Assembly: GCA_964571705.1 (NCBI GenBank)
Contig: CAZNDJ010000001.1
Coordinates: 107,660-171,659, forward strand
Reading direction: 5' to 3'
Length of the DNA: 64,000 nt
Origin: an uncultured Chitinophagaceae bacterium
Lineage (GTDB): Bacteria; Bacteroidota; Bacteroidia; Chitinophagales; LD1
The position numbers were made by a program, and so were the translations under genes. The notes below the pieces were generated by a model. That model was not told the origin of the DNA. It did not search any database and saw nothing but the letters and a program-made list of their open reading frames with translations. This document shows positions 1 through 64,000 of the stretch, in pieces; within the stretch, counting starts at the first letter, position 1, and every line of letters begins with the position of its first letter.

Positions 1-8773: not shown

Positions 8774-9685
8774 CTATCTCCCTTCTCGTTCTGGATCTTG
8801 GCTCCTTTCATGCTCATCTTTCAACTCCCCATCTAATTCCTTTTCTTCATTAAGGATGTCAGGCTTTCTATCTGCATCTATGGAAGGCTCACCACGGATA
8901 CCGCTTAGTTCGGATGTCCTACGCTCTCTAATATCGAGTTCTTTCATCTTCTCCTCGCCAAAATCTAGAGTTCCGAATCTGTAATGGCGATTGTCATCGA
9001 TTCCCGCCGGCTTGCCTCCCCGCTCGTAGACCTTCAGGCCGCTCTCCTTTAGGTTCTCCAGGAACGCCGTTCTGCTCGTCGCGTTCGCGAAGCTCTGCTC
9101 CAGGAGTGCCCTTATCTCGCCCTTTCGGGAGCCCTTGCCGCTACGGACGACGAGGTTGTGCTCTCGGTCCGTTCTGCCCCTCGTTCCCCTCCCGTGTTCG
9201 ACTTGGGAGTGCGTGAGCCCGAGCTCCACCTCGTAGCGCTGGAGTTCCCTTTTGCAGTCTTGAAACTCCTTCTTGGACATGCGGATGGGCCTGCCGGTAT
9301 ACGCCTCGGTGGCGCTTATCATCAGGTGCAGGTGGACGTGGTTCTTGTCCCAGTGTGCTGCTCCGAAATACAAGGCCTTGTCGCTCCTGAGATCGACGTA
9401 CCTTCTAGCAATTTTATCAAGTACTTCAGGTGTAAGTATTTCTTTGTCACCTGCGCGGTAGGATATGATGTCGTGGTACAGCTTGATTTCACCCTTCCTG
9501 TGCGACAGTCTGCACTTCTCATTGTCCAGGAACTCCTGCACGTTGTCGTCCTTGGTGCGCCCAAGCAGGTTGTGTCGTAAGATGTAGGGCGCGCCGTCCT
9601 TCTTCATGACCGCATCACGGCGGGTTATGTAGTCGGCCAGCTGGCCGAACGAACTAGTTCCCCTCGTGTATGACTTTAGAATCAT
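8774..9685 (-). CDS. Relaxase/mobilisation nuclease (MobA/VirD2-type Relaxase domain)
   Basis: Histidine triad HWDKNHVHLHLMISA (about 9355-9311). The N-terminus MILKSYTRGTSSFGQLADYI is typical of Bacteroidota MobB-like relaxases. Overlaps the upstream gene by 32 nt. Confidence 0.85.
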   Translation of the reverse strand: MILKSYTRGTSSFGQLADYITRRDAVMKKDGAPYILRHNLLGRTKDDNVQEFLDNEKCRLSHRKGEIKLYHDIISYRAGDKEILTPEVLDKIARRYVDLRSDKALYFGAAHWDKNHVHLHLMISATEAYTGRPIRMSKKEFQDCKRELQRYEVELGLTHSQVEHGRGTRGRTDREHNLVVRSGKGSRKGEIRALLEQSFANATSRTAFLENLKESGLKVYERGGKPAGIDDNRHYRFGTLDFGEEKMKELDIRERRTSELSGIRGEPSIDADRKPDILNEEKELDGELKDEHERSQDPEREGR

Positions 9686-10178
9686 TGTCCTTGACTATCT
9701 GCCTGAGCGTCTCAATGAAATTCGGATTGTTTGCAAGGGCTGAGAGTATCTCCTCATGCAGGCGCGGCGGGTTGGAAAATGCGTCGGTCACTTCCTTTGT
9801 CATCTTGGAAAGGGCCTTGCTCAATCCCTCGTAATCCCTGTCTCCCTTGAACCACCCTCCCTTGTCACGGTCCTGCACCTGCTGGATAGTGGCTTGGCAC
9901 CTCAGTAGTGCCTGTAGGATCTGGTCGAGCACTATCTTGTCCCTAACGACGAAGGAGGTGGTGAGGTATGCAAATACCGCCTTCTTGAGGAAGGCGTTCT
10001 CCGTCAGCCTGTGCTCCTTTGCCGTCTTCCTTATTCCTTCGGTTTCGGCCCGCTTGAAGGTCAGGGTATAGTGCCGGTTGCGCCTTCTCTCGGATTGCTT
10101 GTAGGCCTTCATATAGGCACGCCTGTACTCCCGCCTTAGCGCTTTGAGCTCCTCGCCTGAGGCATCTGTCTTGCCCAT
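9654..10178 (-). CDS. MobC-like relaxosome accessory protein (probable ribbon-helix-helix)
   Basis: The segment RRNRHYTLTFKRAETEGIRKTAKEHRLTENAFLKKAVFAYL fits the RHH MobC pattern. Position is between the T4CP and the relaxase. Start trimmed to ATG 10178; the track version starts at 10280. Confidence 0.55.
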   Translation of the reverse strand: MGKTDASGEELKALRREYRRAYMKAYKQSERRRNRHYTLTFKRAETEGIRKTAKEHRLTENAFLKKAVFAYLTTSFVVRDKIVLDQILQALLRCQATIQQVQDRDKGGWFKGDRDYEGLSKALSKMTKEVTDAFSNPPRLHEEILSALANNPNFIETLRQIVKDNDSKVIHEGN

Positions 10179-10222
10179 ATTTTCAAGGTACGCCCACAGG
10201 CCGGATGTTCTTCGCAGGGCTT

Positions 10223-11683
10223 TCAAGGGAGCGTGATTAGCGGTATGGATGGCAGGAGAAGTTGGTTCCGATGGAGCCAAGGAGGCAGGTTCAATTTCCT
10301 TTCGAGCAGCCTCTGCCTAAAATACGGCGTTACGTCTACACGGAGCGGCTTCATCGTCCCTGACAGAATGATGGCCTCGTCGGGCTGCATCAGGCGTATG
10401 TCCTGTGCCAGCATCAGGGGCCGCACCTTTTGACTGCCGCTGCTGTCCACATATTCCTCCTTTCCCAGAAGGTCCTCCAGCTCATGGCTCCCCTTCAGCC
10501 CCATACCGCTGAGGAACACCTTGGTTCTGGAGGCGTCCCTGATGCTGTCCGCGCCCGCCGCCCCGAACTGGTGGACCATTATCTCTTGGCTCTGCCAGAG
10601 GCTCATCACTGGCAATCTATACTTTCGATTATTATTCAATATGTCTGGCAGTGATTCGAAGCGCAGGGTGCCGATCTCGTCGAGGATGAAGAAGACGTCA
10701 AGGTCGCTACTCGATGGCAGCTTAGTCATGAGCTCCTTGAAGGCCAGCTCAAAAAACATTGAGAGGAGCGGCGCATACACTTTGCTGTTCGCGGTAGGGT
10801 TCTCGATGAAAAGCGCGGTCGGGACTTCCCGCATCAATGCGAAGTCGATGTCGTTCGTACAAGTGAGCCTTGCGAGGCCCTCGTCGAACCACAGCCCCAG
10901 CGCGCTCTGCGCGGTAGCTATGACCGACCTCAGCACCTTCTCCTCCATCATGTTGAGCGCCTTCCAGTCCTCGAACAGTTCGGGAGAGCTGTACTTGCAG
11001 AAGAGGCTGTCGAGCGACTCGGGCTTTATCGAGAACCGGTTGAGCAGGTGGCGCACCGAGCTCATGTGCCTTACCTCTGGCTCCTGTGTCATCACGATGG
11101 ATATGAAAATGAAGATCATCGTCTGCGCCTGAAGGAACCAGAAGTTGTCCCCGTTGCCGACCTTGAGGATGCACGAAACCAGGATGTAGGCGACCTTGTA
11201 GGCGTCCGACTTGGTCCTGATGAAATTGAAGGGGTTGAAGCAGTGCGAGGAATCCGGAGCATCGAGCCGCAGCGAAAGAACGCGTACTCCCTTGCTTCTG
11301 AGGTAGGGCGAGACCTTCGCCCGTATCTGCCCCGAAGGGTCCGTTACCACCATGCTTGCGCCCTCTATCATCATGCAGGATGGGAGGGCAAGCGTGGCCG
11401 TCTTACCGGAGCCGATTTGGCCTACGCACATTACGTTCTCATAGGAAGTTTCTCGACTGATCCTTCCCTCGTAGCGGCCCGTGAGGCAGAAGCCCCCGTG
11501 TGATGAGCTGAGAATCTCCCGCTCGTCCCCGAAGGAGGCCCTGTAGGTGCGCATGTCGCGCTCCTCGAAGCTGTCGATTGCGGCAAGCACGTTCCCGACA
11601 AGCGCGTCCACCATCGTGAGCCCGGTCGCGCTCGCGTAGCTCAGGCCTCTCCCAAGGAGCCCTGTTATTCGTTTGGGTTTCAT
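10223..11683 (-). CDS. Type IV coupling protein (TraG/VirD4 family ATPase), no obvious N-terminal TM segment
   Basis: Walker A GQIGSGKTATLALPS (about 11422-11399). Walker B DVFFILDEIG. Mobilisation gene context. Confidence 0.8.
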   Translation of the reverse strand: MKPKRITGLLGRGLSYASATGLTMVDALVGNVLAAIDSFEERDMRTYRASFGDEREILSSSHGGFCLTGRYEGRISRETSYENVMCVGQIGSGKTATLALPSCMMIEGASMVVTDPSGQIRAKVSPYLRSKGVRVLSLRLDAPDSSHCFNPFNFIRTKSDAYKVAYILVSCILKVGNGDNFWFLQAQTMIFIFISIVMTQEPEVRHMSSVRHLLNRFSIKPESLDSLFCKYSSPELFEDWKALNMMEEKVLRSVIATAQSALGLWFDEGLARLTCTNDIDFALMREVPTALFIENPTANSKVYAPLLSMFFELAFKELMTKLPSSSDLDVFFILDEIGTLRFESLPDILNNNRKYRLPVMSLWQSQEIMVHQFGAAGADSIRDASRTKVFLSGMGLKGSHELEDLLGKEEYVDSSGSQKVRPLMLAQDIRLMQPDEAIILSGTMKPLRVDVTPYFRQRLLERKLNLPPWLHRNQLLLPSIPLITLP

Positions 11684-11841
11684 TTTCTTTTACCTAATAG
11701 GAAGGTCCGCACGCCCCGGTTCCACTCCCTCAGGAGGATCTCCGCGCAGGTCGTAATGCACCAAACCGCAAAGAGCACCACTTTTATGAGGGCCATGAGA
11801 ACCTTCCTGCCCAATTCAACAAGTATTTCGCTCCAGGTCAT
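11680..11841 (-). CDS. 53-aa single-TM mini-protein, below the track cut-off
   Basis: Hand translation: MTWSEILVELGRKVLMALIKVVLFAVWCITTCAEILLREWNRGVRTFLLGKRK*. Its ATG overlaps the upstream stop (ATGA at 11838-11841). Its TGA overlaps the T4CP ATG (11680-11683). Confidence 0.4.
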   Translation of the reverse strand: MTWSEILVELGRKVLMALIKVVLFAVWCITTCAEILLREWNRGVRTFLLGKRK

Positions 11842-12554
11842 GGCTGCTCCCTGTTCTCACCCCCTGAAATGACGACCCTTCCGTGGCGTGCCTCGATCAT
11901 GCGCCTGTAGATCGCGCTGACGGCCTCGTACCTCCTCGAATCCTCGTTGTCCCTGGGCTGGTACTCCAGCCGGACCGTCACGCCCGCCAGATCGCCGAGC
12001 GGCTGGATGGAGTCGAAGATCCTCTCCACCGCTTCGGAATGCCTGTAAAGCATCCCCGTATCACGGCGATAGAAGTCGAGGGAATAGTTGAGCTCAAAGA
12101 GGTCAGACGCGGTTTCCAGCTCCTTCTCCGCCGCCCTCTCTTCGGCCAGGGCGTTCAGCATGCGCGCGAAGTGGCGGTAGACCTCGCTGCGCTCCGTGAC
12201 CGCCCCAGACTTCCTGATGTCGCTGAAGCTGCCGTCCACGGTCGAACGGAAAGAGCTTATCAGGGAGTCCCGATCCTGGGGGTTGTCCAGCAGCGGGAAC
12301 CCGACCTCGGGAATTTCCATCCGGATGCTCCGCCCGTATCCCGCCTCGCCGACCGGCGAGACCACCACGATGCCGCCGCGCCACCGGTCGCGGCCGAGGC
12401 CGAGGCTGCCTACCACGTCCCTTGCGCCCGGAAGCAGGACGGCATAGGTGGTGGGGTCCGGCATGTAGTACAGGGCCTTGGTGTTCCGGCCTGCGGACGG
12501 CGCGCATGCGGACAGGGCGACCGACATCATCACCAGCAGTATTTTACTCTTCAT
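11838..12554 (-). CDS. Putative lipoprotein (238 aa), unknown function
   Basis: Start trimmed to MKSKILLVMMSVALSAC (lipobox LSAC). ATGA overlap with the upstream gene at 12551-12554. No recognisable domain. Confidence 0.55.
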   Translation of the reverse strand: MKSKILLVMMSVALSACAPSAGRNTKALYYMPDPTTYAVLLPGARDVVGSLGLGRDRWRGGIVVVSPVGEAGYGRSIRMEIPEVGFPLLDNPQDRDSLISSFRSTVDGSFSDIRKSGAVTERSEVYRHFARMLNALAEERAAEKELETASDLFELNYSLDFYRRDTGMLYRHSEAVERIFDSIQPLGDLAGVTVRLEYQPRDNEDSRRYEAVSAIYRRMIEARHGRVVISGGENREQP

Positions 12555-13573
12555 GGCTCTGGGTTTGAGTTGAGGAATTGATCGTCGTCGAACGAGTCCG
12601 GGTTCCGGGAGATCGCCGCCCGCCTGAACGCCAGTAAGGTCTGGGTCCGGCACTCGCGTATGACGTTCTCGAAGTACTCCCTGCGCGACGACAGCGACGT
12701 AAGGTACCCGCGTCCCTCGCGAAGTTTCCTGATTATCGCATCCCTCTCGTCCGAGAGGGATTTTCTTTTTTTCCTGATCTTATTCAGGCGCTGTTCCATC
12801 AGCCGGTGCTGCCACCTGGCCCGGTAGTCCTCCGCGGTCGGGAGGAGGCAGGCCAGCAGCGTCGCCCCGAAGAAGATCACGCCGGATGCCACGAAGAACG
12901 CCAGGAACGCGATCACCGCCTTCGCCGTGAGGTTCAGTGCGAACCCCATCAGCGCGTAGCTCCTGAGTGCGCCGAACACCGCGAAAACGCACGCCATCCT
13001 GACGGCCCACCGCTTGGCGAACCTCCTCGCGTCCTCCTCCTCCAGCTTCCGGTACTTCCACGCGATGTACCCGCTGGTGATGCCCAGGGACACCGCCACC
13101 GCCGCCCCGATCAGCAGGCATGCCAGGGTCGGCCCCCCGAAGGCGATCAGGCTGTAGCCGTAGAAGGGGATGTCCATCATGAAGATCAGGACCTCGATGC
13201 CCATATGCCACCAGTAGTTGCGCCAGTTGTAGGCCAGGGGCGGCATCCGCCTGGCCTGGTCGTTGCATGAGCGCTCCTCCTCCGCGAACCCGGCATCCGC
13301 CCGGTCGAGCAGTGCGACGTCCTCCGCCGCGGCCCCTTCGAGCGCGGCCTCCCGCCCGGCCTGGTCGCCGCCGCCGAGGCCGGCCCATACCTGCCTGCGG
13401 ACGGCCTCGTACGAGGCCCCGATCCCGACCATGGATACCTTCACATAGGCCGCGGCGCCGTCGCCCTGCGGGACGGCATCGCCGTCGGCTGTGGCATCGC
13501 GATCCAGCCTTTCCCGCTTCCCCTCTATGAACGACATTATCTCCCTGTCCGTACTTTTCTCAGTGATCCTCAT
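12551..13573 (-). CDS. Integral membrane protein: Ala/Asp-rich N-terminus, about 4 TM helices and a basic coiled-coil tail
   Basis: Hydrophobic stretches IEVLIFMMDIPFYGYSLIAFGG, LACLLIGAAVAVSLGITSGYIAW, MACVFAVFGALRSYALMGFAL and VIAFLAFFVASGVIFFGATLLACLL, followed by QRLNKIRKKRKSLSDERDAIIRKLREG. Start is uncertain (13597, 13573 or 13537). Confidence 0.55.
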   Translation of the reverse strand: MRITEKSTDREIMSFIEGKRERLDRDATADGDAVPQGDGAAAYVKVSMVGIGASYEAVRRQVWAGLGGGDQAGREAALEGAAAEDVALLDRADAGFAEEERSCNDQARRMPPLAYNWRNYWWHMGIEVLIFMMDIPFYGYSLIAFGGPTLACLLIGAAVAVSLGITSGYIAWKYRKLEEEDARRFAKRWAVRMACVFAVFGALRSYALMGFALNLTAKAVIAFLAFFVASGVIFFGATLLACLLPTAEDYRARWQHRLMEQRLNKIRKKRKSLSDERDAIIRKLREGRGYLTSLSSRREYFENVIRECRTQTLLAFRRAAISRNPDSFDDDQFLNSNPEP

Positions 13574-14522
13574 ATATCTCAGTTTTGATGTGAACAATGC
13601 TTATATCATTAGTGCCTTCGGAATCGGGAATAGACCTTTTTGGCCTTAAGCGGAGCGCCGCTCCGTTACGCGCAGGTGGGATTTCCGTTAGTCTCACAGG
13701 TGCACCCGGACAGGAGTTGCGACCGACCAGCCAGCCGTCCGCCGTGGTCTCGCAGAACTCCCCTGTCTGCTTTGTATGAATCTGGCCGCCGTCATCATCG
13801 AAACGGACGGAGGCGGCCATGTGGCTTTCCGACGGAATCTCAACCAGCGATGAACGGATGCCTGAAAAGGAGTAAAGCGTGACCAGGAGCACACTCTTCC
13901 CGTCACAGTCCTCTACGCCATCCATCAGGGTCAGCACGGGATAGCGTACGTAATCGTACGGGCCCTCGGGATCGTCAGCATACTGGACTGACTGCACGAA
14001 ACAAAGTAGGTAAGCGGCCCACTGCCTTTGATCGAATTCACAACCAGCCGCGGAATCGCGGAGAACTCTCACCACATAGTCCATGTAGGGGAATGCAGGG
14101 TCCTCGCACGCATAGTCCTCGTAAGGAAGGTCCTTGGGCACGGCATCGTAGTGGTCGTACACGGATACGGGTATCCTGAACGTTGCGCGAAAAGGCCTGC
14201 CTGCGTAGGCCCAATGGAACGTCCTCACGTAGCAGTCCTGCAACCTTTCCTTAGGAAACTCATAGACCCTGATGCAGGAGGTTAAAAGCGCGCTGAAGGA
14301 TAATGCCACAATAAATAGAATGAGCGTTGTGCCGCCCTTCCTCCTCTTTGAGTTCAACGGCTTCACGTCCTCCACGTCCTGCCAGAAGACCTGGTGACCT
14401 GTGTTTAGAGTTTTATAAACTCCACCTCCGTCATTTAAGGGGATTTTCGGTTCATCCGGTTCGTAACGTTTCAATAACCGCTTCAAGGACTCAATCAATG
14501 ACTCATCTTTTTGCCTTCGCAT
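13560..14522 (-). CDS. Membrane-anchored protein with a possible transglutaminase-like/papain-fold Cys-His-Asp core
   Basis: TM segment TTLILFIVALSFSALLTSC. The segment GVEDCDGKSVLLVTLYSFSGIRSSLVEIPSESHMAASVRFDDDG has C..H..D spacing compatible with a transglutaminase-like core. Motif-level only; first gene of the operon. Confidence 0.45.
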   Translation of the reverse strand: MRRQKDESLIESLKRLLKRYEPDEPKIPLNDGGGVYKTLNTGHQVFWQDVEDVKPLNSKRRKGGTTLILFIVALSFSALLTSCIRVYEFPKERLQDCYVRTFHWAYAGRPFRATFRIPVSVYDHYDAVPKDLPYEDYACEDPAFPYMDYVVRVLRDSAAGCEFDQRQWAAYLLCFVQSVQYADDPEGPYDYVRYPVLTLMDGVEDCDGKSVLLVTLYSFSGIRSSLVEIPSESHMAASVRFDDDGGQIHTKQTGEFCETTADGWLVGRNSCPGAPVRLTEIPPARNGAALRLRPKRSIPDSEGTNDISIVHIKTEIYEDH

Positions 14523-14822
14523 AACTCAAAATTTAGCGTTAAGAATATGGCTCCGCCATGACGGCGCGAGCCGTTTCAGAAATGCCGGACCAAGGAATGA
14601 GAGGGATACCTCCTCTAAGCACCTTCCATACCGGCCTTAAGACAAGAATTCACCCCCAAGGGCAAAAACCTTACAAACAAAGGAGATAATACAAAGCCTG
14701 AAGCAGGCTACGGTGGGTATTGCGCAAATTGACAAGTTTATGGTAAACTTGCCTACGCGTTGGCTGCTGATAAAGGGCTAATGCTCCCCAGTATTAGTTT
14801 TCCCTAATATCATTCCCTCCGC

Positions 14823-14857
14823 AACCCCTTTACCTCTCGGTATCGGGGTTTTTTTAT
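14823..14857 (+). terminator. Weak terminator-like hairpin plus T-run
   Basis: AACCCC (14823-14828) pairs with GGGGTT (14845-14850) and is followed by TTTTTAT. The 16-nt loop makes it weak. No annotated plus-strand gene lies upstream. Confidence 0.25.
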
Positions 14858-15032
14858 TACCTTTAAACAAAAATAACAGTCTATTTTTAGTAATGAGAGA
14901 AGTTATCCATATTTCAGTTTAATTATGATGCAGTTTTTTATGGTCATGAAAGCCTTGTGAATAGATAAATATATTTATTTATCTATATCGTATGTAGTAT
15001 ATAATTCACATTTTTAAGTCTATACCCAATCA

Positions 15033-16544
15033 ATGTCCAGAACTTCCCATCCAATTCCATCTATAACTGCCCTTGTGGCACTTCATGAGTTATACCGGAA
15101 GTGTCATAAAATTCCTCTCAGAAGTAGCATTTCGGAAGCCGCATATATCGATGCAATCAGCAAAGCATTGATTAAGGACAACGTCATTCCGCCTAGTGGA
15201 AACAAACACCTCGTCAATAATTTCTGCTCGAAACCGAATTCCACAGACTACAGAGATGCGCCAGGAATCGACACCCAAAAGTTGGATATCGTCGTAAAAG
15301 TTGTATTACAGGATACAGGACTTTTGGACCAGCCCATGTATAGAAAGACGGACTTCAATATAGATTTCCCCTGGAATAGCTTTAGCCAAATATTCTATCC
15401 CCCACCTCAGTTGTATCGCCTAGAAGAAAAAAAGTATTACAAATTTCTCGAGCCAGAGGATCGCATAATGGTCGATGAGTTCGTAAGATGGAGAATGATC
15501 CATCTGGGACTACTCCAGGATAATTTACTCATTTTTTGTGTCTACCAATCAGGCTCTAATGGTAAGGAGAATAACTTCGGTATATTTGTTATCGATGAAA
15601 GGAAAAGTATTGCATACTACGTACCCTATAGAATATTCGGTGAAAGTCTTATAGATTTCGATTTCTTAACCTTCAAGTCCTATTATTATCAGCATGACAG
15701 AAGTGGGCTTAAAATACATCTTAAGTCCCTATACGAGGGTTTTGGGGAACATCTTCTAATCATGCTCGATATAAGAGATTCGGCGTTATCTACTGAGACA
15801 GTAATTCACGGTTTTAGATGGCAATCATCAGAAAAGGTTTTAATATCAGGTTGCAGTTCAGTAATTCTCGAAAAATGCTCCTCGTACGGAGAAGCGTTCG
15901 TTAGGGTTCGTCATGAAAAAGACGTGAATCCCCTTTTATGCCTTTTGGTAAGAGATAAAAGTCTAGGTTCAACAATTTGGTCGGAAACACAATTTGGATT
16001 GGAGAACCTTAACTTCTTGAAGCGGATTAATTCGTTAAAGGGATGCTACCTAAGTCTAAAGTCTCACCACAATAAAAAAGGATACATCAGAGGTATTACT
16101 ATAATTACGGAGACGGGGTTTGTATGGATGAAAGAGGAAAACGAGCGCATGCCGACCGAAGCCTTTATAGTTAAAGACCAACCATATAACGAGGATTTTT
16201 TCATAGTTATCGACTCTAAAACTCCTAAACTAGAATCTAGAATCTACCTTAAGATGGATATTCTTAACGACTCTATAGAAACCATGTTCGGCTCACGTCT
16301 ACTTCTTAGAAATGGAAACCTCGAAAAAGAAGAGATTGTATTAGTAAAAGTAGATGAAAAGGACTGCACAGATATTGCGTACAGCCATCCGCACCTTAGT
16401 AATAACAGTTTTCAAGACGATTTAATATTACTGGAGCGACGGTTATTGTCTACTAGCTCACGGACGGCAACTACGCGAAAACTGTCAATATATGAAACTA
16501 AAGCCCTAAAGATACTTAAGAAACTTTCTGACTATACTAGCTGA
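15033..16544 (+). CDS. Orphan hypothetical protein (503 aa), AT-rich
   Basis: Long clean ORF starting at ATG. 21/60 G+C in the sample 15601-15660. No motif I recognise. Confidence 0.55.
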   Translation: MSRTSHPIPSITALVALHELYRKCHKIPLRSSISEAAYIDAISKALIKDNVIPPSGNKHLVNNFCSKPNSTDYRDAPGIDTQKLDIVVKVVLQDTGLLDQPMYRKTDFNIDFPWNSFSQIFYPPPQLYRLEEKKYYKFLEPEDRIMVDEFVRWRMIHLGLLQDNLLIFCVYQSGSNGKENNFGIFVIDERKSIAYYVPYRIFGESLIDFDFLTFKSYYYQHDRSGLKIHLKSLYEGFGEHLLIMLDIRDSALSTETVIHGFRWQSSEKVLISGCSSVILEKCSSYGEAFVRVRHEKDVNPLLCLLVRDKSLGSTIWSETQFGLENLNFLKRINSLKGCYLSLKSHHNKKGYIRGITIITETGFVWMKEENERMPTEAFIVKDQPYNEDFFIVIDSKTPKLESRIYLKMDILNDSIETMFGSRLLLRNGNLEKEEIVLVKVDEKDCTDIAYSHPHLSNNSFQDDLILLERRLLSTSSRTATTRKLSIYETKALKILKKLSDYTS

Positions 16545-16602
16545 ATGAGTATGGTGCGGGATTCGCTCGACAAAGTTGAAACGAGAAAGGAGAAGCTCAA
16601 AA

Positions 16603-16839
16603 TTAACGCTCAATATCCCTTCGATAAGCCTTTCCTTTGTTTTCCCGAATCTCTTCAAGCTCCCCTAGACGATTTTTCTGCATAGATTTCTCAAACTCCT
16701 CTGCGCCCTCAATGACCCCCTTTTCGTATTCTGTTCCTTTCGTTAGCGCTGGCTTGAGCTTGCCCCAAAGGTCGGGCGTGAACTGGGCGAGCTTGTACCC
16801 GCTGTTGAACCCCTTGATGTATGTCCTATCCTCCTCCAT
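16603..16839 (-). CDS. Small hypothetical protein (78 aa) coupled to the HTH gene
   Basis: Its ATG overlaps the stop of the upstream HTH gene at 16839. Lys/Glu-rich helical sequence. Confidence 0.5.
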   Translation of the reverse strand: MEEDRTYIKGFNSGYKLAQFTPDLWGKLKPALTKGTEYEKGVIEGAEEFEKSMQKNRLGELEEIRENKGKAYRRDIER

Positions 16840-17120
16840 CAGAATGCCTCCCTCTTGTTTTTGCCGATGAATTCAAGCACCGAGTGGCGGTCGAAGAGCA
16901 CCACCTTCCTGCTCACCTGCGAGTAGGCAATCTTCCCTTCCGCCTTCAGCTCCCAGAGGGTCGTGCGGCTCCTGATGTTGAGGAGCTCCATGCACTCATC
17001 GGCGGATATCCAGCGCTCCGCCCTTTCGAGCCTGTACGTGTCGGTGATATGCTCCACGACCCGGTCGAGGAGCTCGTAGAAGGCGTCGGAGTTGAGGCAG
17101 ATGGGTTTCGATGAAGTCAT
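16839..17120 (-). CDS. Excisionase-family helix-turn-helix DNA-binding protein (HTH_17-like)
   Basis: WISADECMELLNIRSRTTLWELKAEGKIAYSQVSRKVVLFDRHSVLEFI matches the MerR-superfamily excisionase-type HTH common in Bacteroidota mobile elements. Start trimmed to ATG 17120; 17144 is TTG. Confidence 0.7.
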   Translation of the reverse strand: MTSSKPICLNSDAFYELLDRVVEHITDTYRLERAERWISADECMELLNIRSRTTLWELKAEGKIAYSQVSRKVVLFDRHSVLEFIGKNKREAF

Positions 17121-17180
17121 AACAAAGGGATGCAGGACACCCAATTTTCCATAACTTCCAGCATTCTTTATTAGGGAGCG

Positions 17181-17188
17181 CTACCTTT
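17181..17188 (+). promoter_or_regulatory. Bacteroidota-type -7 box (TAnnTTTG) upstream of vsr
   Basis: TACCTTTG at 17181-17188, 7 nt before the vsr ATG (17195). This implies a near-leaderless transcript. Confidence 0.35.
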
Positions 17189-17194
17189 GTTGAT

Positions 17195-17620
17195 ATGGAT
17201 AAGATTTCCAAAGATAAAAGAAGCTTTGTGATGTCCCGCATTACAAAGAAGGATACCAAACCCGAATTGGTTTTGCGGAAAGCCCTTTTCAGTTTGGGGC
17301 TGAGATACAGGCTGCACGCTCATAAGATGCCTGGAAATCCGGACCTCGTCCTAAAGAAGTACAACACCGTTATCTTCATAAATGGCTGTTTCTGGCATAT
17401 GCACGAGAAATGTAGGCTGGGAAAACTGCCAAAGAGCAATCTAGCTTACTGGGGACCGAAATTGACAGGGAACGTCAGGAGAGATGGGCTAAACTATCAA
17501 AAACTGAGAGAACTTGGGTGGAGAGTGCTCATAGCATGGGAATGCGAAATCAAGCAGGCTCCCCAAACCGTGGCGCATAGGATATATACAGCGCTTGAAT
17601 CAGGGGCTCCCTCAATTTAG
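17195..17620 (+). CDS. vsr: Very short patch repair endonuclease
   Basis: Collinear with E. coli Vsr: MSRITKKDTKPE..PGNPDLVLKKYNTVIFINGCFWHMHEKC..YWGPKLTGNVRRD..LRELGWRVLIAWECEI. Confidence 0.9.
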   Translation: MDKISKDKRSFVMSRITKKDTKPELVLRKALFSLGLRYRLHAHKMPGNPDLVLKKYNTVIFINGCFWHMHEKCRLGKLPKSNLAYWGPKLTGNVRRDGLNYQKLRELGWRVLIAWECEIKQAPQTVAHRIYTALESGAPSI

Positions 17621-18436
17621 CTTCGCCTCGCACCATGCGGCCGTCTCCGTTAAGAGGTCCTTGGGAATCCTCTTGCTACAGTCTGCATGTATTCGATACA
17701 GCCGAGCGCGATCAATTAGGACACCGAACTTGTCCGCGTACTTACGCCACTTGTCCGGATTGACTATCTGGGTCGTTATCATTGATGGGACCGTTGTTTC
17801 GTAATTCCAATTTATATAGTGGTTCCAAGTGGGAAGGGAGATGGGGCTCTTTTCCTTCCAATCATCACCTGCGCCGCACTGCGCAAGAATGATAATTTGG
17901 CTCGATCGAACATCATTAAAAGGGGTCCAGGAAATGACGTCCACTGCGCTGTCCTTCTCGTCGTAATGCGGAGTTATGCCACCCCGTGTTTCGTGCATAA
18001 GCCCCGCCACACTATCCAAGGATGTATTCAGAGCTGCCCCTACAGGGAAACCGAGATGGTAGGTCTCCGAGCGGAAGAATTCCTTAAGCAATACGTTGCC
18101 TATCTGCTCGAAAAGCCTAGTGCCTACATCACCTCTGGTTTGTACCCCGTACGTAGAAAAAATCAGACAGAGCGTGTACAGAGGGTTTGCCCTCCACTTG
18201 ATCCTAGGCCTGATGGTGACCCCAGAAACCTCCACAGGCGACTTTGGGCCATACAATTGAATCCGCCTCGCCAACTCCCCGAGGACGTCATCCATCTTGC
18301 TTTCGAGGTCAATCCCGTCCTCGTCAAACAGGTTCTGCACCTTCATCTTGGAGATGCTTTTGTTTTCCGTAATTACATAAAGCTCCACCCAATCGGATAC
18401 GGTCCTTACGCTTATGCTGTTAGGAAAAGGGATCAT
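17612..18436 (-). CDS. Uncharacterised 274-aa protein, last gene of the dcm operon; possible nuclease
   Basis: Starts 4 nt after the ParB-fold gene stop. The segment DSAVDVISWTPFNDVRSSQIIILAQCGAG is reminiscent of the Mrr-type D..(Q/E)xK core but lacks the Lys. The functional call is weak. Confidence 0.4.
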   Translation of the reverse strand: MIPFPNSISVRTVSDWVELYVITENKSISKMKVQNLFDEDGIDLESKMDDVLGELARRIQLYGPKSPVEVSGVTIRPRIKWRANPLYTLCLIFSTYGVQTRGDVGTRLFEQIGNVLLKEFFRSETYHLGFPVGAALNTSLDSVAGLMHETRGGITPHYDEKDSAVDVISWTPFNDVRSSQIIILAQCGAGDDWKEKSPISLPTWNHYINWNYETTVPSMITTQIVNPDKWRKYADKFGVLIDRARLYRIHADCSKRIPKDLLTETAAWCEAKLN

Positions 18437-18440
18437 GTGT

Positions 18441-19625
18441 TTAGAAATTTTTCTTCAGTTCCTCCGCGGCCAAAATCACGGTATCTACGAGTTGGACCAT
18501 TTCTTTGGACTTGTGCTTGTACGCTATGCTCATCGCGCTTTCCAACTTTTTACGCGCATCGTTTATCCTCTTTACCAGCATATCCTTTTCGCCGTCGCAC
18601 CTGTCGTATGCACCCTCGAAGTCTCCATTTGCAATTAAGTAGTCGGTCGCCTCCTCGCTTAGGAGGATCTTTCCCAGATTCGGGATATGCCTTGAATCGG
18701 TGAACAGGGGCTGGATATTCTTCTTTTTGTTACCATATATCCAAGTGAGTACGCGCTCCAATTCTTCGTTCTTATTGCTAGGGACGACACGCTTAGTAAA
18801 ATCAATCTTCTTATGGAAACTGGCATCATCACCTAAGCCTATATATCTTCTTATGCCTGGTGCGCGGATCGCTACCTCGATAAGGGAAAAATTCCTCCTG
18901 ACAGGCTCCACGTCGAAGTCCAAGTCGCTCTCTACAATTTTAGAAAGGCGGTAATAGAAGTAGTGTTTTATGACAGTATCGGACCTCCTCAGTGCAACCT
19001 GCTTTTGCACGTCTTCGAAGGCTGCACCGTAGTCCTTCTTGCGCTCATAGATTTCCTCGATCCTCTTGGACACGTAAAAGACTCTTGGATAAAAGTCCCA
19101 CTTTTTCGATCCGGAAATGTGCCTAACCCCCAGATAGGGCGTTACCTCGTTGCGATTCTCATAAAATATTGCAGGTATCTGTGCAAGATCCTTAAGCGCG
19201 GCAGCCGATGCACGCGGGAAATCCGTGGAAACTCCGACCTGCTTCCTAATAGAGGCATCAGTTAAAATCTTTAGAGTTGCCGTCCTCCGATTTCCCTCTA
19301 CCACCGTAAGCTGAATCTCTCCCTTGTTGATGAGGCTTTGCAGGTAAGTCTGCTGCTGCTCGATGTCTTTCGGCAAGGCGAAACCCTTCGGCTTGGTCTT
19401 CGGCACGACGACTATAGGCTCCTCGTCAAAATAGCCGTTTTCGGCCATGGAAAAGGCGAGTTCCTCAATGTCGAAATCCGTATATAACGTGTCCAACAAA
19501 TCGAGTTGCGTGGCCGCCTTTCCGTCCTTGGCAAGACGCGGGTTTTCGGAATCGAGATTCAAAAGCGTAACGGGGACATTAAGCTGGGGGCGTTTCCTTC
19601 CTTTACCCGCTATCTCTTTCGCCAT
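18441..19625 (-). CDS. ParB/Sulfiredoxin-fold N-terminal domain protein (394 aa)
   Basis: LNLDSENPRL and TVVEGNRRTATLKIL (GNRR at about 19295-19284) correspond to ParB N-terminal box I/II-like motifs. The long helical C-terminal part has no motif I recognise. Confidence 0.65.
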   Translation of the reverse strand: MAKEIAGKGRKRPQLNVPVTLLNLDSENPRLAKDGKAATQLDLLDTLYTDFDIEELAFSMAENGYFDEEPIVVVPKTKPKGFALPKDIEQQQTYLQSLINKGEIQLTVVEGNRRTATLKILTDASIRKQVGVSTDFPRASAAALKDLAQIPAIFYENRNEVTPYLGVRHISGSKKWDFYPRVFYVSKRIEEIYERKKDYGAAFEDVQKQVALRRSDTVIKHYFYYRLSKIVESDLDFDVEPVRRNFSLIEVAIRAPGIRRYIGLGDDASFHKKIDFTKRVVPSNKNEELERVLTWIYGNKKKNIQPLFTDSRHIPNLGKILLSEEATDYLIANGDFEGAYDRCDGEKDMLVKRINDARKKLESAMSIAYKHKSKEMVQLVDTVILAAEELKKNF

Positions 19626-19680
19626 TATTATTGATTTATTGTAATGTAATAATAGCGAAAAAAGAAGTAAACCTCAGTTA

Positions 19681-21012
19681 CTATGCTAATGCCCTTACAG
19701 CCGGCACTGTGTGAAGTTCCATCGTGGCAGCCAATTGCTGGGCCTCTTGAATTAATTGGCTCGCGATTATCCTAACGATTTTGGAATTGACGGCGTTACC
19801 CAAGGCGCGAAACGCCGCGTTGTCGTTTACAGGAAGGGTCAAACCTTCCAATGACTGTAACCTTTGGCCCTCCTCCCTTGTTATATATCTATCTTGCCAG
19901 CCAATAATCGGAATTTGCGTGTTGGTGCATACAAGCGAAGGAAAGAAATCTACCTTCTTTACACGGATACCTGACGCCCTGAACTGAATAATATATTTTT
20001 TTATTATCCTTTCCCCCTCCCCCACGTTCCATTCGAGCTTCTGCCAACTCTGAGAGGGGTATTTCGAGAGTTGCTTAACCACGTCCTGAACGTGCATTTT
20101 ATTATCCTGATAAAATTCCCTGTTTAATCTTATATACTTCCTTTTCCATGCGGGAAAGGCCTTTTTTACGCGCGCGTAGCTTGGCAGGTTATCTATCTGC
20201 AGCGACTTAGGCATGCCCTTCAGGCTAATGCCGAAATTCCCCCGGAATCCCCCCAGATCGTTAGCCGACAACTTGGTTGGGAAACCTTGCTCATACGGAT
20301 ATGTCGCGCCGAACTCCATTCCCCAGATGGGAAATCCAGGGAGTTTAGTGTCGGCGGGAATCTGAGAAATAAACTGCTGCCACAATTCAAGACACCTTTG
20401 ATTAGCTGCCGGAAGACCGCGAAACCTTTGGGGATTCAAGTCGATGAAACTGTGTATGTCAACGACGCTGTCTTTATGCTCATTTATGATATCAAAGCTG
20501 AAGTGGTCCAGCCCCTCTGTGCATCCGACAATGAAAACCCTTTCCCTATGCTGCGGCACTCCGAAATCCTGCGGCGAATACACCTCATGGTCAACCTCGT
20601 AGCCCAATTCGATCAGTTCTGCCTGCATCTGATTCCATGTCTCCTCGTTATCATGCTGCCGGATAAAGGGCACGTTCTCCAATATGAAATACTTGGGCCT
20701 GCGATGTCGAAGTACTTTTACTATCTCGTCAAATAATGTGCCCCTATCTTTATCGTTCCGCCCAGCCTGTTTGCCTGCTTTTGAGAACGGCTGGCAAGGA
20801 AAGCCAGCGCACAAAATGTCGTGTGGCGGTATTTGGTCTATGTTTTCGTCAATAACCTTTCTGATATCGCCGTGAGGCATAACCCCCCAATTTTCAGAGT
20901 ACGTATGCCTCAACACCTGATCAACCTCACTTGCGAAGACGCATTGATGACCGAGTTCATGGAGCGCCTTATGAAATCCGCCCAACCCCGCAAATAAGTC
21001 TATAAATCTCAT
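19681..21012 (-). CDS. dcm: DNA (cytosine-5)-methyltransferase
   Basis: Motif I FIDLFAGLGGF, IV GFPCQPFSKAG (PCQ about 20799-20791), VI ENVPF, VIII QHRERVFIVG and X GNAVN, in canonical order. The variable region between VIII and IX/X is long (about 230 aa). Start trimmed to ATG 21012. Confidence 0.9.
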   Translation of the reverse strand: MRFIDLFAGLGGFHKALHELGHQCVFASEVDQVLRHTYSENWGVMPHGDIRKVIDENIDQIPPHDILCAGFPCQPFSKAGKQAGRNDKDRGTLFDEIVKVLRHRRPKYFILENVPFIRQHDNEETWNQMQAELIELGYEVDHEVYSPQDFGVPQHRERVFIVGCTEGLDHFSFDIINEHKDSVVDIHSFIDLNPQRFRGLPAANQRCLELWQQFISQIPADTKLPGFPIWGMEFGATYPYEQGFPTKLSANDLGGFRGNFGISLKGMPKSLQIDNLPSYARVKKAFPAWKRKYIRLNREFYQDNKMHVQDVVKQLSKYPSQSWQKLEWNVGEGERIIKKYIIQFRASGIRVKKVDFFPSLVCTNTQIPIIGWQDRYITREEGQRLQSLEGLTLPVNDNAAFRALGNAVNSKIVRIIASQLIQEAQQLAATMELHTVPAVRALA

Positions 21013-21110
21013 TATCCCCTCTTGTTCAAATCGGCAATTTATGGAATTTCCGCCAACAAACCGGAGAATGGCGAAAGTCACATAGTCACTTACTTGCAAC
21101 ATACTTGCAA

Positions 21111-21148
21111 ATAAAAAAGCGGTCAGGACTATTCGTCGCTAACCGCTT
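21111..21148 (-). terminator. Rho-independent terminator downstream of tRNA-Met
   Basis: Minus strand reads AAGCGGT-(18 nt)-ACCGCTT followed by TTTTTTATTT. It lies immediately 3' of the tRNA. Confidence 0.5.
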
Positions 21149-21155
21149 CATTTTG

Positions 21156-21232
21156 TGGTGGTCCCGCCTGGGATCGAACCAGGGACCCTCTGATTATGAG
21201 TCAGATGCTCTAACCGTCTGAGCTACAAGACC
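21156..21232 (-). tRNA. tRNA with CAT anticodon (Met; initiator or lysidine-Ile2 identity not resolved)
   Basis: Hand-folded cloverleaf. Acceptor GGTCTTG/CGGGACC (two G-U pairs), D arm GCTC-AGACGGTTA-GAGC, anticodon arm TCTGA-CTCATAA-TCAGA (anticodon at 21196-21198), T arm CCTGG-TTCGATC-CCAGG, encoded CCA. Confidence 0.9.
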
Positions 21233-21281
21233 GTCCCTCATTGGGGAGTGCAAATATAAAAATTCTGAGGATTTCTATAAG

Positions 21282-21626
21282 CTATTTTTTTATCAATTCC
21301 TCCCAATACTCGGCAGCGCGGCGGGTATGTGGGATCACTATAGAGCCACCTACCAGATTGGCTATGGCAAATACTTCGTACATCTCTTCGGTACTTACGC
21401 CTTCTTCATGGCTCTTGCCGAGATGATACTTGATACAGTCATCGCAGCGGAGTACCATAGAGGCTATGAGGCCTAGCAGCTCCTTAGTTTTGGATGGTAG
21501 CGCGCCGTCGGCATAGGCCTGATTGTCCAGGCTCCAGAAGCGTTTCAGCACCAGGTTATCCTTCGCCAGGATCACTTCATTCATCCTGGTGCGATAGTCG
21601 TTAAAATCATTTATGAGTTCTGACAT
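21282..21626 (-). CDS. Carboxymuconolactone decarboxylase / AhpD-like family protein
   Basis: CxxC motif in LRCDDCIKYHLGKS. Size and helical pattern are typical of the AhpD-like family. Confidence 0.75.
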   Translation of the reverse strand: MSELINDFNDYRTRMNEVILAKDNLVLKRFWSLDNQAYADGALPSKTKELLGLIASMVLRCDDCIKYHLGKSHEEGVSTEEMYEVFAIANLVGGSIVIPHTRRAAEYWEELIKK

Positions 21627-21779
21627 ACAATAAGTTTTTTAGGGTTTCGTCCTCTGATATATGCTAATGTATAAAGAACCCTGCAATTTGCTGGCTCTTA
21701 TCTCTCCAGCCATTCTGTGAAAGGATATCTATCGGGTTTATTTGCTATTTTACATCATCAAACCAAAACACAATCATAC

Positions 21780-22358
21780 ATGAAAAGCATCATCAGGCTC
21801 CTGAGTATCATGATAGTAGCAGCATCGCTCTCATCTTGTGGCTACAACTCTATGGTAGAAAAACGCGAGGCAGTCTCGCGTGAGTGGGCCAATGTAGAAT
21901 CTGCCTATCAGCGCCGCGCAGACCTGGTACCCAATCTGGTCAATACGGTGAAAGGCCAGGCCAACTTTGAGCAGCAAACGCTCACCCAGGTGATCGAGGC
22001 GCGTGCCAAGGCTACCAGTGTGCAGGTAGATGCCAGCAAGCTCTCCGAGGAGGATATCAAAAAATTTCAGGCAGCCCAAGATGAGCTGAAGGGCTCTCTC
22101 TCTCGCCTGCTGGTGACAGTAGAGCAATATCCCGACCTGAAGGCTAATCAAGGCTTTATGGAGCTGCAAGCGCAACTGGAAGGTACTGAGAACCGTATCA
22201 ATACGGAGCGCAACCGCTTTAATGAATCTGTAAATGACTACAACGCCTACATAGGCCAGTTTCCTGCTGTGCTGACGGCCAAGATGTTTGGCTTCACACC
22301 TAAGGGATACTTCCAGGCGGAGGCTGGTAGTGAGAAAGCACCTACGGTCAAATTCTAA
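21780..22358 (+). CDS. lemA: LemA family protein
   Basis: Signal/TM MKSIIRLLSIMIVAASLSSCGYNSMV. The motifs WANVESAYQRRADLVPNLV and YPDLKAN..F..LQ..LEGTENRI are LemA hallmarks. Start trimmed from GTG 21717. Confidence 0.85.
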   Translation: MKSIIRLLSIMIVAASLSSCGYNSMVEKREAVSREWANVESAYQRRADLVPNLVNTVKGQANFEQQTLTQVIEARAKATSVQVDASKLSEEDIKKFQAAQDELKGSLSRLLVTVEQYPDLKANQGFMELQAQLEGTENRINTERNRFNESVNDYNAYIGQFPAVLTAKMFGFTPKGYFQAEAGSEKAPTVKF

Positions 22359-22369
22359 AAAAGGCTCCA

Positions 22370-22807
22370 GTGTTTTTCAAAAAACATTTCTTCTCCTCAT
22401 CAGAGCGGAGACTGCTAGTAGAGGCTATCAAGCGTGCAGAAAAGCTGACCTCAGGTGAGATCCGCGTGCATGTGGAGCCTCGCTGCCCGGGTGCTGTACT
22501 AGACCGTGCAGCAGACGTCTTTCACATGCTGGAAATGCAGAAGACAGTCCTGCGAAACGGAGTACTGATCTACCTGGCCTGGGAGGACCGCAAGCTAGCA
22601 GTGATCGGAGATAAAGGTATCAACGAAGTAGTGCCAGCAGATTTCTGGGATGGCACGGTAGAAAAAATGACTGCTCTTTTCCGCCAGCAGAAATATGTAG
22701 ACGGTGTAGCGCATGGCATAGATGAAGCAGGAAAACAACTTACCAGATACTTTCCCTACTATGCCGGAGATAAAAACGAACTGAGCAATGACATCAGCCA
22801 AGGATAA
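22370..22807 (+). CDS. TPM-domain protein (TLP18.3/Psb32/MOLO-1 family)
   Basis: The segment AIKRAEKLTSGEIRVHVE is typical. Part of the conserved LemA-TPM-TPM triad. Confidence 0.75.
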   Translation: MFFKKHFFSSSERRLLVEAIKRAEKLTSGEIRVHVEPRCPGAVLDRAADVFHMLEMQKTVLRNGVLIYLAWEDRKLAVIGDKGINEVVPADFWDGTVEKMTALFRQQKYVDGVAHGIDEAGKQLTRYFPYYAGDKNELSNDISQG

Positions 22808-23612
22808 TCACGCATCTGGTCAGATCACAGCCGTACTTAGACGCGGATGGTCAGCTATATGTCTGGTAGTAGTACTGATACTTGGTCAGTCTGCCTATGC
22901 TCAGGACATCAAGCTGCCCGGGCGCCCTGATCCCCCCCGGCTGGTCAATGACTACGCTGGTATGCTCAGTGGCGAAGATGCCGGCGCTCTGGAGGCCAGG
23001 CTGGTGCAATATGAGAAAGAGACATCTACCCAGATAGCAGTAGTGATCATCACCACGCTGGGCGGCGCTGATCGCGCTCAGTACGCCACAGAGCTGATAC
23101 ATGAGTGGGGCATAGGGCAGAAAGACAAAGACAATGGGATCCTGCTGCTCATAGCTAAAGAAGACCGCAGCATGTTTCTCGGTACAGGCCGGGGAGTAGA
23201 GGGCGCTCTGCCCGATGCCATCTGCAAACGTATCACAGAGTACACGATCAAACCCAAATTTAAAGAAGGCGATTATGCGGGCGGTATCAACGCTGGTATA
23301 GATGATATACAGGCCGCACTCAAGGGCGAATTTAAAAATGATGAACCGCAATCGGAGCCATTTCATTTCGATTTAGGCTGGCTCATTTTGATAGCTATTA
23401 TCATCCTTATTATTATATCCTTCTTCGGAGGAGGCAATAATGGCCGTACTTATTCCAGTTCGGGGTCATCTATACCGTGGTTTCTCCTGGGAGCCCTGAC
23501 GAGTAGTGGTCGCAGCAGTAGCGGAGGTGATAGCTGGGGAGGAGGCGGTGGTAGTTTTGGTGGCTTCGGCGGCGGCGATAGCGGTGGTGGTGGAGCGGGC
23601 AGCAACTGGTAG
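22788..23612 (+). CDS. TPM-domain membrane protein (YgcG-like) with Gly-rich tail
   Basis: VNDYAGMLS..LE..L..YEKETSTQIAVVII, then a TM segment and the tail GGGGSFGGFGGGDSGGGGAG. Confidence 0.8.
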   Translation: MTSAKDNHASGQITAVLRRGWSAICLVVVLILGQSAYAQDIKLPGRPDPPRLVNDYAGMLSGEDAGALEARLVQYEKETSTQIAVVIITTLGGADRAQYATELIHEWGIGQKDKDNGILLLIAKEDRSMFLGTGRGVEGALPDAICKRITEYTIKPKFKEGDYAGGINAGIDDIQAALKGEFKNDEPQSEPFHFDLGWLILIAIIILIIISFFGGGNNGRTYSSSGSSIPWFLLGALTSSGRSSSGGDSWGGGGGSFGGFGGGDSGGGGAGSNW

Positions 23613-23630
23613 TATAAATCATAAAGCATA

Positions 23631-24257
23631 ATGAACGAGCATTTGAAATTTCAACTCCATCCATGGCATGGCGTATCTATAGGCGAGAAAGCTCCCGAGA
23701 CCTGTACCTGCTTTATAGAAATAGTACCCACAGATACTATCAAATATGAGATAGACAAACCATCAGGCATACTGAAAGTGGATCGCCCCCAGCAGTTCTC
23801 AAATGTATTCCCCGCCCTATATGGTTTCCTCCCGCAGACATTCTGTGATATAGAGGTAGGCAACTACTGTATGGAGAAGACTGGCCGCACCGGTGTGATA
23901 GGCGATCAGGATCCTCTGGATATCATCGTGCTCACTGAGAAGATCATAGCACGCGGTGGTATACTGGTACAGGCTATGCCTATAGGCGGTTTTCGCATGA
24001 TAGATCAAAATCAGGCAGATGACAAGATCATAGCTATCATGAAAGGCGATGAAGTTTACGGCAGCTGGAAAGATATCTCTGATGTGAACGAAGCAGTCCT
24101 GACCAGGCTAAAGCACTATTTCCTGACCTACAAAAAAAACCCCAATGAAGATGCTAACCGTGTGCAGATAGATGCCATATACGGACGAGAGGAAGCATTT
24201 GAGGTGATACGCAGGAGCCAGACAGACTACCGTCATAAATATATAGATGTCGATTGA
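23631..24257 (+). CDS. ppa: Inorganic pyrophosphatase (family I)
   Basis: IEIVPTDTIKYEIDKPSG..KVDR, YGFLPQT and GDQDPLDIIVL motifs. Confidence 0.8.
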   Translation: MNEHLKFQLHPWHGVSIGEKAPETCTCFIEIVPTDTIKYEIDKPSGILKVDRPQQFSNVFPALYGFLPQTFCDIEVGNYCMEKTGRTGVIGDQDPLDIIVLTEKIIARGGILVQAMPIGGFRMIDQNQADDKIIAIMKGDEVYGSWKDISDVNEAVLTRLKHYFLTYKKNPNEDANRVQIDAIYGREEAFEVIRRSQTDYRHKYIDVD

Positions 24258-24747
24258 CATGCGTGAGCGCTTCATCTACGTTGCACTTTTGCTGACAGCC
24301 TTGGGAGTCGCTGCTTTTTTTTATAAGAGATACCATGTGCCGCCCCATGTAGATATCCCATCTATAGCTGTTACGGACCTTAGTGGGCAGCCTATATCGC
24401 TGTCTGCCTATAGGGGTCGGCCACTATTCCTTTCTTTTTTTGCTAGCTGGTGCGGCCCATGCATGAGAGAGATGCCGGACCTGGCAGCGCTACACGATAC
24501 CCTGCGCGAAAAAAAACTAAGCATCATTTGTATCTCTGATGACCCAATGGAGAAGCTCCAAACGCTCCAGGCTATCTATGGAGATAGGCTGACCTTTCTA
24601 CATACAGCCAGCCTGCATGATATCGGTATCTATACGTATCCTACCAACTACATCTACGATGCCTTGGGTCGAAAAATTTATGATCAGGTAAATCCTGATC
24701 ACTGGACAGATCCTGCCCTCATCAAAAACATAAAGCAATCGCTCTGA
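24247..24747 (+). CDS. TlpA-like thiol-disulfide oxidoreductase
   Basis: N-terminal TM segment. SFFASWCGPCMREMPDL contains the CxxC thioredoxin motif. Confidence 0.8.
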   Translation: MSIDMRERFIYVALLLTALGVAAFFYKRYHVPPHVDIPSIAVTDLSGQPISLSAYRGRPLFLSFFASWCGPCMREMPDLAALHDTLREKKLSIICISDDPMEKLQTLQAIYGDRLTFLHTASLHDIGIYTYPTNYIYDALGRKIYDQVNPDHWTDPALIKNIKQSL

Positions 24748-24750
24748 ATG

Positions 24751-25833
24751 TCAGGACAACCACTTGTGAAACCACAGCTCCACTGACGCAGTACGAAAGT
24801 CAATAGACTGGTGCATCCGCTGGGTCATGATATTACGGCCCTGCGTAGCTGATGTCACGCGGCGTATTCCCCTCTCCTGCACGTTGATATTGATCACATG
24901 GCGAAAGAGCTTTCGGCCAAGTCCACCACCCTGAAACTTCTCATTGAATGCCCCTAATCCAAACATGGCTTCACCATTTTCCAGATACCTGAATGTGGCA
25001 AATCCAACCGGAGTATCACCCAGAAATATGCAATAACAGATATGATCGAATGTTCCCCGCACTGCTTTCTCCACCCACGTACGGTAGAAATCACTCACTC
25101 TGGCCCGGTCAAATCCGCCATCGTAATAATAACGACTGATTTTATAGAGGTCTTTACTGATATTATGCAGCTCTGGTATATGTCTCTCTTCTGCCACGCC
25201 ATAGGTCATGCCTTCGGGCAGTGGGTCCAGAGGCAAAACATTACCCTTTATGTCAAAGTCTATCCTGATATCTGTGAGGTGAAATCCCGCCTTCTCAGCT
25301 GCCACGAGGTGCTTCTGGTCCTCGCAGTCGCAGAGATACTCCAGAAACTTTATATCATTCTTCCGTGCATAGGCTTCCACTCTGTATGCAATATTTGGCG
25401 AAATGGTTTTAGCCTTGATGTTTCCGATCCCAAAGCCCCAGAACTCCGTATCCCATGGCAGTTTCTTCACTAGCCGGGATAGCGTATCAAAATCAAATTG
25501 GGGATTTTGCAGAGAGCAAGCTGCAGTACCATAGTGCGCAGAGTTGTCATTAGCCAGATGATCTATGACAATATCAGCCAGACCGGTGTAGCGCTCCAGT
25601 CTCCCAAACGTGATGGATATTACCTTCTGATCTGACAGTAGCTGGTACAGTTCTTTGCTCAGGCCACAAGAGATCACTACATCCGCCTGTGCATGACTGA
25701 GCAGGCGCGCATTCAGCTCCGATACATCATATGATTCTACGGTGTGATCCAGAGACCGTATGAGGTCATAGGCACCTTGCAACTCGGCTGCATACACATC
25801 ATCTTCAGTCGCCCTGATCACTATTCTTTTCAT
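24751..25833 (-). CDS. GNAT acetyltransferase with WecD-like (dTDP-fucosamine acetyltransferase) C-terminal half and an extra N-terminal domain
   Basis: LPWDTEFWGFGIG resembles the WecD N-terminus. GNAT motif A is GGGLGRKLF. Sits beside wecE in the locus. Confidence 0.6.
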   Translation of the reverse strand: MKRIVIRATEDDVYAAELQGAYDLIRSLDHTVESYDVSELNARLLSHAQADVVISCGLSKELYQLLSDQKVISITFGRLERYTGLADIVIDHLANDNSAHYGTAACSLQNPQFDFDTLSRLVKKLPWDTEFWGFGIGNIKAKTISPNIAYRVEAYARKNDIKFLEYLCDCEDQKHLVAAEKAGFHLTDIRIDFDIKGNVLPLDPLPEGMTYGVAEERHIPELHNISKDLYKISRYYYDGGFDRARVSDFYRTWVEKAVRGTFDHICYCIFLGDTPVGFATFRYLENGEAMFGLGAFNEKFQGGGLGRKLFRHVININVQERGIRRVTSATQGRNIMTQRMHQSIDFRTASVELWFHKWLS

Positions 25834-25955
25834 ATATCTTCCTGGTTTATATAAATTATATTATAACATTAATCACATCGACAATGCGTACATATATAAA
25901 AATCAGCCATGCGCGCTATGGTAGCGCAAATACAGGGCACATTCTTTTATTTTGC

Positions 25956-25963
25956 TACATTTG
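25956..25963 (+). promoter_or_regulatory. Bacteroidota-type -7 box (TAnnTTTG) upstream of wzm
   Basis: TACATTTG, 30 nt upstream of in-frame GTG 25993. It lies inside the long track version of the ORF, which argues for the shorter start. Confidence 0.3.
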
Positions 25964-25992
25964 GTGCTAAAGAAATAAATTTAACCCAATAC

Positions 25993-26844
25993 GTGAAAGA
26001 AAGTAATGAGGACTGGACCATTGTGATCAAGCCTCAGTCCGGCCTCTTTGATATCAATTTCAAGGAACTGATCCAGTACAGAGACCTGCTATACATTTTC
26101 GTCCGCAGAGACCTGATGGCAGTTTACAAGCAGACCATCCTTGGTCCTGTATGGTTCTTTATTCAGCCGCTCCTCACTACCCTGGTCTACGTCATTGTCT
26201 TTGGCAATATTGCCAATATCGGCACCGACCACAAACCCCGGCTCCTTTTTTATCTGACCGGTACAGTGCTATGGACCTATTTTGCAGAGTGCCTGGTATC
26301 TACGTCCAGTACATTTACTACAAATGCCGCAGTATTTGGCAAGGTCTACTTCCCCCGAGTGATCCTGCCCCTCGCCAAAGTGATCTCCACTATGGTAAAG
26401 ATGGGCATCCAGATGCTATTACTGGCTATAGCATATGCTGTCTATATCGCCCTGGGCCTTTATACCTTTGAGGTCAATGGCTATCTCATCACGCTGCCGC
26501 TTCTCATCATTATCATGGCTAATCTGGGACTGGGACTGGGTATGATAGTGACCTCCCTGACTATCAAGTATCGCGACCTTCAGTATTTAGTAGCCTTCGG
26601 TGTCCAACTGCTCATGTACGCAGCACCAGTGGTATATCCCATCAGCCGATTTGGAGGCAAGCTTCTTCTTCTTTTGAAACTCAACCCTGTCACTGCCGTC
26701 ATAGAGACATTCCGGGCGGCTATCTTGGGAGGTACAGTAGATTGGGCCATGCTCGGATATTCATTTGCAGTATCCTGTGTACTGCTGGCAGTAGGTTTTG
26801 TGATATTCAATAAAGCAGAAAAATCCTTTATAGATACGGTATGA
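25993..26844 (+). CDS. wzm: Polysaccharide ABC transporter permease (ABC-2 type, Wzm-like)
   Basis: ELIQYRDLLYIFVRRDLMAVYKQTILGPVWFFIQPL is the canonical Wzm N-terminal signature. Six hydrophobic spans. Start is uncertain (25909, 25918 or 25993). Confidence 0.8.
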   Translation: MKESNEDWTIVIKPQSGLFDINFKELIQYRDLLYIFVRRDLMAVYKQTILGPVWFFIQPLLTTLVYVIVFGNIANIGTDHKPRLLFYLTGTVLWTYFAECLVSTSSTFTTNAAVFGKVYFPRVILPLAKVISTMVKMGIQMLLLAIAYAVYIALGLYTFEVNGYLITLPLLIIIMANLGLGLGMIVTSLTIKYRDLQYLVAFGVQLLMYAAPVVYPISRFGGKLLLLLKLNPVTAVIETFRAAILGGTVDWAMLGYSFAVSCVLLAVGFVIFNKAEKSFIDTV

Positions 26845-28088
26845 GTACAGTGATCCAGATAGACCATGTATCCAAGATGTACCGTCTCGGAGAGGTAGGC
26901 ACAGGTACCCTGACCCACGACCTGAATAGCTGGTGGGCCCGTGTACGCGGCAAGGAAGACCCTAACAGCAAAATAGCGGATGTCAATGACCGTACCACGG
27001 TGACCAATAACCAGTTTGTATGGGCGCTGAAAGACGTTTCCTTTGATGTAAAACAGGGCGAAGTCCTTGGCATTATAGGCCGCAATGGCGCCGGCAAGAG
27101 TACGCTCCTGAAAATACTGAGCCGTACTACACTGCCTACAGAGGGCACTATCCGCGCCAGAGGACGTATAGCGAGCCTCCTGGAGGTGGGCACGGGATTT
27201 CATCCGGACCTCACTGGTCGCGAAAACATCTTCCAGAATGGTGCCATCCTCGGCATGACCCGCCGCGAGATCACACGCAAATTTGACGAGATAGTAGACT
27301 TTGCCGGAGTGGCTAAATACATAGATACCCCTGTAAAAAGGTATAGCAGTGGCATGTACGTGCGTCTTGCCTTTGCCGTAGCCGCCCACCTCGAGCCAGA
27401 GATACTCATAGTAGACGAAGTACTCGCTGTAGGTGATGCTGAGTTTCAGAAGAAGTGTCTGGGCAAGATGAAAGATGTGAGTACAAATGACGGGCGTACA
27501 GTCCTGTTTGTCAGTCACAATCTGGCTGCTGTCAAGACTCTTTGTAACCGCTCAGTCCTCATGTCCCAGGGCACTGTCAAGGAGATAGGTGAGACCAATA
27601 GCATAGTGACGCAGTATGTGAAACTGAACGCAGAGCACATGACCCAGCGCATAGAATACAAGGGTGAAGAAGCTGCTCCTGGCAATGATAAGATAAAAGT
27701 GCTGCGCGCAGAGGTCACGCCTGACGTCATTTCGGTAGACGATACGATCACGATTTCTTTTGAGCTGCTAAACCTCACTCATTTCAAAAAATTAAAAGTC
27801 GCCTTTGACCTGGTCAATGCAAATGAACAGATCGTGTTTAGCACCGCTGCTGATATCACCATTGAGGAGAAAGCTGTCGGCACAGCGAAATGCTCTATTC
27901 CGGGCAATTTCCTGAATGACGACATCTATTCTGTCTGGTTTTACATGTTTACAGATGAGATGACTCATCTGCTGCTGCTCAAGGATATGCTTAATTTTGA
28001 GATCATAGATAAGAGTCGTGACTACGCATACCTGGGCAAGATAAACGGTGTGGTGCGACCTACACTACGCTGGCAAACGTCCGGATAA
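26841..28088 (+). CDS. wzt: Polysaccharide ABC transporter ATP-binding protein (Wzt-like) with an extra C-terminal domain of about 165 aa
   Basis: Walker A GRNGAGKST, signature YSSGMYVRLAFA, Walker B ILIVDEVLAVGD. The C-terminal extension follows about aa 250. Confidence 0.9.
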   Translation: MSTVIQIDHVSKMYRLGEVGTGTLTHDLNSWWARVRGKEDPNSKIADVNDRTTVTNNQFVWALKDVSFDVKQGEVLGIIGRNGAGKSTLLKILSRTTLPTEGTIRARGRIASLLEVGTGFHPDLTGRENIFQNGAILGMTRREITRKFDEIVDFAGVAKYIDTPVKRYSSGMYVRLAFAVAAHLEPEILIVDEVLAVGDAEFQKKCLGKMKDVSTNDGRTVLFVSHNLAAVKTLCNRSVLMSQGTVKEIGETNSIVTQYVKLNAEHMTQRIEYKGEEAAPGNDKIKVLRAEVTPDVISVDDTITISFELLNLTHFKKLKVAFDLVNANEQIVFSTAADITIEEKAVGTAKCSIPGNFLNDDIYSVWFYMFTDEMTHLLLLKDMLNFEIIDKSRDYAYLGKINGVVRPTLRWQTSG

Positions 28089-28114
28089 ATTATTACCTTA
28101 CCGCAAAGTGGTAT

Positions 28115-29311
28115 ATGAGTACAGAAGCTGATCAGGCAAAGCCAAAATCTAAGGAGCCAATAGGTGATTGGATCTCCATCCCTTTCAATAAGCCTTACCT
28201 CTCCGGTGCGGAGACGGAGTACATCACTCAGGCGGTGACCTCTGGCAAGATATCCGGCGATGGGCAATTCACAAAAAAATGCCACAAGTATTTTGAAGAG
28301 CGCTATGGGTTTCAAAAGTGCCTGCTGACCACATCATGTACGGATGCGCTTGAAATGGCTGCGATCCTGATCAACATCGAGCCCGGAGATGAGGTCATTA
28401 TTCCATCGTTCACCTTTGTCAGCACAGTCAATGCATTTGTACTCAGGGGTGCCAAAATAGTCTTTGCCGACTCCGAGCCGGGCTTCCCTAATATCGATGT
28501 ATCAAAGATCGCATCGCTCATTACCCCGCGTACCAGGGCGATAGTGCCTGTACACTATGCAGGGGTAGCGTGCGATATGGATGCCATCATGGCGCTCGCT
28601 GAGCAGCATGGCCTTTATGTGATAGAAGATGCCGCCCAGGCTATTGATTCCTTTTACAACGGGCGCCCCCTGGGTAGTATAGGCCACCTGGCAGCATTCT
28701 CCTTTCACGAGACGAAAAATATCATCTCCGGCGAGGGCGGCATGCTGGTCATCAATGATCCCCGCTTCAATGAGCGCGCTGAGATCATACGGGAAAAAGG
28801 CACAAACCGCAGCAAGTTTTATCGTGGTGAAGTAGATAAGTATGGCTGGGTAGATATAGGCTCTTCCTTTCTGCCATCAGATATCATTGCAGCATTCCTG
28901 TACGCCCAGCTGGAAAACCTGGACCGGATACAGGATAAACGTAAAGCCATCTGGGAGCGCTATGACCGCAACCTGAAACCACTCGAAGCTGCAGGCAAAC
29001 TGGTATTGCCCAAAGTAGGTGCCGGCGCTACGAATAATGCACACATGTATTTCGTAGTGACAGCTGACCTCGAAACACGTACCGCACTGATAGCAGCGCT
29101 CAAAGAGCAAAATATCCTCCCGGTATTTCACTACCTGAGCCTGCACAAGAGCCCATACTTTGAAGGCAAGCATGATGGACGTGATCTGCCTCACAGTGAT
29201 CGCTATACGGAGTGCCTGCTCAGGTTGCCTTTTTACTACGAGCTGACGCTGGAGCAGGTAGACCTGATATCGGATCTGATCATAGCATTTTTTAAAGAGC
29301 AGAAGAGCTGA
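28115..29311 (+). CDS. wecE: dTDP-4-amino-4,6-dideoxygalactose transaminase (DegT/DnrJ/EryC1 family)
   Basis: Long collinear identity with E. coli WecE as I recall it: PSFTFVSTVNAFVLRGAKIVF, VPVHYAGVACDMDAIMALA, FSFHETKN, AEIIREKGTNRSKFYRGEVDKYGWVDIGSS. Confidence 0.85.
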   Translation: MSTEADQAKPKSKEPIGDWISIPFNKPYLSGAETEYITQAVTSGKISGDGQFTKKCHKYFEERYGFQKCLLTTSCTDALEMAAILINIEPGDEVIIPSFTFVSTVNAFVLRGAKIVFADSEPGFPNIDVSKIASLITPRTRAIVPVHYAGVACDMDAIMALAEQHGLYVIEDAAQAIDSFYNGRPLGSIGHLAAFSFHETKNIISGEGGMLVINDPRFNERAEIIREKGTNRSKFYRGEVDKYGWVDIGSSFLPSDIIAAFLYAQLENLDRIQDKRKAIWERYDRNLKPLEAAGKLVLPKVGAGATNNAHMYFVVTADLETRTALIAALKEQNILPVFHYLSLHKSPYFEGKHDGRDLPHSDRYTECLLRLPFYYELTLEQVDLISDLIIAFFKEQKS

Positions 29312-29347
29312 TAGCGGAGCGTCCACTCTGCACCCAGACCCAATACT

Positions 29348-30283
29348 ATGTCCTACCGCTTTGAAAAGATAAGCCCTGAGCATATAGATGATCTCATATA
29401 CATCTACCGGGATGCTTTTGGCAAAGCTGTAGACCGCAACTACATTTATGGCAAACAGGATACCTCTGCCTTCGGGCCTTCATTTGTAGGTTATATAGCC
29501 TACTCCGAGACGGGTGAGCCGGCGGCATTTTACGGCGTATTCCCATGCCTGCTGGTACTGGATGGCATCAAATATCTGGCAGCACAGTCAGGCGATACCA
29601 TGACGCATAGCAATCATCGTGGCAAGGGACTCTTCACACAACTAGCACTGAAAACATATGACTACTGCCGCGAGAATGGCGTGCATCTGGTTTTCGGTTT
29701 CCCGAATGAAAATTCATACCCGGGATTTGTCAGAAACCTGGCGTGGCAACACTTTGATGATTTTCAGATATACCTCGTGCGTGCTCGCACCCTCACATGG
29801 ACTCGGGTGAAAAGCATGTTTAAGCTCCGCGCCACGATCCATCAGTCCTGGTCACGATTCATCATCAGTCTGTACTCTGTGGGCAAGCCATTTGTCAACT
29901 CTGTGATAGAGCCAGGCATCGGTGGGATAGATCATAGCCCCGATTTTTTCCGCTATAAGGCGTATGAAGAAAAATACCTGGTCAGCATGGCCGGAGTAAA
30001 TGTATGGCTCAAAACAGGGGAAGACTACCTGCATGTAGGCGATATCGAGCGCTGTGATGACCGTACTTTTGACAAAGTAATATCGGGGCTCAAACAGATG
30101 GCCCGACTCATGGGCCTGCCATATGTGCGCTACCAATGCAGCCGGGGAGCGTTTCATGAAGCGGGATTCAGGCGCCATGGTGTCCTTTTTAATAAGACGT
30201 ATCCCATAGGCGGTGTGAACTTTACAAACGTTGTACCTATAAATCAGTTTAAATTTACGATGTCGGACAACGACGGCTTCTAG
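29348..30283 (+). CDS. GNAT-family acyltransferase, two-lobed (311 aa)
   Basis: GNAT motif A-like HRGKGLFTQLALKTYDYC in the N-terminal half. The C-terminal half is unassigned. Confidence 0.5.
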   Translation: MSYRFEKISPEHIDDLIYIYRDAFGKAVDRNYIYGKQDTSAFGPSFVGYIAYSETGEPAAFYGVFPCLLVLDGIKYLAAQSGDTMTHSNHRGKGLFTQLALKTYDYCRENGVHLVFGFPNENSYPGFVRNLAWQHFDDFQIYLVRARTLTWTRVKSMFKLRATIHQSWSRFIISLYSVGKPFVNSVIEPGIGGIDHSPDFFRYKAYEEKYLVSMAGVNVWLKTGEDYLHVGDIERCDDRTFDKVISGLKQMARLMGLPYVRYQCSRGAFHEAGFRRHGVLFNKTYPIGGVNFTNVVPINQFKFTMSDNDGF

Positions 30284-30288
30284 CGCCA

Positions 30289-31329
30289 ATGGGATTTATA
30301 AAGGACAAGGCACTCGGATTTTTTGTCAAAACAAATGGCCTGGTATCTGACCGGATATTTGGTGGCATTGGCATATCATTTATGCTGCATCGCGTGCTGC
30401 CAGCTTCCTTGCGCAATCAATATACTTTCAATCGCGACCTGGCTATCACTCCTGAGCACCTCGAGACTGTGATCGTTTATCTTCGAAAAAAGGGTTGCCA
30501 ATTTGCCTCTATGGACCAACTGCATGAGGTACTGCAGAGTGGACGTAAACCCAAACAGAAATTAGTGTGCCTGACACTGGATGATGGCTATCGAGACAAT
30601 CTGGAGTACGGACTGCCTGTCTTTCAGAAGTATCAGGTACCTGTCACGATCTATGTCACAAATTGTTTCCCAAACCACAATGCAATGCTTTGGTGGTATT
30701 GGCTGGAAGACAAGTTGCAGAAAAATCACCAACTCACCATACAAGCGCCCTCACTTCAAAAGGAATATAAATGGGCTACCCTGCAGCAGGCGGAGACAAT
30801 ATTCCCACAAATACGCACAGAACTCAAATCACTGCCTAAACGCGAGATAACCGACGCGCTGAAAAAGACTTTTGGCAAGGATGATGAAATGATCCAGCAG
30901 GAACTCAGTAAAATCTCCCTGACATGGGAGGAGGTCCGTCAACTCAGCATTGAGCCGCTGGTGACCATAGGAGCCCATACCATGAATCACCTCTCCCTCA
31001 AAACTCTGACTGACGCCGAACTGGAGTATGAGATCACAGCATCCAGGCAGGAACTACAGGCAAAGACAGGAAAAACCATGCTTCACTTTGCCTATCCATA
31101 TGGCACACATGCAGAGGCGCACATACGTGAGTATAAAGCAGCCCGAAGGCATTTCACTACAGCTGTGCTAAACTACCGTGGCAATATCTCTATGGGGCAG
31201 CGCGACTATCAGGAGTGCATACCGCGCATGGCTCTGGCAGAAAGCACGACACCACAGAAACTGGACTACATGCTCAATGGCATCACACACTTTGGCGACA
31301 ATGGATTCACCCAAACTATAAAGTACTGA
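30289..31329 (+). CDS. Polysaccharide deacetylase (NodB-type)
   Basis: LTLDDGYRDN (NodB motif 1) and GAHTMNH (His motif). Confidence 0.75.
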   Translation: MGFIKDKALGFFVKTNGLVSDRIFGGIGISFMLHRVLPASLRNQYTFNRDLAITPEHLETVIVYLRKKGCQFASMDQLHEVLQSGRKPKQKLVCLTLDDGYRDNLEYGLPVFQKYQVPVTIYVTNCFPNHNAMLWWYWLEDKLQKNHQLTIQAPSLQKEYKWATLQQAETIFPQIRTELKSLPKREITDALKKTFGKDDEMIQQELSKISLTWEEVRQLSIEPLVTIGAHTMNHLSLKTLTDAELEYEITASRQELQAKTGKTMLHFAYPYGTHAEAHIREYKAARRHFTTAVLNYRGNISMGQRDYQECIPRMALAESTTPQKLDYMLNGITHFGDNGFTQTIKY

Positions 31330-32333
31330 TGGCTCCAGAACTCTCCATTATCATCGTGCAATACAAGATCCCTGAGCTGCTGGCTCAGTGCATCGACTCG
31401 CTCTATACCCATCGTGGAGATGTAGCCATAGAGGTGATCGTAGTCAATAACGATACGGAAGATATATCCAAAGCTCCCATACTGGCCAGCCACCCCGAGG
31501 TAGTCTGGATAGATGCCGGCTACAACGCCGGTTTTAGCCGGGCCAATAACATTGGTATGCGGAAAGCCAGCGGTGAGTACATTCTGATTTTGAATCCCGA
31601 TACGGAGATCAAAGGAGATTTTCTCCGTCAGTTTATATCATACTATCGCACCAGAGACACAGACGGAAAGCTCGGGCTGCTAGGCTGCAGGATCATCTCC
31701 AGTGTAGATGGCTCTCTGCTGGTAGGAAGCATGAGGGGATTTCCATCTGTAGCTAAGGTAATAGGTGGCAATCCGGTTTACATATACCTGACCCGCAGTG
31801 GCAGTCAGGATAAAAACCAGGACTATGATGCACAAATAATGCACTATACGGATCACGAGATAGACGTAGTGAGCGGTGCATGTGTGATGATCAGACGCGA
31901 AAAGGTGGTTAAGCATAACCTCTATTTTGACGAGGATTTCTTCCTCTACTCAGAGGACGTAGAGTGGGCGCACAGGGTGCAGAAAACCGGATTTAAAAAT
32001 TATTTCTGCTCACAGATAGAGGTCTATCATGTAAACTCTGCCAGCACTGGGTTTTCTGCCGCCAAATCAGCACAGATACAAATATCCGGTTACCTCTATT
32101 ACCTGAAAACCCATATACTTCTAGCCTACCTGTTTTATGGACTGATGTTGTGGGTCAATATGCGGCTGAATATACTGCTGCTTAGCCGTGCAGGAAAGGC
32201 ACAGGACCTGACAGCCGAGCAGGCGCAATACGATGCATTCCGAAGGTACTTTTTCGCTATCTTGAAACAGTATTATTTTTCTCAAACAGCCAGCCGGCCA
32301 TACCTGAAATATGATCCGCAAAATCAGAAATAA
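31329..32333 (+). CDS. Family 2 glycosyltransferase
   Basis: LSIIIVQYK..., VVNNDTED, GYNAGFSRANN and NPDT (DxD-like). ATG 31329 overlaps the upstream TGA (31327-31329). The track start 31215 is an in-frame upstream extension. Confidence 0.85.
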   Translation: MAPELSIIIVQYKIPELLAQCIDSLYTHRGDVAIEVIVVNNDTEDISKAPILASHPEVVWIDAGYNAGFSRANNIGMRKASGEYILILNPDTEIKGDFLRQFISYYRTRDTDGKLGLLGCRIISSVDGSLLVGSMRGFPSVAKVIGGNPVYIYLTRSGSQDKNQDYDAQIMHYTDHEIDVVSGACVMIRREKVVKHNLYFDEDFFLYSEDVEWAHRVQKTGFKNYFCSQIEVYHVNSASTGFSAAKSAQIQISGYLYYLKTHILLAYLFYGLMLWVNMRLNILLLSRAGKAQDLTAEQAQYDAFRRYFFAILKQYYFSQTASRPYLKYDPQNQK

Positions 32334-33231
32334 ACTACTCCGTGGCAGGGATATATCCCGTATGCTGCAGGAGGCTTGCGACAGGCTGGCCACCATCCGA
32401 GCCCACAGTGATGTGGTAGCGCTCTATGGCTCTCCTACCGGACCTCATTGGCTCGGTATAGCCAATGCTACAAGAGGGCTCTATGGTGAGGCGGCCCTGG
32501 AGTTAGCACAATCATATTCCAATCAGGTATTCACCCCTACGCAGCTGCGCGAGCTCTGCGACAGGATCGTTGCATTAAAGTTTAAACGGGTGGTGATCAG
32601 TGGATTTGCTCCATACTTTTTTGATCTGATAGACTACCTGAGCCGCCACTGCGAGATACAGACGCTTTATCATGGTACTATCAGCGAGTTTCACAGCCCG
32701 GTGCAGCAGCAGCTTATGAAGGGGCTGATCAGCTACGCCCGTGCAGGCAAAGTACAGGAACTATCCTTCGTCAAAAAGGGATTAGAGCAAGTTTTCATAA
32801 AACTATACGGTGTACATGCCACACACATTCCGCTGCAGGCACCTCATATCCCTGCCGGCATACAGCCGATAGCCATTGACGCTGGCAAAATACATATAGG
32901 TGTATTCGGTGGTGATACATTCAATAAGAACCTGCACAACCAGGTCATTTACGCCCTGATGATACCTGGCACTGTAGTGCATGTACTGGATCAGAAGATG
33001 TTTGACTACCTCGATATGGGAGATAGGATAGTAGGTCATGGCACACACCTGCACAAGGAAAAGTTTCTAAACATACTAGGCGCTATGACGGTGAACCTAT
33101 ACATGTCCTACTCAGAGTCCTGGGGCCTCGTGGCATATGAGAGTGAGGCTATGGGCGTACCAGCAGTGCGCATGGACCATGTAGACTACTATGACAAGAT
33201 CCTCACAGCAATAGAATCACGCAAGAAATGA
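32311..33231 (+). CDS. Hypothetical protein, possibly a degenerate GT-B glycosyltransferase
   Basis: The C-terminal segment SESWGLVAYESEAMGVPAV resembles the GT1/GT4 E-x7-E region. Otherwise unassigned. Confidence 0.45.
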   Translation: MIRKIRNKLLRGRDISRMLQEACDRLATIRAHSDVVALYGSPTGPHWLGIANATRGLYGEAALELAQSYSNQVFTPTQLRELCDRIVALKFKRVVISGFAPYFFDLIDYLSRHCEIQTLYHGTISEFHSPVQQQLMKGLISYARAGKVQELSFVKKGLEQVFIKLYGVHATHIPLQAPHIPAGIQPIAIDAGKIHIGVFGGDTFNKNLHNQVIYALMIPGTVVHVLDQKMFDYLDMGDRIVGHGTHLHKEKFLNILGAMTVNLYMSYSESWGLVAYESEAMGVPAVRMDHVDYYDKILTAIESRKK

Positions 33232-33257
33232 CGCCATAAGCCCGTAGACCCACTAGA

Positions 33258-34391
33258 ATGAAGATACTGCATATCATCACTGACCTCCGCAAAGGTGGCG
33301 CCGAACGCATCGCCACCGACATCGTGCGCGAGCTAAATAGCCGGCCTGGCATCACGGCTATGCTCGTCCTGCTGGAGGACCATATCGCCTATGACATTTC
33401 AGACATCCGCGAGTTTATAGAGGTGATACCCGCATCGGTCACCCTCTCAGTGATGCGGCCCACAGTTTACAATACCGAAAAATTACAGCAGTTTGTAGAC
33501 AGCTATCGACCCGATGTGATCCATACGCACCTCTTCATACCTGATCTGGTGAGCCGTAGCCTGGAGTATCAGGGAGCGCGATGGTTCACTCACTGCCATT
33601 GGAATACTAAAGAAGTGAAGCGCCCATCTTTTATACCCACCAGTAAACAGGGCATCATAGACTGGCGCGTCTACCACTATATCGTAAGCCGCTACCGCAG
33701 GTATAATAACCAGTTCATAGCCATTTCGCCTAATACCTATGACTTCTACAGAGAAAATCTGCCGGATCTCAAGGATAACGTGCACTACCTGGCTAATGCT
33801 GTAAATGTCACGGCATTTCAGAAGCATGTAAATAGAGCCGAGGAACCGGGCATAATAAAACTAATATCCGTAGGCAGCCTCATAGAGCGCAAAAACCAGA
33901 TGCTACAAATAGAGGTAGCACAAGTACTACATAGCCGGGGTGTAGCTTTTCATCTCGATATCTATGGACAGGGGGTAATGCGTGAAAAGCTACAGGCGAG
34001 GATCAATGAATTGCAACTCGGGGAATCTGTGACGCTACGCGGTGTAAGTGATGATATAGGTGCTCATTTGGCCGAGAGCACACTATTCCTCCATACAGCA
34101 TTATATGAGCCATTTGGCCTGGTGATAGTGGAGGCTATGGCAGCCGGACTACCAGTCATAGCGCTGGACGGCGGCGGCAATAAAGAACTCGTACATGATG
34201 GAGAAACAGGCTATCTCGTAGCACAGCCGGACGCTGCTCTCATAGCAGATCGCATACTGGATGCTGCAGTGCCTGCACTATATACCAGGATGAAACAAGG
34301 GGCCCTCAAAGCATCCCAACAGTATGACATCGTGCCCTATGTCACTAAATTATTAGATTTATACGCTCAAGCCCCCAACAGTAAAGGATGA
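33258..34391 (+). CDS. Family 4 (group 1) glycosyltransferase
   Basis: MKILHII....GGAERI and EPFGLVIVEAMAAGLPVIA..GG..ELV. Confidence 0.85.
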   Translation: MKILHIITDLRKGGAERIATDIVRELNSRPGITAMLVLLEDHIAYDISDIREFIEVIPASVTLSVMRPTVYNTEKLQQFVDSYRPDVIHTHLFIPDLVSRSLEYQGARWFTHCHWNTKEVKRPSFIPTSKQGIIDWRVYHYIVSRYRRYNNQFIAISPNTYDFYRENLPDLKDNVHYLANAVNVTAFQKHVNRAEEPGIIKLISVGSLIERKNQMLQIEVAQVLHSRGVAFHLDIYGQGVMREKLQARINELQLGESVTLRGVSDDIGAHLAESTLFLHTALYEPFGLVIVEAMAAGLPVIALDGGGNKELVHDGETGYLVAQPDAALIADRILDAAVPALYTRMKQGALKASQQYDIVPYVTKLLDLYAQAPNSKG

Positions 34392-35098
34392 ATAAATTTG
34401 GAAGTATCAAACAATATAGAGCTGCTGTAGACAATAATCTGCTCTTTAAAATAAAAACTGTGCTCTCCGTCAAAAATGACTTACGGAAAGCGCTCAATGC
34501 CATTCCCAAAGAGGGCTTTGATAAGATCAATACTCAGTATAAGGATTACGATCCGTATCCCGGCTACAGCAAGTATCTGAATATAAAACCATGGATGCTG
34601 GATAATGTGTGGCGCGCACACCTGCTAGGGCTAAACCAGACGCACCCGCGCAAAACGATCCTCGATATCGGCACAGGCAATGGCTACTTCCCCTTCCTCT
34701 GCAAGCAATATGGGCACGAGGTGCGCAGTATAGACATAGATTTCAATCCTATATTCAATGCACTGATCAAACTACTGGAGATCCCGCGTATGGACTACGC
34801 CATCCAGGCCAATGAGCATATACCGGCCTTTGATGTCAGGTTTGATGTGGTGACAGGATTTCATACGTACTTTAACGGGCACCGTACAGACCACCTGTGG
34901 AAATGGCAGGAGTGGGAGTTTTTTATGAAAGACCTGAAGCAAAATCTCTGCAATCCCGGTGCCGAAGCATTCTTTATCATCAACTCTGAGCATGATACTA
35001 AGATGCCATACACGCCGGAGCTGAAGGAGTACTTTCTCTCAAAGAATGCGGAAATAGATCATGATCGTGTCTACTTCAGAAATCTTGATAGCTTTTGA
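34388..35098 (+). CDS. Class I SAM-dependent methyltransferase
   Basis: Motif I ILDIGTGNGYF followed by an acidic residue after the next beta strand (VRSIDID). Confidence 0.7.
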   Translation: MNKFGSIKQYRAAVDNNLLFKIKTVLSVKNDLRKALNAIPKEGFDKINTQYKDYDPYPGYSKYLNIKPWMLDNVWRAHLLGLNQTHPRKTILDIGTGNGYFPFLCKQYGHEVRSIDIDFNPIFNALIKLLEIPRMDYAIQANEHIPAFDVRFDVVTGFHTYFNGHRTDHLWKWQEWEFFMKDLKQNLCNPGAEAFFIINSEHDTKMPYTPELKEYFLSKNAEIDHDRVYFRNLDSF

Positions 35099-36432
35099 TG
35101 AATAGCGCAAATGCGCAGCGTATGGCGAAAGAGCAAAACAAATCACTGAAGAAGATCCTGCTGGTCGCTTATTTTTTCCCTCCGGCCAATTTTGCCGGAT
35201 CCTACAGGCTGGGCTCATGGGCACGTCACCTGCACAAATTTGGATACTATCCCATAGTAGTGACCCGCTGCTGGAATACCAATCAAACCACGACCACTGC
35301 AGAAGTGGAAGACAATACTTTCCGCCACGAGAAATATGATACCCACGAGGTATATCGTATCCCCTATCACAATAATCTGCGGGATAGAATCCACGCAAAG
35401 TATGGGGAAACACGCTATGTACTGATGAGGAAGGCTCTGACGCTGCTGGAGCTTTTCATGCAGAACTTCAGTAATGCGGCCATTCCATATCACAATTTAT
35501 ATGACTTCGCATTGGACCTGGTCCGTCGTGAGCCTGATATAAAATGTGCTATACTCTCTGGCCGCCCTTTCCAGCTTTTCAAATTTGGAGATATGCTGCA
35601 CCGCAAGACTGGTATCAAATGGATAGCAGACTACCGTGATGAATGGAATACCCATCAGTGGCTGCTGGATGAATCCGCATCGCGGCGTGCAATCAGGGCA
35701 CTCGAGTCCCGATCTGAGAAAAAATGGCTTCGTTCGGCCTCCCTTTTCACCACCTGCTCAGAGAATTGGGTGACTCAAATAGGTAATTATGTAAGTCGCC
35801 CTGGACGCGTGGTCTTAAATGGTTATGAAGATAATCTGCTGGCACTGCAGCAAAATGCCCCTGCCAAAGACACCCTGACTATAGTGCATAATGGCACTCT
35901 TTATTCTTCCCAGCCCACAGAAATATTTCTGGAGGGATATAAAAAGTTTATAGATGCCACTCCGGGTGCTAGGGTGCAGTTATTGTTTCCAGGTGTGGAT
36001 AATGACCCGGCCGAAGGCAACCGCATACGCAAGGCAATGACTGGCTATGAGGCATATTATCAGACCACACCTCGCATCCCAAAGGATGAATTGATCCGTA
36101 TCATGTCCTCGGCCCATCTCTACCTGCTGATAGGTACACAGGGAGTGAAAGGGCACCATTCCAGCAAGATATTTGAATACCTGGCTATGGGCCGTCCTGT
36201 ACTCCTCTGCCCTGACGATCAGGATGTCATGCACGAGCTGATGGAGGATACACAGGCGGGGTTTATCACTAGCACTGCCCGGGATACCACGCTCCTACTG
36301 TCTGATCTGTATCGCAGGTTCACTGCCGGTGAGGCGCTGCCATATGCACCGGCGAGAGATCGTGTAGCCTTCTACTCCAGGGAGAAACAAGCAGAAATAC
36401 TGGCCAGGATCATAGACGAGGTGATCGGCTGA
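35095..36432 (+). CDS. Glycosyltransferase (GT-B fold, GT4-like)
   Basis: N-terminus KILLVAYFFPPANFAGSYR and C-terminal SSKIFEYLAMGRPVL pattern. Confidence 0.6.
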   Translation: MMNSANAQRMAKEQNKSLKKILLVAYFFPPANFAGSYRLGSWARHLHKFGYYPIVVTRCWNTNQTTTTAEVEDNTFRHEKYDTHEVYRIPYHNNLRDRIHAKYGETRYVLMRKALTLLELFMQNFSNAAIPYHNLYDFALDLVRREPDIKCAILSGRPFQLFKFGDMLHRKTGIKWIADYRDEWNTHQWLLDESASRRAIRALESRSEKKWLRSASLFTTCSENWVTQIGNYVSRPGRVVLNGYEDNLLALQQNAPAKDTLTIVHNGTLYSSQPTEIFLEGYKKFIDATPGARVQLLFPGVDNDPAEGNRIRKAMTGYEAYYQTTPRIPKDELIRIMSSAHLYLLIGTQGVKGHHSSKIFEYLAMGRPVLLCPDDQDVMHELMEDTQAGFITSTARDTTLLLSDLYRRFTAGEALPYAPARDRVAFYSREKQAEILARIIDEVIG

Positions 36433-36527
36433 CCCGGAGGTATCGGAAACAAATCCTGGCGCCAACAATTCAAAAAATGGTAGCATTTATTTTACTAAGT
36501 TTACTCTCAATCGTCTGAATATCAGAA

Positions 36528-37499
36528 ATGCCTAATAAGAGATTTGCGCTGATAGGCGCAGCAGGATATATCGCCTCACGCCACCTGAAAGCCATCAAGG
36601 ATACAGGCAATACTCTCGTAGCCGCACTTGACAGATTTGACAGTGTGGGCATCATGGATAGCTTTTTCCCTGATGCAGATTTTTTTGTAGAGTTTGAGCG
36701 TTTTGACAGATATGTAGACAAGCTGCGTCGTGAGAAAACGCCCATAGACTATGTGTCTGTGTGTACTCCAAACTATCTGCATGATGCGCATATCCGTTTC
36801 GGCCTGCGCAGTGGCGCAGATGTGATCTGTGAAAAGCCTCTCGTGCTCAATCCGTGGAATATAGAGGGCCTGCAGGAATATGAAAAAGAAACAGGCAAGC
36901 GGGTGTATAATATCCTGCAGCTACGCCTCCATCCAGCCATCATAGCTCTACGCGAGGAGGTAGCCAATGCACCGAAAGATAAAGTATATGAATTTGACCT
37001 GACCTATATCACCTCGCGCGGCCACTGGTACTATACCAGCTGGAAAGGCGATGTATCAAAGTCCGGCGGCATCGCTACCAATATCGGCGTACACTTCTAC
37101 GATATGCTCTCATGGATCTTTGGTGATGTGAAGAAGAATGTAGTACACGTGCATACACATGATCGTGCTGCAGGCTATCTGGAGTTTGACCGCGCGCGCG
37201 TCAGGTGGTTTCTTAGTATCAACTCTGATACCATACCGGCAGAGCTGCAAGCAGCCGGCAAGCGAACCTACCGCTCTATGAAGATAGAAGGGCGTGAGAT
37301 AGAGTTCAGTGATGGATTCACGGATCTTCATACGCGTAGTTATGAGCAGATACTGAGTGGAAACGGATTTGGCCTGATGGAGGCGCTACCATCTATACAG
37401 ATAGTGCATGACATCCGCCATCAGGCGCCTATCGGCCTGCAGGGAGACTACCATCCTTTTGCGGCACAGGACCAGGCTCCTCATCCCTTTCACTCATAA
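36528..37499 (+). CDS. Gfo/Idh/MocA-family NAD-dependent sugar oxidoreductase (WbpB-like)
   Basis: Rossmann N-terminus FALIGAAGYIASRHLKAI and the EKP motif in VICEKPL. Confidence 0.8.
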   Translation: MPNKRFALIGAAGYIASRHLKAIKDTGNTLVAALDRFDSVGIMDSFFPDADFFVEFERFDRYVDKLRREKTPIDYVSVCTPNYLHDAHIRFGLRSGADVICEKPLVLNPWNIEGLQEYEKETGKRVYNILQLRLHPAIIALREEVANAPKDKVYEFDLTYITSRGHWYYTSWKGDVSKSGGIATNIGVHFYDMLSWIFGDVKKNVVHVHTHDRAAGYLEFDRARVRWFLSINSDTIPAELQAAGKRTYRSMKIEGREIEFSDGFTDLHTRSYEQILSGNGFGLMEALPSIQIVHDIRHQAPIGLQGDYHPFAAQDQAPHPFHS

Positions 37500-37514
37500 A
37501 TCACCACAGGACGG

Positions 37515-39356
37515 ATGTGCGGCATAGCTGGTTTTTTCTCTCCATACAGGATCTGGTCTGATACAGACCTGCGCAATATGACAGATTGCCTCTCGCATCG
37601 GGGCCCGGATGCGGATGGCTTCTACATAGATAGGGATCATGGGCTAGGGTTTGGGCACCGCAGGCTCAGCATTCTGGATCTCAGCACCGCAGCCAATCAG
37701 CCTATGCCATCACATGATGGCCGGTATCAGATCTGCTTCAATGGTGAGGTATATAACTTTCGTGAGATAGCGCTTCAGCTCGGCATACATACACATACCA
37801 CATCTGACACTGAGGTTATCCTGGAGGCGTTTGCGCTGCGCGGTCCGGACTTTGTACATCTGATGAATGGTATGTTTGCCATTGCGATCTATGACACACA
37901 GGAGCATGTATTATACCTCTTTCGAGATCGGCTCGGTGTGAAGCCCATTTACTATTATGCTCAGGACGGGCATTTTGCATTCGCCTCTGAGATCAAGGCG
38001 CTACTCCGTCTAGATCATATCAATAAGAGCAAAAAAACTAATCATCAGAGCGTTTACAATTTTCTCTACGCAGGCTATGTACCCGGTCCGAATACTATTT
38101 ACACCAATATATCACGTATCCCCTCGGGTAGCTATGCCGTGGTAAAAGGTGGTGAGGTGACGATCAAAAGCTATTGGCAGCCGGAAGACAAGGTCTCCGC
38201 TGCAAAAGTCACTGATTTTAGTACAGCAAAGGATGCGCTGAAAGAGCTGCTAAGCAGCTCAGTGAAATACCGCATGATCAGCGACGTGCCTTTTGGCGTA
38301 TTTCTCAGTGGTGGTATCGACTCCAGCACTGTAGCCGCTATCGCACAAAACGTGTCGGAGGAGACCATTAAGACCTTCTCCATAGGAGTGAAGGATGATA
38401 AAATGGATGAGTCTGCCTATGCGCGCCGCGTATCTGAGCATCTCGGCACGGAGCACTATGAGTTCATTGTATCTGAGAAGGAATCCCTCGAGCTGGTAGA
38501 CCGCATACTCACAGCCTATGACGAGCCATATGCTGACTCATCTGCTATCCCCACCATGCTAGTATCCCGGCTGGCCCGCCAGCACGTGACCATGACACTG
38601 AGCGGAGATGGAGGTGACGAGCTCTTTATGGGGTATGGTGCCCATGTATGGGCAGAGCGCCTGGCTATACCCGGTGTGCACACACTGCGCCAGCCCATTC
38701 GTACGGCACTCAGCCTGCTGAGCAATCGCTACAAACGTGCTTCCGGCATTTTTGATTACAAAGATGACCACCATATCAAGAGCCACATCTTCTCCCAGGA
38801 GCAATATCTCTTTTCAGAGAAAGAGCTGTACCAGCTTATGCAGCCGGGCTATATCCATCCTCTTATTTTTAATGAGGATTTGAATGGCTTATCGCGAAAG
38901 CTTTCTGCCAAAGAGGAGCAGGCGCTTTTTGATATTAAATATTACCTGAAGGATGACCTGCTGGTCAAGGTAGATGTAGCCAGCATGCAGTTTTCTCTGG
39001 AGGCACGTACGCCGTTTCTTGATTACAGGGTCGTAGAGTTTGCCCTCAATCTGGATGAGCAGCTGAAAGTGAATAAGGGCGTAAGCAAATATTTACTCAA
39101 AGAGGTACTATACGATTATGTGCCTCAAGAATATTTCGCACGGCCTAAGAAGGGATTCTCTATCCCACTCATCCGCTGGCTGCACAAGGATCTGAAGTAT
39201 CTATTGGATAAATACCTGTCCCGGGCCGCTGTGGAGCAGGCTGGGTTTGTAAAATATGATCAGGTAGCCTCGCTGCTCCGCCGCTTTGAGGCAGGAGAGA
39301 ACTATCTATACAACCGCCTTTGGGCGCTCATGCTCCTGCACAAGTGGGCGCAATAA
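37515..39356 (+). CDS. asnB: Asparagine synthase-type glutamine amidotransferase (AsnB/WbpS-like)
   Basis: N-terminal nucleophile MCGIAG, RGPD, and the PP-loop SGGIDSS in FLSGGIDSSTVAA. Confidence 0.9.
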   Translation: MCGIAGFFSPYRIWSDTDLRNMTDCLSHRGPDADGFYIDRDHGLGFGHRRLSILDLSTAANQPMPSHDGRYQICFNGEVYNFREIALQLGIHTHTTSDTEVILEAFALRGPDFVHLMNGMFAIAIYDTQEHVLYLFRDRLGVKPIYYYAQDGHFAFASEIKALLRLDHINKSKKTNHQSVYNFLYAGYVPGPNTIYTNISRIPSGSYAVVKGGEVTIKSYWQPEDKVSAAKVTDFSTAKDALKELLSSSVKYRMISDVPFGVFLSGGIDSSTVAAIAQNVSEETIKTFSIGVKDDKMDESAYARRVSEHLGTEHYEFIVSEKESLELVDRILTAYDEPYADSSAIPTMLVSRLARQHVTMTLSGDGGDELFMGYGAHVWAERLAIPGVHTLRQPIRTALSLLSNRYKRASGIFDYKDDHHIKSHIFSQEQYLFSEKELYQLMQPGYIHPLIFNEDLNGLSRKLSAKEEQALFDIKYYLKDDLLVKVDVASMQFSLEARTPFLDYRVVEFALNLDEQLKVNKGVSKYLLKEVLYDYVPQEYFARPKKGFSIPLIRWLHKDLKYLLDKYLSRAAVEQAGFVKYDQVASLLRRFEAGENYLYNRLWALMLLHKWAQ

Positions 39357-39368
39357 ATCAAATGCATC

Positions 39369-40610
39369 ATGGCTGATCAGAAAGCACTCTATATCTCCTA
39401 TGATGGTATGACCGACCCGCTGGGCCGGTCCCAGGTGATCCCATATCTTATCGGCCTTACAGCTACAGGTATCCGCTTCTCCCTGATGAGCTTCGAGAAA
39501 CCAGAGCGTTATGAAAAGGATAAAAAATCTATCTCGGACCTGCTGCAGATACACGGCATCAGGTGGCTGCCTCAGCAGTACACTAAGAGGCCACCGATCC
39601 TGTCTACGCTCTGGGATGTATGGCAGATGCGCCGCGCCGCCGCCCGTGAGTACGAGCGCGAGCCATATGACGTAGTACACTGCCGCAGCTACATCAGCGC
39701 CCTGGTGGGCCTCTGGCTGAAGCGCAAATATGGAGTCAAAATGATCTTTGACATGCGTGGCTTCTGGGCTGATGAGCGCATAGACGGAGGCATCTGGCCC
39801 AGAGACAGGCAGCCGTATAGTATGATCTATGATTTCTTTAAACGCAAGGAAAAGGAGTACCTGCTCACTGCAGACCAGATCATCAGCCTCACAGACAATG
39901 CACGCCTCGAGATGCAAGGGTGGAAACTGCGCGCTACTCCACTTCCTATCACCGTGATCCCATGCTGTACTGACCTCAGTAAATTCGACCCAAAGAAAGT
40001 GGATGGATCCCGGCGCCAGGCACTAAAGGCTGAGCTGGGCATTACTGATCAGGATATCGTGATGTCCTATCTCGGATCGCTCGGTACCTGGTACATGGTG
40101 GATGAGATGCTGGATCTTTTTGCCACAGCACTTAGCACGCATACTCATTTGAAGTTCCTCTTCATTACAGCAGATACACCGGCCATAGTGTACGACAAGG
40201 CAAAGAACAAAAATATCCCGGCAGATAAGATCATCGTAAGGCAGAGCCCATATGACCAGGTGGCCACTTTCCTCAGCCTGTCACAGATCGCGGTATTCTT
40301 CATTAAACCCGCCTATTCCAAAAAAGCCTCCTCGCCTACCAAACAAGGTGAGCTGATGGCTATGGGCATACCCCTGATCTGCAATAAAGGTGTAGGCGAT
40401 GTAGATCATATCATAGAAGACACGCAGGCTGGTATAGCATTAGAGGGTTTTACACAAGCCGATTATAGCTATGCAGCCTCGCAGATAGATCGCCTGCTGG
40501 CTATAGATCATGCACATATTCAGCATGGTGGCTACCGGTATTACGCTTTAGCTGAAGGCGTAAAAAGATACAAGGCTGTATATGACCAGCTGAAAGGGAC
40601 AACAGCATGA
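39369..40610 (+). CDS. Group 1 (GT4-like) glycosyltransferase
   Basis: The N-terminus ALYISYDGMTDPLGRSQV is typical of this GT-B subgroup. PTKQGELMAMGIPLI is the E-x7-E region. Confidence 0.75.
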   Translation: MADQKALYISYDGMTDPLGRSQVIPYLIGLTATGIRFSLMSFEKPERYEKDKKSISDLLQIHGIRWLPQQYTKRPPILSTLWDVWQMRRAAAREYEREPYDVVHCRSYISALVGLWLKRKYGVKMIFDMRGFWADERIDGGIWPRDRQPYSMIYDFFKRKEKEYLLTADQIISLTDNARLEMQGWKLRATPLPITVIPCCTDLSKFDPKKVDGSRRQALKAELGITDQDIVMSYLGSLGTWYMVDEMLDLFATALSTHTHLKFLFITADTPAIVYDKAKNKNIPADKIIVRQSPYDQVATFLSLSQIAVFFIKPAYSKKASSPTKQGELMAMGIPLICNKGVGDVDHIIEDTQAGIALEGFTQADYSYAASQIDRLLAIDHAHIQHGGYRYYALAEGVKRYKAVYDQLKGTTA

Positions 40611-41674
40611 AGACAGTCTACTTTATAGTACCCTACCCTCATGGCGAGGCACCGTCACAGCGCTTCCGCTTTGAGCAGTATTATACTGCGCTGAGGGATC
40701 AGGGCATTACCTTTCATACCAGTCCGTTTTTGGATCATGATACCTGGCAGATCTTATACAGACCAGGACACACAGTAGCTAAAGTAGTCGGTATATTGCG
40801 CGGCTTCTGGCGCCGCTGTGGAGACCTGCTCCGCATACCAGGTTATGATTATGTATTCATTCACCGCGAGGCATCACCTATCGGCCCCCCTGTCTTTGAG
40901 TGGATCATAGCCAAAATCCTGCGCAAAAAGATCATCTATGACTATGATGATGCCATCTGGCTCTCCAATACATCTGCCCACAATAAGATAGCCGCAGGTC
41001 TCAAATGGCACGGCAAAGTCGCTTCTATCTGCCGCTGGGCCTGGCGGATATCCTGTGGCAACGACTACCTGGCCGACTATGCCCGGCAATACAATACGCG
41101 TGTAGTGGTTAACCCCACCACGATAGATACTGAACATCTGCACAATCAGGTCAAAGACCAGCACACTGAGCGCATAGTGATAGGATGGACCGGCACCCAC
41201 TCTACAGCGCAGTACCTGGATCATATCATCCCCATACTCGAGCGGCTGGAGCAGGACCATGAGTTTACTTTTATGGTCATCTCAAACAGGGAGCTGAAGA
41301 CAAACCTCCGCTCACTACGCTATAAACATTGGAATAAGGACACAGAGATAGCCGATCTGCTGGAGTTTAATATTGGCCTCATGCCACTCACTGATGACCA
41401 GTGGGCCCGCGGCAAATGCGGATTTAAGGCGCTACAGTACATGAGTCTGGGCGTACCAGCACTGGTCTCGCCGGTAGGGGTCAATACACAGATAGTAGAC
41501 GACCATGTGAATGGTATGATATGCGCCACCGATCAGGACTGGGAGCGCGCCATTACCACCTATATATCAGATGCTGCCCAGCGCATACGTGCAGGTCTTG
41601 CGGCACGGCAGAAGATAGAAGCCTGCTACTCTGTGCGGAGTAATACACCTAACTTTATTTCCCTTTTTGATTAG
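40607..41674 (+). CDS. Glycosyltransferase (GT-B fold)
   Basis: GFKALQYMSLGVPALVSPVGVN is a C-terminal sugar-nucleotide-binding-like region. Overlaps the upstream gene by 4 nt. Confidence 0.65.
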   Translation: MKTVYFIVPYPHGEAPSQRFRFEQYYTALRDQGITFHTSPFLDHDTWQILYRPGHTVAKVVGILRGFWRRCGDLLRIPGYDYVFIHREASPIGPPVFEWIIAKILRKKIIYDYDDAIWLSNTSAHNKIAAGLKWHGKVASICRWAWRISCGNDYLADYARQYNTRVVVNPTTIDTEHLHNQVKDQHTERIVIGWTGTHSTAQYLDHIIPILERLEQDHEFTFMVISNRELKTNLRSLRYKHWNKDTEIADLLEFNIGLMPLTDDQWARGKCGFKALQYMSLGVPALVSPVGVNTQIVDDHVNGMICATDQDWERAITTYISDAAQRIRAGLAARQKIEACYSVRSNTPNFISLFD

Positions 41675-43035
41675 AGGTTTTTTGCCTTTTGGCGCTTTTT
41701 GCCCTGCTCAGCATGATGATTGGCCAGGACCAGAGCGAGCATGAAAAAAGGAAGTGCCGGTATCTTGTACCTGTCCAGCGCGCCAAAATTGTAGCTGGTA
41801 AAACCTGCCACAAACGAATAGAATAAACTAAATGTTAGCGAAAAAAGTATGAGCGGATCACTCGTGATGGCCGCTATACCTCGCAGACGCGTCACTGCCA
41901 GCGTGTACAAAAGGTACAATCCAAAGAATAAACTTTGGAGGGCCGTGATCAATTGAAACCCCGTATGCGCCTCTGTCAAATAAGGGCGGAAAAGTGTGAC
42001 ATTTACCGCCTTGGGAAAGACCTTGATCAGGCTACTGGTAGTATAATCGGTGATACCCAGGTCATAAGCAGAGCCGCCCAGAGAGCCGTGCCAGCTTTGA
42101 AATCCCTCCGCCTTTTGCTGCAGTGCCTCTGCGCTTAGCTTTTCATCTGAGTTCATGACCCGTCCCACGCCAAATATCACCACCACGGTAGCAACAATGA
42201 GTAGAAATGGGAAAGAAACAGCCTTGATCGTTTCATTTTTGATGATCCGATCTCTAAACTCAGCGAAGAGCCAGAAACCAATACAAGGTATAAGAATGAT
42301 CAGGAAGAAAAGGCGGATGCTGTACATCAGGTACAAGCCTGCAAATAGCCAGGCAAACTGACCTATAGAGATATTGCGGCGGATAAAGATCTGATAGATG
42401 TGGTAAGACACCAGAAAAAGCCCGCCCAGCGTCAGCGTATCCTTAAAGACGCCGCTACCCCAAAAGAACACAGAAGGAATATAAAAGAGGCAGTAGGCAA
42501 ATCTCTGGATCATTTTGCCATCCGGATAGAGGTCTGCCAGCAGGCTAAAAAACTTCCAGCTACAGTAGAGTGAGAAGATACTAAAGTAGATGGAGATGAC
42601 AGGATATGAGTCCAGTGAAAAAAGATCCACCACTGCTGTGATCCGGACTATCGTCCACGTAGTCGGGTCGTAGATGAACGGGAGGTAGTCATACTGTGCC
42701 AGCTCCGGATACTGCCACACAGGCATTGTACTGAGGAGGTGAAAGGCATCAGCTGGCTTATCAGCAAAAAGTGAATAGATAAAACTGGCAGATGTATAAA
42801 ACTCCATGGTATCACCGCCATGATAGTAGTATTGATACACCAGCCCGGATGCTATGGCGCCAAACATTTTGAGCGTCAGCGCGGGGATAAAGTACTTGCG
42901 CAGGTCCTTGCGTATCTTCCCTTTTACAAAACTATTGGCTAGTGCATACACCAGCAGGATAAATAGCGGTGCCAGTACCCAATCTCGCGGCTCCAGATAC
43001 TGGTATTCGTAAAAATGTTGATGAAACTTATTCAA
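41671..43035 (-). CDS. Polytopic membrane protein (about 12 TM), candidate GT-C-type transferase or polymerase
   Basis: Hydrophobic throughout. Sits at the edge of the glycan locus. No diagnostic motif recognised. Confidence 0.55.
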   Translation of the reverse strand: MNKFHQHFYEYQYLEPRDWVLAPLFILLVYALANSFVKGKIRKDLRKYFIPALTLKMFGAIASGLVYQYYYHGGDTMEFYTSASFIYSLFADKPADAFHLLSTMPVWQYPELAQYDYLPFIYDPTTWTIVRITAVVDLFSLDSYPVISIYFSIFSLYCSWKFFSLLADLYPDGKMIQRFAYCLFYIPSVFFWGSGVFKDTLTLGGLFLVSYHIYQIFIRRNISIGQFAWLFAGLYLMYSIRLFFLIILIPCIGFWLFAEFRDRIIKNETIKAVSFPFLLIVATVVVIFGVGRVMNSDEKLSAEALQQKAEGFQSWHGSLGGSAYDLGITDYTTSSLIKVFPKAVNVTLFRPYLTEAHTGFQLITALQSLFFGLYLLYTLAVTRLRGIAAITSDPLILFSLTFSLFYSFVAGFTSYNFGALDRYKIPALPFFMLALVLANHHAEQGKKRQKAKNL

Positions 43036-43076
43036 GGTTTTGAGATACTGCGCTGGTAAACCTTACAATGATACAC

Positions 43077-43108
43077 AAAAAAAATGGCCGCACCTTTCGG
43101 TAACGACC
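43077..43108 (-). terminator. Rho-independent terminator after the 160-aa lipoprotein gene
   Basis: Minus-strand RNA GGUCGUUACC-GAAA-GGUGCGGCC forms 9 bp with one bulge and a GAAA tetraloop, followed by AUUUUUUUU. Confidence 0.65.
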
Positions 43109-43167
43109 ACTTTTGAACCTATGAAAACGTAATGCTAATATAGCAATATTCTATTTTTTCGGAAAAT

Positions 43168-43650
43168 TTATTGCGCCAGATAGAGGTCTTCGCTGCCACT
43201 GTAGAGATGAAGGCTCTTTGCACTATGATCTTGTATCTCGTATTGCACAGCTGAGAGGGAGTCATTGGTCTGCAGGTATTTATTACCGTTGATGAGTACC
43301 CATACGCCCCTCACATCATTGTAATGTACAAATGGTACGATAGCGCTAGTAGTGATCGTGCTGTCAAATACCACGGTCATAGTAGTAGAGTCAAAGTGCT
43401 GTATACTGTCTACCGTATAGACGCGGCCTATGCGGTTATCAGACCATGTCTTATGGTATTTGCCATCGGAGCTAAAGCTCCACTGAAATCCGGCATGAGT
43501 CGTATCAAAAGCGACCGTCTGGTCCCTGCCATCTACTACATATTTGGTCACATGCCAGTTGCCCGTGATATCGCTTACCAGTTTTTTCTCATTGCAGCCC
43601 ATGATAGCTACAGAGAGCATTACTGAGAGGATGACTATAGTTTTTTTCAT
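43168..43650 (-). CDS. Lipocalin-like lipoprotein (160 aa)
   Basis: Lipobox AIMGC. GNWHVTKYVVDGRDQT is shared with the neighbouring paralogue. Confidence 0.6.
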   Translation of the reverse strand: MKKTIVILSVMLSVAIMGCNEKKLVSDITGNWHVTKYVVDGRDQTVAFDTTHAGFQWSFSSDGKYHKTWSDNRIGRVYTVDSIQHFDSTTMTVVFDSTITTSAIVPFVHYNDVRGVWVLINGNKYLQTNDSLSAVQYEIQDHSAKSLHLYSGSEDLYLAQ

Positions 43651-43676
43651 TCTTCGTTTGTAGCCCGGTTACAGGA

Positions 43677-44060
43677 TTATTGAAATTTCCTAAAGTAGCG
43701 GTCTTCCCTATCCTTCAGGAGCTCCACATGGTTGCCGGTGAGGTTAAAGATGGTGTAGGTCGACGCTACATTACCCGTATCGGTCATGACCAGCTGCCCA
43801 TAGTTATTTTGGAATGCCCACGTACCCGTCTGGATATTAGAGTCTGCACCTTGGGGGTTCATTTCCATATACTTGCCATCCGCAGTGAAGGTGATGCTAT
43901 AGTTTTGGAAAGAATCATTTACCAGGTGAGTCTGATCTATATTATCCCGGGTGATCTTGTATATAAACCATCTGCCGGTCAGGTCATTCACATACTCTGT
44001 CTTGTGAGAGCAGCCGATCAGCAGAAATGCGGCTGCCAGTATCCAAAATGCCTTCTTCAT
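43677..44060 (-). CDS. Lipocalin-like lipoprotein (127 aa), paralogue of 43168-43650
   Basis: Lipobox LIGC. GRWFIYKITRDNIDQT. Confidence 0.6.
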   Translation of the reverse strand: MKKAFWILAAAFLLIGCSHKTEYVNDLTGRWFIYKITRDNIDQTHLVNDSFQNYSITFTADGKYMEMNPQGADSNIQTGTWAFQNNYGQLVMTDTGNVASTYTIFNLTGNHVELLKDREDRYFRKFQ

Positions 44061-44136
44061 CCTTGATTATGTATTGGTTTTAGCTAAGATATTCTTAAAA
44101 ATATAAAATAACCTCTTGCTTATGGGTAAATATAAA

Positions 44137-44628
44137 TCATTGCCCGACTTCCTCAAAGCTTCCTTTGCTTTTGTTTTTCCTCACATTATCCCAGGTGAAG
44201 TATTTACCATTCATAGCCACATAGACACCCGGCGGCAGTGACTGGACAAATGCCAGTGCCGTACCCAGGTTGAAGAGCCCATCAGAGCTACCAAACTTGT
44301 ACGGGATCATAGCCCCGGTCAGTACGATGGTCTTGTCTTTGATAGCCTCCCCCAGTGCACGGGCCGTGACCTCCATGGTATCTGTGCCGTGCGTGATCAC
44401 GATACTTTTCTCCTCGCACTTATGGCAGGCATTGACTATCAGCTCACGATCCTGATCGGTCATCTCCAGGCTATCTATCATCATCAGGGTCCGGATGCTC
44501 ACATCCAGCCCACAGCGGCCCAGCTCCAGTATCTCAGGCAGGTGCGTATCGTTGAAGTATAGCCGTCCGTTGATCTCGTCGTATTCTTTGTCAAAAGTGC
44601 CGCCGGTGATAAATATTTTGATGCCCAT
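44137..44628 (-). CDS. Asparaginase-domain protein (short, N-terminal-domain type)
   Basis: The N-terminus IKIFITGGTFDK (TGGT nucleophile motif) and HGTDTM. Confidence 0.7.
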   Translation of the reverse strand: MGIKIFITGGTFDKEYDEINGRLYFNDTHLPEILELGRCGLDVSIRTLMMIDSLEMTDQDRELIVNACHKCEEKSIVITHGTDTMEVTARALGEAIKDKTIVLTGAMIPYKFGSSDGLFNLGTALAFVQSLPPGVYVAMNGKYFTWDNVRKNKSKGSFEEVGQ

Positions 44629-44749
44629 AGTACCTGATTGTATCCGTGCAAGATTGCAATTATCCTATAACTGTCAAAATCACCGGTGATACCCGTATGA
44701 ATACGAGATAAGCAGGCAAATAGATACTTGTGAGAGGCAAAAAAATTGT

Positions 44750-44995
44750 CTAGTTAAGACAGAAGTAGTAGCTGACGGGATTAGTCAGGATAGTGCTGGC
44801 CTTGGTGCGGTCCAGGTGAAATACCTGCCGGCGCAGGCGGAAGGTCATAAAGGTCCGCTCGGGATCATTGTCTATCACGCGGATCAGGTCACCCGGGAAG
44901 CAGCCCGCGTCAAACAATTGTTCGATCAGGTGCTTGTCGGTCAGGTCCACGATATAGCCAAACTCCCCGCGGAGCAGGTCGGATAAGGGTCGCAT
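44750..44995 (-). CDS. feoA: FeoA-domain protein, stand-alone
   Basis: Size (81 aa) and the pattern L..L..GE.G.I..L......L...G..PG..I.V fit an SH3-like FeoA domain. No feoB is adjacent. Confidence 0.65.
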   Translation of the reverse strand: MRPLSDLLRGEFGYIVDLTDKHLIEQLFDAGCFPGDLIRVIDNDPERTFMTFRLRRQVFHLDRTKASTILTNPVSYYFCLN

Positions 44996-45084
44996 GTCTT
45001 AATAACTTAGGTGTAAGGGGTCTAACACTATTAAGATAGTAGCTCCTTTCACCTTTGTCAATAGTGAGGTTTTCCACAGCTGGA

Positions 45085-45228
45085 TCAGTGCTTCAGCCGG
45101 TGTCCGCCAAATTTAGGGCAGTCACATTTATTGGCAGCACAGCCTGTGCTCATAGTAGCTGTGGCCATGAGTAGTATGGCAGTGAGTGCCAGTACCAGAC
45201 TGCGGGTGCAAAAACGTGAAGCAGACAT
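45085..45228 (-). CDS. 47-aa Cys-rich mini-lipoprotein, below the track cut-off
   Basis: Hand translation: MSASRFCTRSLVLALTAILLMATATMSTGCAANKCDCPKFGGHRLKH*. It has a signal peptide, lipobox STGC and a CxC motif. The track lists only a different-frame ORF here. Confidence 0.35.
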   Translation of the reverse strand: MSASRFCTRSLVLALTAILLMATATMSTGCAANKCDCPKFGGHRLKH

Positions 45229-45301
45229 AAAGAGTAAAGTTGGTTTTAGTTACATTAGCACGCCTGTATTGTAAACGTGTCCCGGCAAATTTAATTATCC
45301 G

Positions 45302-46384
45302 TTGCAAGAAAACATCAAGCATAAAAAAATCCTGATCTGTGTGCTAAACTGGGGCATAGGCCATGCCAGCCGCATGATCCCTATCATACAGCTATTGCGC
45401 CGCTATGGCCAGACTGTCTACCTGGCCAGCGATGGTGATGCGCTGGCGCTGCTGCGCAGGGAGTTTCCGGATATAGAGTATTGCGTGCTACCGGCCTACG
45501 ACCCTGTGTATCAGAGTGGCGAGAGTGGTATGCTTCCCAAGATGATCTCCCAGATCCCAAAGTTCTCAAAGGCCATCCGTCAGGAGCACGCGATAGTAGA
45601 GCGGCTGATCCGTGAGAAGCGGATAGACATCGTGATCAGCGACAATCGCTACGGCTGTTATTCCCATCGCGTCAAAAGCATCCTCATTACCCATCAGCTC
45701 ACCATCCAGATGCCGGATATGCTGGACTTTCTCGGCGCCTTTGTCAATTATTACAACCGGCAGCAGATAAAAAATTTCTATCGCGTCTGGGTGCCCGACT
45801 TCAGAGATGGGCGCAACCTGACCGGGGCCCTGTCATCATCTGGTAGTATAGAGAGACGCTATATAGGCCAGCTCTCGCGAATGCATGACCTGCAGGGAGT
45901 AGAGCAGCGGTATGATATCATGGCGCTGGTATCAGGGCCAGAACCTCAGCGCTCAAAATTTGAAGAAATCCTCAGGGCCCAGCTAAAAGAGTACTCCGGC
46001 TCCTCACTACTGGTGCGCGGCAAGCCTGAGGGTACCAGTGAGATCAGTACTGATGGGCGCCTGAGCGTGGTAGACTACCTCGGCTCCGAGCAGCTCAACC
46101 TGGCACTGCAGCAGACCGGACTCGTAGTGTGCCGCTCCGGCTATAGCACTATCATGGACCTGGCTCGCCTGGGCAAAAGCGCGATATTTGTACCGACTCC
46201 GGGTCAGACAGAGCAGATCTACCTGGCACGGGAGCTGGAGAAACGAGGCATTGCCCTCTACCGGGAGCAGCGGGACTTTCACCTGGGCCGCGCACTGGGC
46301 AAGGTGAAACTCTACAGTGGATTCAAAAGTGCCAACTATACAAACGATGTGCTGGAAACTGCCATCCTCAAAATGCTGAAATGA
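45302..46384 (+). CDS. Glycosyltransferase, MurG/GT28-like
   Basis: KILICVLNWGIGHASR (G-loop), then C-terminal CRSGYSTIMDLARLGKSAIFVPTPGQTEQ. The start codon is TTG in the track. Confidence 0.7.
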   Translation: MQENIKHKKILICVLNWGIGHASRMIPIIQLLRRYGQTVYLASDGDALALLRREFPDIEYCVLPAYDPVYQSGESGMLPKMISQIPKFSKAIRQEHAIVERLIREKRIDIVISDNRYGCYSHRVKSILITHQLTIQMPDMLDFLGAFVNYYNRQQIKNFYRVWVPDFRDGRNLTGALSSSGSIERRYIGQLSRMHDLQGVEQRYDIMALVSGPEPQRSKFEEILRAQLKEYSGSSLLVRGKPEGTSEISTDGRLSVVDYLGSEQLNLALQQTGLVVCRSGYSTIMDLARLGKSAIFVPTPGQTEQIYLARELEKRGIALYREQRDFHLGRALGKVKLYSGFKSANYTNDVLETAILKMLK

Positions 46385-46749
46385 TCTACCAGAGAGCCAT
46401 CAAACTGATCAAAAGCTTCGGATACGCCTGGCAGGGCATAGCGATAGCCACGCGTGAGCAGCTCAATATCAAGATACACTGGCTGGCCATTATCTGCGTG
46501 TGCATAGCCGGCTGGTACTGGCACATATCTGAGCAGGAGTGGTGCTGGATCATTCTTTGCTTCGGCATGGTACTTTGCGCAGAGCTATTCAACTCTGCCA
46601 TAGAGGACCTGGTCAATTTCATCTCACCTGGCCATCACCACCTGGCCGGCAAAATAAAAGACATGGCCGCCGGTGCGGTACTCGTCACCGCTATAGCCGC
46701 CGCACTCATCGCTTTCCTTATCTTTAGAAAACATTTACCATTCATATGA
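46381..46749 (+). CDS. dgkA: Diacylglycerol/undecaprenol kinase
   Basis: Three TM segments. The motifs EQLNIKIH and AELFNSAIE..VN..S..H.L.G..KD.AAGAVL are DgkA hallmarks. Confidence 0.85.
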   Translation: MIYQRAIKLIKSFGYAWQGIAIATREQLNIKIHWLAIICVCIAGWYWHISEQEWCWIILCFGMVLCAELFNSAIEDLVNFISPGHHHLAGKIKDMAAGAVLVTAIAAALIAFLIFRKHLPFI

Positions 46750-47456
46750 AGAAGCTTATTGCATTGCTCCCGCTGCTTATCGTTTCAGCTGTCATGTTTG
46801 CTCAGTCATTCACTGGTGCACTCCGTACTGAGTATAAAGACGAAAACGGCAGGCAGAATAACGCTGAGATCTTTATCAAAGGCGACAAGTGCTATATCCG
46901 CAAAATATCCGGTGGTGCCAAATATGCTGCATATATCCTCGACATCACTAATCACAGCCTCACCTGTCTCAATGACCAGGGCAATAAGACGGCTGTCGTA
47001 TTTGATATAGACAAAGTGCTGCCGATATATGAAAAGAATGCCTACCTGCCTGGATACAAAGTGCACAACACCCAGGCCTATCGCAATACCGGCGCTACAG
47101 AAAAAATAGGTGATCAGACTGCATCTATCAAAAAGGCTATCACTGATAGCTTCTCCTACGAGATCAAAACGGCAGACCTCAAGATCAATGTGCAGCGGCT
47201 CATCCCCGTGCTGCGGCTCGCTGGCTTCTGGGGTCCTGCAGAGGACGGCAGCAATGCGATCCTGCAGGGCAAAGTAATGAACCGCAAAACGTCAAAGACC
47301 AGCACACTTGCCATGACTCCAGTCAAAATGGAGCCAGATACAAAGCTATTTGACGTATCTAAGGACTACCAGGTAGTAGACATCAATAAGTTTATGGCAG
47401 ATCAGGCGCATAATGCCAAAATGGGAGACTTTGTGCGAGGTTTTGTAGGTATCTGA
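46746..47456 (+). CDS. Secreted hypothetical protein (236 aa)
   Basis: Signal peptide MKKLIALLPLLIVSAVMFAQ. No firm domain call. Confidence 0.55.
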   Translation: MKKLIALLPLLIVSAVMFAQSFTGALRTEYKDENGRQNNAEIFIKGDKCYIRKISGGAKYAAYILDITNHSLTCLNDQGNKTAVVFDIDKVLPIYEKNAYLPGYKVHNTQAYRNTGATEKIGDQTASIKKAITDSFSYEIKTADLKINVQRLIPVLRLAGFWGPAEDGSNAILQGKVMNRKTSKTSTLAMTPVKMEPDTKLFDVSKDYQVVDINKFMADQAHNAKMGDFVRGFVGI

Positions 47457-47465
47457 TCAGAGGCT

Positions 47466-48173
47466 TTATTCCGCTATCGCAGAGATATGGCCCTCAGCAT
47501 CCGGGCCATTCATATCAGGAGCCTGCTCAGAGGTCACCGTGTTTTCATCCGTCATATTTCCCTCTACAGGATGGTGGAAAAATGTCTTGTGAAAGATAAT
47601 GATGATAGCTACACCTATAGTGATAGCCGCATCAGCTATATTGAATATGGGGCGAAAGAATTCATAAAATTCCCCTTTCCAGATAGGAAACCAATCCGGG
47701 AATACTCCATGGACCACAGGAAACCAAAGCATATCTACGACATTACCCCTCAGAAAGCCTGCATAACCTCCACCTTTTGGAAACACTTCGGCCACCCGGC
47801 CCACGCTATCGGTAAAGATCAATCCGTAGAAAGCGCTGTCTACCATATTGCCTATTGCACCTGCCAGTATCATAGCGCCGCTGTAGATGAGGCCTGGATG
47901 GTACTTCTCTTTGATCAGGCTGCGCAGCATATAGATGATAAAACCTATCGCCACCAGCCGGAATACAGATAGCAGCAGCTTGCCGTACTGAGATGGCAGC
48001 TCCATGCTGAATGCCATTCCTACATTCTCTACAAAGTGCAGGCGAAACCAGCGGCCTGCCACGAGTATTTCTTCGCCTTCTATCATATGCGTCTTGATCA
48101 CCAGCTTGATGAGCTGATCCAGAAAGACTATGAGAAGAACGATGATAATGGCATTTCTGCTTGTCTTGTTCAT
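47466..48173 (-). CDS. lspA: Lipoprotein signal peptidase II
   Basis: VLLIVFLDQLIK, FVENVGMAF, NVVDML and FNIADAAI motifs. Immediately downstream of ileS, which is the conserved synteny. Confidence 0.85.
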   Translation of the reverse strand: MNKTSRNAIIIVLLIVFLDQLIKLVIKTHMIEGEEILVAGRWFRLHFVENVGMAFSMELPSQYGKLLLSVFRLVAIGFIIYMLRSLIKEKYHPGLIYSGAMILAGAIGNMVDSAFYGLIFTDSVGRVAEVFPKGGGYAGFLRGNVVDMLWFPVVHGVFPDWFPIWKGEFYEFFRPIFNIADAAITIGVAIIIIFHKTFFHHPVEGNMTDENTVTSEQAPDMNGPDAEGHISAIAE

Positions 48174-48175
48174 GC

Positions 48176-51100
48176 TTAGTTGAGTTGCACGCTTACCTTC
48201 AGCGTAGAGTCATTGAATTCTATTTCATCATAGTCGGCCAGTGTCTCCACCAGCTCGATCTTATTGGCCAGTATCTCATTGGCTATATAGTCATGATACT
48301 GCGCCAGTGCGGCCTCCAGAGATGGCTCCCGCACCACTGACACACGTATGCGGTCCAGCACCTGAAAGTCTTTGTCCTTCCGGATGTTCTGCACCTTATT
48401 GACAAATTCGCGGGCCACACCTTCATTGCGCAGGGCGTCTGTGATATTGACATCGAGCGCTACGGTCAGCGGGCCGTCATTGGCCACGAGCCAGCCAGGT
48501 ATGTCTTCTGATATGATCTCTACATCCTCTGCCGTCAGGTCAAAAGACTGTCCCTCCAGTGTCAGCTGGTATGCCTTATCTGTTTCAAACCGAGCGATAT
48601 CATCCTGCGTGAAAGCTACGATAGCCTCCTGCACCAGCTTCATCTTCGCACCGGCCTTCTTGCCCAGTGATTTGAAGTTTGGCTTTGCCTTCTTCTTTAC
48701 GATGCCTGCGGTGTCCGTCACATACTGTATCTCCTTCACGTTCACTTCGCTCAGGATATAGCTTTCTACTTTCTCCAGTTGCGCTTTCATCTTGAGGTCC
48801 AGTACCGGTATCAGCACCTTGCTGAGCGGCTGGCGCACCTTGATGAGAACTTTTTTGCGGAGTGACAGGATGAGCGATGTAAATCGCTGCGCCAGCTCCA
48901 TACGCTCCTCCAGGTCTTTGTCTACAAGGCTTTCATCAGCTTTGGCCAGCAGGGTGAGGTGCACCGATTCGATCTGATGCTCTCCTGTCAGATTCCGATA
49001 CAGCCAGTCGCTAAAGAACGGCGACACCGGGCTCATGAGCTGCGCCACTACATAGAGACACTCATGCAGCGTCTCATAGGCTGCCTGTTTGTCGCGGCCC
49101 ATCTCGCCCTTCCAGAAGCGGCGGCGTGAGAGGCGCACGTACCAGTTGGACAGGTGCGCATCTACGAATGCTTCTATAGCACGTGCGGCACGTGTAGGCT
49201 CGTAGTCCTCGTAGTAGCCTGTCACTTCCTTCACCAGAGACTGCAGCTTGGAGATGATCCAGCGGTCCAGCTCCGTACGCTCTGCCATGGGCACAAGGTG
49301 TGCGCGGTCCACTTTGAAGCCATCGATATTAGCATACAGCGCAAAGAAGCCGTATGTATTATACAGCGTACCAAAGTGCGCACGCGTCACCTCCTCGATA
49401 CCCTTGAGGTCAAACTTGAGGTTATCCCACGGATCGCTATTGCGTATCATGTACCAGCGTGTAGCATCGGCGCTGTATTTCTCTATCGTCTCAAATGGCT
49501 CTACGATATTGCCCAGGCGCTTGCTCATCTTCACGCCGTTCTTGTCCAGCAGCAGGCCGTTTGATACTACATTCTTGTATGCCACTGAGTCAAACAGCGC
49601 TACACCGAGCACATGCAGTGTAAAGAACCAGCCACGTGTCTGGTCCACACCTTCTGCTATGAAGTCTGCCGGGAAGTTGGCCTTGAAAACGCCATCATTC
49701 TCCATAGGCCAGTGCCACTGCGCGTACGGCATAGCACCCGAGTCAAACCACACGTCTATCAGGTCAGACTCGCGGTACATAGGCTGGCCACTGTCAGATA
49801 GCAGCACCATCTCATCTACGTGCGGTTTGTGCAGGTCCGTGAGGTCTGTATTCTGCTCTTTGCCATCCGGTGTCTTGATGCCGGCAGCTATTGCCTTTTC
49901 TACTTCCTTCTTCAGCTCGTCTATAGAGCCTATGCATTTTTCCTCTTTGCCATCTCGGGTGCGCCAGATAGGCAGCGGTGTGCCCCAGTAGCGCGAGCGG
50001 GAGAGGTTCCAGTCTACGAGGTTCTCCAGCCACTGGCCAAATCGTCCCTCACCTGTATAGGCCGGCTTCCAGTTGATCGTTTTATTTAGCTCTATCAGGC
50101 GGTCCTTTACGGCAGTGGTCTTGATAAACCAGCTATCCAGCGGGTAGTATATCACCGGCTTGTCCGTGCGCCAGCAGTGCGGATAGGTATGCTCGTACTT
50201 TTCTGATTTGAAAAGCTTATTCTCCTTCTTGAGTTTATCTACCAGGCGTATGTCTACACTCAGGTAGTTGTCACGGCGTTGCTTTTGTGCTTCCGCGGCT
50301 TTCTCCTCTTCGGTGTAGTAGCCCTCCTTCACATATTCACCCGAGAACTCCCCTACTCCATCTGTGAATCGTCCTTGCTCATTGACCAGCAGGAAGTCTG
50401 TCACGATGCCATTGAGCCTGGCCACACGCATATCATCTGCACCATGTACCGGGGATATGTGGACTACACCCGTACCATCTGTAGTGGTCACAAAGTCTCC
50501 CGGTATCACGCGAAACGCATCACCATCAGGCTGAGAGAATGGGAAGAGTTGCTCATACTTCACCCCTACCAGGTCAGCACCTGTACCCACCTCTTTGCGG
50601 TCACGTATCTCTAGATTATTCCAGGAGAAGGTTTTCTCTACGAGATCGGCAGCGAGTATCACACTCACCTCCTGCTTGCTGTAGAAATTGACAGTTTTGA
50701 CCTTGACGTATTTCACACCCGGGCCTACTGCCAGTGCTACGTTAGACGGCAGTGTCCACGGTGTAGTGGTCCATGCCAGTATGCGTACATCCTCATCTGC
50801 GCTGTCGAATAGTGGAGCAGACTTTTCATCCTTCACTACCTTAAACATGCCTATGGCCGTGATATCTTTCACATCGCGGTAGCAGCCCGGTTGATTGAGC
50901 TCCGCTGCGCTCAGGCCCGTACCCGCCGCAGGAGAGTATGGCTGTATGGTAAAGCCTTTGTACAAAAGGCCCTTTTCGTAAAGTATCTTGAGCAGCGCCC
51001 ATAGAGACTCGATGTAGGTATCATCGCAGGTCACATATGGATGCTCCATATCTACCCAGTAGCCCATCTTGGCGGTGAGGTCCTGCCAGATATCTGTGTA

Positions 51101-51502
51101 CTTCAGTACATCAGCGCGGCAGTGCTTATTGTACTCCGCTACTGATATCTTGGTGCCTATGTCCTTCTTAGTGATGCCGAGTTCCTTCTCCACATTCAGC
51201 TCTATAGGCAGGCCATGCGTATCCCAGCCGGCCTTGCGCTCTACACGGTAGCCCTGCAGCGTCTTGAACCGGCAGAAGAGATCCTTGATCGTCCGGCCCA
51301 TCACGTGGTGGATACCCGGTTTGCCATTGGCAGAGGGTGGTCCTTCGTAGAAGATAAAGCGCTTGTCCTCAGAGCGGGATGTCACACTCTTTTCAAATAT
51401 CTTATTGTGCTCCCAAAACAGCTGAATATCCTTCTCCATAGATGGGAGGTGGAGCTGGGAGTACTCAGGATAGCCGGGGCTGTCAGTGTTTTTGGGTTTC
51501 AT
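48176..51502 (-). CDS. ileS: Isoleucine--tRNA ligase
   Basis: HIGH-type PSANGKPGIHHVMGRT and KMSKS-type VKMSKRLGN. 1108 aa with the class Ia architecture. Confidence 0.95.
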   Translation of the reverse strand: MKPKNTDSPGYPEYSQLHLPSMEKDIQLFWEHNKIFEKSVTSRSEDKRFIFYEGPPSANGKPGIHHVMGRTIKDLFCRFKTLQGYRVERKAGWDTHGLPIELNVEKELGITKKDIGTKISVAEYNKHCRADVLKYTDIWQDLTAKMGYWVDMEHPYVTCDDTYIESLWALLKILYEKGLLYKGFTIQPYSPAAGTGLSAAELNQPGCYRDVKDITAIGMFKVVKDEKSAPLFDSADEDVRILAWTTTPWTLPSNVALAVGPGVKYVKVKTVNFYSKQEVSVILAADLVEKTFSWNNLEIRDRKEVGTGADLVGVKYEQLFPFSQPDGDAFRVIPGDFVTTTDGTGVVHISPVHGADDMRVARLNGIVTDFLLVNEQGRFTDGVGEFSGEYVKEGYYTEEEKAAEAQKQRRDNYLSVDIRLVDKLKKENKLFKSEKYEHTYPHCWRTDKPVIYYPLDSWFIKTTAVKDRLIELNKTINWKPAYTGEGRFGQWLENLVDWNLSRSRYWGTPLPIWRTRDGKEEKCIGSIDELKKEVEKAIAAGIKTPDGKEQNTDLTDLHKPHVDEMVLLSDSGQPMYRESDLIDVWFDSGAMPYAQWHWPMENDGVFKANFPADFIAEGVDQTRGWFFTLHVLGVALFDSVAYKNVVSNGLLLDKNGVKMSKRLGNIVEPFETIEKYSADATRWYMIRNSDPWDNLKFDLKGIEEVTRAHFGTLYNTYGFFALYANIDGFKVDRAHLVPMAERTELDRWIISKLQSLVKEVTGYYEDYEPTRAARAIEAFVDAHLSNWYVRLSRRRFWKGEMGRDKQAAYETLHECLYVVAQLMSPVSPFFSDWLYRNLTGEHQIESVHLTLLAKADESLVDKDLEERMELAQRFTSLILSLRKKVLIKVRQPLSKVLIPVLDLKMKAQLEKVESYILSEVNVKEIQYVTDTAGIVKKKAKPNFKSLGKKAGAKMKLVQEAIVAFTQDDIARFETDKAYQLTLEGQSFDLTAEDVEIISEDIPGWLVANDGPLTVALDVNITDALRNEGVAREFVNKVQNIRKDKDFQVLDRIRVSVVREPSLEAALAQYHDYIANEILANKIELVETLADYDEIEFNDSTLKVSVQLN

Positions 51503-51737
51503 TTTGAGATAAATATGATCGCTTGGTGATATGAATAAAACAGCCAGCCCGCTGGGGCTGACCGCCTTTTATGGCCGCCAAAAATAGGCAAAAATCCTGT
51601 ACCTGTACAGGCTATATGCCTAGTCGCTACCCGCCCTCTGCCTGTGGCTAACGTCTATACTACCAATATTATAGCCGGGCATATACTATCGGCGGCGAAT
51701 CACCGTTAGAGACGGGATTTTTAGATACTTTAGTCAC

Positions 51738-54047
51738 ATGAAGAAGACCCTTTTGAGTTTTGGTTTCTCCCTGCTGCTGGCCTCCGGCCTCATGGCCCAG
51801 CAGCGCCCCCTCGGCACCTGGGAGAGCTTCCCTCCTTACAATAGCGCCCTGCAGGTAGTGCAGAGCGATGACAGGATATACTGTGCTACGCCTTATTCGC
51901 TTTTCTATGTAGAAAAGGCCGATGGTAGCACCACTCCCCTGACCAAGACGACAGGTCTCAGCGACGCCAAGCCGACCCACCTGGCATACCATGCTACCAA
52001 AAACACTTTGGTGATCACCTATAGTACCAGCAATATAGACCTGCTGGTCAATGGCACCGACCTGTACAACATCCCTGATATCCGCAATGCCTCAGTAGGC
52101 AGTTCAAAAAACATCAATGATGTAGCTATCATCGGTGAGTATGCTTATCTGGCCACTGATCTGGGTATATCAGTGCTGGACCTGGACAAGAAAGAGATCA
52201 AGGACAATTATATCATCGGCGATACTGGTCAAAACATCAAGATCTATAGCATAGCCTCTGATGGCACCACCATCTATGCGGCCACCGAAGAAGGTCTGAA
52301 ATCAGCTCCACTCGCCTCCGGCAACCTGCAAAACTTTAACAACTGGACGAAGTATGGTAGCAGCAGTGGCCTGCCCTCCGGAGCAGCCGATCTGGTAGGC
52401 CAGCTAAACGGGCGCTTCTATGTGACCGTGCGGGATTCACTTTATGCCATGACTGGCAATACATTCAACAAAGTGCGCTTTGATGCGGGTTTCACATATC
52501 ACTCTTTCAGCTCCTCTGATGGATACCTTTATGCCTTTCTCTGGACAAATGGTCCTGACGAAAAGACACTTCGAATCAAACCTGACGGTACGATTCAGGA
52601 AGTGTATTTTGCCAATAGCCCGAAGCCATCACAGATCATCAAGAATGGAAATGACAACTGGATAGCAGACCTATGGGGTGGACTCATTCACTACCAGGAT
52701 ACGACTTTCATAGAGCATCTCGGACCAGCAGGCCCTCCGAGTGCTAATGTGTTTCGTATGGGTACTTCATCAGATAATACGCTCTATCTGGCAGCCGGAG
52801 GGACAGATGGCGCCTATATCAACTATAACTACGATCCTACAGGGCCTGTCATTTTCGATCATCAAACCTGGAAGAACTACAATATCAATGTCTACGGCCT
52901 GATAGGAGGATGCTATGATCTCGTAGATGTAGCGGTAGATGATATAAACAATAAAGTATACTTTGCCTCACTCCGTGGCGGTTTGGTAGAGCTGAACAGG
53001 AGAACTGGAGAATTGATAAAGTATGACAACACTAATAGTAACGGCACCCTGCAAACACAGACTGGTGACCCAAGCGTGGTCAAGGTAAGCGCCCTCTGCG
53101 TGGATGGCTCTGGCAATCTATGGATGAGCAATACGGGAACCTCAAGAACGCTGGTAGTAAAGACCCCTGATGGCCAGTGGGCCAGCTTCAATGTACCAAA
53201 TGACGTAGTCACAGCACGACAGATGATAGCAGATGACTATGGCCAGATATGGATAGCGGGTCGTGCCAATAACATGGTAGTCTATAATCCCGGCTACAAT
53301 GTACTGGATGCATCAGATGATAAATATGCGACCATGACCACAGCTACAGGCGGTGGTGGCCTGCCCAATACAAACGTCTGGACCATGGCCAAAGACAAGA
53401 ACGGAGATATATGGGTAGGTACAGATATAGGTATAGGGACTTTCTACTGCGCAGGTAGCGCTACATCAGACTACGGCTGCGATGCTACGCGTATCAAGGT
53501 AGATCAGGGTGGTTTCATAGGTTATCTTTTTTCTACGGAGATCGTACAGGCGCTGGCTGTAGACGGGGCCAACCGCAAGTGGGTAGGCAGCACTAACGGA
53601 GTGTGGCTGATCAGCGAGGACGGTACCAAGCAGCTACTCCACTTCACCGCGGACAATAGCCCACTCCCATCAAATAACATCACCAGCATCACGGTCTGTG
53701 AGAAGAGTGGTGAGGTGTTTATCGGTACGGAGCTCGGCCTCGTGAGCTACCAGAGCGATGCCATACTGGGTGAGTCTACCAAGGGCAAACCACTGGTATA
53801 TCCTAATCCTGTACGCCCTGACTATACGGGCCCGATAGCTATCAAAGGCCTCGTGGATAATGCCTATGTGAAGATCATGGATGCAGGCGGCATGCTCATC
53901 TATCAGGGCCGGGCCAATGGGGGTCAGATGATATGGGATGGCAAAGGCTACGATGGCCAGAAAGCGCATACGGGTGTGTACTTTGTCTATGCTGCTACTG
54001 ATCTGGGCAAGGAGCACAACGTAGGCAAGATCGTCTTTATCAATTAA
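51738..54047 (+). CDS. Beta-propeller protein with a T9SS C-terminal sorting domain (PorZ-like)
   Basis: Signal peptide. Repeated propeller-type blades (..IWIAG.., ..IWVGTDIGI.., ..KWVGSTNGVW..). C-terminus VYPNPVRPDY....VKIMDAGGMLIY....GVYFVYA....KIVFIN. Size (769 aa) is close to PorZ. Confidence 0.6.
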   Translation: MKKTLLSFGFSLLLASGLMAQQRPLGTWESFPPYNSALQVVQSDDRIYCATPYSLFYVEKADGSTTPLTKTTGLSDAKPTHLAYHATKNTLVITYSTSNIDLLVNGTDLYNIPDIRNASVGSSKNINDVAIIGEYAYLATDLGISVLDLDKKEIKDNYIIGDTGQNIKIYSIASDGTTIYAATEEGLKSAPLASGNLQNFNNWTKYGSSSGLPSGAADLVGQLNGRFYVTVRDSLYAMTGNTFNKVRFDAGFTYHSFSSSDGYLYAFLWTNGPDEKTLRIKPDGTIQEVYFANSPKPSQIIKNGNDNWIADLWGGLIHYQDTTFIEHLGPAGPPSANVFRMGTSSDNTLYLAAGGTDGAYINYNYDPTGPVIFDHQTWKNYNINVYGLIGGCYDLVDVAVDDINNKVYFASLRGGLVELNRRTGELIKYDNTNSNGTLQTQTGDPSVVKVSALCVDGSGNLWMSNTGTSRTLVVKTPDGQWASFNVPNDVVTARQMIADDYGQIWIAGRANNMVVYNPGYNVLDASDDKYATMTTATGGGGLPNTNVWTMAKDKNGDIWVGTDIGIGTFYCAGSATSDYGCDATRIKVDQGGFIGYLFSTEIVQALAVDGANRKWVGSTNGVWLISEDGTKQLLHFTADNSPLPSNNITSITVCEKSGEVFIGTELGLVSYQSDAILGESTKGKPLVYPNPVRPDYTGPIAIKGLVDNAYVKIMDAGGMLIYQGRANGGQMIWDGKGYDGQKAHTGVYFVYAATDLGKEHNVGKIVFIN

Positions 54048-56028
54048 GCCTTCTTCGGTATAAACCTATACCTGCTGTCAGCATAGTGACGATCAGCAGT
54101 GTGTAAATAAATGCGGCTTTAGCTCCTTTAGGAGAAAAGTAAAAGTCTACCTGATGATGCCCTATTGGCACGCTACAGGATACAAAATGATCGGCATTCT
54201 CTGCCACTGGCACCTCCATTTTATCTATACTAGCCCTCCATCCTGGGAAGTATATCTGCGCCAATGTCAGCTGCATATCCTGACTGCAGTCCACCTCTAT
54301 ACCAAAGCGGCCAGGATCAAAGGCGCTGATTTGAATGGTAGTTTTACGATCTCCCGACACCAGAGGCTTGTGTCCATATCTCTGAAAGAAGTCTGCCTGC
54401 TCCCGCATAAGATTATAAGTTTTAAGGTTGAAGCCATTGTACCCTTCAAATGATATTTGCTTTCGCAGGAAGCCTGCATTCTGCCAGAGCGGCGGCGCGA
54501 TAGTGGAGTCATTCCACTGGCCATATGAGGTGATGGGATCATTGGATGGCAACGGAAATCCACGTGGGTATTGGTCTATGACCTTTTGGATCGAGGAGAG
54601 TGGCCGGTCACAAGCTATAGTGATAAACATCGTCCGCTGTACTGATAGACCGAGGTCGATAATAAGCAGCAATGCAATAAGCACTTTCCTCACAGGCCAT
54701 GACAAAAATGACTCTGGCAATGCCAGTACAACAAGGGCTGCCAGCGCTATACAGACCACAGAGAGACTGACAGAGGCGATGGCATGCATGACCGTAGTAC
54801 CGGCAATAGTCAGCCCTGCGATCCATATGACAGCAGTCATGATAAATAATACAAGTACAGCATTCCTCAGTCTCCGTCTGAAACGCTGATCCTCTATAGC
54901 GTCAAAGCCTATCGCACTAAGCACAATGAATCCTATGCAGGTAAATAGGCGGAATATTCCCGCATGGCGGAAGAGCTTCATAAGTGGCACATAGTCATAC
55001 AGCCATCCACGTAGGGGTGTATGGCCTCCCATAGCTGCCAGTAGTGTCAGCAGGCTCGCCAAGGCTATCATCACTGTCCTGCGTCCAGGCTGCAACAGTA
55101 TGACCAGTACGACTAGCAGTAGAGGAAGAAGGCCGATGTATAGGCTCTGCATAGTGGTGTCCGTACCCCATGATAAATTGCCATCGCCCGTCAGCGCGGG
55201 GTAGACCATCGTGAGCAGGCATACAGGCGTGAATGGAATGCCACCGGCAGTGGCCCGGGTGATACCTTCTCCCCTGTCTATGTATGGTTGCCCTTGTGCT
55301 ACCGCATACAGGAATCCCGCTGACACTATCGCCACGAACAGGCCTAGCCATAGGTGGCGGGTCAGCAGTTTTATGACTACCGCGCTTCGCATAGGCTGTT
55401 TACCTATGTGATACAGGAAGACGGCCGCCATCACATAGATCAGTATGATAGTGATCCCTACATAGCCACCCGTCACCTCCATATATACATATAGCGCAGT
55501 GAGTAGCAGGTGATAGATGCGTCCATTCCTTAGCCACTGTATATAGCAGGATAATACGAGCGGCACCCAGGCCATACTGACTACGAGCGTAGTATGGGTA
55601 GCATGCCCCGTCATGGGTCCTGACATGGCATAAAGCACGCCGAATACTGATGCTGTAGCGCCACTGATACCGAGCGTCCTGAGCAGTGACCTCATGCCCC
55701 AGGCCGCAAGCAAGACGTGAATGAAAAACTCAAGATCATTACTGCGGAGGGTGTAGTGGCCACCGAGGGTCAGGAGCCACACGATGGGGTAGAACAGGCC
55801 ACTCTGCGGGTCGGCATACAGCGGGTATCCGAGCCTGCTATATGGTGCCCACAGCGGCAGTACATGTGCATGAAAACACTCTGCTATGTACCTATGCCAG
55901 ACGAAGATCTGGTTGACGGCGTCCCACTGGAGCGGGTAGTGGCAGAGGGCTACCTGCCAGTAGGCAGCTATGAGTACTGCTACCATCCATATGGCGGGCC
56001 GTGCGGCTATTTGAGCAAGTCTTTGCAT
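54040..56028 (-). CDS. YfhO-like polytopic membrane protein (putative glycosyl carrier-dependent transferase)
   Basis: More than 12 hydrophobic spans followed by a C-terminal extracytoplasmic domain and a final TM segment. Start trimmed to ATG 56028. Confidence 0.55.
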   Translation of the reverse strand: MQRLAQIAARPAIWMVAVLIAAYWQVALCHYPLQWDAVNQIFVWHRYIAECFHAHVLPLWAPYSRLGYPLYADPQSGLFYPIVWLLTLGGHYTLRSNDLEFFIHVLLAAWGMRSLLRTLGISGATASVFGVLYAMSGPMTGHATHTTLVVSMAWVPLVLSCYIQWLRNGRIYHLLLTALYVYMEVTGGYVGITIILIYVMAAVFLYHIGKQPMRSAVVIKLLTRHLWLGLFVAIVSAGFLYAVAQGQPYIDRGEGITRATAGGIPFTPVCLLTMVYPALTGDGNLSWGTDTTMQSLYIGLLPLLLVVLVILLQPGRRTVMIALASLLTLLAAMGGHTPLRGWLYDYVPLMKLFRHAGIFRLFTCIGFIVLSAIGFDAIEDQRFRRRLRNAVLVLFIMTAVIWIAGLTIAGTTVMHAIASVSLSVVCIALAALVVLALPESFLSWPVRKVLIALLLIIDLGLSVQRTMFITIACDRPLSSIQKVIDQYPRGFPLPSNDPITSYGQWNDSTIAPPLWQNAGFLRKQISFEGYNGFNLKTYNLMREQADFFQRYGHKPLVSGDRKTTIQISAFDPGRFGIEVDCSQDMQLTLAQIYFPGWRASIDKMEVPVAENADHFVSCSVPIGHHQVDFYFSPKGAKAAFIYTLLIVTMLTAGIGLYRRRLN

Positions 56029-56094
56029 TTTAGCGGGGCGGTGGGGCGATGAAGATAGCAAAGGTGGCCCTATTTAGCGCATAGCGATACTCTG

Positions 56095-56820
56095 ATGGAC
56101 ATCAAGACCAAAGGCATAGTGCTACATACGGTGAAGTACTCTGAGACATCTGTCATAGTGCGGATGTATACAGAGCGCCTGGGCCTGGTGAGCTACATAG
56201 TGAATGGCGTGCGCAGCAGCCGCTCTACGGCCAAGGCCGCTATGATGCAGCCACTCACGCTGCTCGACCTGGACATCACGCACAGGGACAATAAGAACCT
56301 GCAGCGCATCAAGGAGTACCGCCGTGCCTATACGTACAGGACACTGCCCTTTGATACTGTGAGGACGGCTATGGGGCTATTTATATTGGAGGTGGTGAGT
56401 AAGAGTCTGAAGGAGCATGATGCGAATGAGGAGATGTTTCACTTTGTGTATGACTGCTTCGTGCACCTGGATGAGATGGTGGTGGTGAACCATGATTATC
56501 ACCTGCAGTTCCTCGTGTACTATGCTGTGTACCTGGGCTTTCCGCCGCATGGGGTGTGGACGGAGGAGGCGCCTTACTTTGATATGCAGGAGGGTGGGTA
56601 TACGGGGCGTGAGAGTGTGAGCGGGCTGGTGCTGGGGCGTGAGATGAGCCGGTGGATCAGCGTGCTGTCTACTACGAGTATGCTACAGGTGCCTGACCTG
56701 CGGCTGCACCGCGGGCAGCGGCAGGAGCTGATGCATACGCTGCTGCGGTACTACAATATGCACCTCGATGGGTTCACGGGGCTGCGGTCGCCGGAGGTGC
56801 TGGAGATGCTGTTTTCATAG
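56095..56820 (+). CDS. recO: DNA repair protein RecO
   Basis: OB-fold N-terminus TKGIVLHTVKYSETSVIVRMYTERLGLVSYIVNGVRS. Length is typical for RecO. Confidence 0.85.
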   Translation: MDIKTKGIVLHTVKYSETSVIVRMYTERLGLVSYIVNGVRSSRSTAKAAMMQPLTLLDLDITHRDNKNLQRIKEYRRAYTYRTLPFDTVRTAMGLFILEVVSKSLKEHDANEEMFHFVYDCFVHLDEMVVVNHDYHLQFLVYYAVYLGFPPHGVWTEEAPYFDMQEGGYTGRESVSGLVLGREMSRWISVLSTTSMLQVPDLRLHRGQRQELMHTLLRYYNMHLDGFTGLRSPEVLEMLFS

Positions 56821-57002
56821 TTGTTTTTCGACTGGAGGGTGGGTGATATGTGTGCTAGCTGCATGTGTAGTTTGTTGTGCCTGTGTGGGTCTGCGGGGGT
56901 TGGGTTTTGTAAGTTTTTGGGTGGGGGATTATCCTCAGTTTTGTGGATAGGTCGTCTGTGCATTATTGGCTTATTTTGCATATATTCGCAATCTGTATTA
57001 AC

Positions 57003-57086
57003 CGCAAAAGCGCGAAAACGCGAAAGAATACAAATACATTTCACGCAAAGACGCGAAGGGTTTAAGAACAGCCGGAAGGAATGCAG
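57003..57086 (+). repeat. Copy A of an ~85-bp CGCAAAG-type intergenic repeat
   Basis: CGCAAAAGCGCGAAAACGCGAAAGAATACAAATACATTTCACGCAAAGACGCGAAGGGTTTAAGAACAGCCGGAAGGAATGC aligns with 60313-60399 in the same orientation, roughly four-fifths identical by eye. Confidence 0.7.
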
Positions 57087-57229
57087 GAGTTTTTTGCGAG
57101 GAATTTTAGTGTCTCTGGCGGCTCGAGTGTCAAATCCCCCTAGCCCCCTTTCTAAAGGCGACTATATACAATTCTACACAGACCGTAAGGAATGCACCTA
57201 ACAAGTGTCTATAAAATACGTATAGGAAT

Positions 57230-57772
57230 ATGAAAAGGGGGATAGATTTACAAGCGCCAATGAGCCCAATACTGGTATCTACAGAACGGTATCAAAAGAA
57301 TTTGACTTTTGGAGCTTTGTTTCCAAAAGTCGATGGGCGTTGTGCTTGTGGGTGCAATAATCAACTTATTGGCAAACGAACTAAATGGTATAGCGATGAA
57401 TGCCGCATACAATCATTGCATCATTATTACATCTTAAAAGGGGACAGTAAATTTATCCGTGCGGAGGTTTTCCGCAGAGATATGGGGTATTGTCGCAGTT
57501 GCGGAGTTTTTTCAATCGACTGGCAAGCAGATCACATCCTCCCTGTTCATAAGGGCGGGGGCGCGTGCAGTTTGGATAATATTCAAACGCTATGCATAGA
57601 ATGTCACAAAGCTAAAACCATCTTAGATAGATGCCCATATGGCGACAATATTCAAGCAGCACGCCTCAATATGGTCCATTCTTGTTACAATAGACCTTGG
57701 GCACTCAATAAAAGCATCCTTAAAGATGTCATAGGATATAAAATTCTCAGTCCGTATGGGATTGGTGCCTGA
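57230..57772 (+). CDS. HNH endonuclease (180 aa)
   Basis: Zinc-ribbon CACGC..SDEC, then CRSCG....DHILPVHKGG....NIQTLCIECHKAKT (core about 57491-57619). Confidence 0.8.
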   Translation: MKRGIDLQAPMSPILVSTERYQKNLTFGALFPKVDGRCACGCNNQLIGKRTKWYSDECRIQSLHHYYILKGDSKFIRAEVFRRDMGYCRSCGVFSIDWQADHILPVHKGGGACSLDNIQTLCIECHKAKTILDRCPYGDNIQAARLNMVHSCYNRPWALNKSILKDVIGYKILSPYGIGA

Positions 57773-58366
57773 TTCTATATGAGATGCTCCAAACTTGTGA
57801 AGCATTGCCGCAATGTATTTGTTGCCTTCCTCAGTAAGGGCAGAGTTTTTACTCAGGTGTAATTTCAAAGCTCCATAATATTCTTTACCTCTCACTTTTG
57901 AGCGTACAATCAAGTCGGGATATACACTAATTTCCACTCCATTTATATTGAGTTTGGGATTAGCTCCCGAGTAAAGTTCGTACTCCAAATTCTCATTTAT
58001 AGTTTCCGATTCTAAAACAAACTGCAATCCTTCAATGGATGAATCAATCAGCGCCTGCTGAAAATCATTAGTGGCTGTTTTAGCGTGTAATTCTGCAATA
58101 CAATCGTGAATGTATGTTTCATCAAAATTGTTTACAAAGTATTGTTTAATCGCCTCTCTAGCCTCTTGGTGGGCCATTGGGCCAAACTTATTCTCCTGAG
58201 GATATTTTAGCTGCTCCAAAATGCGTCTTTGCCTTTTAGGATTAGCCACAATGTACTCACCTAATTTGTTTACGGTCATTTTAGGCGTTGGAATGCCTGT
58301 TGCTGTTGTTTTGCCCATAGCTGTCAAAAGTTTTTTATTGAATGATGATAATTCCTCTTTAGCCAT
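57623..58366 (-). CDS. Hypothetical protein (247 aa) translationally coupled to the IS1595 transposase
   Basis: Its start overlaps the transposase stop by 8 nt. No firm motif; VYPDLIV....GALKLHLSK is only vaguely PD-(D/E)xK-like. Confidence 0.5.
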   Translation of the reverse strand: MAKEELSSFNKKLLTAMGKTTATGIPTPKMTVNKLGEYIVANPKRQRRILEQLKYPQENKFGPMAHQEAREAIKQYFVNNFDETYIHDCIAELHAKTATNDFQQALIDSSIEGLQFVLESETINENLEYELYSGANPKLNINGVEISVYPDLIVRSKVRGKEYYGALKLHLSKNSALTEEGNKYIAAMLHKFGASHIESGTNPIRTENFISYDIFKDAFIECPRSIVTRMDHIEACCLNIVAIWASI

Positions 58367-59282
58367 TGATTAGTGATTTATAGGTTAAGCGATTATTTGA
58401 ATTAGCCAGCAGCAGATTAAATCTCTTGCATTCATCTATGCTGCGTGAATTGTAACGAAACGAAAACTCGTCTACATAACGTTGCAAGTGCTTTTCTGAT
58501 ACTTGATGGTAGATACCAAAGATACCGCGTTTAAGTATAGACCAAAATCCTTCGATGCTATTAGTGTGAAATGGCCCGCGAACGTAGATGTTTTTTGAGT
58601 GCTCTACAATCTCATGCTTATACTCTGATGGCATATTCTTATAGCCACCGTGACCATCCGTAATTACTGTCGTACCAGCCTTAAGATTATCCTTTATCAG
58701 ACCATGCAGAACTGTCATTGTAGGATTGGCAGGAATAACCACCTTTGCCTTAACTCCCGCACCGCGTTCCAGCATTCCCACAACCATTGTTTGATGGACA
58801 TATCCCCTCCCTTTAGCGGACAGTTCTTTTCTCTTTGCCTTGCTCTTATTTTTGGTTTTGCCACCTACAAACGTTTCATCCATTTCAATCACATCGCCTT
58901 CCTGCTCGTTAGACATTCCAAAGCAATTTCTGATGCGATGATTCATAAACCATGCAGTTTTTTGTGTCACATCCAAGTCCTTCGCCAGTTGTACGGAAGA
59001 TATACCCTTCTTATGTGAGGTTATTATATAGATAGCTAAGAACCAAGTTTGCAGTTCAATCTTTGTGTTATCAAACAAAGTGCCTGTACGTACATTGAAG
59101 TATTTGCCAGTGTTCTTGCACTTGTACTTGTTGCCAGCACACTTGTAGACTTTAGAGGTAGCATCGAATGGTGAAACGACATTGCCTGACCACCTAAGCT
59201 CCTCCAAATGATTGATACAGGTTTGCTCGTCAGGGAAAGCCTTTATTAACTCTCTTATTGATGCGAATTCTATATTTATCAT
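58359..59282 (-). CDS. IS1595-family (ISXO2-like) DDE transposase with N-terminal zinc ribbon
   Basis: CINHLEELRW....KCKNTGKYF (zinc ribbon), HTH SVQLAKDLDVTQKTAWFMNHRI, and the DDE region IEMDETFVGG, VITDGHGGY, NSIEGFWSILKR. Start trimmed to ATG 59282. Confidence 0.9.
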   Translation of the reverse strand: MINIEFASIRELIKAFPDEQTCINHLEELRWSGNVVSPFDATSKVYKCAGNKYKCKNTGKYFNVRTGTLFDNTKIELQTWFLAIYIITSHKKGISSVQLAKDLDVTQKTAWFMNHRIRNCFGMSNEQEGDVIEMDETFVGGKTKNKSKAKRKELSAKGRGYVHQTMVVGMLERGAGVKAKVVIPANPTMTVLHGLIKDNLKAGTTVITDGHGGYKNMPSEYKHEIVEHSKNIYVRGPFHTNSIEGFWSILKRGIFGIYHQVSEKHLQRYVDEFSFRYNSRSIDECKRFNLLLANSNNRLTYKSLING

Positions 59283-59450
59283 ACTGTCGTTCTTTTGACA
59301 GTACAAAGTTAGAAGTTATTTACACAAAAGAAAATTAATTTTAGTGTAAATTTGTATATAGTTGCCTTTAGGAAGGGGGAGTTTCAACATTTTGGGCTTT
59401 GTGTGGTGATAAAATGCTTGATGTGGTAGTTGGTGTACGTAGTTGCATGC

Positions 59451-59537
59451 ATTCTCTATTCATTATTCCCTATTCTCTATTCATTATTCTCTATTCCCTA
59501 TTCCTTAAAACTTATCACTTAAAACCAAAAACAACGA
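59451..59537 (+). repeat. G-free pyrimidine/A tract containing nested CTATTC-type tandem repeats
   Basis: ATTCTCTATTCATTATTCCCTATTCTCTATTCATTATTCTCTATTCCCTATTCC... has no G on the plus strand for about 85 nt. A unit of about 21 nt (TTCTCTATTCATTATTCCCTA) is repeated about 2.5 times. Confidence 0.7.
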
Positions 59538-59540
59538 CCT

Positions 59541-60179
59541 ATGGCAGCACCTGATGGCAATACGAATGCCGTGAAATGGACGCTGGAGCGTACGATGGAG
59601 ACGCTGCGCGTGATCGAAAATTATTCTTACAGCCCGGACTGTACGTACCTGGGCCATGCGCTGAGCCTGGCCAATGTGTATGATGATGTGTGGGCGTACT
59701 GGCGGCGCAAGTGGCGCGGCAACGCGGAGATCATACACCTGATGCGGGTGATACAGCAGCGCTTTGAGGCGCGGATCGTGGACAAGACGATGAATGGCAA
59801 GTGCCCGGTACAGTTTGGGATGTTTATGCTGCGGCACCACTATGGGTGGAACCGTGAGCCGGGTGTGGTGCCCGCCGAGCCGGATGTGAGCCATCTGGCG
59901 CAGATAGATGCGCAGCCAGACCCGCCGCCGCAGCCTGTGGCGGAGGTGCCTGCGCCGCCTGCTGCGGAGGAGGAGGCTGCTACGCTGCCTGCTGATGCGC
60001 CTGCGGCTACGAAGCCTGCCAAGGCACAGAACGTGACGCGGGAGAAGCTCTACAGGTATAACAAGCTGCATCCTGACAAGGCGCTGGTACCGCCTATCGC
60101 ATACTTTGACGGGAAGGCGCCGGCGTACCTGCCGGCTATCGTCTTTGAGGATGGGTATTTTTTGCGGGCTGAGTTTTAG
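59541..60179 (+). CDS. Hypothetical protein (212 aa) with a Pro/Ala/Glu-rich linker
   Basis: ATG start and GC-rich. The N-terminal GNTNAVKWTLERTMETL is helix-turn-helix-like. Linker PDPPPQPVAEVPAPPAAEEEAATLPADAPAATKPAKAQ. The antisense 188-aa ORF is Arg-rich low complexity. Confidence 0.5.
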   Translation: MAAPDGNTNAVKWTLERTMETLRVIENYSYSPDCTYLGHALSLANVYDDVWAYWRRKWRGNAEIIHLMRVIQQRFEARIVDKTMNGKCPVQFGMFMLRHHYGWNREPGVVPAEPDVSHLAQIDAQPDPPPQPVAEVPAPPAAEEEAATLPADAPAATKPAKAQNVTREKLYRYNKLHPDKALVPPIAYFDGKAPAYLPAIVFEDGYFLRAEF

Positions 60180-60252
60180 CGGCTTGTCTTGTCATTCCGT
60201 AACATAGTGAAGGAATCTTGTATTGAGTCATCCCGAGGAGCCGAATTTTGTT

Positions 60253-60457
60253 TCTCGCAAAGGCGCAAAGAGTTTAAGGAAATGCAAAAGGAACAGCCAA
60301 ATGCTTTATGGCTCGCAAAAACGCAAAAATGCCAAAGAATACAAATGCATTTTCACACGAAGGGCACGAAGGGCTCTAAGAACGGCCTAAAGGGAATGCT
60401 GTAAGGGCTCGAAGGGCGGAGCTGTGGAATGCTGTTTCACGCGAAGACGCAAAGACC
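60253..60457 (+). repeat. Cluster of CGCAAAG-type repeat units, including copy B (60313-60399)
   Basis: Units TCTCGCAAAGGCGCAAAGAG (60253), GCTCGCAAAAACGCAAAAATGCCAAAG (60311), TCACACGAAGGGCACGAAGGG (60353) and TCACGCGAAGACGCAAAGACC (60437). Confidence 0.7.
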
Positions 60458-60496
60458 TGTACTACGCCTCAAGTCTGAGACTTGAAGTTATTCCGA

Positions 60497-60527
60497 GTTC
60501 CAAGTTACGCTGCGCTAAACTTGGAAC
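60497..60527. terminator. 10-bp perfect hairpin between convergent genes; no U-tract
   Basis: GTTCCAAGTT-(11 nt)-AACTTGGAAC. A second small hairpin, TCAAGTC-TGA-GACTTGA, lies at 60469-60485. Confidence 0.3.
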
Positions 60528-60596
60528 AGCGGGGGGCACAAGAACGCCTACCGCAAGCCACCCTGCATTCTTGCTCCATGTAGGCGGGCTAAAAAC

Positions 60597-63500
60597 TTAG
60601 TCTTTAAGTTTTTCCTTCTTAAATCTTTCATCCCATACAGCATTGTGATTTTTTACATACTCCTCTAACCCGTCTATGTTATAGTAATTGTAGTCACATA
60701 CATACGGAGTATCAATTCCTTGCTTCAGAGTTTCAAATTTGAAATGCAGATATTGATATTTCAGCTCTATTGCTTGATTCAAACCTTTATCCAGATAGTT
60801 AAAGTACTGACTATCTCCATTTTTTTTGAGAAAAACCGTATAGTAATATAAGCATTCTAAGTAAAAATATCTGATGTGCGCCAATGACTTTAAAGCATTT
60901 TCATAATGTACTTTTGCAATATCTGTGTCATTTTCTGAAACAAATGCGAACATTAACTCTTTTAATCCAAGCGTGTAAGGATTAGTAACAACTAACTTCT
61001 TTATTTGCGTGTAATCTGGCTGCTTTACTTTAGATAGTGTATAAGTACATTGCATAATTTCTAAATGCTCCTCACTAAATAAACTATCAATGTAAGCCTC
61101 CAATTTATTAATATCAAGTTTTCCTGTAATTAGCTCGTACTCATATCGGTAAAAATCTCTTTGTCTCTCCAACGCATAATCAGTTATCCCTAAATAGAAA
61201 AAATCATTTATTAAGAAAACCTCATCGCTTTTATTCTTTACAAAGCACTCAATCAATTGTATAGTATATCCTTCCATACTATGAATATCCGCAATATAAT
61301 CATTATAGCGCCGCTCTATGTAATCTTCATTTTCAAAAATCCGGTCGCTCATCCGAGTAGGGGATAATATCTCAGCAATTTTAGTGTAGACCGTATCAAA
61401 ATCCTCTAGATAATAAACACTTTGCAGCTTTATAACCTCTAAAAAAGTATTTGCGAAAGGTACATCTCCAAAATAATCCTCTAAGGCATTAAGCCGTGAT
61501 CGCAAGTCTTGATATTGCTTCTTATTGACAATGTAGGCATCCAACTCATATATATAGTTTATAAAGTATTTTTTTTCATCTATATTGGAAGATTTGGATA
61601 AATCTATATAGCTTATATAATCAAGAATTCCGATTAGATTGTTTTTATACACATCTTGAACTCGCAAAGCATCGGAAAAGCTTTTACTGTCTTTTATGAA
61701 TTTTATAACATCCAATAAGAATGCATTAAATACATAAGCATCATTATAATATTTTTGCCTTACCCCTATTGGACGAGTAAAAAATTGAAATTCTGCAAAC
61801 TTTCTTATTATTGGCTGAAGGTAAAGTAGTCCATTTTCATCTTCAACTAAAGATTTATCGCGAAGATGTCGCATATCTATATCGCTTATTCTATTCAAGC
61901 TGAGAGTTTTTGCAAAACATCTTTTGAAATTGGACAAGCTTATTCCATCCGGAAACAAATGAAGAATCTCAAATGCCAATTTTTCAGAGGTTTTAAGTTT
62001 GGAATATGAATAGTTAATAGACTGGTAAATAGATTTAGTCCGCTCGATATTTAAGTCGGAATCTTTCTTATACAAATTAGATAAAGCCTCACTCGTTGCT
62101 TCGAAAAAATGGGATTCTAAGTGGTCCTTCAACTCCTGCATTCGGAAATATCGAACAGAGGTCTTGGTAACCAATTTTATTGCAAGAGGGTTGTTATTTA
62201 AGAGATTTTCTAATATCTCCGATCTTAAAATTTGTAACTCCGCTTTGTTGCTAACAGGACCATACTCATTGATAAACAGGGCTAGAGCATCATCTGTTAT
62301 CAAGGGAGTTAATGTAAAAACGTCCTCATATGGTAATCCTAAGGATTCTCGTGAAGTTACAATAATATTAGCATAGTCAACGCAAAACTCCAACAACTGA
62401 TATATTTGCTCTAGGTCATTAGAATCAGAAATATTAGTAACAGTTTCAAAATTATCTAGTATTATAAGCACATCTATTTTAACTCTGTTTTCTTTTAAAT
62501 AACCTTTGAAATCTATAATATTTAAAAGGTTGAACCCTTTTAGAATAACCTGCTCAAAATCTACGAACGACTTGACATTCTCACACGTTATAAAATTAAC
62601 TCCTTGCTTAAAGTAACCTCTATTGTAAAGATCCCAACTTACCTTTTTGATAAGAGTGGTTTTCCCTATGCCACCAGATCCTTTAATATTTAGAAGCTTA
62701 TTAGATTCTATTGCATTAAGAACTCTTTTGATTATTGCCGCCTGTTCTTCAATTCTTCCAATTACATTGAGTGATTTCCTTGAAAAATCCAGATTCTTTT
62801 TTATACCATAAATTGATAAATATTTATTTTCCTCCTTTCCGATTGCAATTGGTAATGTGGATACATTTTGGAATTTAATTTGCTCATCTACAAAATTCAT
62901 TTCTCCACGTCTAAAAGCTTTGAAAACAAATCGTTTTATAACTTCACGCTTCAAGCTTTTTATAGAAATTATAGGATAGTCCTCTGGAAGTTGTAATTCT
63001 TCCTCTGATATAAAGATTAAAATTGTTCTTTCGTTCAGCACAGAATTGCATATTAGGTCAACGGGAACTAGAACACTTTTCAACGTTTCATCTTCAATAT
63101 ATAATCTCCCTTTAAAGGCTTTCGTTGGCATTATAACTACATCGAAGTCATCAATTAGTTGTAACGTATTTACATTTAGATGGCCTGTATGTATTTCAAT
63201 ATCTAAATCATCAAAACATCCAATTACATTTTGAACGCTCTCCTTAATGTTAATATCTAATGGATCGGGAGTTAAAAAGGCAATTTTTTTTAAGGCGCCT
63301 TTAAAATCTAGATTGGGCTTTAAATCATCTAGCCTTTTAACCGACCCTTTCTTAAAATCAAGAAAATCAGAAATTCTGACATCTATTTCGGAAAACTCCG
63401 ATACTGGGATAACCTCTAAAAATTTAAAATCTCTAAAACCAGCGGTGTCTTTTGTAATAATATAATGCTTATTATTATTTCCATATATATCGTCAAACTT

Positions 63501-64000
63501 TCTTAATAGTTCTGTTATATCGGGATCGTTAAAGCCAAATCCTAGAAATAAAATCGTATTGTCAGAAAATAGTGATTTAAATTTTTCAGTTGAAGCATAA
63601 TCTTGGTCGTAAACTCGTCGATAATCTTCCTTAAATAGTACGCAAGTATCAGGATCAGTATAAGAGCCGTGAATTTTAAAAATAAAATCTTCATCGTTCT
63701 TATTAATCTCACTAACGTTGAATCTTGAGTTGTGTATGGTTGGGACTATTTGTGGAGCAGCTTTTTCAAAAGCATCATCATAATTTGTAGTAATTATTTT
63801 GCCCGTAAGTTCTGTTATTGCTCTATGCAACTCCAGGTTTCCACTTTTAATTGCAAAATGGTTTTTTATATATTTTCTAATAAGATTATGCTCATTTTTA
63901 ATCAGCTCTAAAGCATCTAATGGTGGGAGCAAGCCATTACTTAAACCTTCGATTATAAAATTGTAATTTGTATTGCCCGTCTCGTGAATTACATCCGTAA
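60597..64000 (-). CDS. SIR2-like domain + STAND/NB-ARC-type NTPase + helical-repeat sensor (Avs-like antiphage NLR), N-terminus beyond the window end
   Basis: The frame stays open upstream of the track start, to nt 64000 (..TDVIHETGNTNYNFIIEGLSNG-LLPPLD..). SIR2_2-type motifs are IITTNYD (about 63791-63777), FKIHGS and ILFLGFGFNDPDI. Walker A is KGSGGIGKTTL (about 62684-62658) and Walker B is VLIILDNFE (about 62471-62445). An alpha-helical C-terminal region of about 600 aa follows. Very AT-rich (11/60 G+C at 61561-61620). Confidence 0.85.
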   Translation of the reverse strand, partial: TDVIHETGNTNYNFIIEGLSNGLLPPLDALELIKNEHNLIRKYIKNHFAIKSGNLELHRAITELTGKIITTNYDDAFEKAAPQIVPTIHNSRFNVSEINKNDEDFIFKIHGSYTDPDTCVLFKEDYRRVYDQDYASTEKFKSLFSDNTILFLGFGFNDPDITELLRKFDDIYGNNNKHYIITKDTAGFRDFKFLEVIPVSEFSEIDVRISDFLDFKKGSVKRLDDLKPNLDFKGALKKIAFLTPDPLDINIKESVQNVIGCFDDLDIEIHTGHLNVNTLQLIDDFDVVIMPTKAFKGRLYIEDETLKSVLVPVDLICNSVLNERTILIFISEEELQLPEDYPIISIKSLKREVIKRFVFKAFRRGEMNFVDEQIKFQNVSTLPIAIGKEENKYLSIYGIKKNLDFSRKSLNVIGRIEEQAAIIKRVLNAIESNKLLNIKGSGGIGKTTLIKKVSWDLYNRGYFKQGVNFITCENVKSFVDFEQVILKGFNLLNIIDFKGYLKENRVKIDVLIILDNFETVTNISDSNDLEQIYQLLEFCVDYANIIVTSRESLGLPYEDVFTLTPLITDDALALFINEYGPVSNKAELQILRSEILENLLNNNPLAIKLVTKTSVRYFRMQELKDHLESHFFEATSEALSNLYKKDSDLNIERTKSIYQSINYSYSKLKTSEKLAFEILHLFPDGISLSNFKRCFAKTLSLNRISDIDMRHLRDKSLVEDENGLLYLQPIIRKFAEFQFFTRPIGVRQKYYNDAYVFNAFLLDVIKFIKDSKSFSDALRVQDVYKNNLIGILDYISYIDLSKSSNIDEKKYFINYIYELDAYIVNKKQYQDLRSRLNALEDYFGDVPFANTFLEVIKLQSVYYLEDFDTVYTKIAEILSPTRMSDRIFENEDYIERRYNDYIADIHSMEGYTIQLIECFVKNKSDEVFLINDFFYLGITDYALERQRDFYRYEYELITGKLDINKLEAYIDSLFSEEHLEIMQCTYTLSKVKQPDYTQIKKLVVTNPYTLGLKELMFAFVSENDTDIAKVHYENALKSLAHIRYFYLECLYYYTVFLKKNGDSQYFNYLDKGLNQAIELKYQYLHFKFETLKQGIDTPYVCDYNYYNIDGLEEYVKNHNAVWDERFKKEKLKD

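Follow-up and report, generated by a model that had tools for sequence, protein, structure and literature searches.

Which function do two proteins of 394 and 274 aa serve when their genes stand in one operon with a Dcm-type DNA methylase and beside vsr? A sequence-only reading of the window (the whole stretch of 64,000 nucleotides analyzed) proposed that the two may constitute a methylase-linked effector with two components, as part of a non-canonical restriction-modification (R-M) or defence module. In the present study, we established the gene content of the locus, the folds and conserved motifs of its proteins, the tight linkage of the two genes, and their linkage to methylases.

Gene organization and genomic context

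The features of the locus are listed in Table 1. The gap between dcm and the 394-aa gene is 55 nt (19626–19680), that between the 394-aa and 274-aa genes is 4 nt (18437–18440), and the convergent vsr overlaps the 274-aa gene by 9 nt (17612–17620). The coordinates, gaps, and motifs of the sequence-only reading, including the convergence and overlap of vsr, were all borne out by the list of open reading frames (ORFs), the translations, and the profile matches. The longest dcm ORF spans 19681–21102 on the minus strand, and an internal Met at 21012 gives MRFIDLFAGLGG. Since homologues begin at MNFIDLFAGLGG and MKFIDLFAGLGG, which match this Met, 21012 is the sensible start. Full-length homologues of all four module genes were found elsewhere; therefore, each is a real gene rather than a chance ORF.

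Table 1. Features of the module and of the island carrying it.
Feature	Position	Strand	Assignment and evidence
Mobilisation genes of island	8774..11683	-	relaxase, ORF, coupling protein
MobA/VirD2 relaxase	8774-9685	-	PF03432 at 1.8e-14
ORF without Pfam match	9654-10280	-	within mobilisation genes
Type IV coupling protein	10223-11683	-	PF02534 at 1.8e-38
101-aa HTH_17 (excisionase/AlpA-like) protein	16839..17144	-	PF12728 at 4.3e-05, under gathering score; adjoins vsr
vsr, 141 aa	17195..17620	+	very-short-patch T:G mismatch endonuclease; PF03852 at 5e-32, TIGR00632 at 141.6 bits (cut-off 97.85)
274-aa gene	17612..18436	-	winged-helix + PD-(D/E)xK (Mrr-like) protein; proposed nuclease of restriction arm
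394-aa gene	18441..19625	-	ParB/Srx fold; proposed NTP-gated DNA sensor/clamp of restriction arm
dcm, 443 aa	19681..21012	-	C5-cytosine DNA methyltransferase, modification arm; PF00145 (Pfam) at 2.5e-67, TIGR00675 (NCBIfam) at 213.9 bits
tRNA-Met (CAT)	21156..21232	-	ARAGORN; Rfam RF00005 at 68 bits; 3' end faces module

The Dcm translation shows FAGLGG, GFPCQPFS, ENVP, QHRER, TREEGQRLQ, and GNAV, with motifs I, IV, VI, VIII, IX, and X of C5-cytosine methyltransferases (C5-MTases) legible, in agreement with its earlier assignment to this class. The module-bearing island was probably integrated at the tRNA-Met gene. A search for an att direct repeat found none. GC content is 0.56–0.63 at 9–14 kb and about 0.48 in the surrounding sequence.

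Folds of the two partner proteins

Profile searches of the 394-aa protein found no match in Pfam or NCBIfam. Its AF2 model (pLDDT 86) consists of an N-terminal NTP-binding domain followed by an all-helical C-terminal half. Foldseek matched this model to ParB-CTPγS (7bm8/6t1f), Noc (7nfu), KorB (8qa8), the ParB-N domain of pNOB8, and Srx with a probability of 0.9–1.0, and the predicted fold thus matches that of the ParB CTPase/Srx group. TM-scores were low (0.2–0.34) for the models of both partner proteins because only single domains of each protein match. The NPR and GNRR boxes noted previously are present, and N28-P29-R30 and E110-G111-N112-R113-R114 are invariant across 103 homologues. The phage family phrog_3694 matched at 6e-52. 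The best PADLOC model was PDC-M38A (5.6e-15), which aligned residues 105–374, an alignment that takes in the ParB domain together with much of the helical one, to positions 88–339; since this model spans 715 positions, only about a third of it is matched. PDC-M38A also matches gp98 of phage Wphi (9e-25), and no mention of PDC-M38 was found in the searchable literature. PD-Lambda-5_A matched at 4e-12 over the N-domain only (residues ~13–175), which belongs to the same EGNRR subfamily; the helical C-terminal half is different.

No match to the 274-aa protein was found among the Pfam, NCBIfam, or PADLOC profiles. Its AF2 model (pLDDT 93.1) shows a PD-(D/E)xK nuclease domain preceded by a winged helix, and Foldseek matched it to MspJI (4f0p; E 2e-4, probability 1.0), FokI, AspBHI, and Can2/Card1 as well as to viral structure models of a "restriction endonuclease" and "Mrr-like" type. 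The sequence-only reading had considered that this protein might not be a nuclease, citing the degenerate stretch DSAVDVISW...IILAQCGAG, which corresponds to residues 162–190. In the model, D166 stands just ahead of a β-strand and Q186 lies inside the next strand, so that D..QxG occupies the D...(E/Q)xK site of a nuclease fold. However, the canonical Lys is truly missing: Gly or Ala stands at its position, and an invariant K196 follows eight residues later. The fold thus answers the earlier doubt in part. R58, Y62, E110, E149, D162, D166, C187, G190, K196, D242, R243, and R245 are invariant in the family. In 56 sequences with identities down to 27%, E149, D162, D166, and K196 are kept, as is the near-invariant Q186, and the motif KD..[LVI]D...Q.[GA].G.....K is retained in Wphi gp96 and in a distant clade. 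The family comprises 2,771 clusters at 50% identity. Although the D...Qx- of the 274-aa protein resembles the D...QxK of MspJI and Mrr, and its nuclease domain those of Mrr, MspJI, and FokI, it differs from these enzymes in the Gly/Ala replacement and in having neither an Mrr_cat sequence match nor SRA- or FokI-type recognition domains.

Linkage of the pair and of its methylases

We retrieved 80 loci through the ParB-fold protein, using simple ORF calling and two methylase queries only; 73 of them contained enough sequence beyond the ParB-fold gene for its neighbour to be assessed, and the counts below use these. A 274-aa homologue directly follows the ParB-fold gene on the same strand at 70/73 loci, while an ORF of ~332 aa occupies this place at the other three. 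Loci with the pair come from >10 phyla. The median gap between the two genes is -4 nt (an ATGA-type overlap), and the pair is apparently translationally coupled in the loci assessed. Pairwise identities of the two proteins correlated strongly (r = 0.85, Mantel test), whereas those of each member against Dcm gave r = 0.28–0.29; such weak co-evolution with Dcm is unlike that of a classical sequence-matched REase/MTase pair. Many copies of the pair lie on chromosomes, away from any mobility genes. At one locus, the ParB-fold gene is followed by vsr, and the short remainder of the contig contains no 274-aa gene.

A DNA methylase was detected at 70 of the 73 loci. A C5-MTase adjoins the pair at 44 and lies within 6 kb without adjoining it at 10, while 16 loci, from a clade at 26–28% identity, have an N6_N4 MTase; a methylase was not found within the available sequence of the remaining three (L047, L076, and L081). 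The pair accompanies DNA methylases of three different kinds. The Dcm of the module represents one Dcm subfamily, the variable/TRD region of which is nearly gap-free (52 partner loci: mean identity 49%, 2% gaps), and, with this common TRD architecture, the Dcm partners may all have similar specificity. We detected vsr at 11/73 loci with the ParB-fold gene, upstream, downstream, or between the module genes. Vsr is accessory, and its convergent overlap is particular to the present locus.

The pair is widespread in bacteria and phages. P2-like coliphages have the same triad (Wphi gp98-gp96-mth, with a short, convergent C5-MTase), which was found in 104 of 5,426 complete E. coli genomes. The phage homologues adjoin the P2 portal gene Q, and the region near this gene is treated as a P2 defence hotspot (Vassallo et al., PMC9519451). 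In at least seven loci overall, the pair stands next to a dcm-HATPase_c_3-Z1-DUF4420 operon or within it, a number that includes redundancy (L009 and L001 represent a single contig, and L016 appears to be nearly a duplicate of L018). One locus (L028) is a defence island containing the pair, and another (L070) has PD-Lambda-5_A together with the pair and a single shared methylase.

Comparison with known systems

PD-λ-5 (ParB/HEPN + methylase) is the closest tested relative of the module, with the ParB domain alone in common. It was experimentally shown to protect E. coli broadly against phages (Vassallo et al. 2022, PMC9519451). As in the module, PD-λ-5 (PADLOC PD-Lambda-5_A/B) sets a DNA methylase beside a protein with an N-terminal ParB-like EGNRR-box domain and occurs in P2-like prophage hotspots. 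However, PD-λ-5 is a two-gene system in which the ParB protein ends in a HEPN domain, whereas the proposed effector of the module is a separate winged-helix/PD-(D/E)xK protein without a PADLOC match, which also sets the module apart in the PDC-M38A comparison.

GmrSD (GmrS+GmrD), BrxU, and SspE combine a DUF262 NTPase with a DUF1524 HNH nuclease, and NTP binding regulates cleavage (summarized in PMC12065111). As proposed for the module, they couple a ParB/Srx-fold NTP-binding sensor to a DNase and may be split over two proteins. However, they are either type IV enzymes, directed at modified DNA, or sensors of phosphorothioate, and they lack a cognate methylase; their DUF262 and His-Me domains contrast with the EGNRR ParB and PD-(D/E)xK domains of the module, which lacks a GmrSD_N match.

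Classical type II R-M systems with a C5-MTase and Vsr (e.g., Dcm/Vsr-type) also have a C5-MTase, Vsr, and a nuclease-fold protein in an operon on a mobile element. The module differs in that two co-evolving proteins, one with an NTP-binding ParB fold, would constitute its restriction arm; neither matches a characterized type II REase family by sequence. CglI/NgoAVII-type systems are NTP-dependent, multi-subunit restriction systems linked to a C5-MTase, with an NTPase and a separate nuclease comparable to those of the module. The dcm-HATPase_c_3-Z1-DUF4420 operon similarly combines a C5-MTase of the same Dcm subfamily with an NTPase and a separate nuclease. The NTPase of these C5-MTase-linked, NTP-dependent systems is an SF2 helicase, Z1, or GHKL ATPase, whereas the putative NTPase of the module has the ParB/Srx fold.

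Proposed function and alternatives

We consider it rather likely that the locus is an R-M-type defence cassette (Dcm, an NTP-gated ParB-fold sensor or clamp, an Mrr-like nuclease, and Vsr) located in an integrated mobilisable element, at the end closest to the tRNA-Met gene. The adjacency of the pair, its correlated divergence, and its methylase linkage, which is very strong and conserved across genomes, support the earlier proposal of a two-component effector. An abortive ("RM+Abi") or toxin-like outcome, as suggested for PD-λ-5, is unlikely: the ParB-fold protein would sense phage DNA or interference with methylation and free the 274-aa nuclease on all DNA, including that of the host, and the cell would die or arrest. 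The weak co-evolution of the pair with its methylase and the sharing of methylases with other effectors (the Z1/HATPase_c_3 operon and, in L070, PD-Lambda-5_A) are consistent with this. However, the PD-λ-5 effector is a HEPN domain, a class known chiefly for RNases, whereas the 274-aa protein has the kind of DNase fold that restriction enzymes typically show, and a near-obligate methylase better fits self-protection from a DNase. The roles may also be reversed, with the ParB-fold protein as the nuclease or nickase and the 274-aa protein as a catalytically dead winged-helix subunit for DNA recognition or regulation. The missing catalytic Lys favours this arrangement, as do ParB/Srx proteins that nick DNA, such as Osa and RK2 ParB, the nuclease activity of which is cited in PMC12839542. 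Nevertheless, we regard it as quite improbable; the conservation of E149, D162, D166, K196, and Q186 across phage and distant clades is difficult to reconcile with a dead site, and the ParB-fold protein retains the EGNRR box, which binds phosphate and is characteristic of NTP switches.

A modification-dependent, type IV-like activity, in which the pair attacks foreign-modified DNA in the manner of GmrS/GmrD or MspJI and the neighbouring methylase is functionally independent, appears very improbable. Even though MspJI/AspBHI are the best structural matches of the nuclease domain and ParB-type DUF262 domains work in type IV enzymes, the 274-aa protein has a winged helix rather than an SRA-like 5mC reader, and profile searches gave no GmrSD_N or DUF1524 match. 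Moreover, the methylase is usually in the same operon and its chemistry switches between C5 and N4/N6 with the pair clade, and co-transcription of a 5mC-directed nuclease with Dcm would be lethal to the host. We attach just as little probability to a role outside defence, namely, partition, maintenance, or regulation by ParB-like and winged-helix proteins on mobile elements that happen to have methylases. The window copy is on a mobilisable island, and orphan ParB folds are common on mobile elements (PMC12704722). On the other hand, an unsystematic look at the neighbouring genes inspected noticed no parA, the chromosomal copies described above lack neighbouring mobility genes, the fold of the partner is that of a nuclease, and the linkage is to methylases and other restriction genes.

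In the R-M cassette that we favour, Dcm would methylate cytosines of the host DNA at C5, and the 394-aa ParB/Srx-fold and 274-aa winged-helix/PD-(D/E)xK proteins together would form the restriction arm. The CTP clamps of ParB and the ParB-type DUF262 of GmrSD, SspE, and BrxU serve as analogues for the ParB-fold protein: we propose that it may be an NTP-gated sensor or clamp on DNA and that it would bring in the Mrr-like nuclease, or license it, to cleave DNA without the methyl mark. We infer that the two proteins form a physical complex and that the restriction arm depends on an NTP, the identity of which is not predictable, and is inhibited by methylation. Vsr would repair the T:G mismatches arising from 5mC deamination, and the cost of carrying the methylase would therefore stay low. 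The module is probably an uncharacterized, NTP-gated variant of R-M, its mechanism being deduced from the features above. The proposed two-protein restriction arm of the module is unusual and, although widespread, has never been characterized.

Gene organization of the cassette and its surroundings

The cassette comprises vsr, the genes of a 274-aa and a 394-aa protein (together, the pair) and dcm; their coordinates and those of the other features are listed in the table below. The ORF table reproduced exactly the gene map of the sequence-only reading, including the gaps of 55 nt between dcm and the 394-aa gene and of 4 nt between the 394-aa and 274-aa genes, and the 9-nt overlap of vsr with the 274-aa gene. 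The dcm start given in the table was adopted because homologues start at the Met giving M(R/N/K)FIDLFAGLGG.

Dcm is a C5-cytosine methyltransferase (PF00145, 228.1 bits against a cut-off of 22; TIGR00675, 213.9 against 100.65). Canonical motifs had been claimed for it, and I, IV (PCQ), VI (ENV), VIII (QxRxR), IX, and X (GNAV) are readable in the translation. MTase_II and DruM models headed its PADLOC matches, and no PD-Lambda-5_B model was present among the best 25 of 65. Vsr is a very-short-patch repair endonuclease (TIGR00632, 141.6 bits against 97.85; PF03852, 110 against 27). In the census described below, 11 of 73 loci had vsr, and its position varied. Vsr is an accessory of the C5-methyltransferase (C5-MTase), and the convergent overlap seen in the window is not a conserved feature. 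An analysis of palindrome depletion in the 64-kb window, performed to guess the methylated site, revealed generic CTAG depletion only. Counts in a scan for sigma-70 promoters and terminators were at shuffle level, with a sigma-70 model that is ill-suited to the Bacteroidota lineage to which the closest homologues point.

Features of the window and of the comparison loci
Feature	Sequence	Coordinates	Strand	Remarks
Giant ORF, >2,332 aa	window	3-6998	-	runs off the left end; internal repeats about 200-600 nt apart
GC-rich block	window	8774-14522		GC 0.56-0.63 versus about 0.48 elsewhere
503-aa ORF	window	15033-16544	+	low-GC patch (0.39); no Pfam match
HTH_17 excisionase-like gene	window	16839-17144		left of the cassette
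vsr	window	17195-17620	+	ORF table
274-aa gene	window	17612-18436	-	ORF table
394-aa gene	window	18441-19625	-	ORF table
dcm	window	19681-21012	-	ORF table; frame open to 21102
tRNA-Met	window	21156-21232	-	144 nt away from the start of dcm; 3' end towards the cassette
GC-skew spike	window	56-57 kb		+0.25
GC drop	window	61000-64000		GC 0.31-0.32
Pair inside a Z1 operon	L005, L008, L023, L029	about 5100-13400
Defence island	L028	3356-7737		Flavobacterium noncentrifugens
ParB-fold gene and vsr	L034	1368-2907		convergent, overlapping
Pair without methylase	L047	7992-9979
Shared-methylase locus	L070	7911-12835		Longimicrobiales MAG
N6_N4 methylase	L070	10093-11181
PD-Lambda-5_A	L070	11435-12835
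Two pairs, tail-to-tail	L076	535-5872		5.9-kb contig
gp98, gp96, mth	L085 (Wphi)	29419-32589		phage triad
gp98, gp96, mth	E. coli W, NC_017635.1	4338703-4341873		phage triad

Since a tRNA-Met gene, an excisionase-like gene, and mobilization genes accompany the cassette, it appears to be cargo of an integrated mobilizable element. Within the GC-rich block are the genes for a type IV coupling protein and a MobA/VirD2 relaxase, together with several ORFs that have no Pfam match. Its composition is unlike that of the neighbouring cassette, and the island thus looks mosaic. No integrase was found, nor any att direct repeat matching the 3' end of tRNA-Met, and the boundary of the island is undefined. 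The 503-aa ORF, located between the mobilization genes and the cassette, is possibly additional cargo of the island or one more defence gene.

Other ORFs are nearly absent from the first 6 kb because the giant ORF, which looks like a repeat or adhesin-like protein, fills the left end; we therefore rejected this ORF-free stretch as an anomaly. The GC drop and the skew spike towards the right end may mark another foreign insert or repeat region.

Conservation of the pair and its linkage to methylases

The census was a pattern scan of one genome per species, conducted via the 394-aa family only, and yielded 80 loci. Genes were identified by simple ORF calling and by HMMs of both families, with the Dcm and Vsr of the window as queries. 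Counting was restricted to the 73 loci in which 900 nt or more follow the ParB-fold gene. A 274-aa homologue directly followed the ParB-fold gene on the same strand in 70 of the 73, and the other three carried an ORF of ~332 aa in that place. The median intergenic distance within the pair was -4 nt, which suggests translational coupling. In the L034 locus, the ParB-fold gene is followed by a vsr gene, and there is no 274-aa gene in the remaining 657 nt.

A DNA methylase was linked to the pair in 70/73 loci, and the methylases were of three types. A C5-MTase was directly adjacent in 44 loci, mostly in the order ParB-274-dcm, and was located within 6 kb in another 10. In 16 loci, which represent a distant clade (26-28% identity), an N6_N4 methyltransferase overlapped the end of the pair. 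A methylase was not found within the retrieved sequence of L047, L076, and L081; the pair of L047 lies beside leucine-biosynthesis genes with no methylase within 8 kb. The association of ParB-fold, 274-aa, and methylase genes noted in the sequence-only reading is thus a recurrent one, in the adjacency of the pair as well as in its methylase linkage.

The all-against-all identities of the two pair proteins correlated with each other (r = 0.85), and those of each with Dcm correlated at r = 0.28-0.29, indicating that the methylase has been swapped between lineages. For example, the pairs of loci L027 and L030 are 80-83% identical and their Dcm proteins 52%; the Dcm proteins of L021 and L058 are 89% identical and their pairs 35-37%. 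The Dcm partners belong to a single subfamily. Across their variable/TRD region, the mean identity is 49% and the alignment has 2% gaps, and they may, therefore, have similar specificity.

Some pairs share a methylase with other machinery. In four loci (L005, L008, L023, and L029), the pair lies inside a dcm-HATPase_c_3-[pair]-Z1-DUF4420 operon with the same Dcm subfamily, and in L001/L009 (one contig) and L016/L018 it abuts a dcm-HATPase_c_3-Z1-DUF4420 operon convergently. The module is thus able to share a methylase with another restriction-like machine, and two restriction-like arms on one methylase are a recurrent composite. The window cassette is not such a composite: these genes are absent, and the ParB-fold gene follows dcm after 55 nt. 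In the L070 locus, the N6_N4 methylase has a ParB-like/274-like pair on one side and a convergent, genuine PD-Lambda-5_A gene (PADLOC 9e-188, full length) on the other; a single methylase appears to serve two distinct ParB-fold effectors. The L028 locus, in which the pair stands beside two divergent C5-MTases and a 691-aa MTaX1-Mrr_N-GmrSD_N protein, is a defence island with a second, different ParB-type (DUF262) protein.

According to the record titles, the carriers among MAGs belong to Bacteroidota, Ignavibacteria, Planctomycetota, Acidobacteriota, Nitrospirota, Chloroflexota, Saccharibacteria, Zixibacteria, Gemmatimonadota, Alphaproteobacteria, a cyanobacterial symbiont, and Woesearchaeota. 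Cultured carriers include strains of Flavobacterium, Chryseobacterium, Hymenobacter, Mesoflavibacter, Formosa, and Winogradskyella; the triad occurs in Flavobacterium faecale WV33 and Chryseobacterium indologenes. A search for evidence of transcription located the sequence in four runs only, all of them DNA from activated-sludge metagenomes.

Predicted folds of the pair proteins

The 394-aa protein, which has >548 homologues in a word-indexed search, matched nothing in Pfam (including its ParB models) or NCBIfam, and PDB sequence searches, run with single sequences and with profiles, returned noise only. Its AlphaFold2 model (pLDDT 86, from a 103-sequence alignment) was compared using Foldseek; for both pair proteins, the Foldseek similarities are at the domain level with low TM-scores. 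The N-terminal half matched ParB (7bm8, 6t1f, and 7bnk), including its CTP-bound form, Noc (7nfu), and KorB (8qa8) with probabilities of 0.97-1.0, and resemblance to the pNOB8 ParB N-domain and to sulfiredoxin (Srx; probability 0.75-0.9) was also detected. The C-terminal half is all-helical in the model and gave no informative match. N28, P29, and R30 (NPR box) and E110, G111, N112, R113, and R114 (EGNRR, the phosphate-binding ParB Box II with its GxxRxxA-type arginine motif) are invariant in the 103 sequences, and the boxes are also retained by phage homologues, by a distant clade, and by PD-Lambda-5_A. The boxes and the ParB fold noted from the sequence are borne out by this invariance and by the structural matches. 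We conclude that the 394-aa protein is predicted to have the ParB N-terminal domain fold of the ParB/Srx superfamily. ParB folds bind CTP, ATP, or GTP, and neither sequence nor AlphaFold3 tells which (2025 ParB-CTPase fold survey, PMC12704722).

The 274-aa protein likewise matched nothing in Pfam or NCBIfam and gave only noise against PDB sequences (single sequence and profile), and its family is without any PADLOC model. An indexed search found 58 homologues; an exhaustive profile search found 2,771 clusters at 50% identity (E<=1e-3), 1,974 of them with E<=1e-10. No ParB-nuclease fusion was present among the best 150 representatives of the family, all of which are ~140-330 aa in length. In the model (pLDDT 93.1, pTM 0.90), an N-terminal winged helix of three helices and a hairpin precedes an α/β domain. 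Foldseek aligned this domain with the nuclease domain of MspJI (E 2e-4, probability 1.0) and also with FokI, AspBHI, and Can2/Card1. Viral proteins named 'restriction endonuclease' or 'Mrr-like' align with the model as well. The 274-aa protein is thus predicted to have the restriction-endonuclease-like α/β core of PD-(D/E)xK nucleases.

D166 immediately precedes strand 167-171 and Q186 lies inside strand 181-188, which is the expected place of a D...(E/Q)xK signature. Where the signature lysine would stand, the window protein has G188 and most homologues have Ala. Invariant residues of the family include the acidic E149 and D162 and also K196, a putative displaced lysine. The degenerate Mrr-like D..QxG stretch described previously was, therefore, correctly located. 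The accompanying doubt that this protein is a nuclease is partly resolved: the fold favours a nuclease, but the active site is non-canonical.

Relatives in phages and Escherichia coli

A tblastn search of phage genomes identified the ParB-fold protein in P2-like phages, namely, Wphi (gp98), P2 variants, Yersinia L-413C and HQ103, and vB_EcoM-12474. The next gene after gp98 encodes gp96 (phrog_3984), for which hhalign shows homology to the 274-aa family (probability 96.8%, E 2e-10) and which keeps the motif 'D.GLD.IAW...QCG....W..K'. This phage triad ends with a convergent 312-aa C5-MTase and adjoins the portal gene Q. Of 5,426 complete E. coli genomes, 104 (about 2%), including that of the laboratory strain E. 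coli W, carry the Wphi triad at >=99% identity, always on the chromosome and as one copy per genome. PGAP labels it 'ParB N-terminal domain-containing protein | hypothetical protein | DNA cytosine methyltransferase'.

Discussion

The tested anti-phage system PD-λ-5 consists of two genes, 'ParB/HEPN, methyltransferase', and gives E. coli broad anti-phage protection; its host had to be deleted for mrr, and it has been characterised as a compacted 'RM+Abi' system (PMC9519451). The PADLOC matches of the 394-aa protein were to the candidate PDC-M38A (5.6e-15) and, at 4e-12 or weaker and through the N-domain only (~13-175), to many PD-Lambda-5_A models. The C-terminal half of the 394-aa family has no conserved Rx4-6H motif. 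The window system has the same ParB-domain subfamily as PD-λ-5 and a similar dependence on a methylase. However, its effector is different and separately encoded, and it has three genes rather than two; we therefore regard it as a sister of PD-λ-5 rather than a member. GmrSD-type enzymes combine DUF262 (GmrSD_N) with DUF1524 and have no cognate methylase, whereas the window system is methylase-linked and has no GmrSD_N or DUF1524 match at E<=1. Neither pair protein matched a characterised restriction endonuclease family in Pfam, NCBIfam, or PDB sequences; such a match would have spoken against the module proposed earlier. By sequence comparison, the system is placed outside characterised restriction endonuclease families, PD-λ-5 as defined, and GmrSD. 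A literature search found no description of the triad, including in the 2025 survey of ParB-CTPase folds (PMC12704722).

A methylase linked to a nuclease-containing component, as is characteristic of restriction-modification (R-M), was found in 70/73 loci. The methylase linkage, the co-evolution of the pair, and the predicted folds match the non-canonical R-M or defence module proposed in the sequence-only reading, and we consider it probable that the system is a defence of the R-M type with the pair as its restriction arm. An Abi-like outcome is unlikely in our assessment. The predicted fold of the 274-aa protein supports a nuclease with a non-canonical active site; a reversal of roles, in which the ParB fold would nick DNA and the 274-aa protein would be a dead subunit that binds DNA, seems less likely still. 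A modification-dependent type IV enzyme is very improbable, being disfavoured by the methylase linkage and the lack of an SRA-like reader. The same linkage disfavours a partition or regulatory role outside defence, to which we assign an equally slight chance; moreover, no parA was noticed in a non-systematic inspection of neighbouring genes. The system is best filed as a putative R-M or methylase-linked defence with a ParB-fold sensor, widespread and unannotated.

In the R-M-type reading, the 394-aa and 274-aa proteins would associate in a complex. ParB clamps and the DUF262 of GmrSD, SspE, and BrxU serve as analogies for the proposal that NTP bound by the ParB fold may gate DNA engagement or licensing of the nuclease. 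DNA without the methyl mark would then be cut by the nuclease, and Vsr would limit the mutational cost of 5mC. A more detailed proposal, held less likely than this broad reading, is that the ParB-fold protein is a true NTP (possibly CTP) clamp that loads at unmethylated sites, slides, and delivers the Mrr-like nuclease; we regard it as tentative and rather doubtful. Long-range communication in type I, III, ISP, and McrBC systems relies on helicase or translocase motors. If the clamp proposal is true, a ParB-type switch would replace these motors in a new mechanistic class of restriction enzymes; its sister branches, PD-λ-5 and the P2/Wphi triad, would use other effectors or methylases.

If the pair is the restriction arm, it would represent a large unrecognised R-M-like class, with 2,771 clusters in the nuclease-partner family alone. 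Present defence-finding tools would overlook the system or call it an orphan methylase. The presence of the cargo in E. coli, including E. coli W, makes this idea directly testable in a model organism, and phage Wphi carries another testable relative. The ParB nucleotide-switch fold is best known from chromosome segregation, and its range would extend to restriction held in check by methylation. This reading would also provide a mechanistic handle on the mode of action of PD-λ-5 and account for cargo that recurs in the P2-phage hotspot and is carried by about 2% of complete E. coli genomes.
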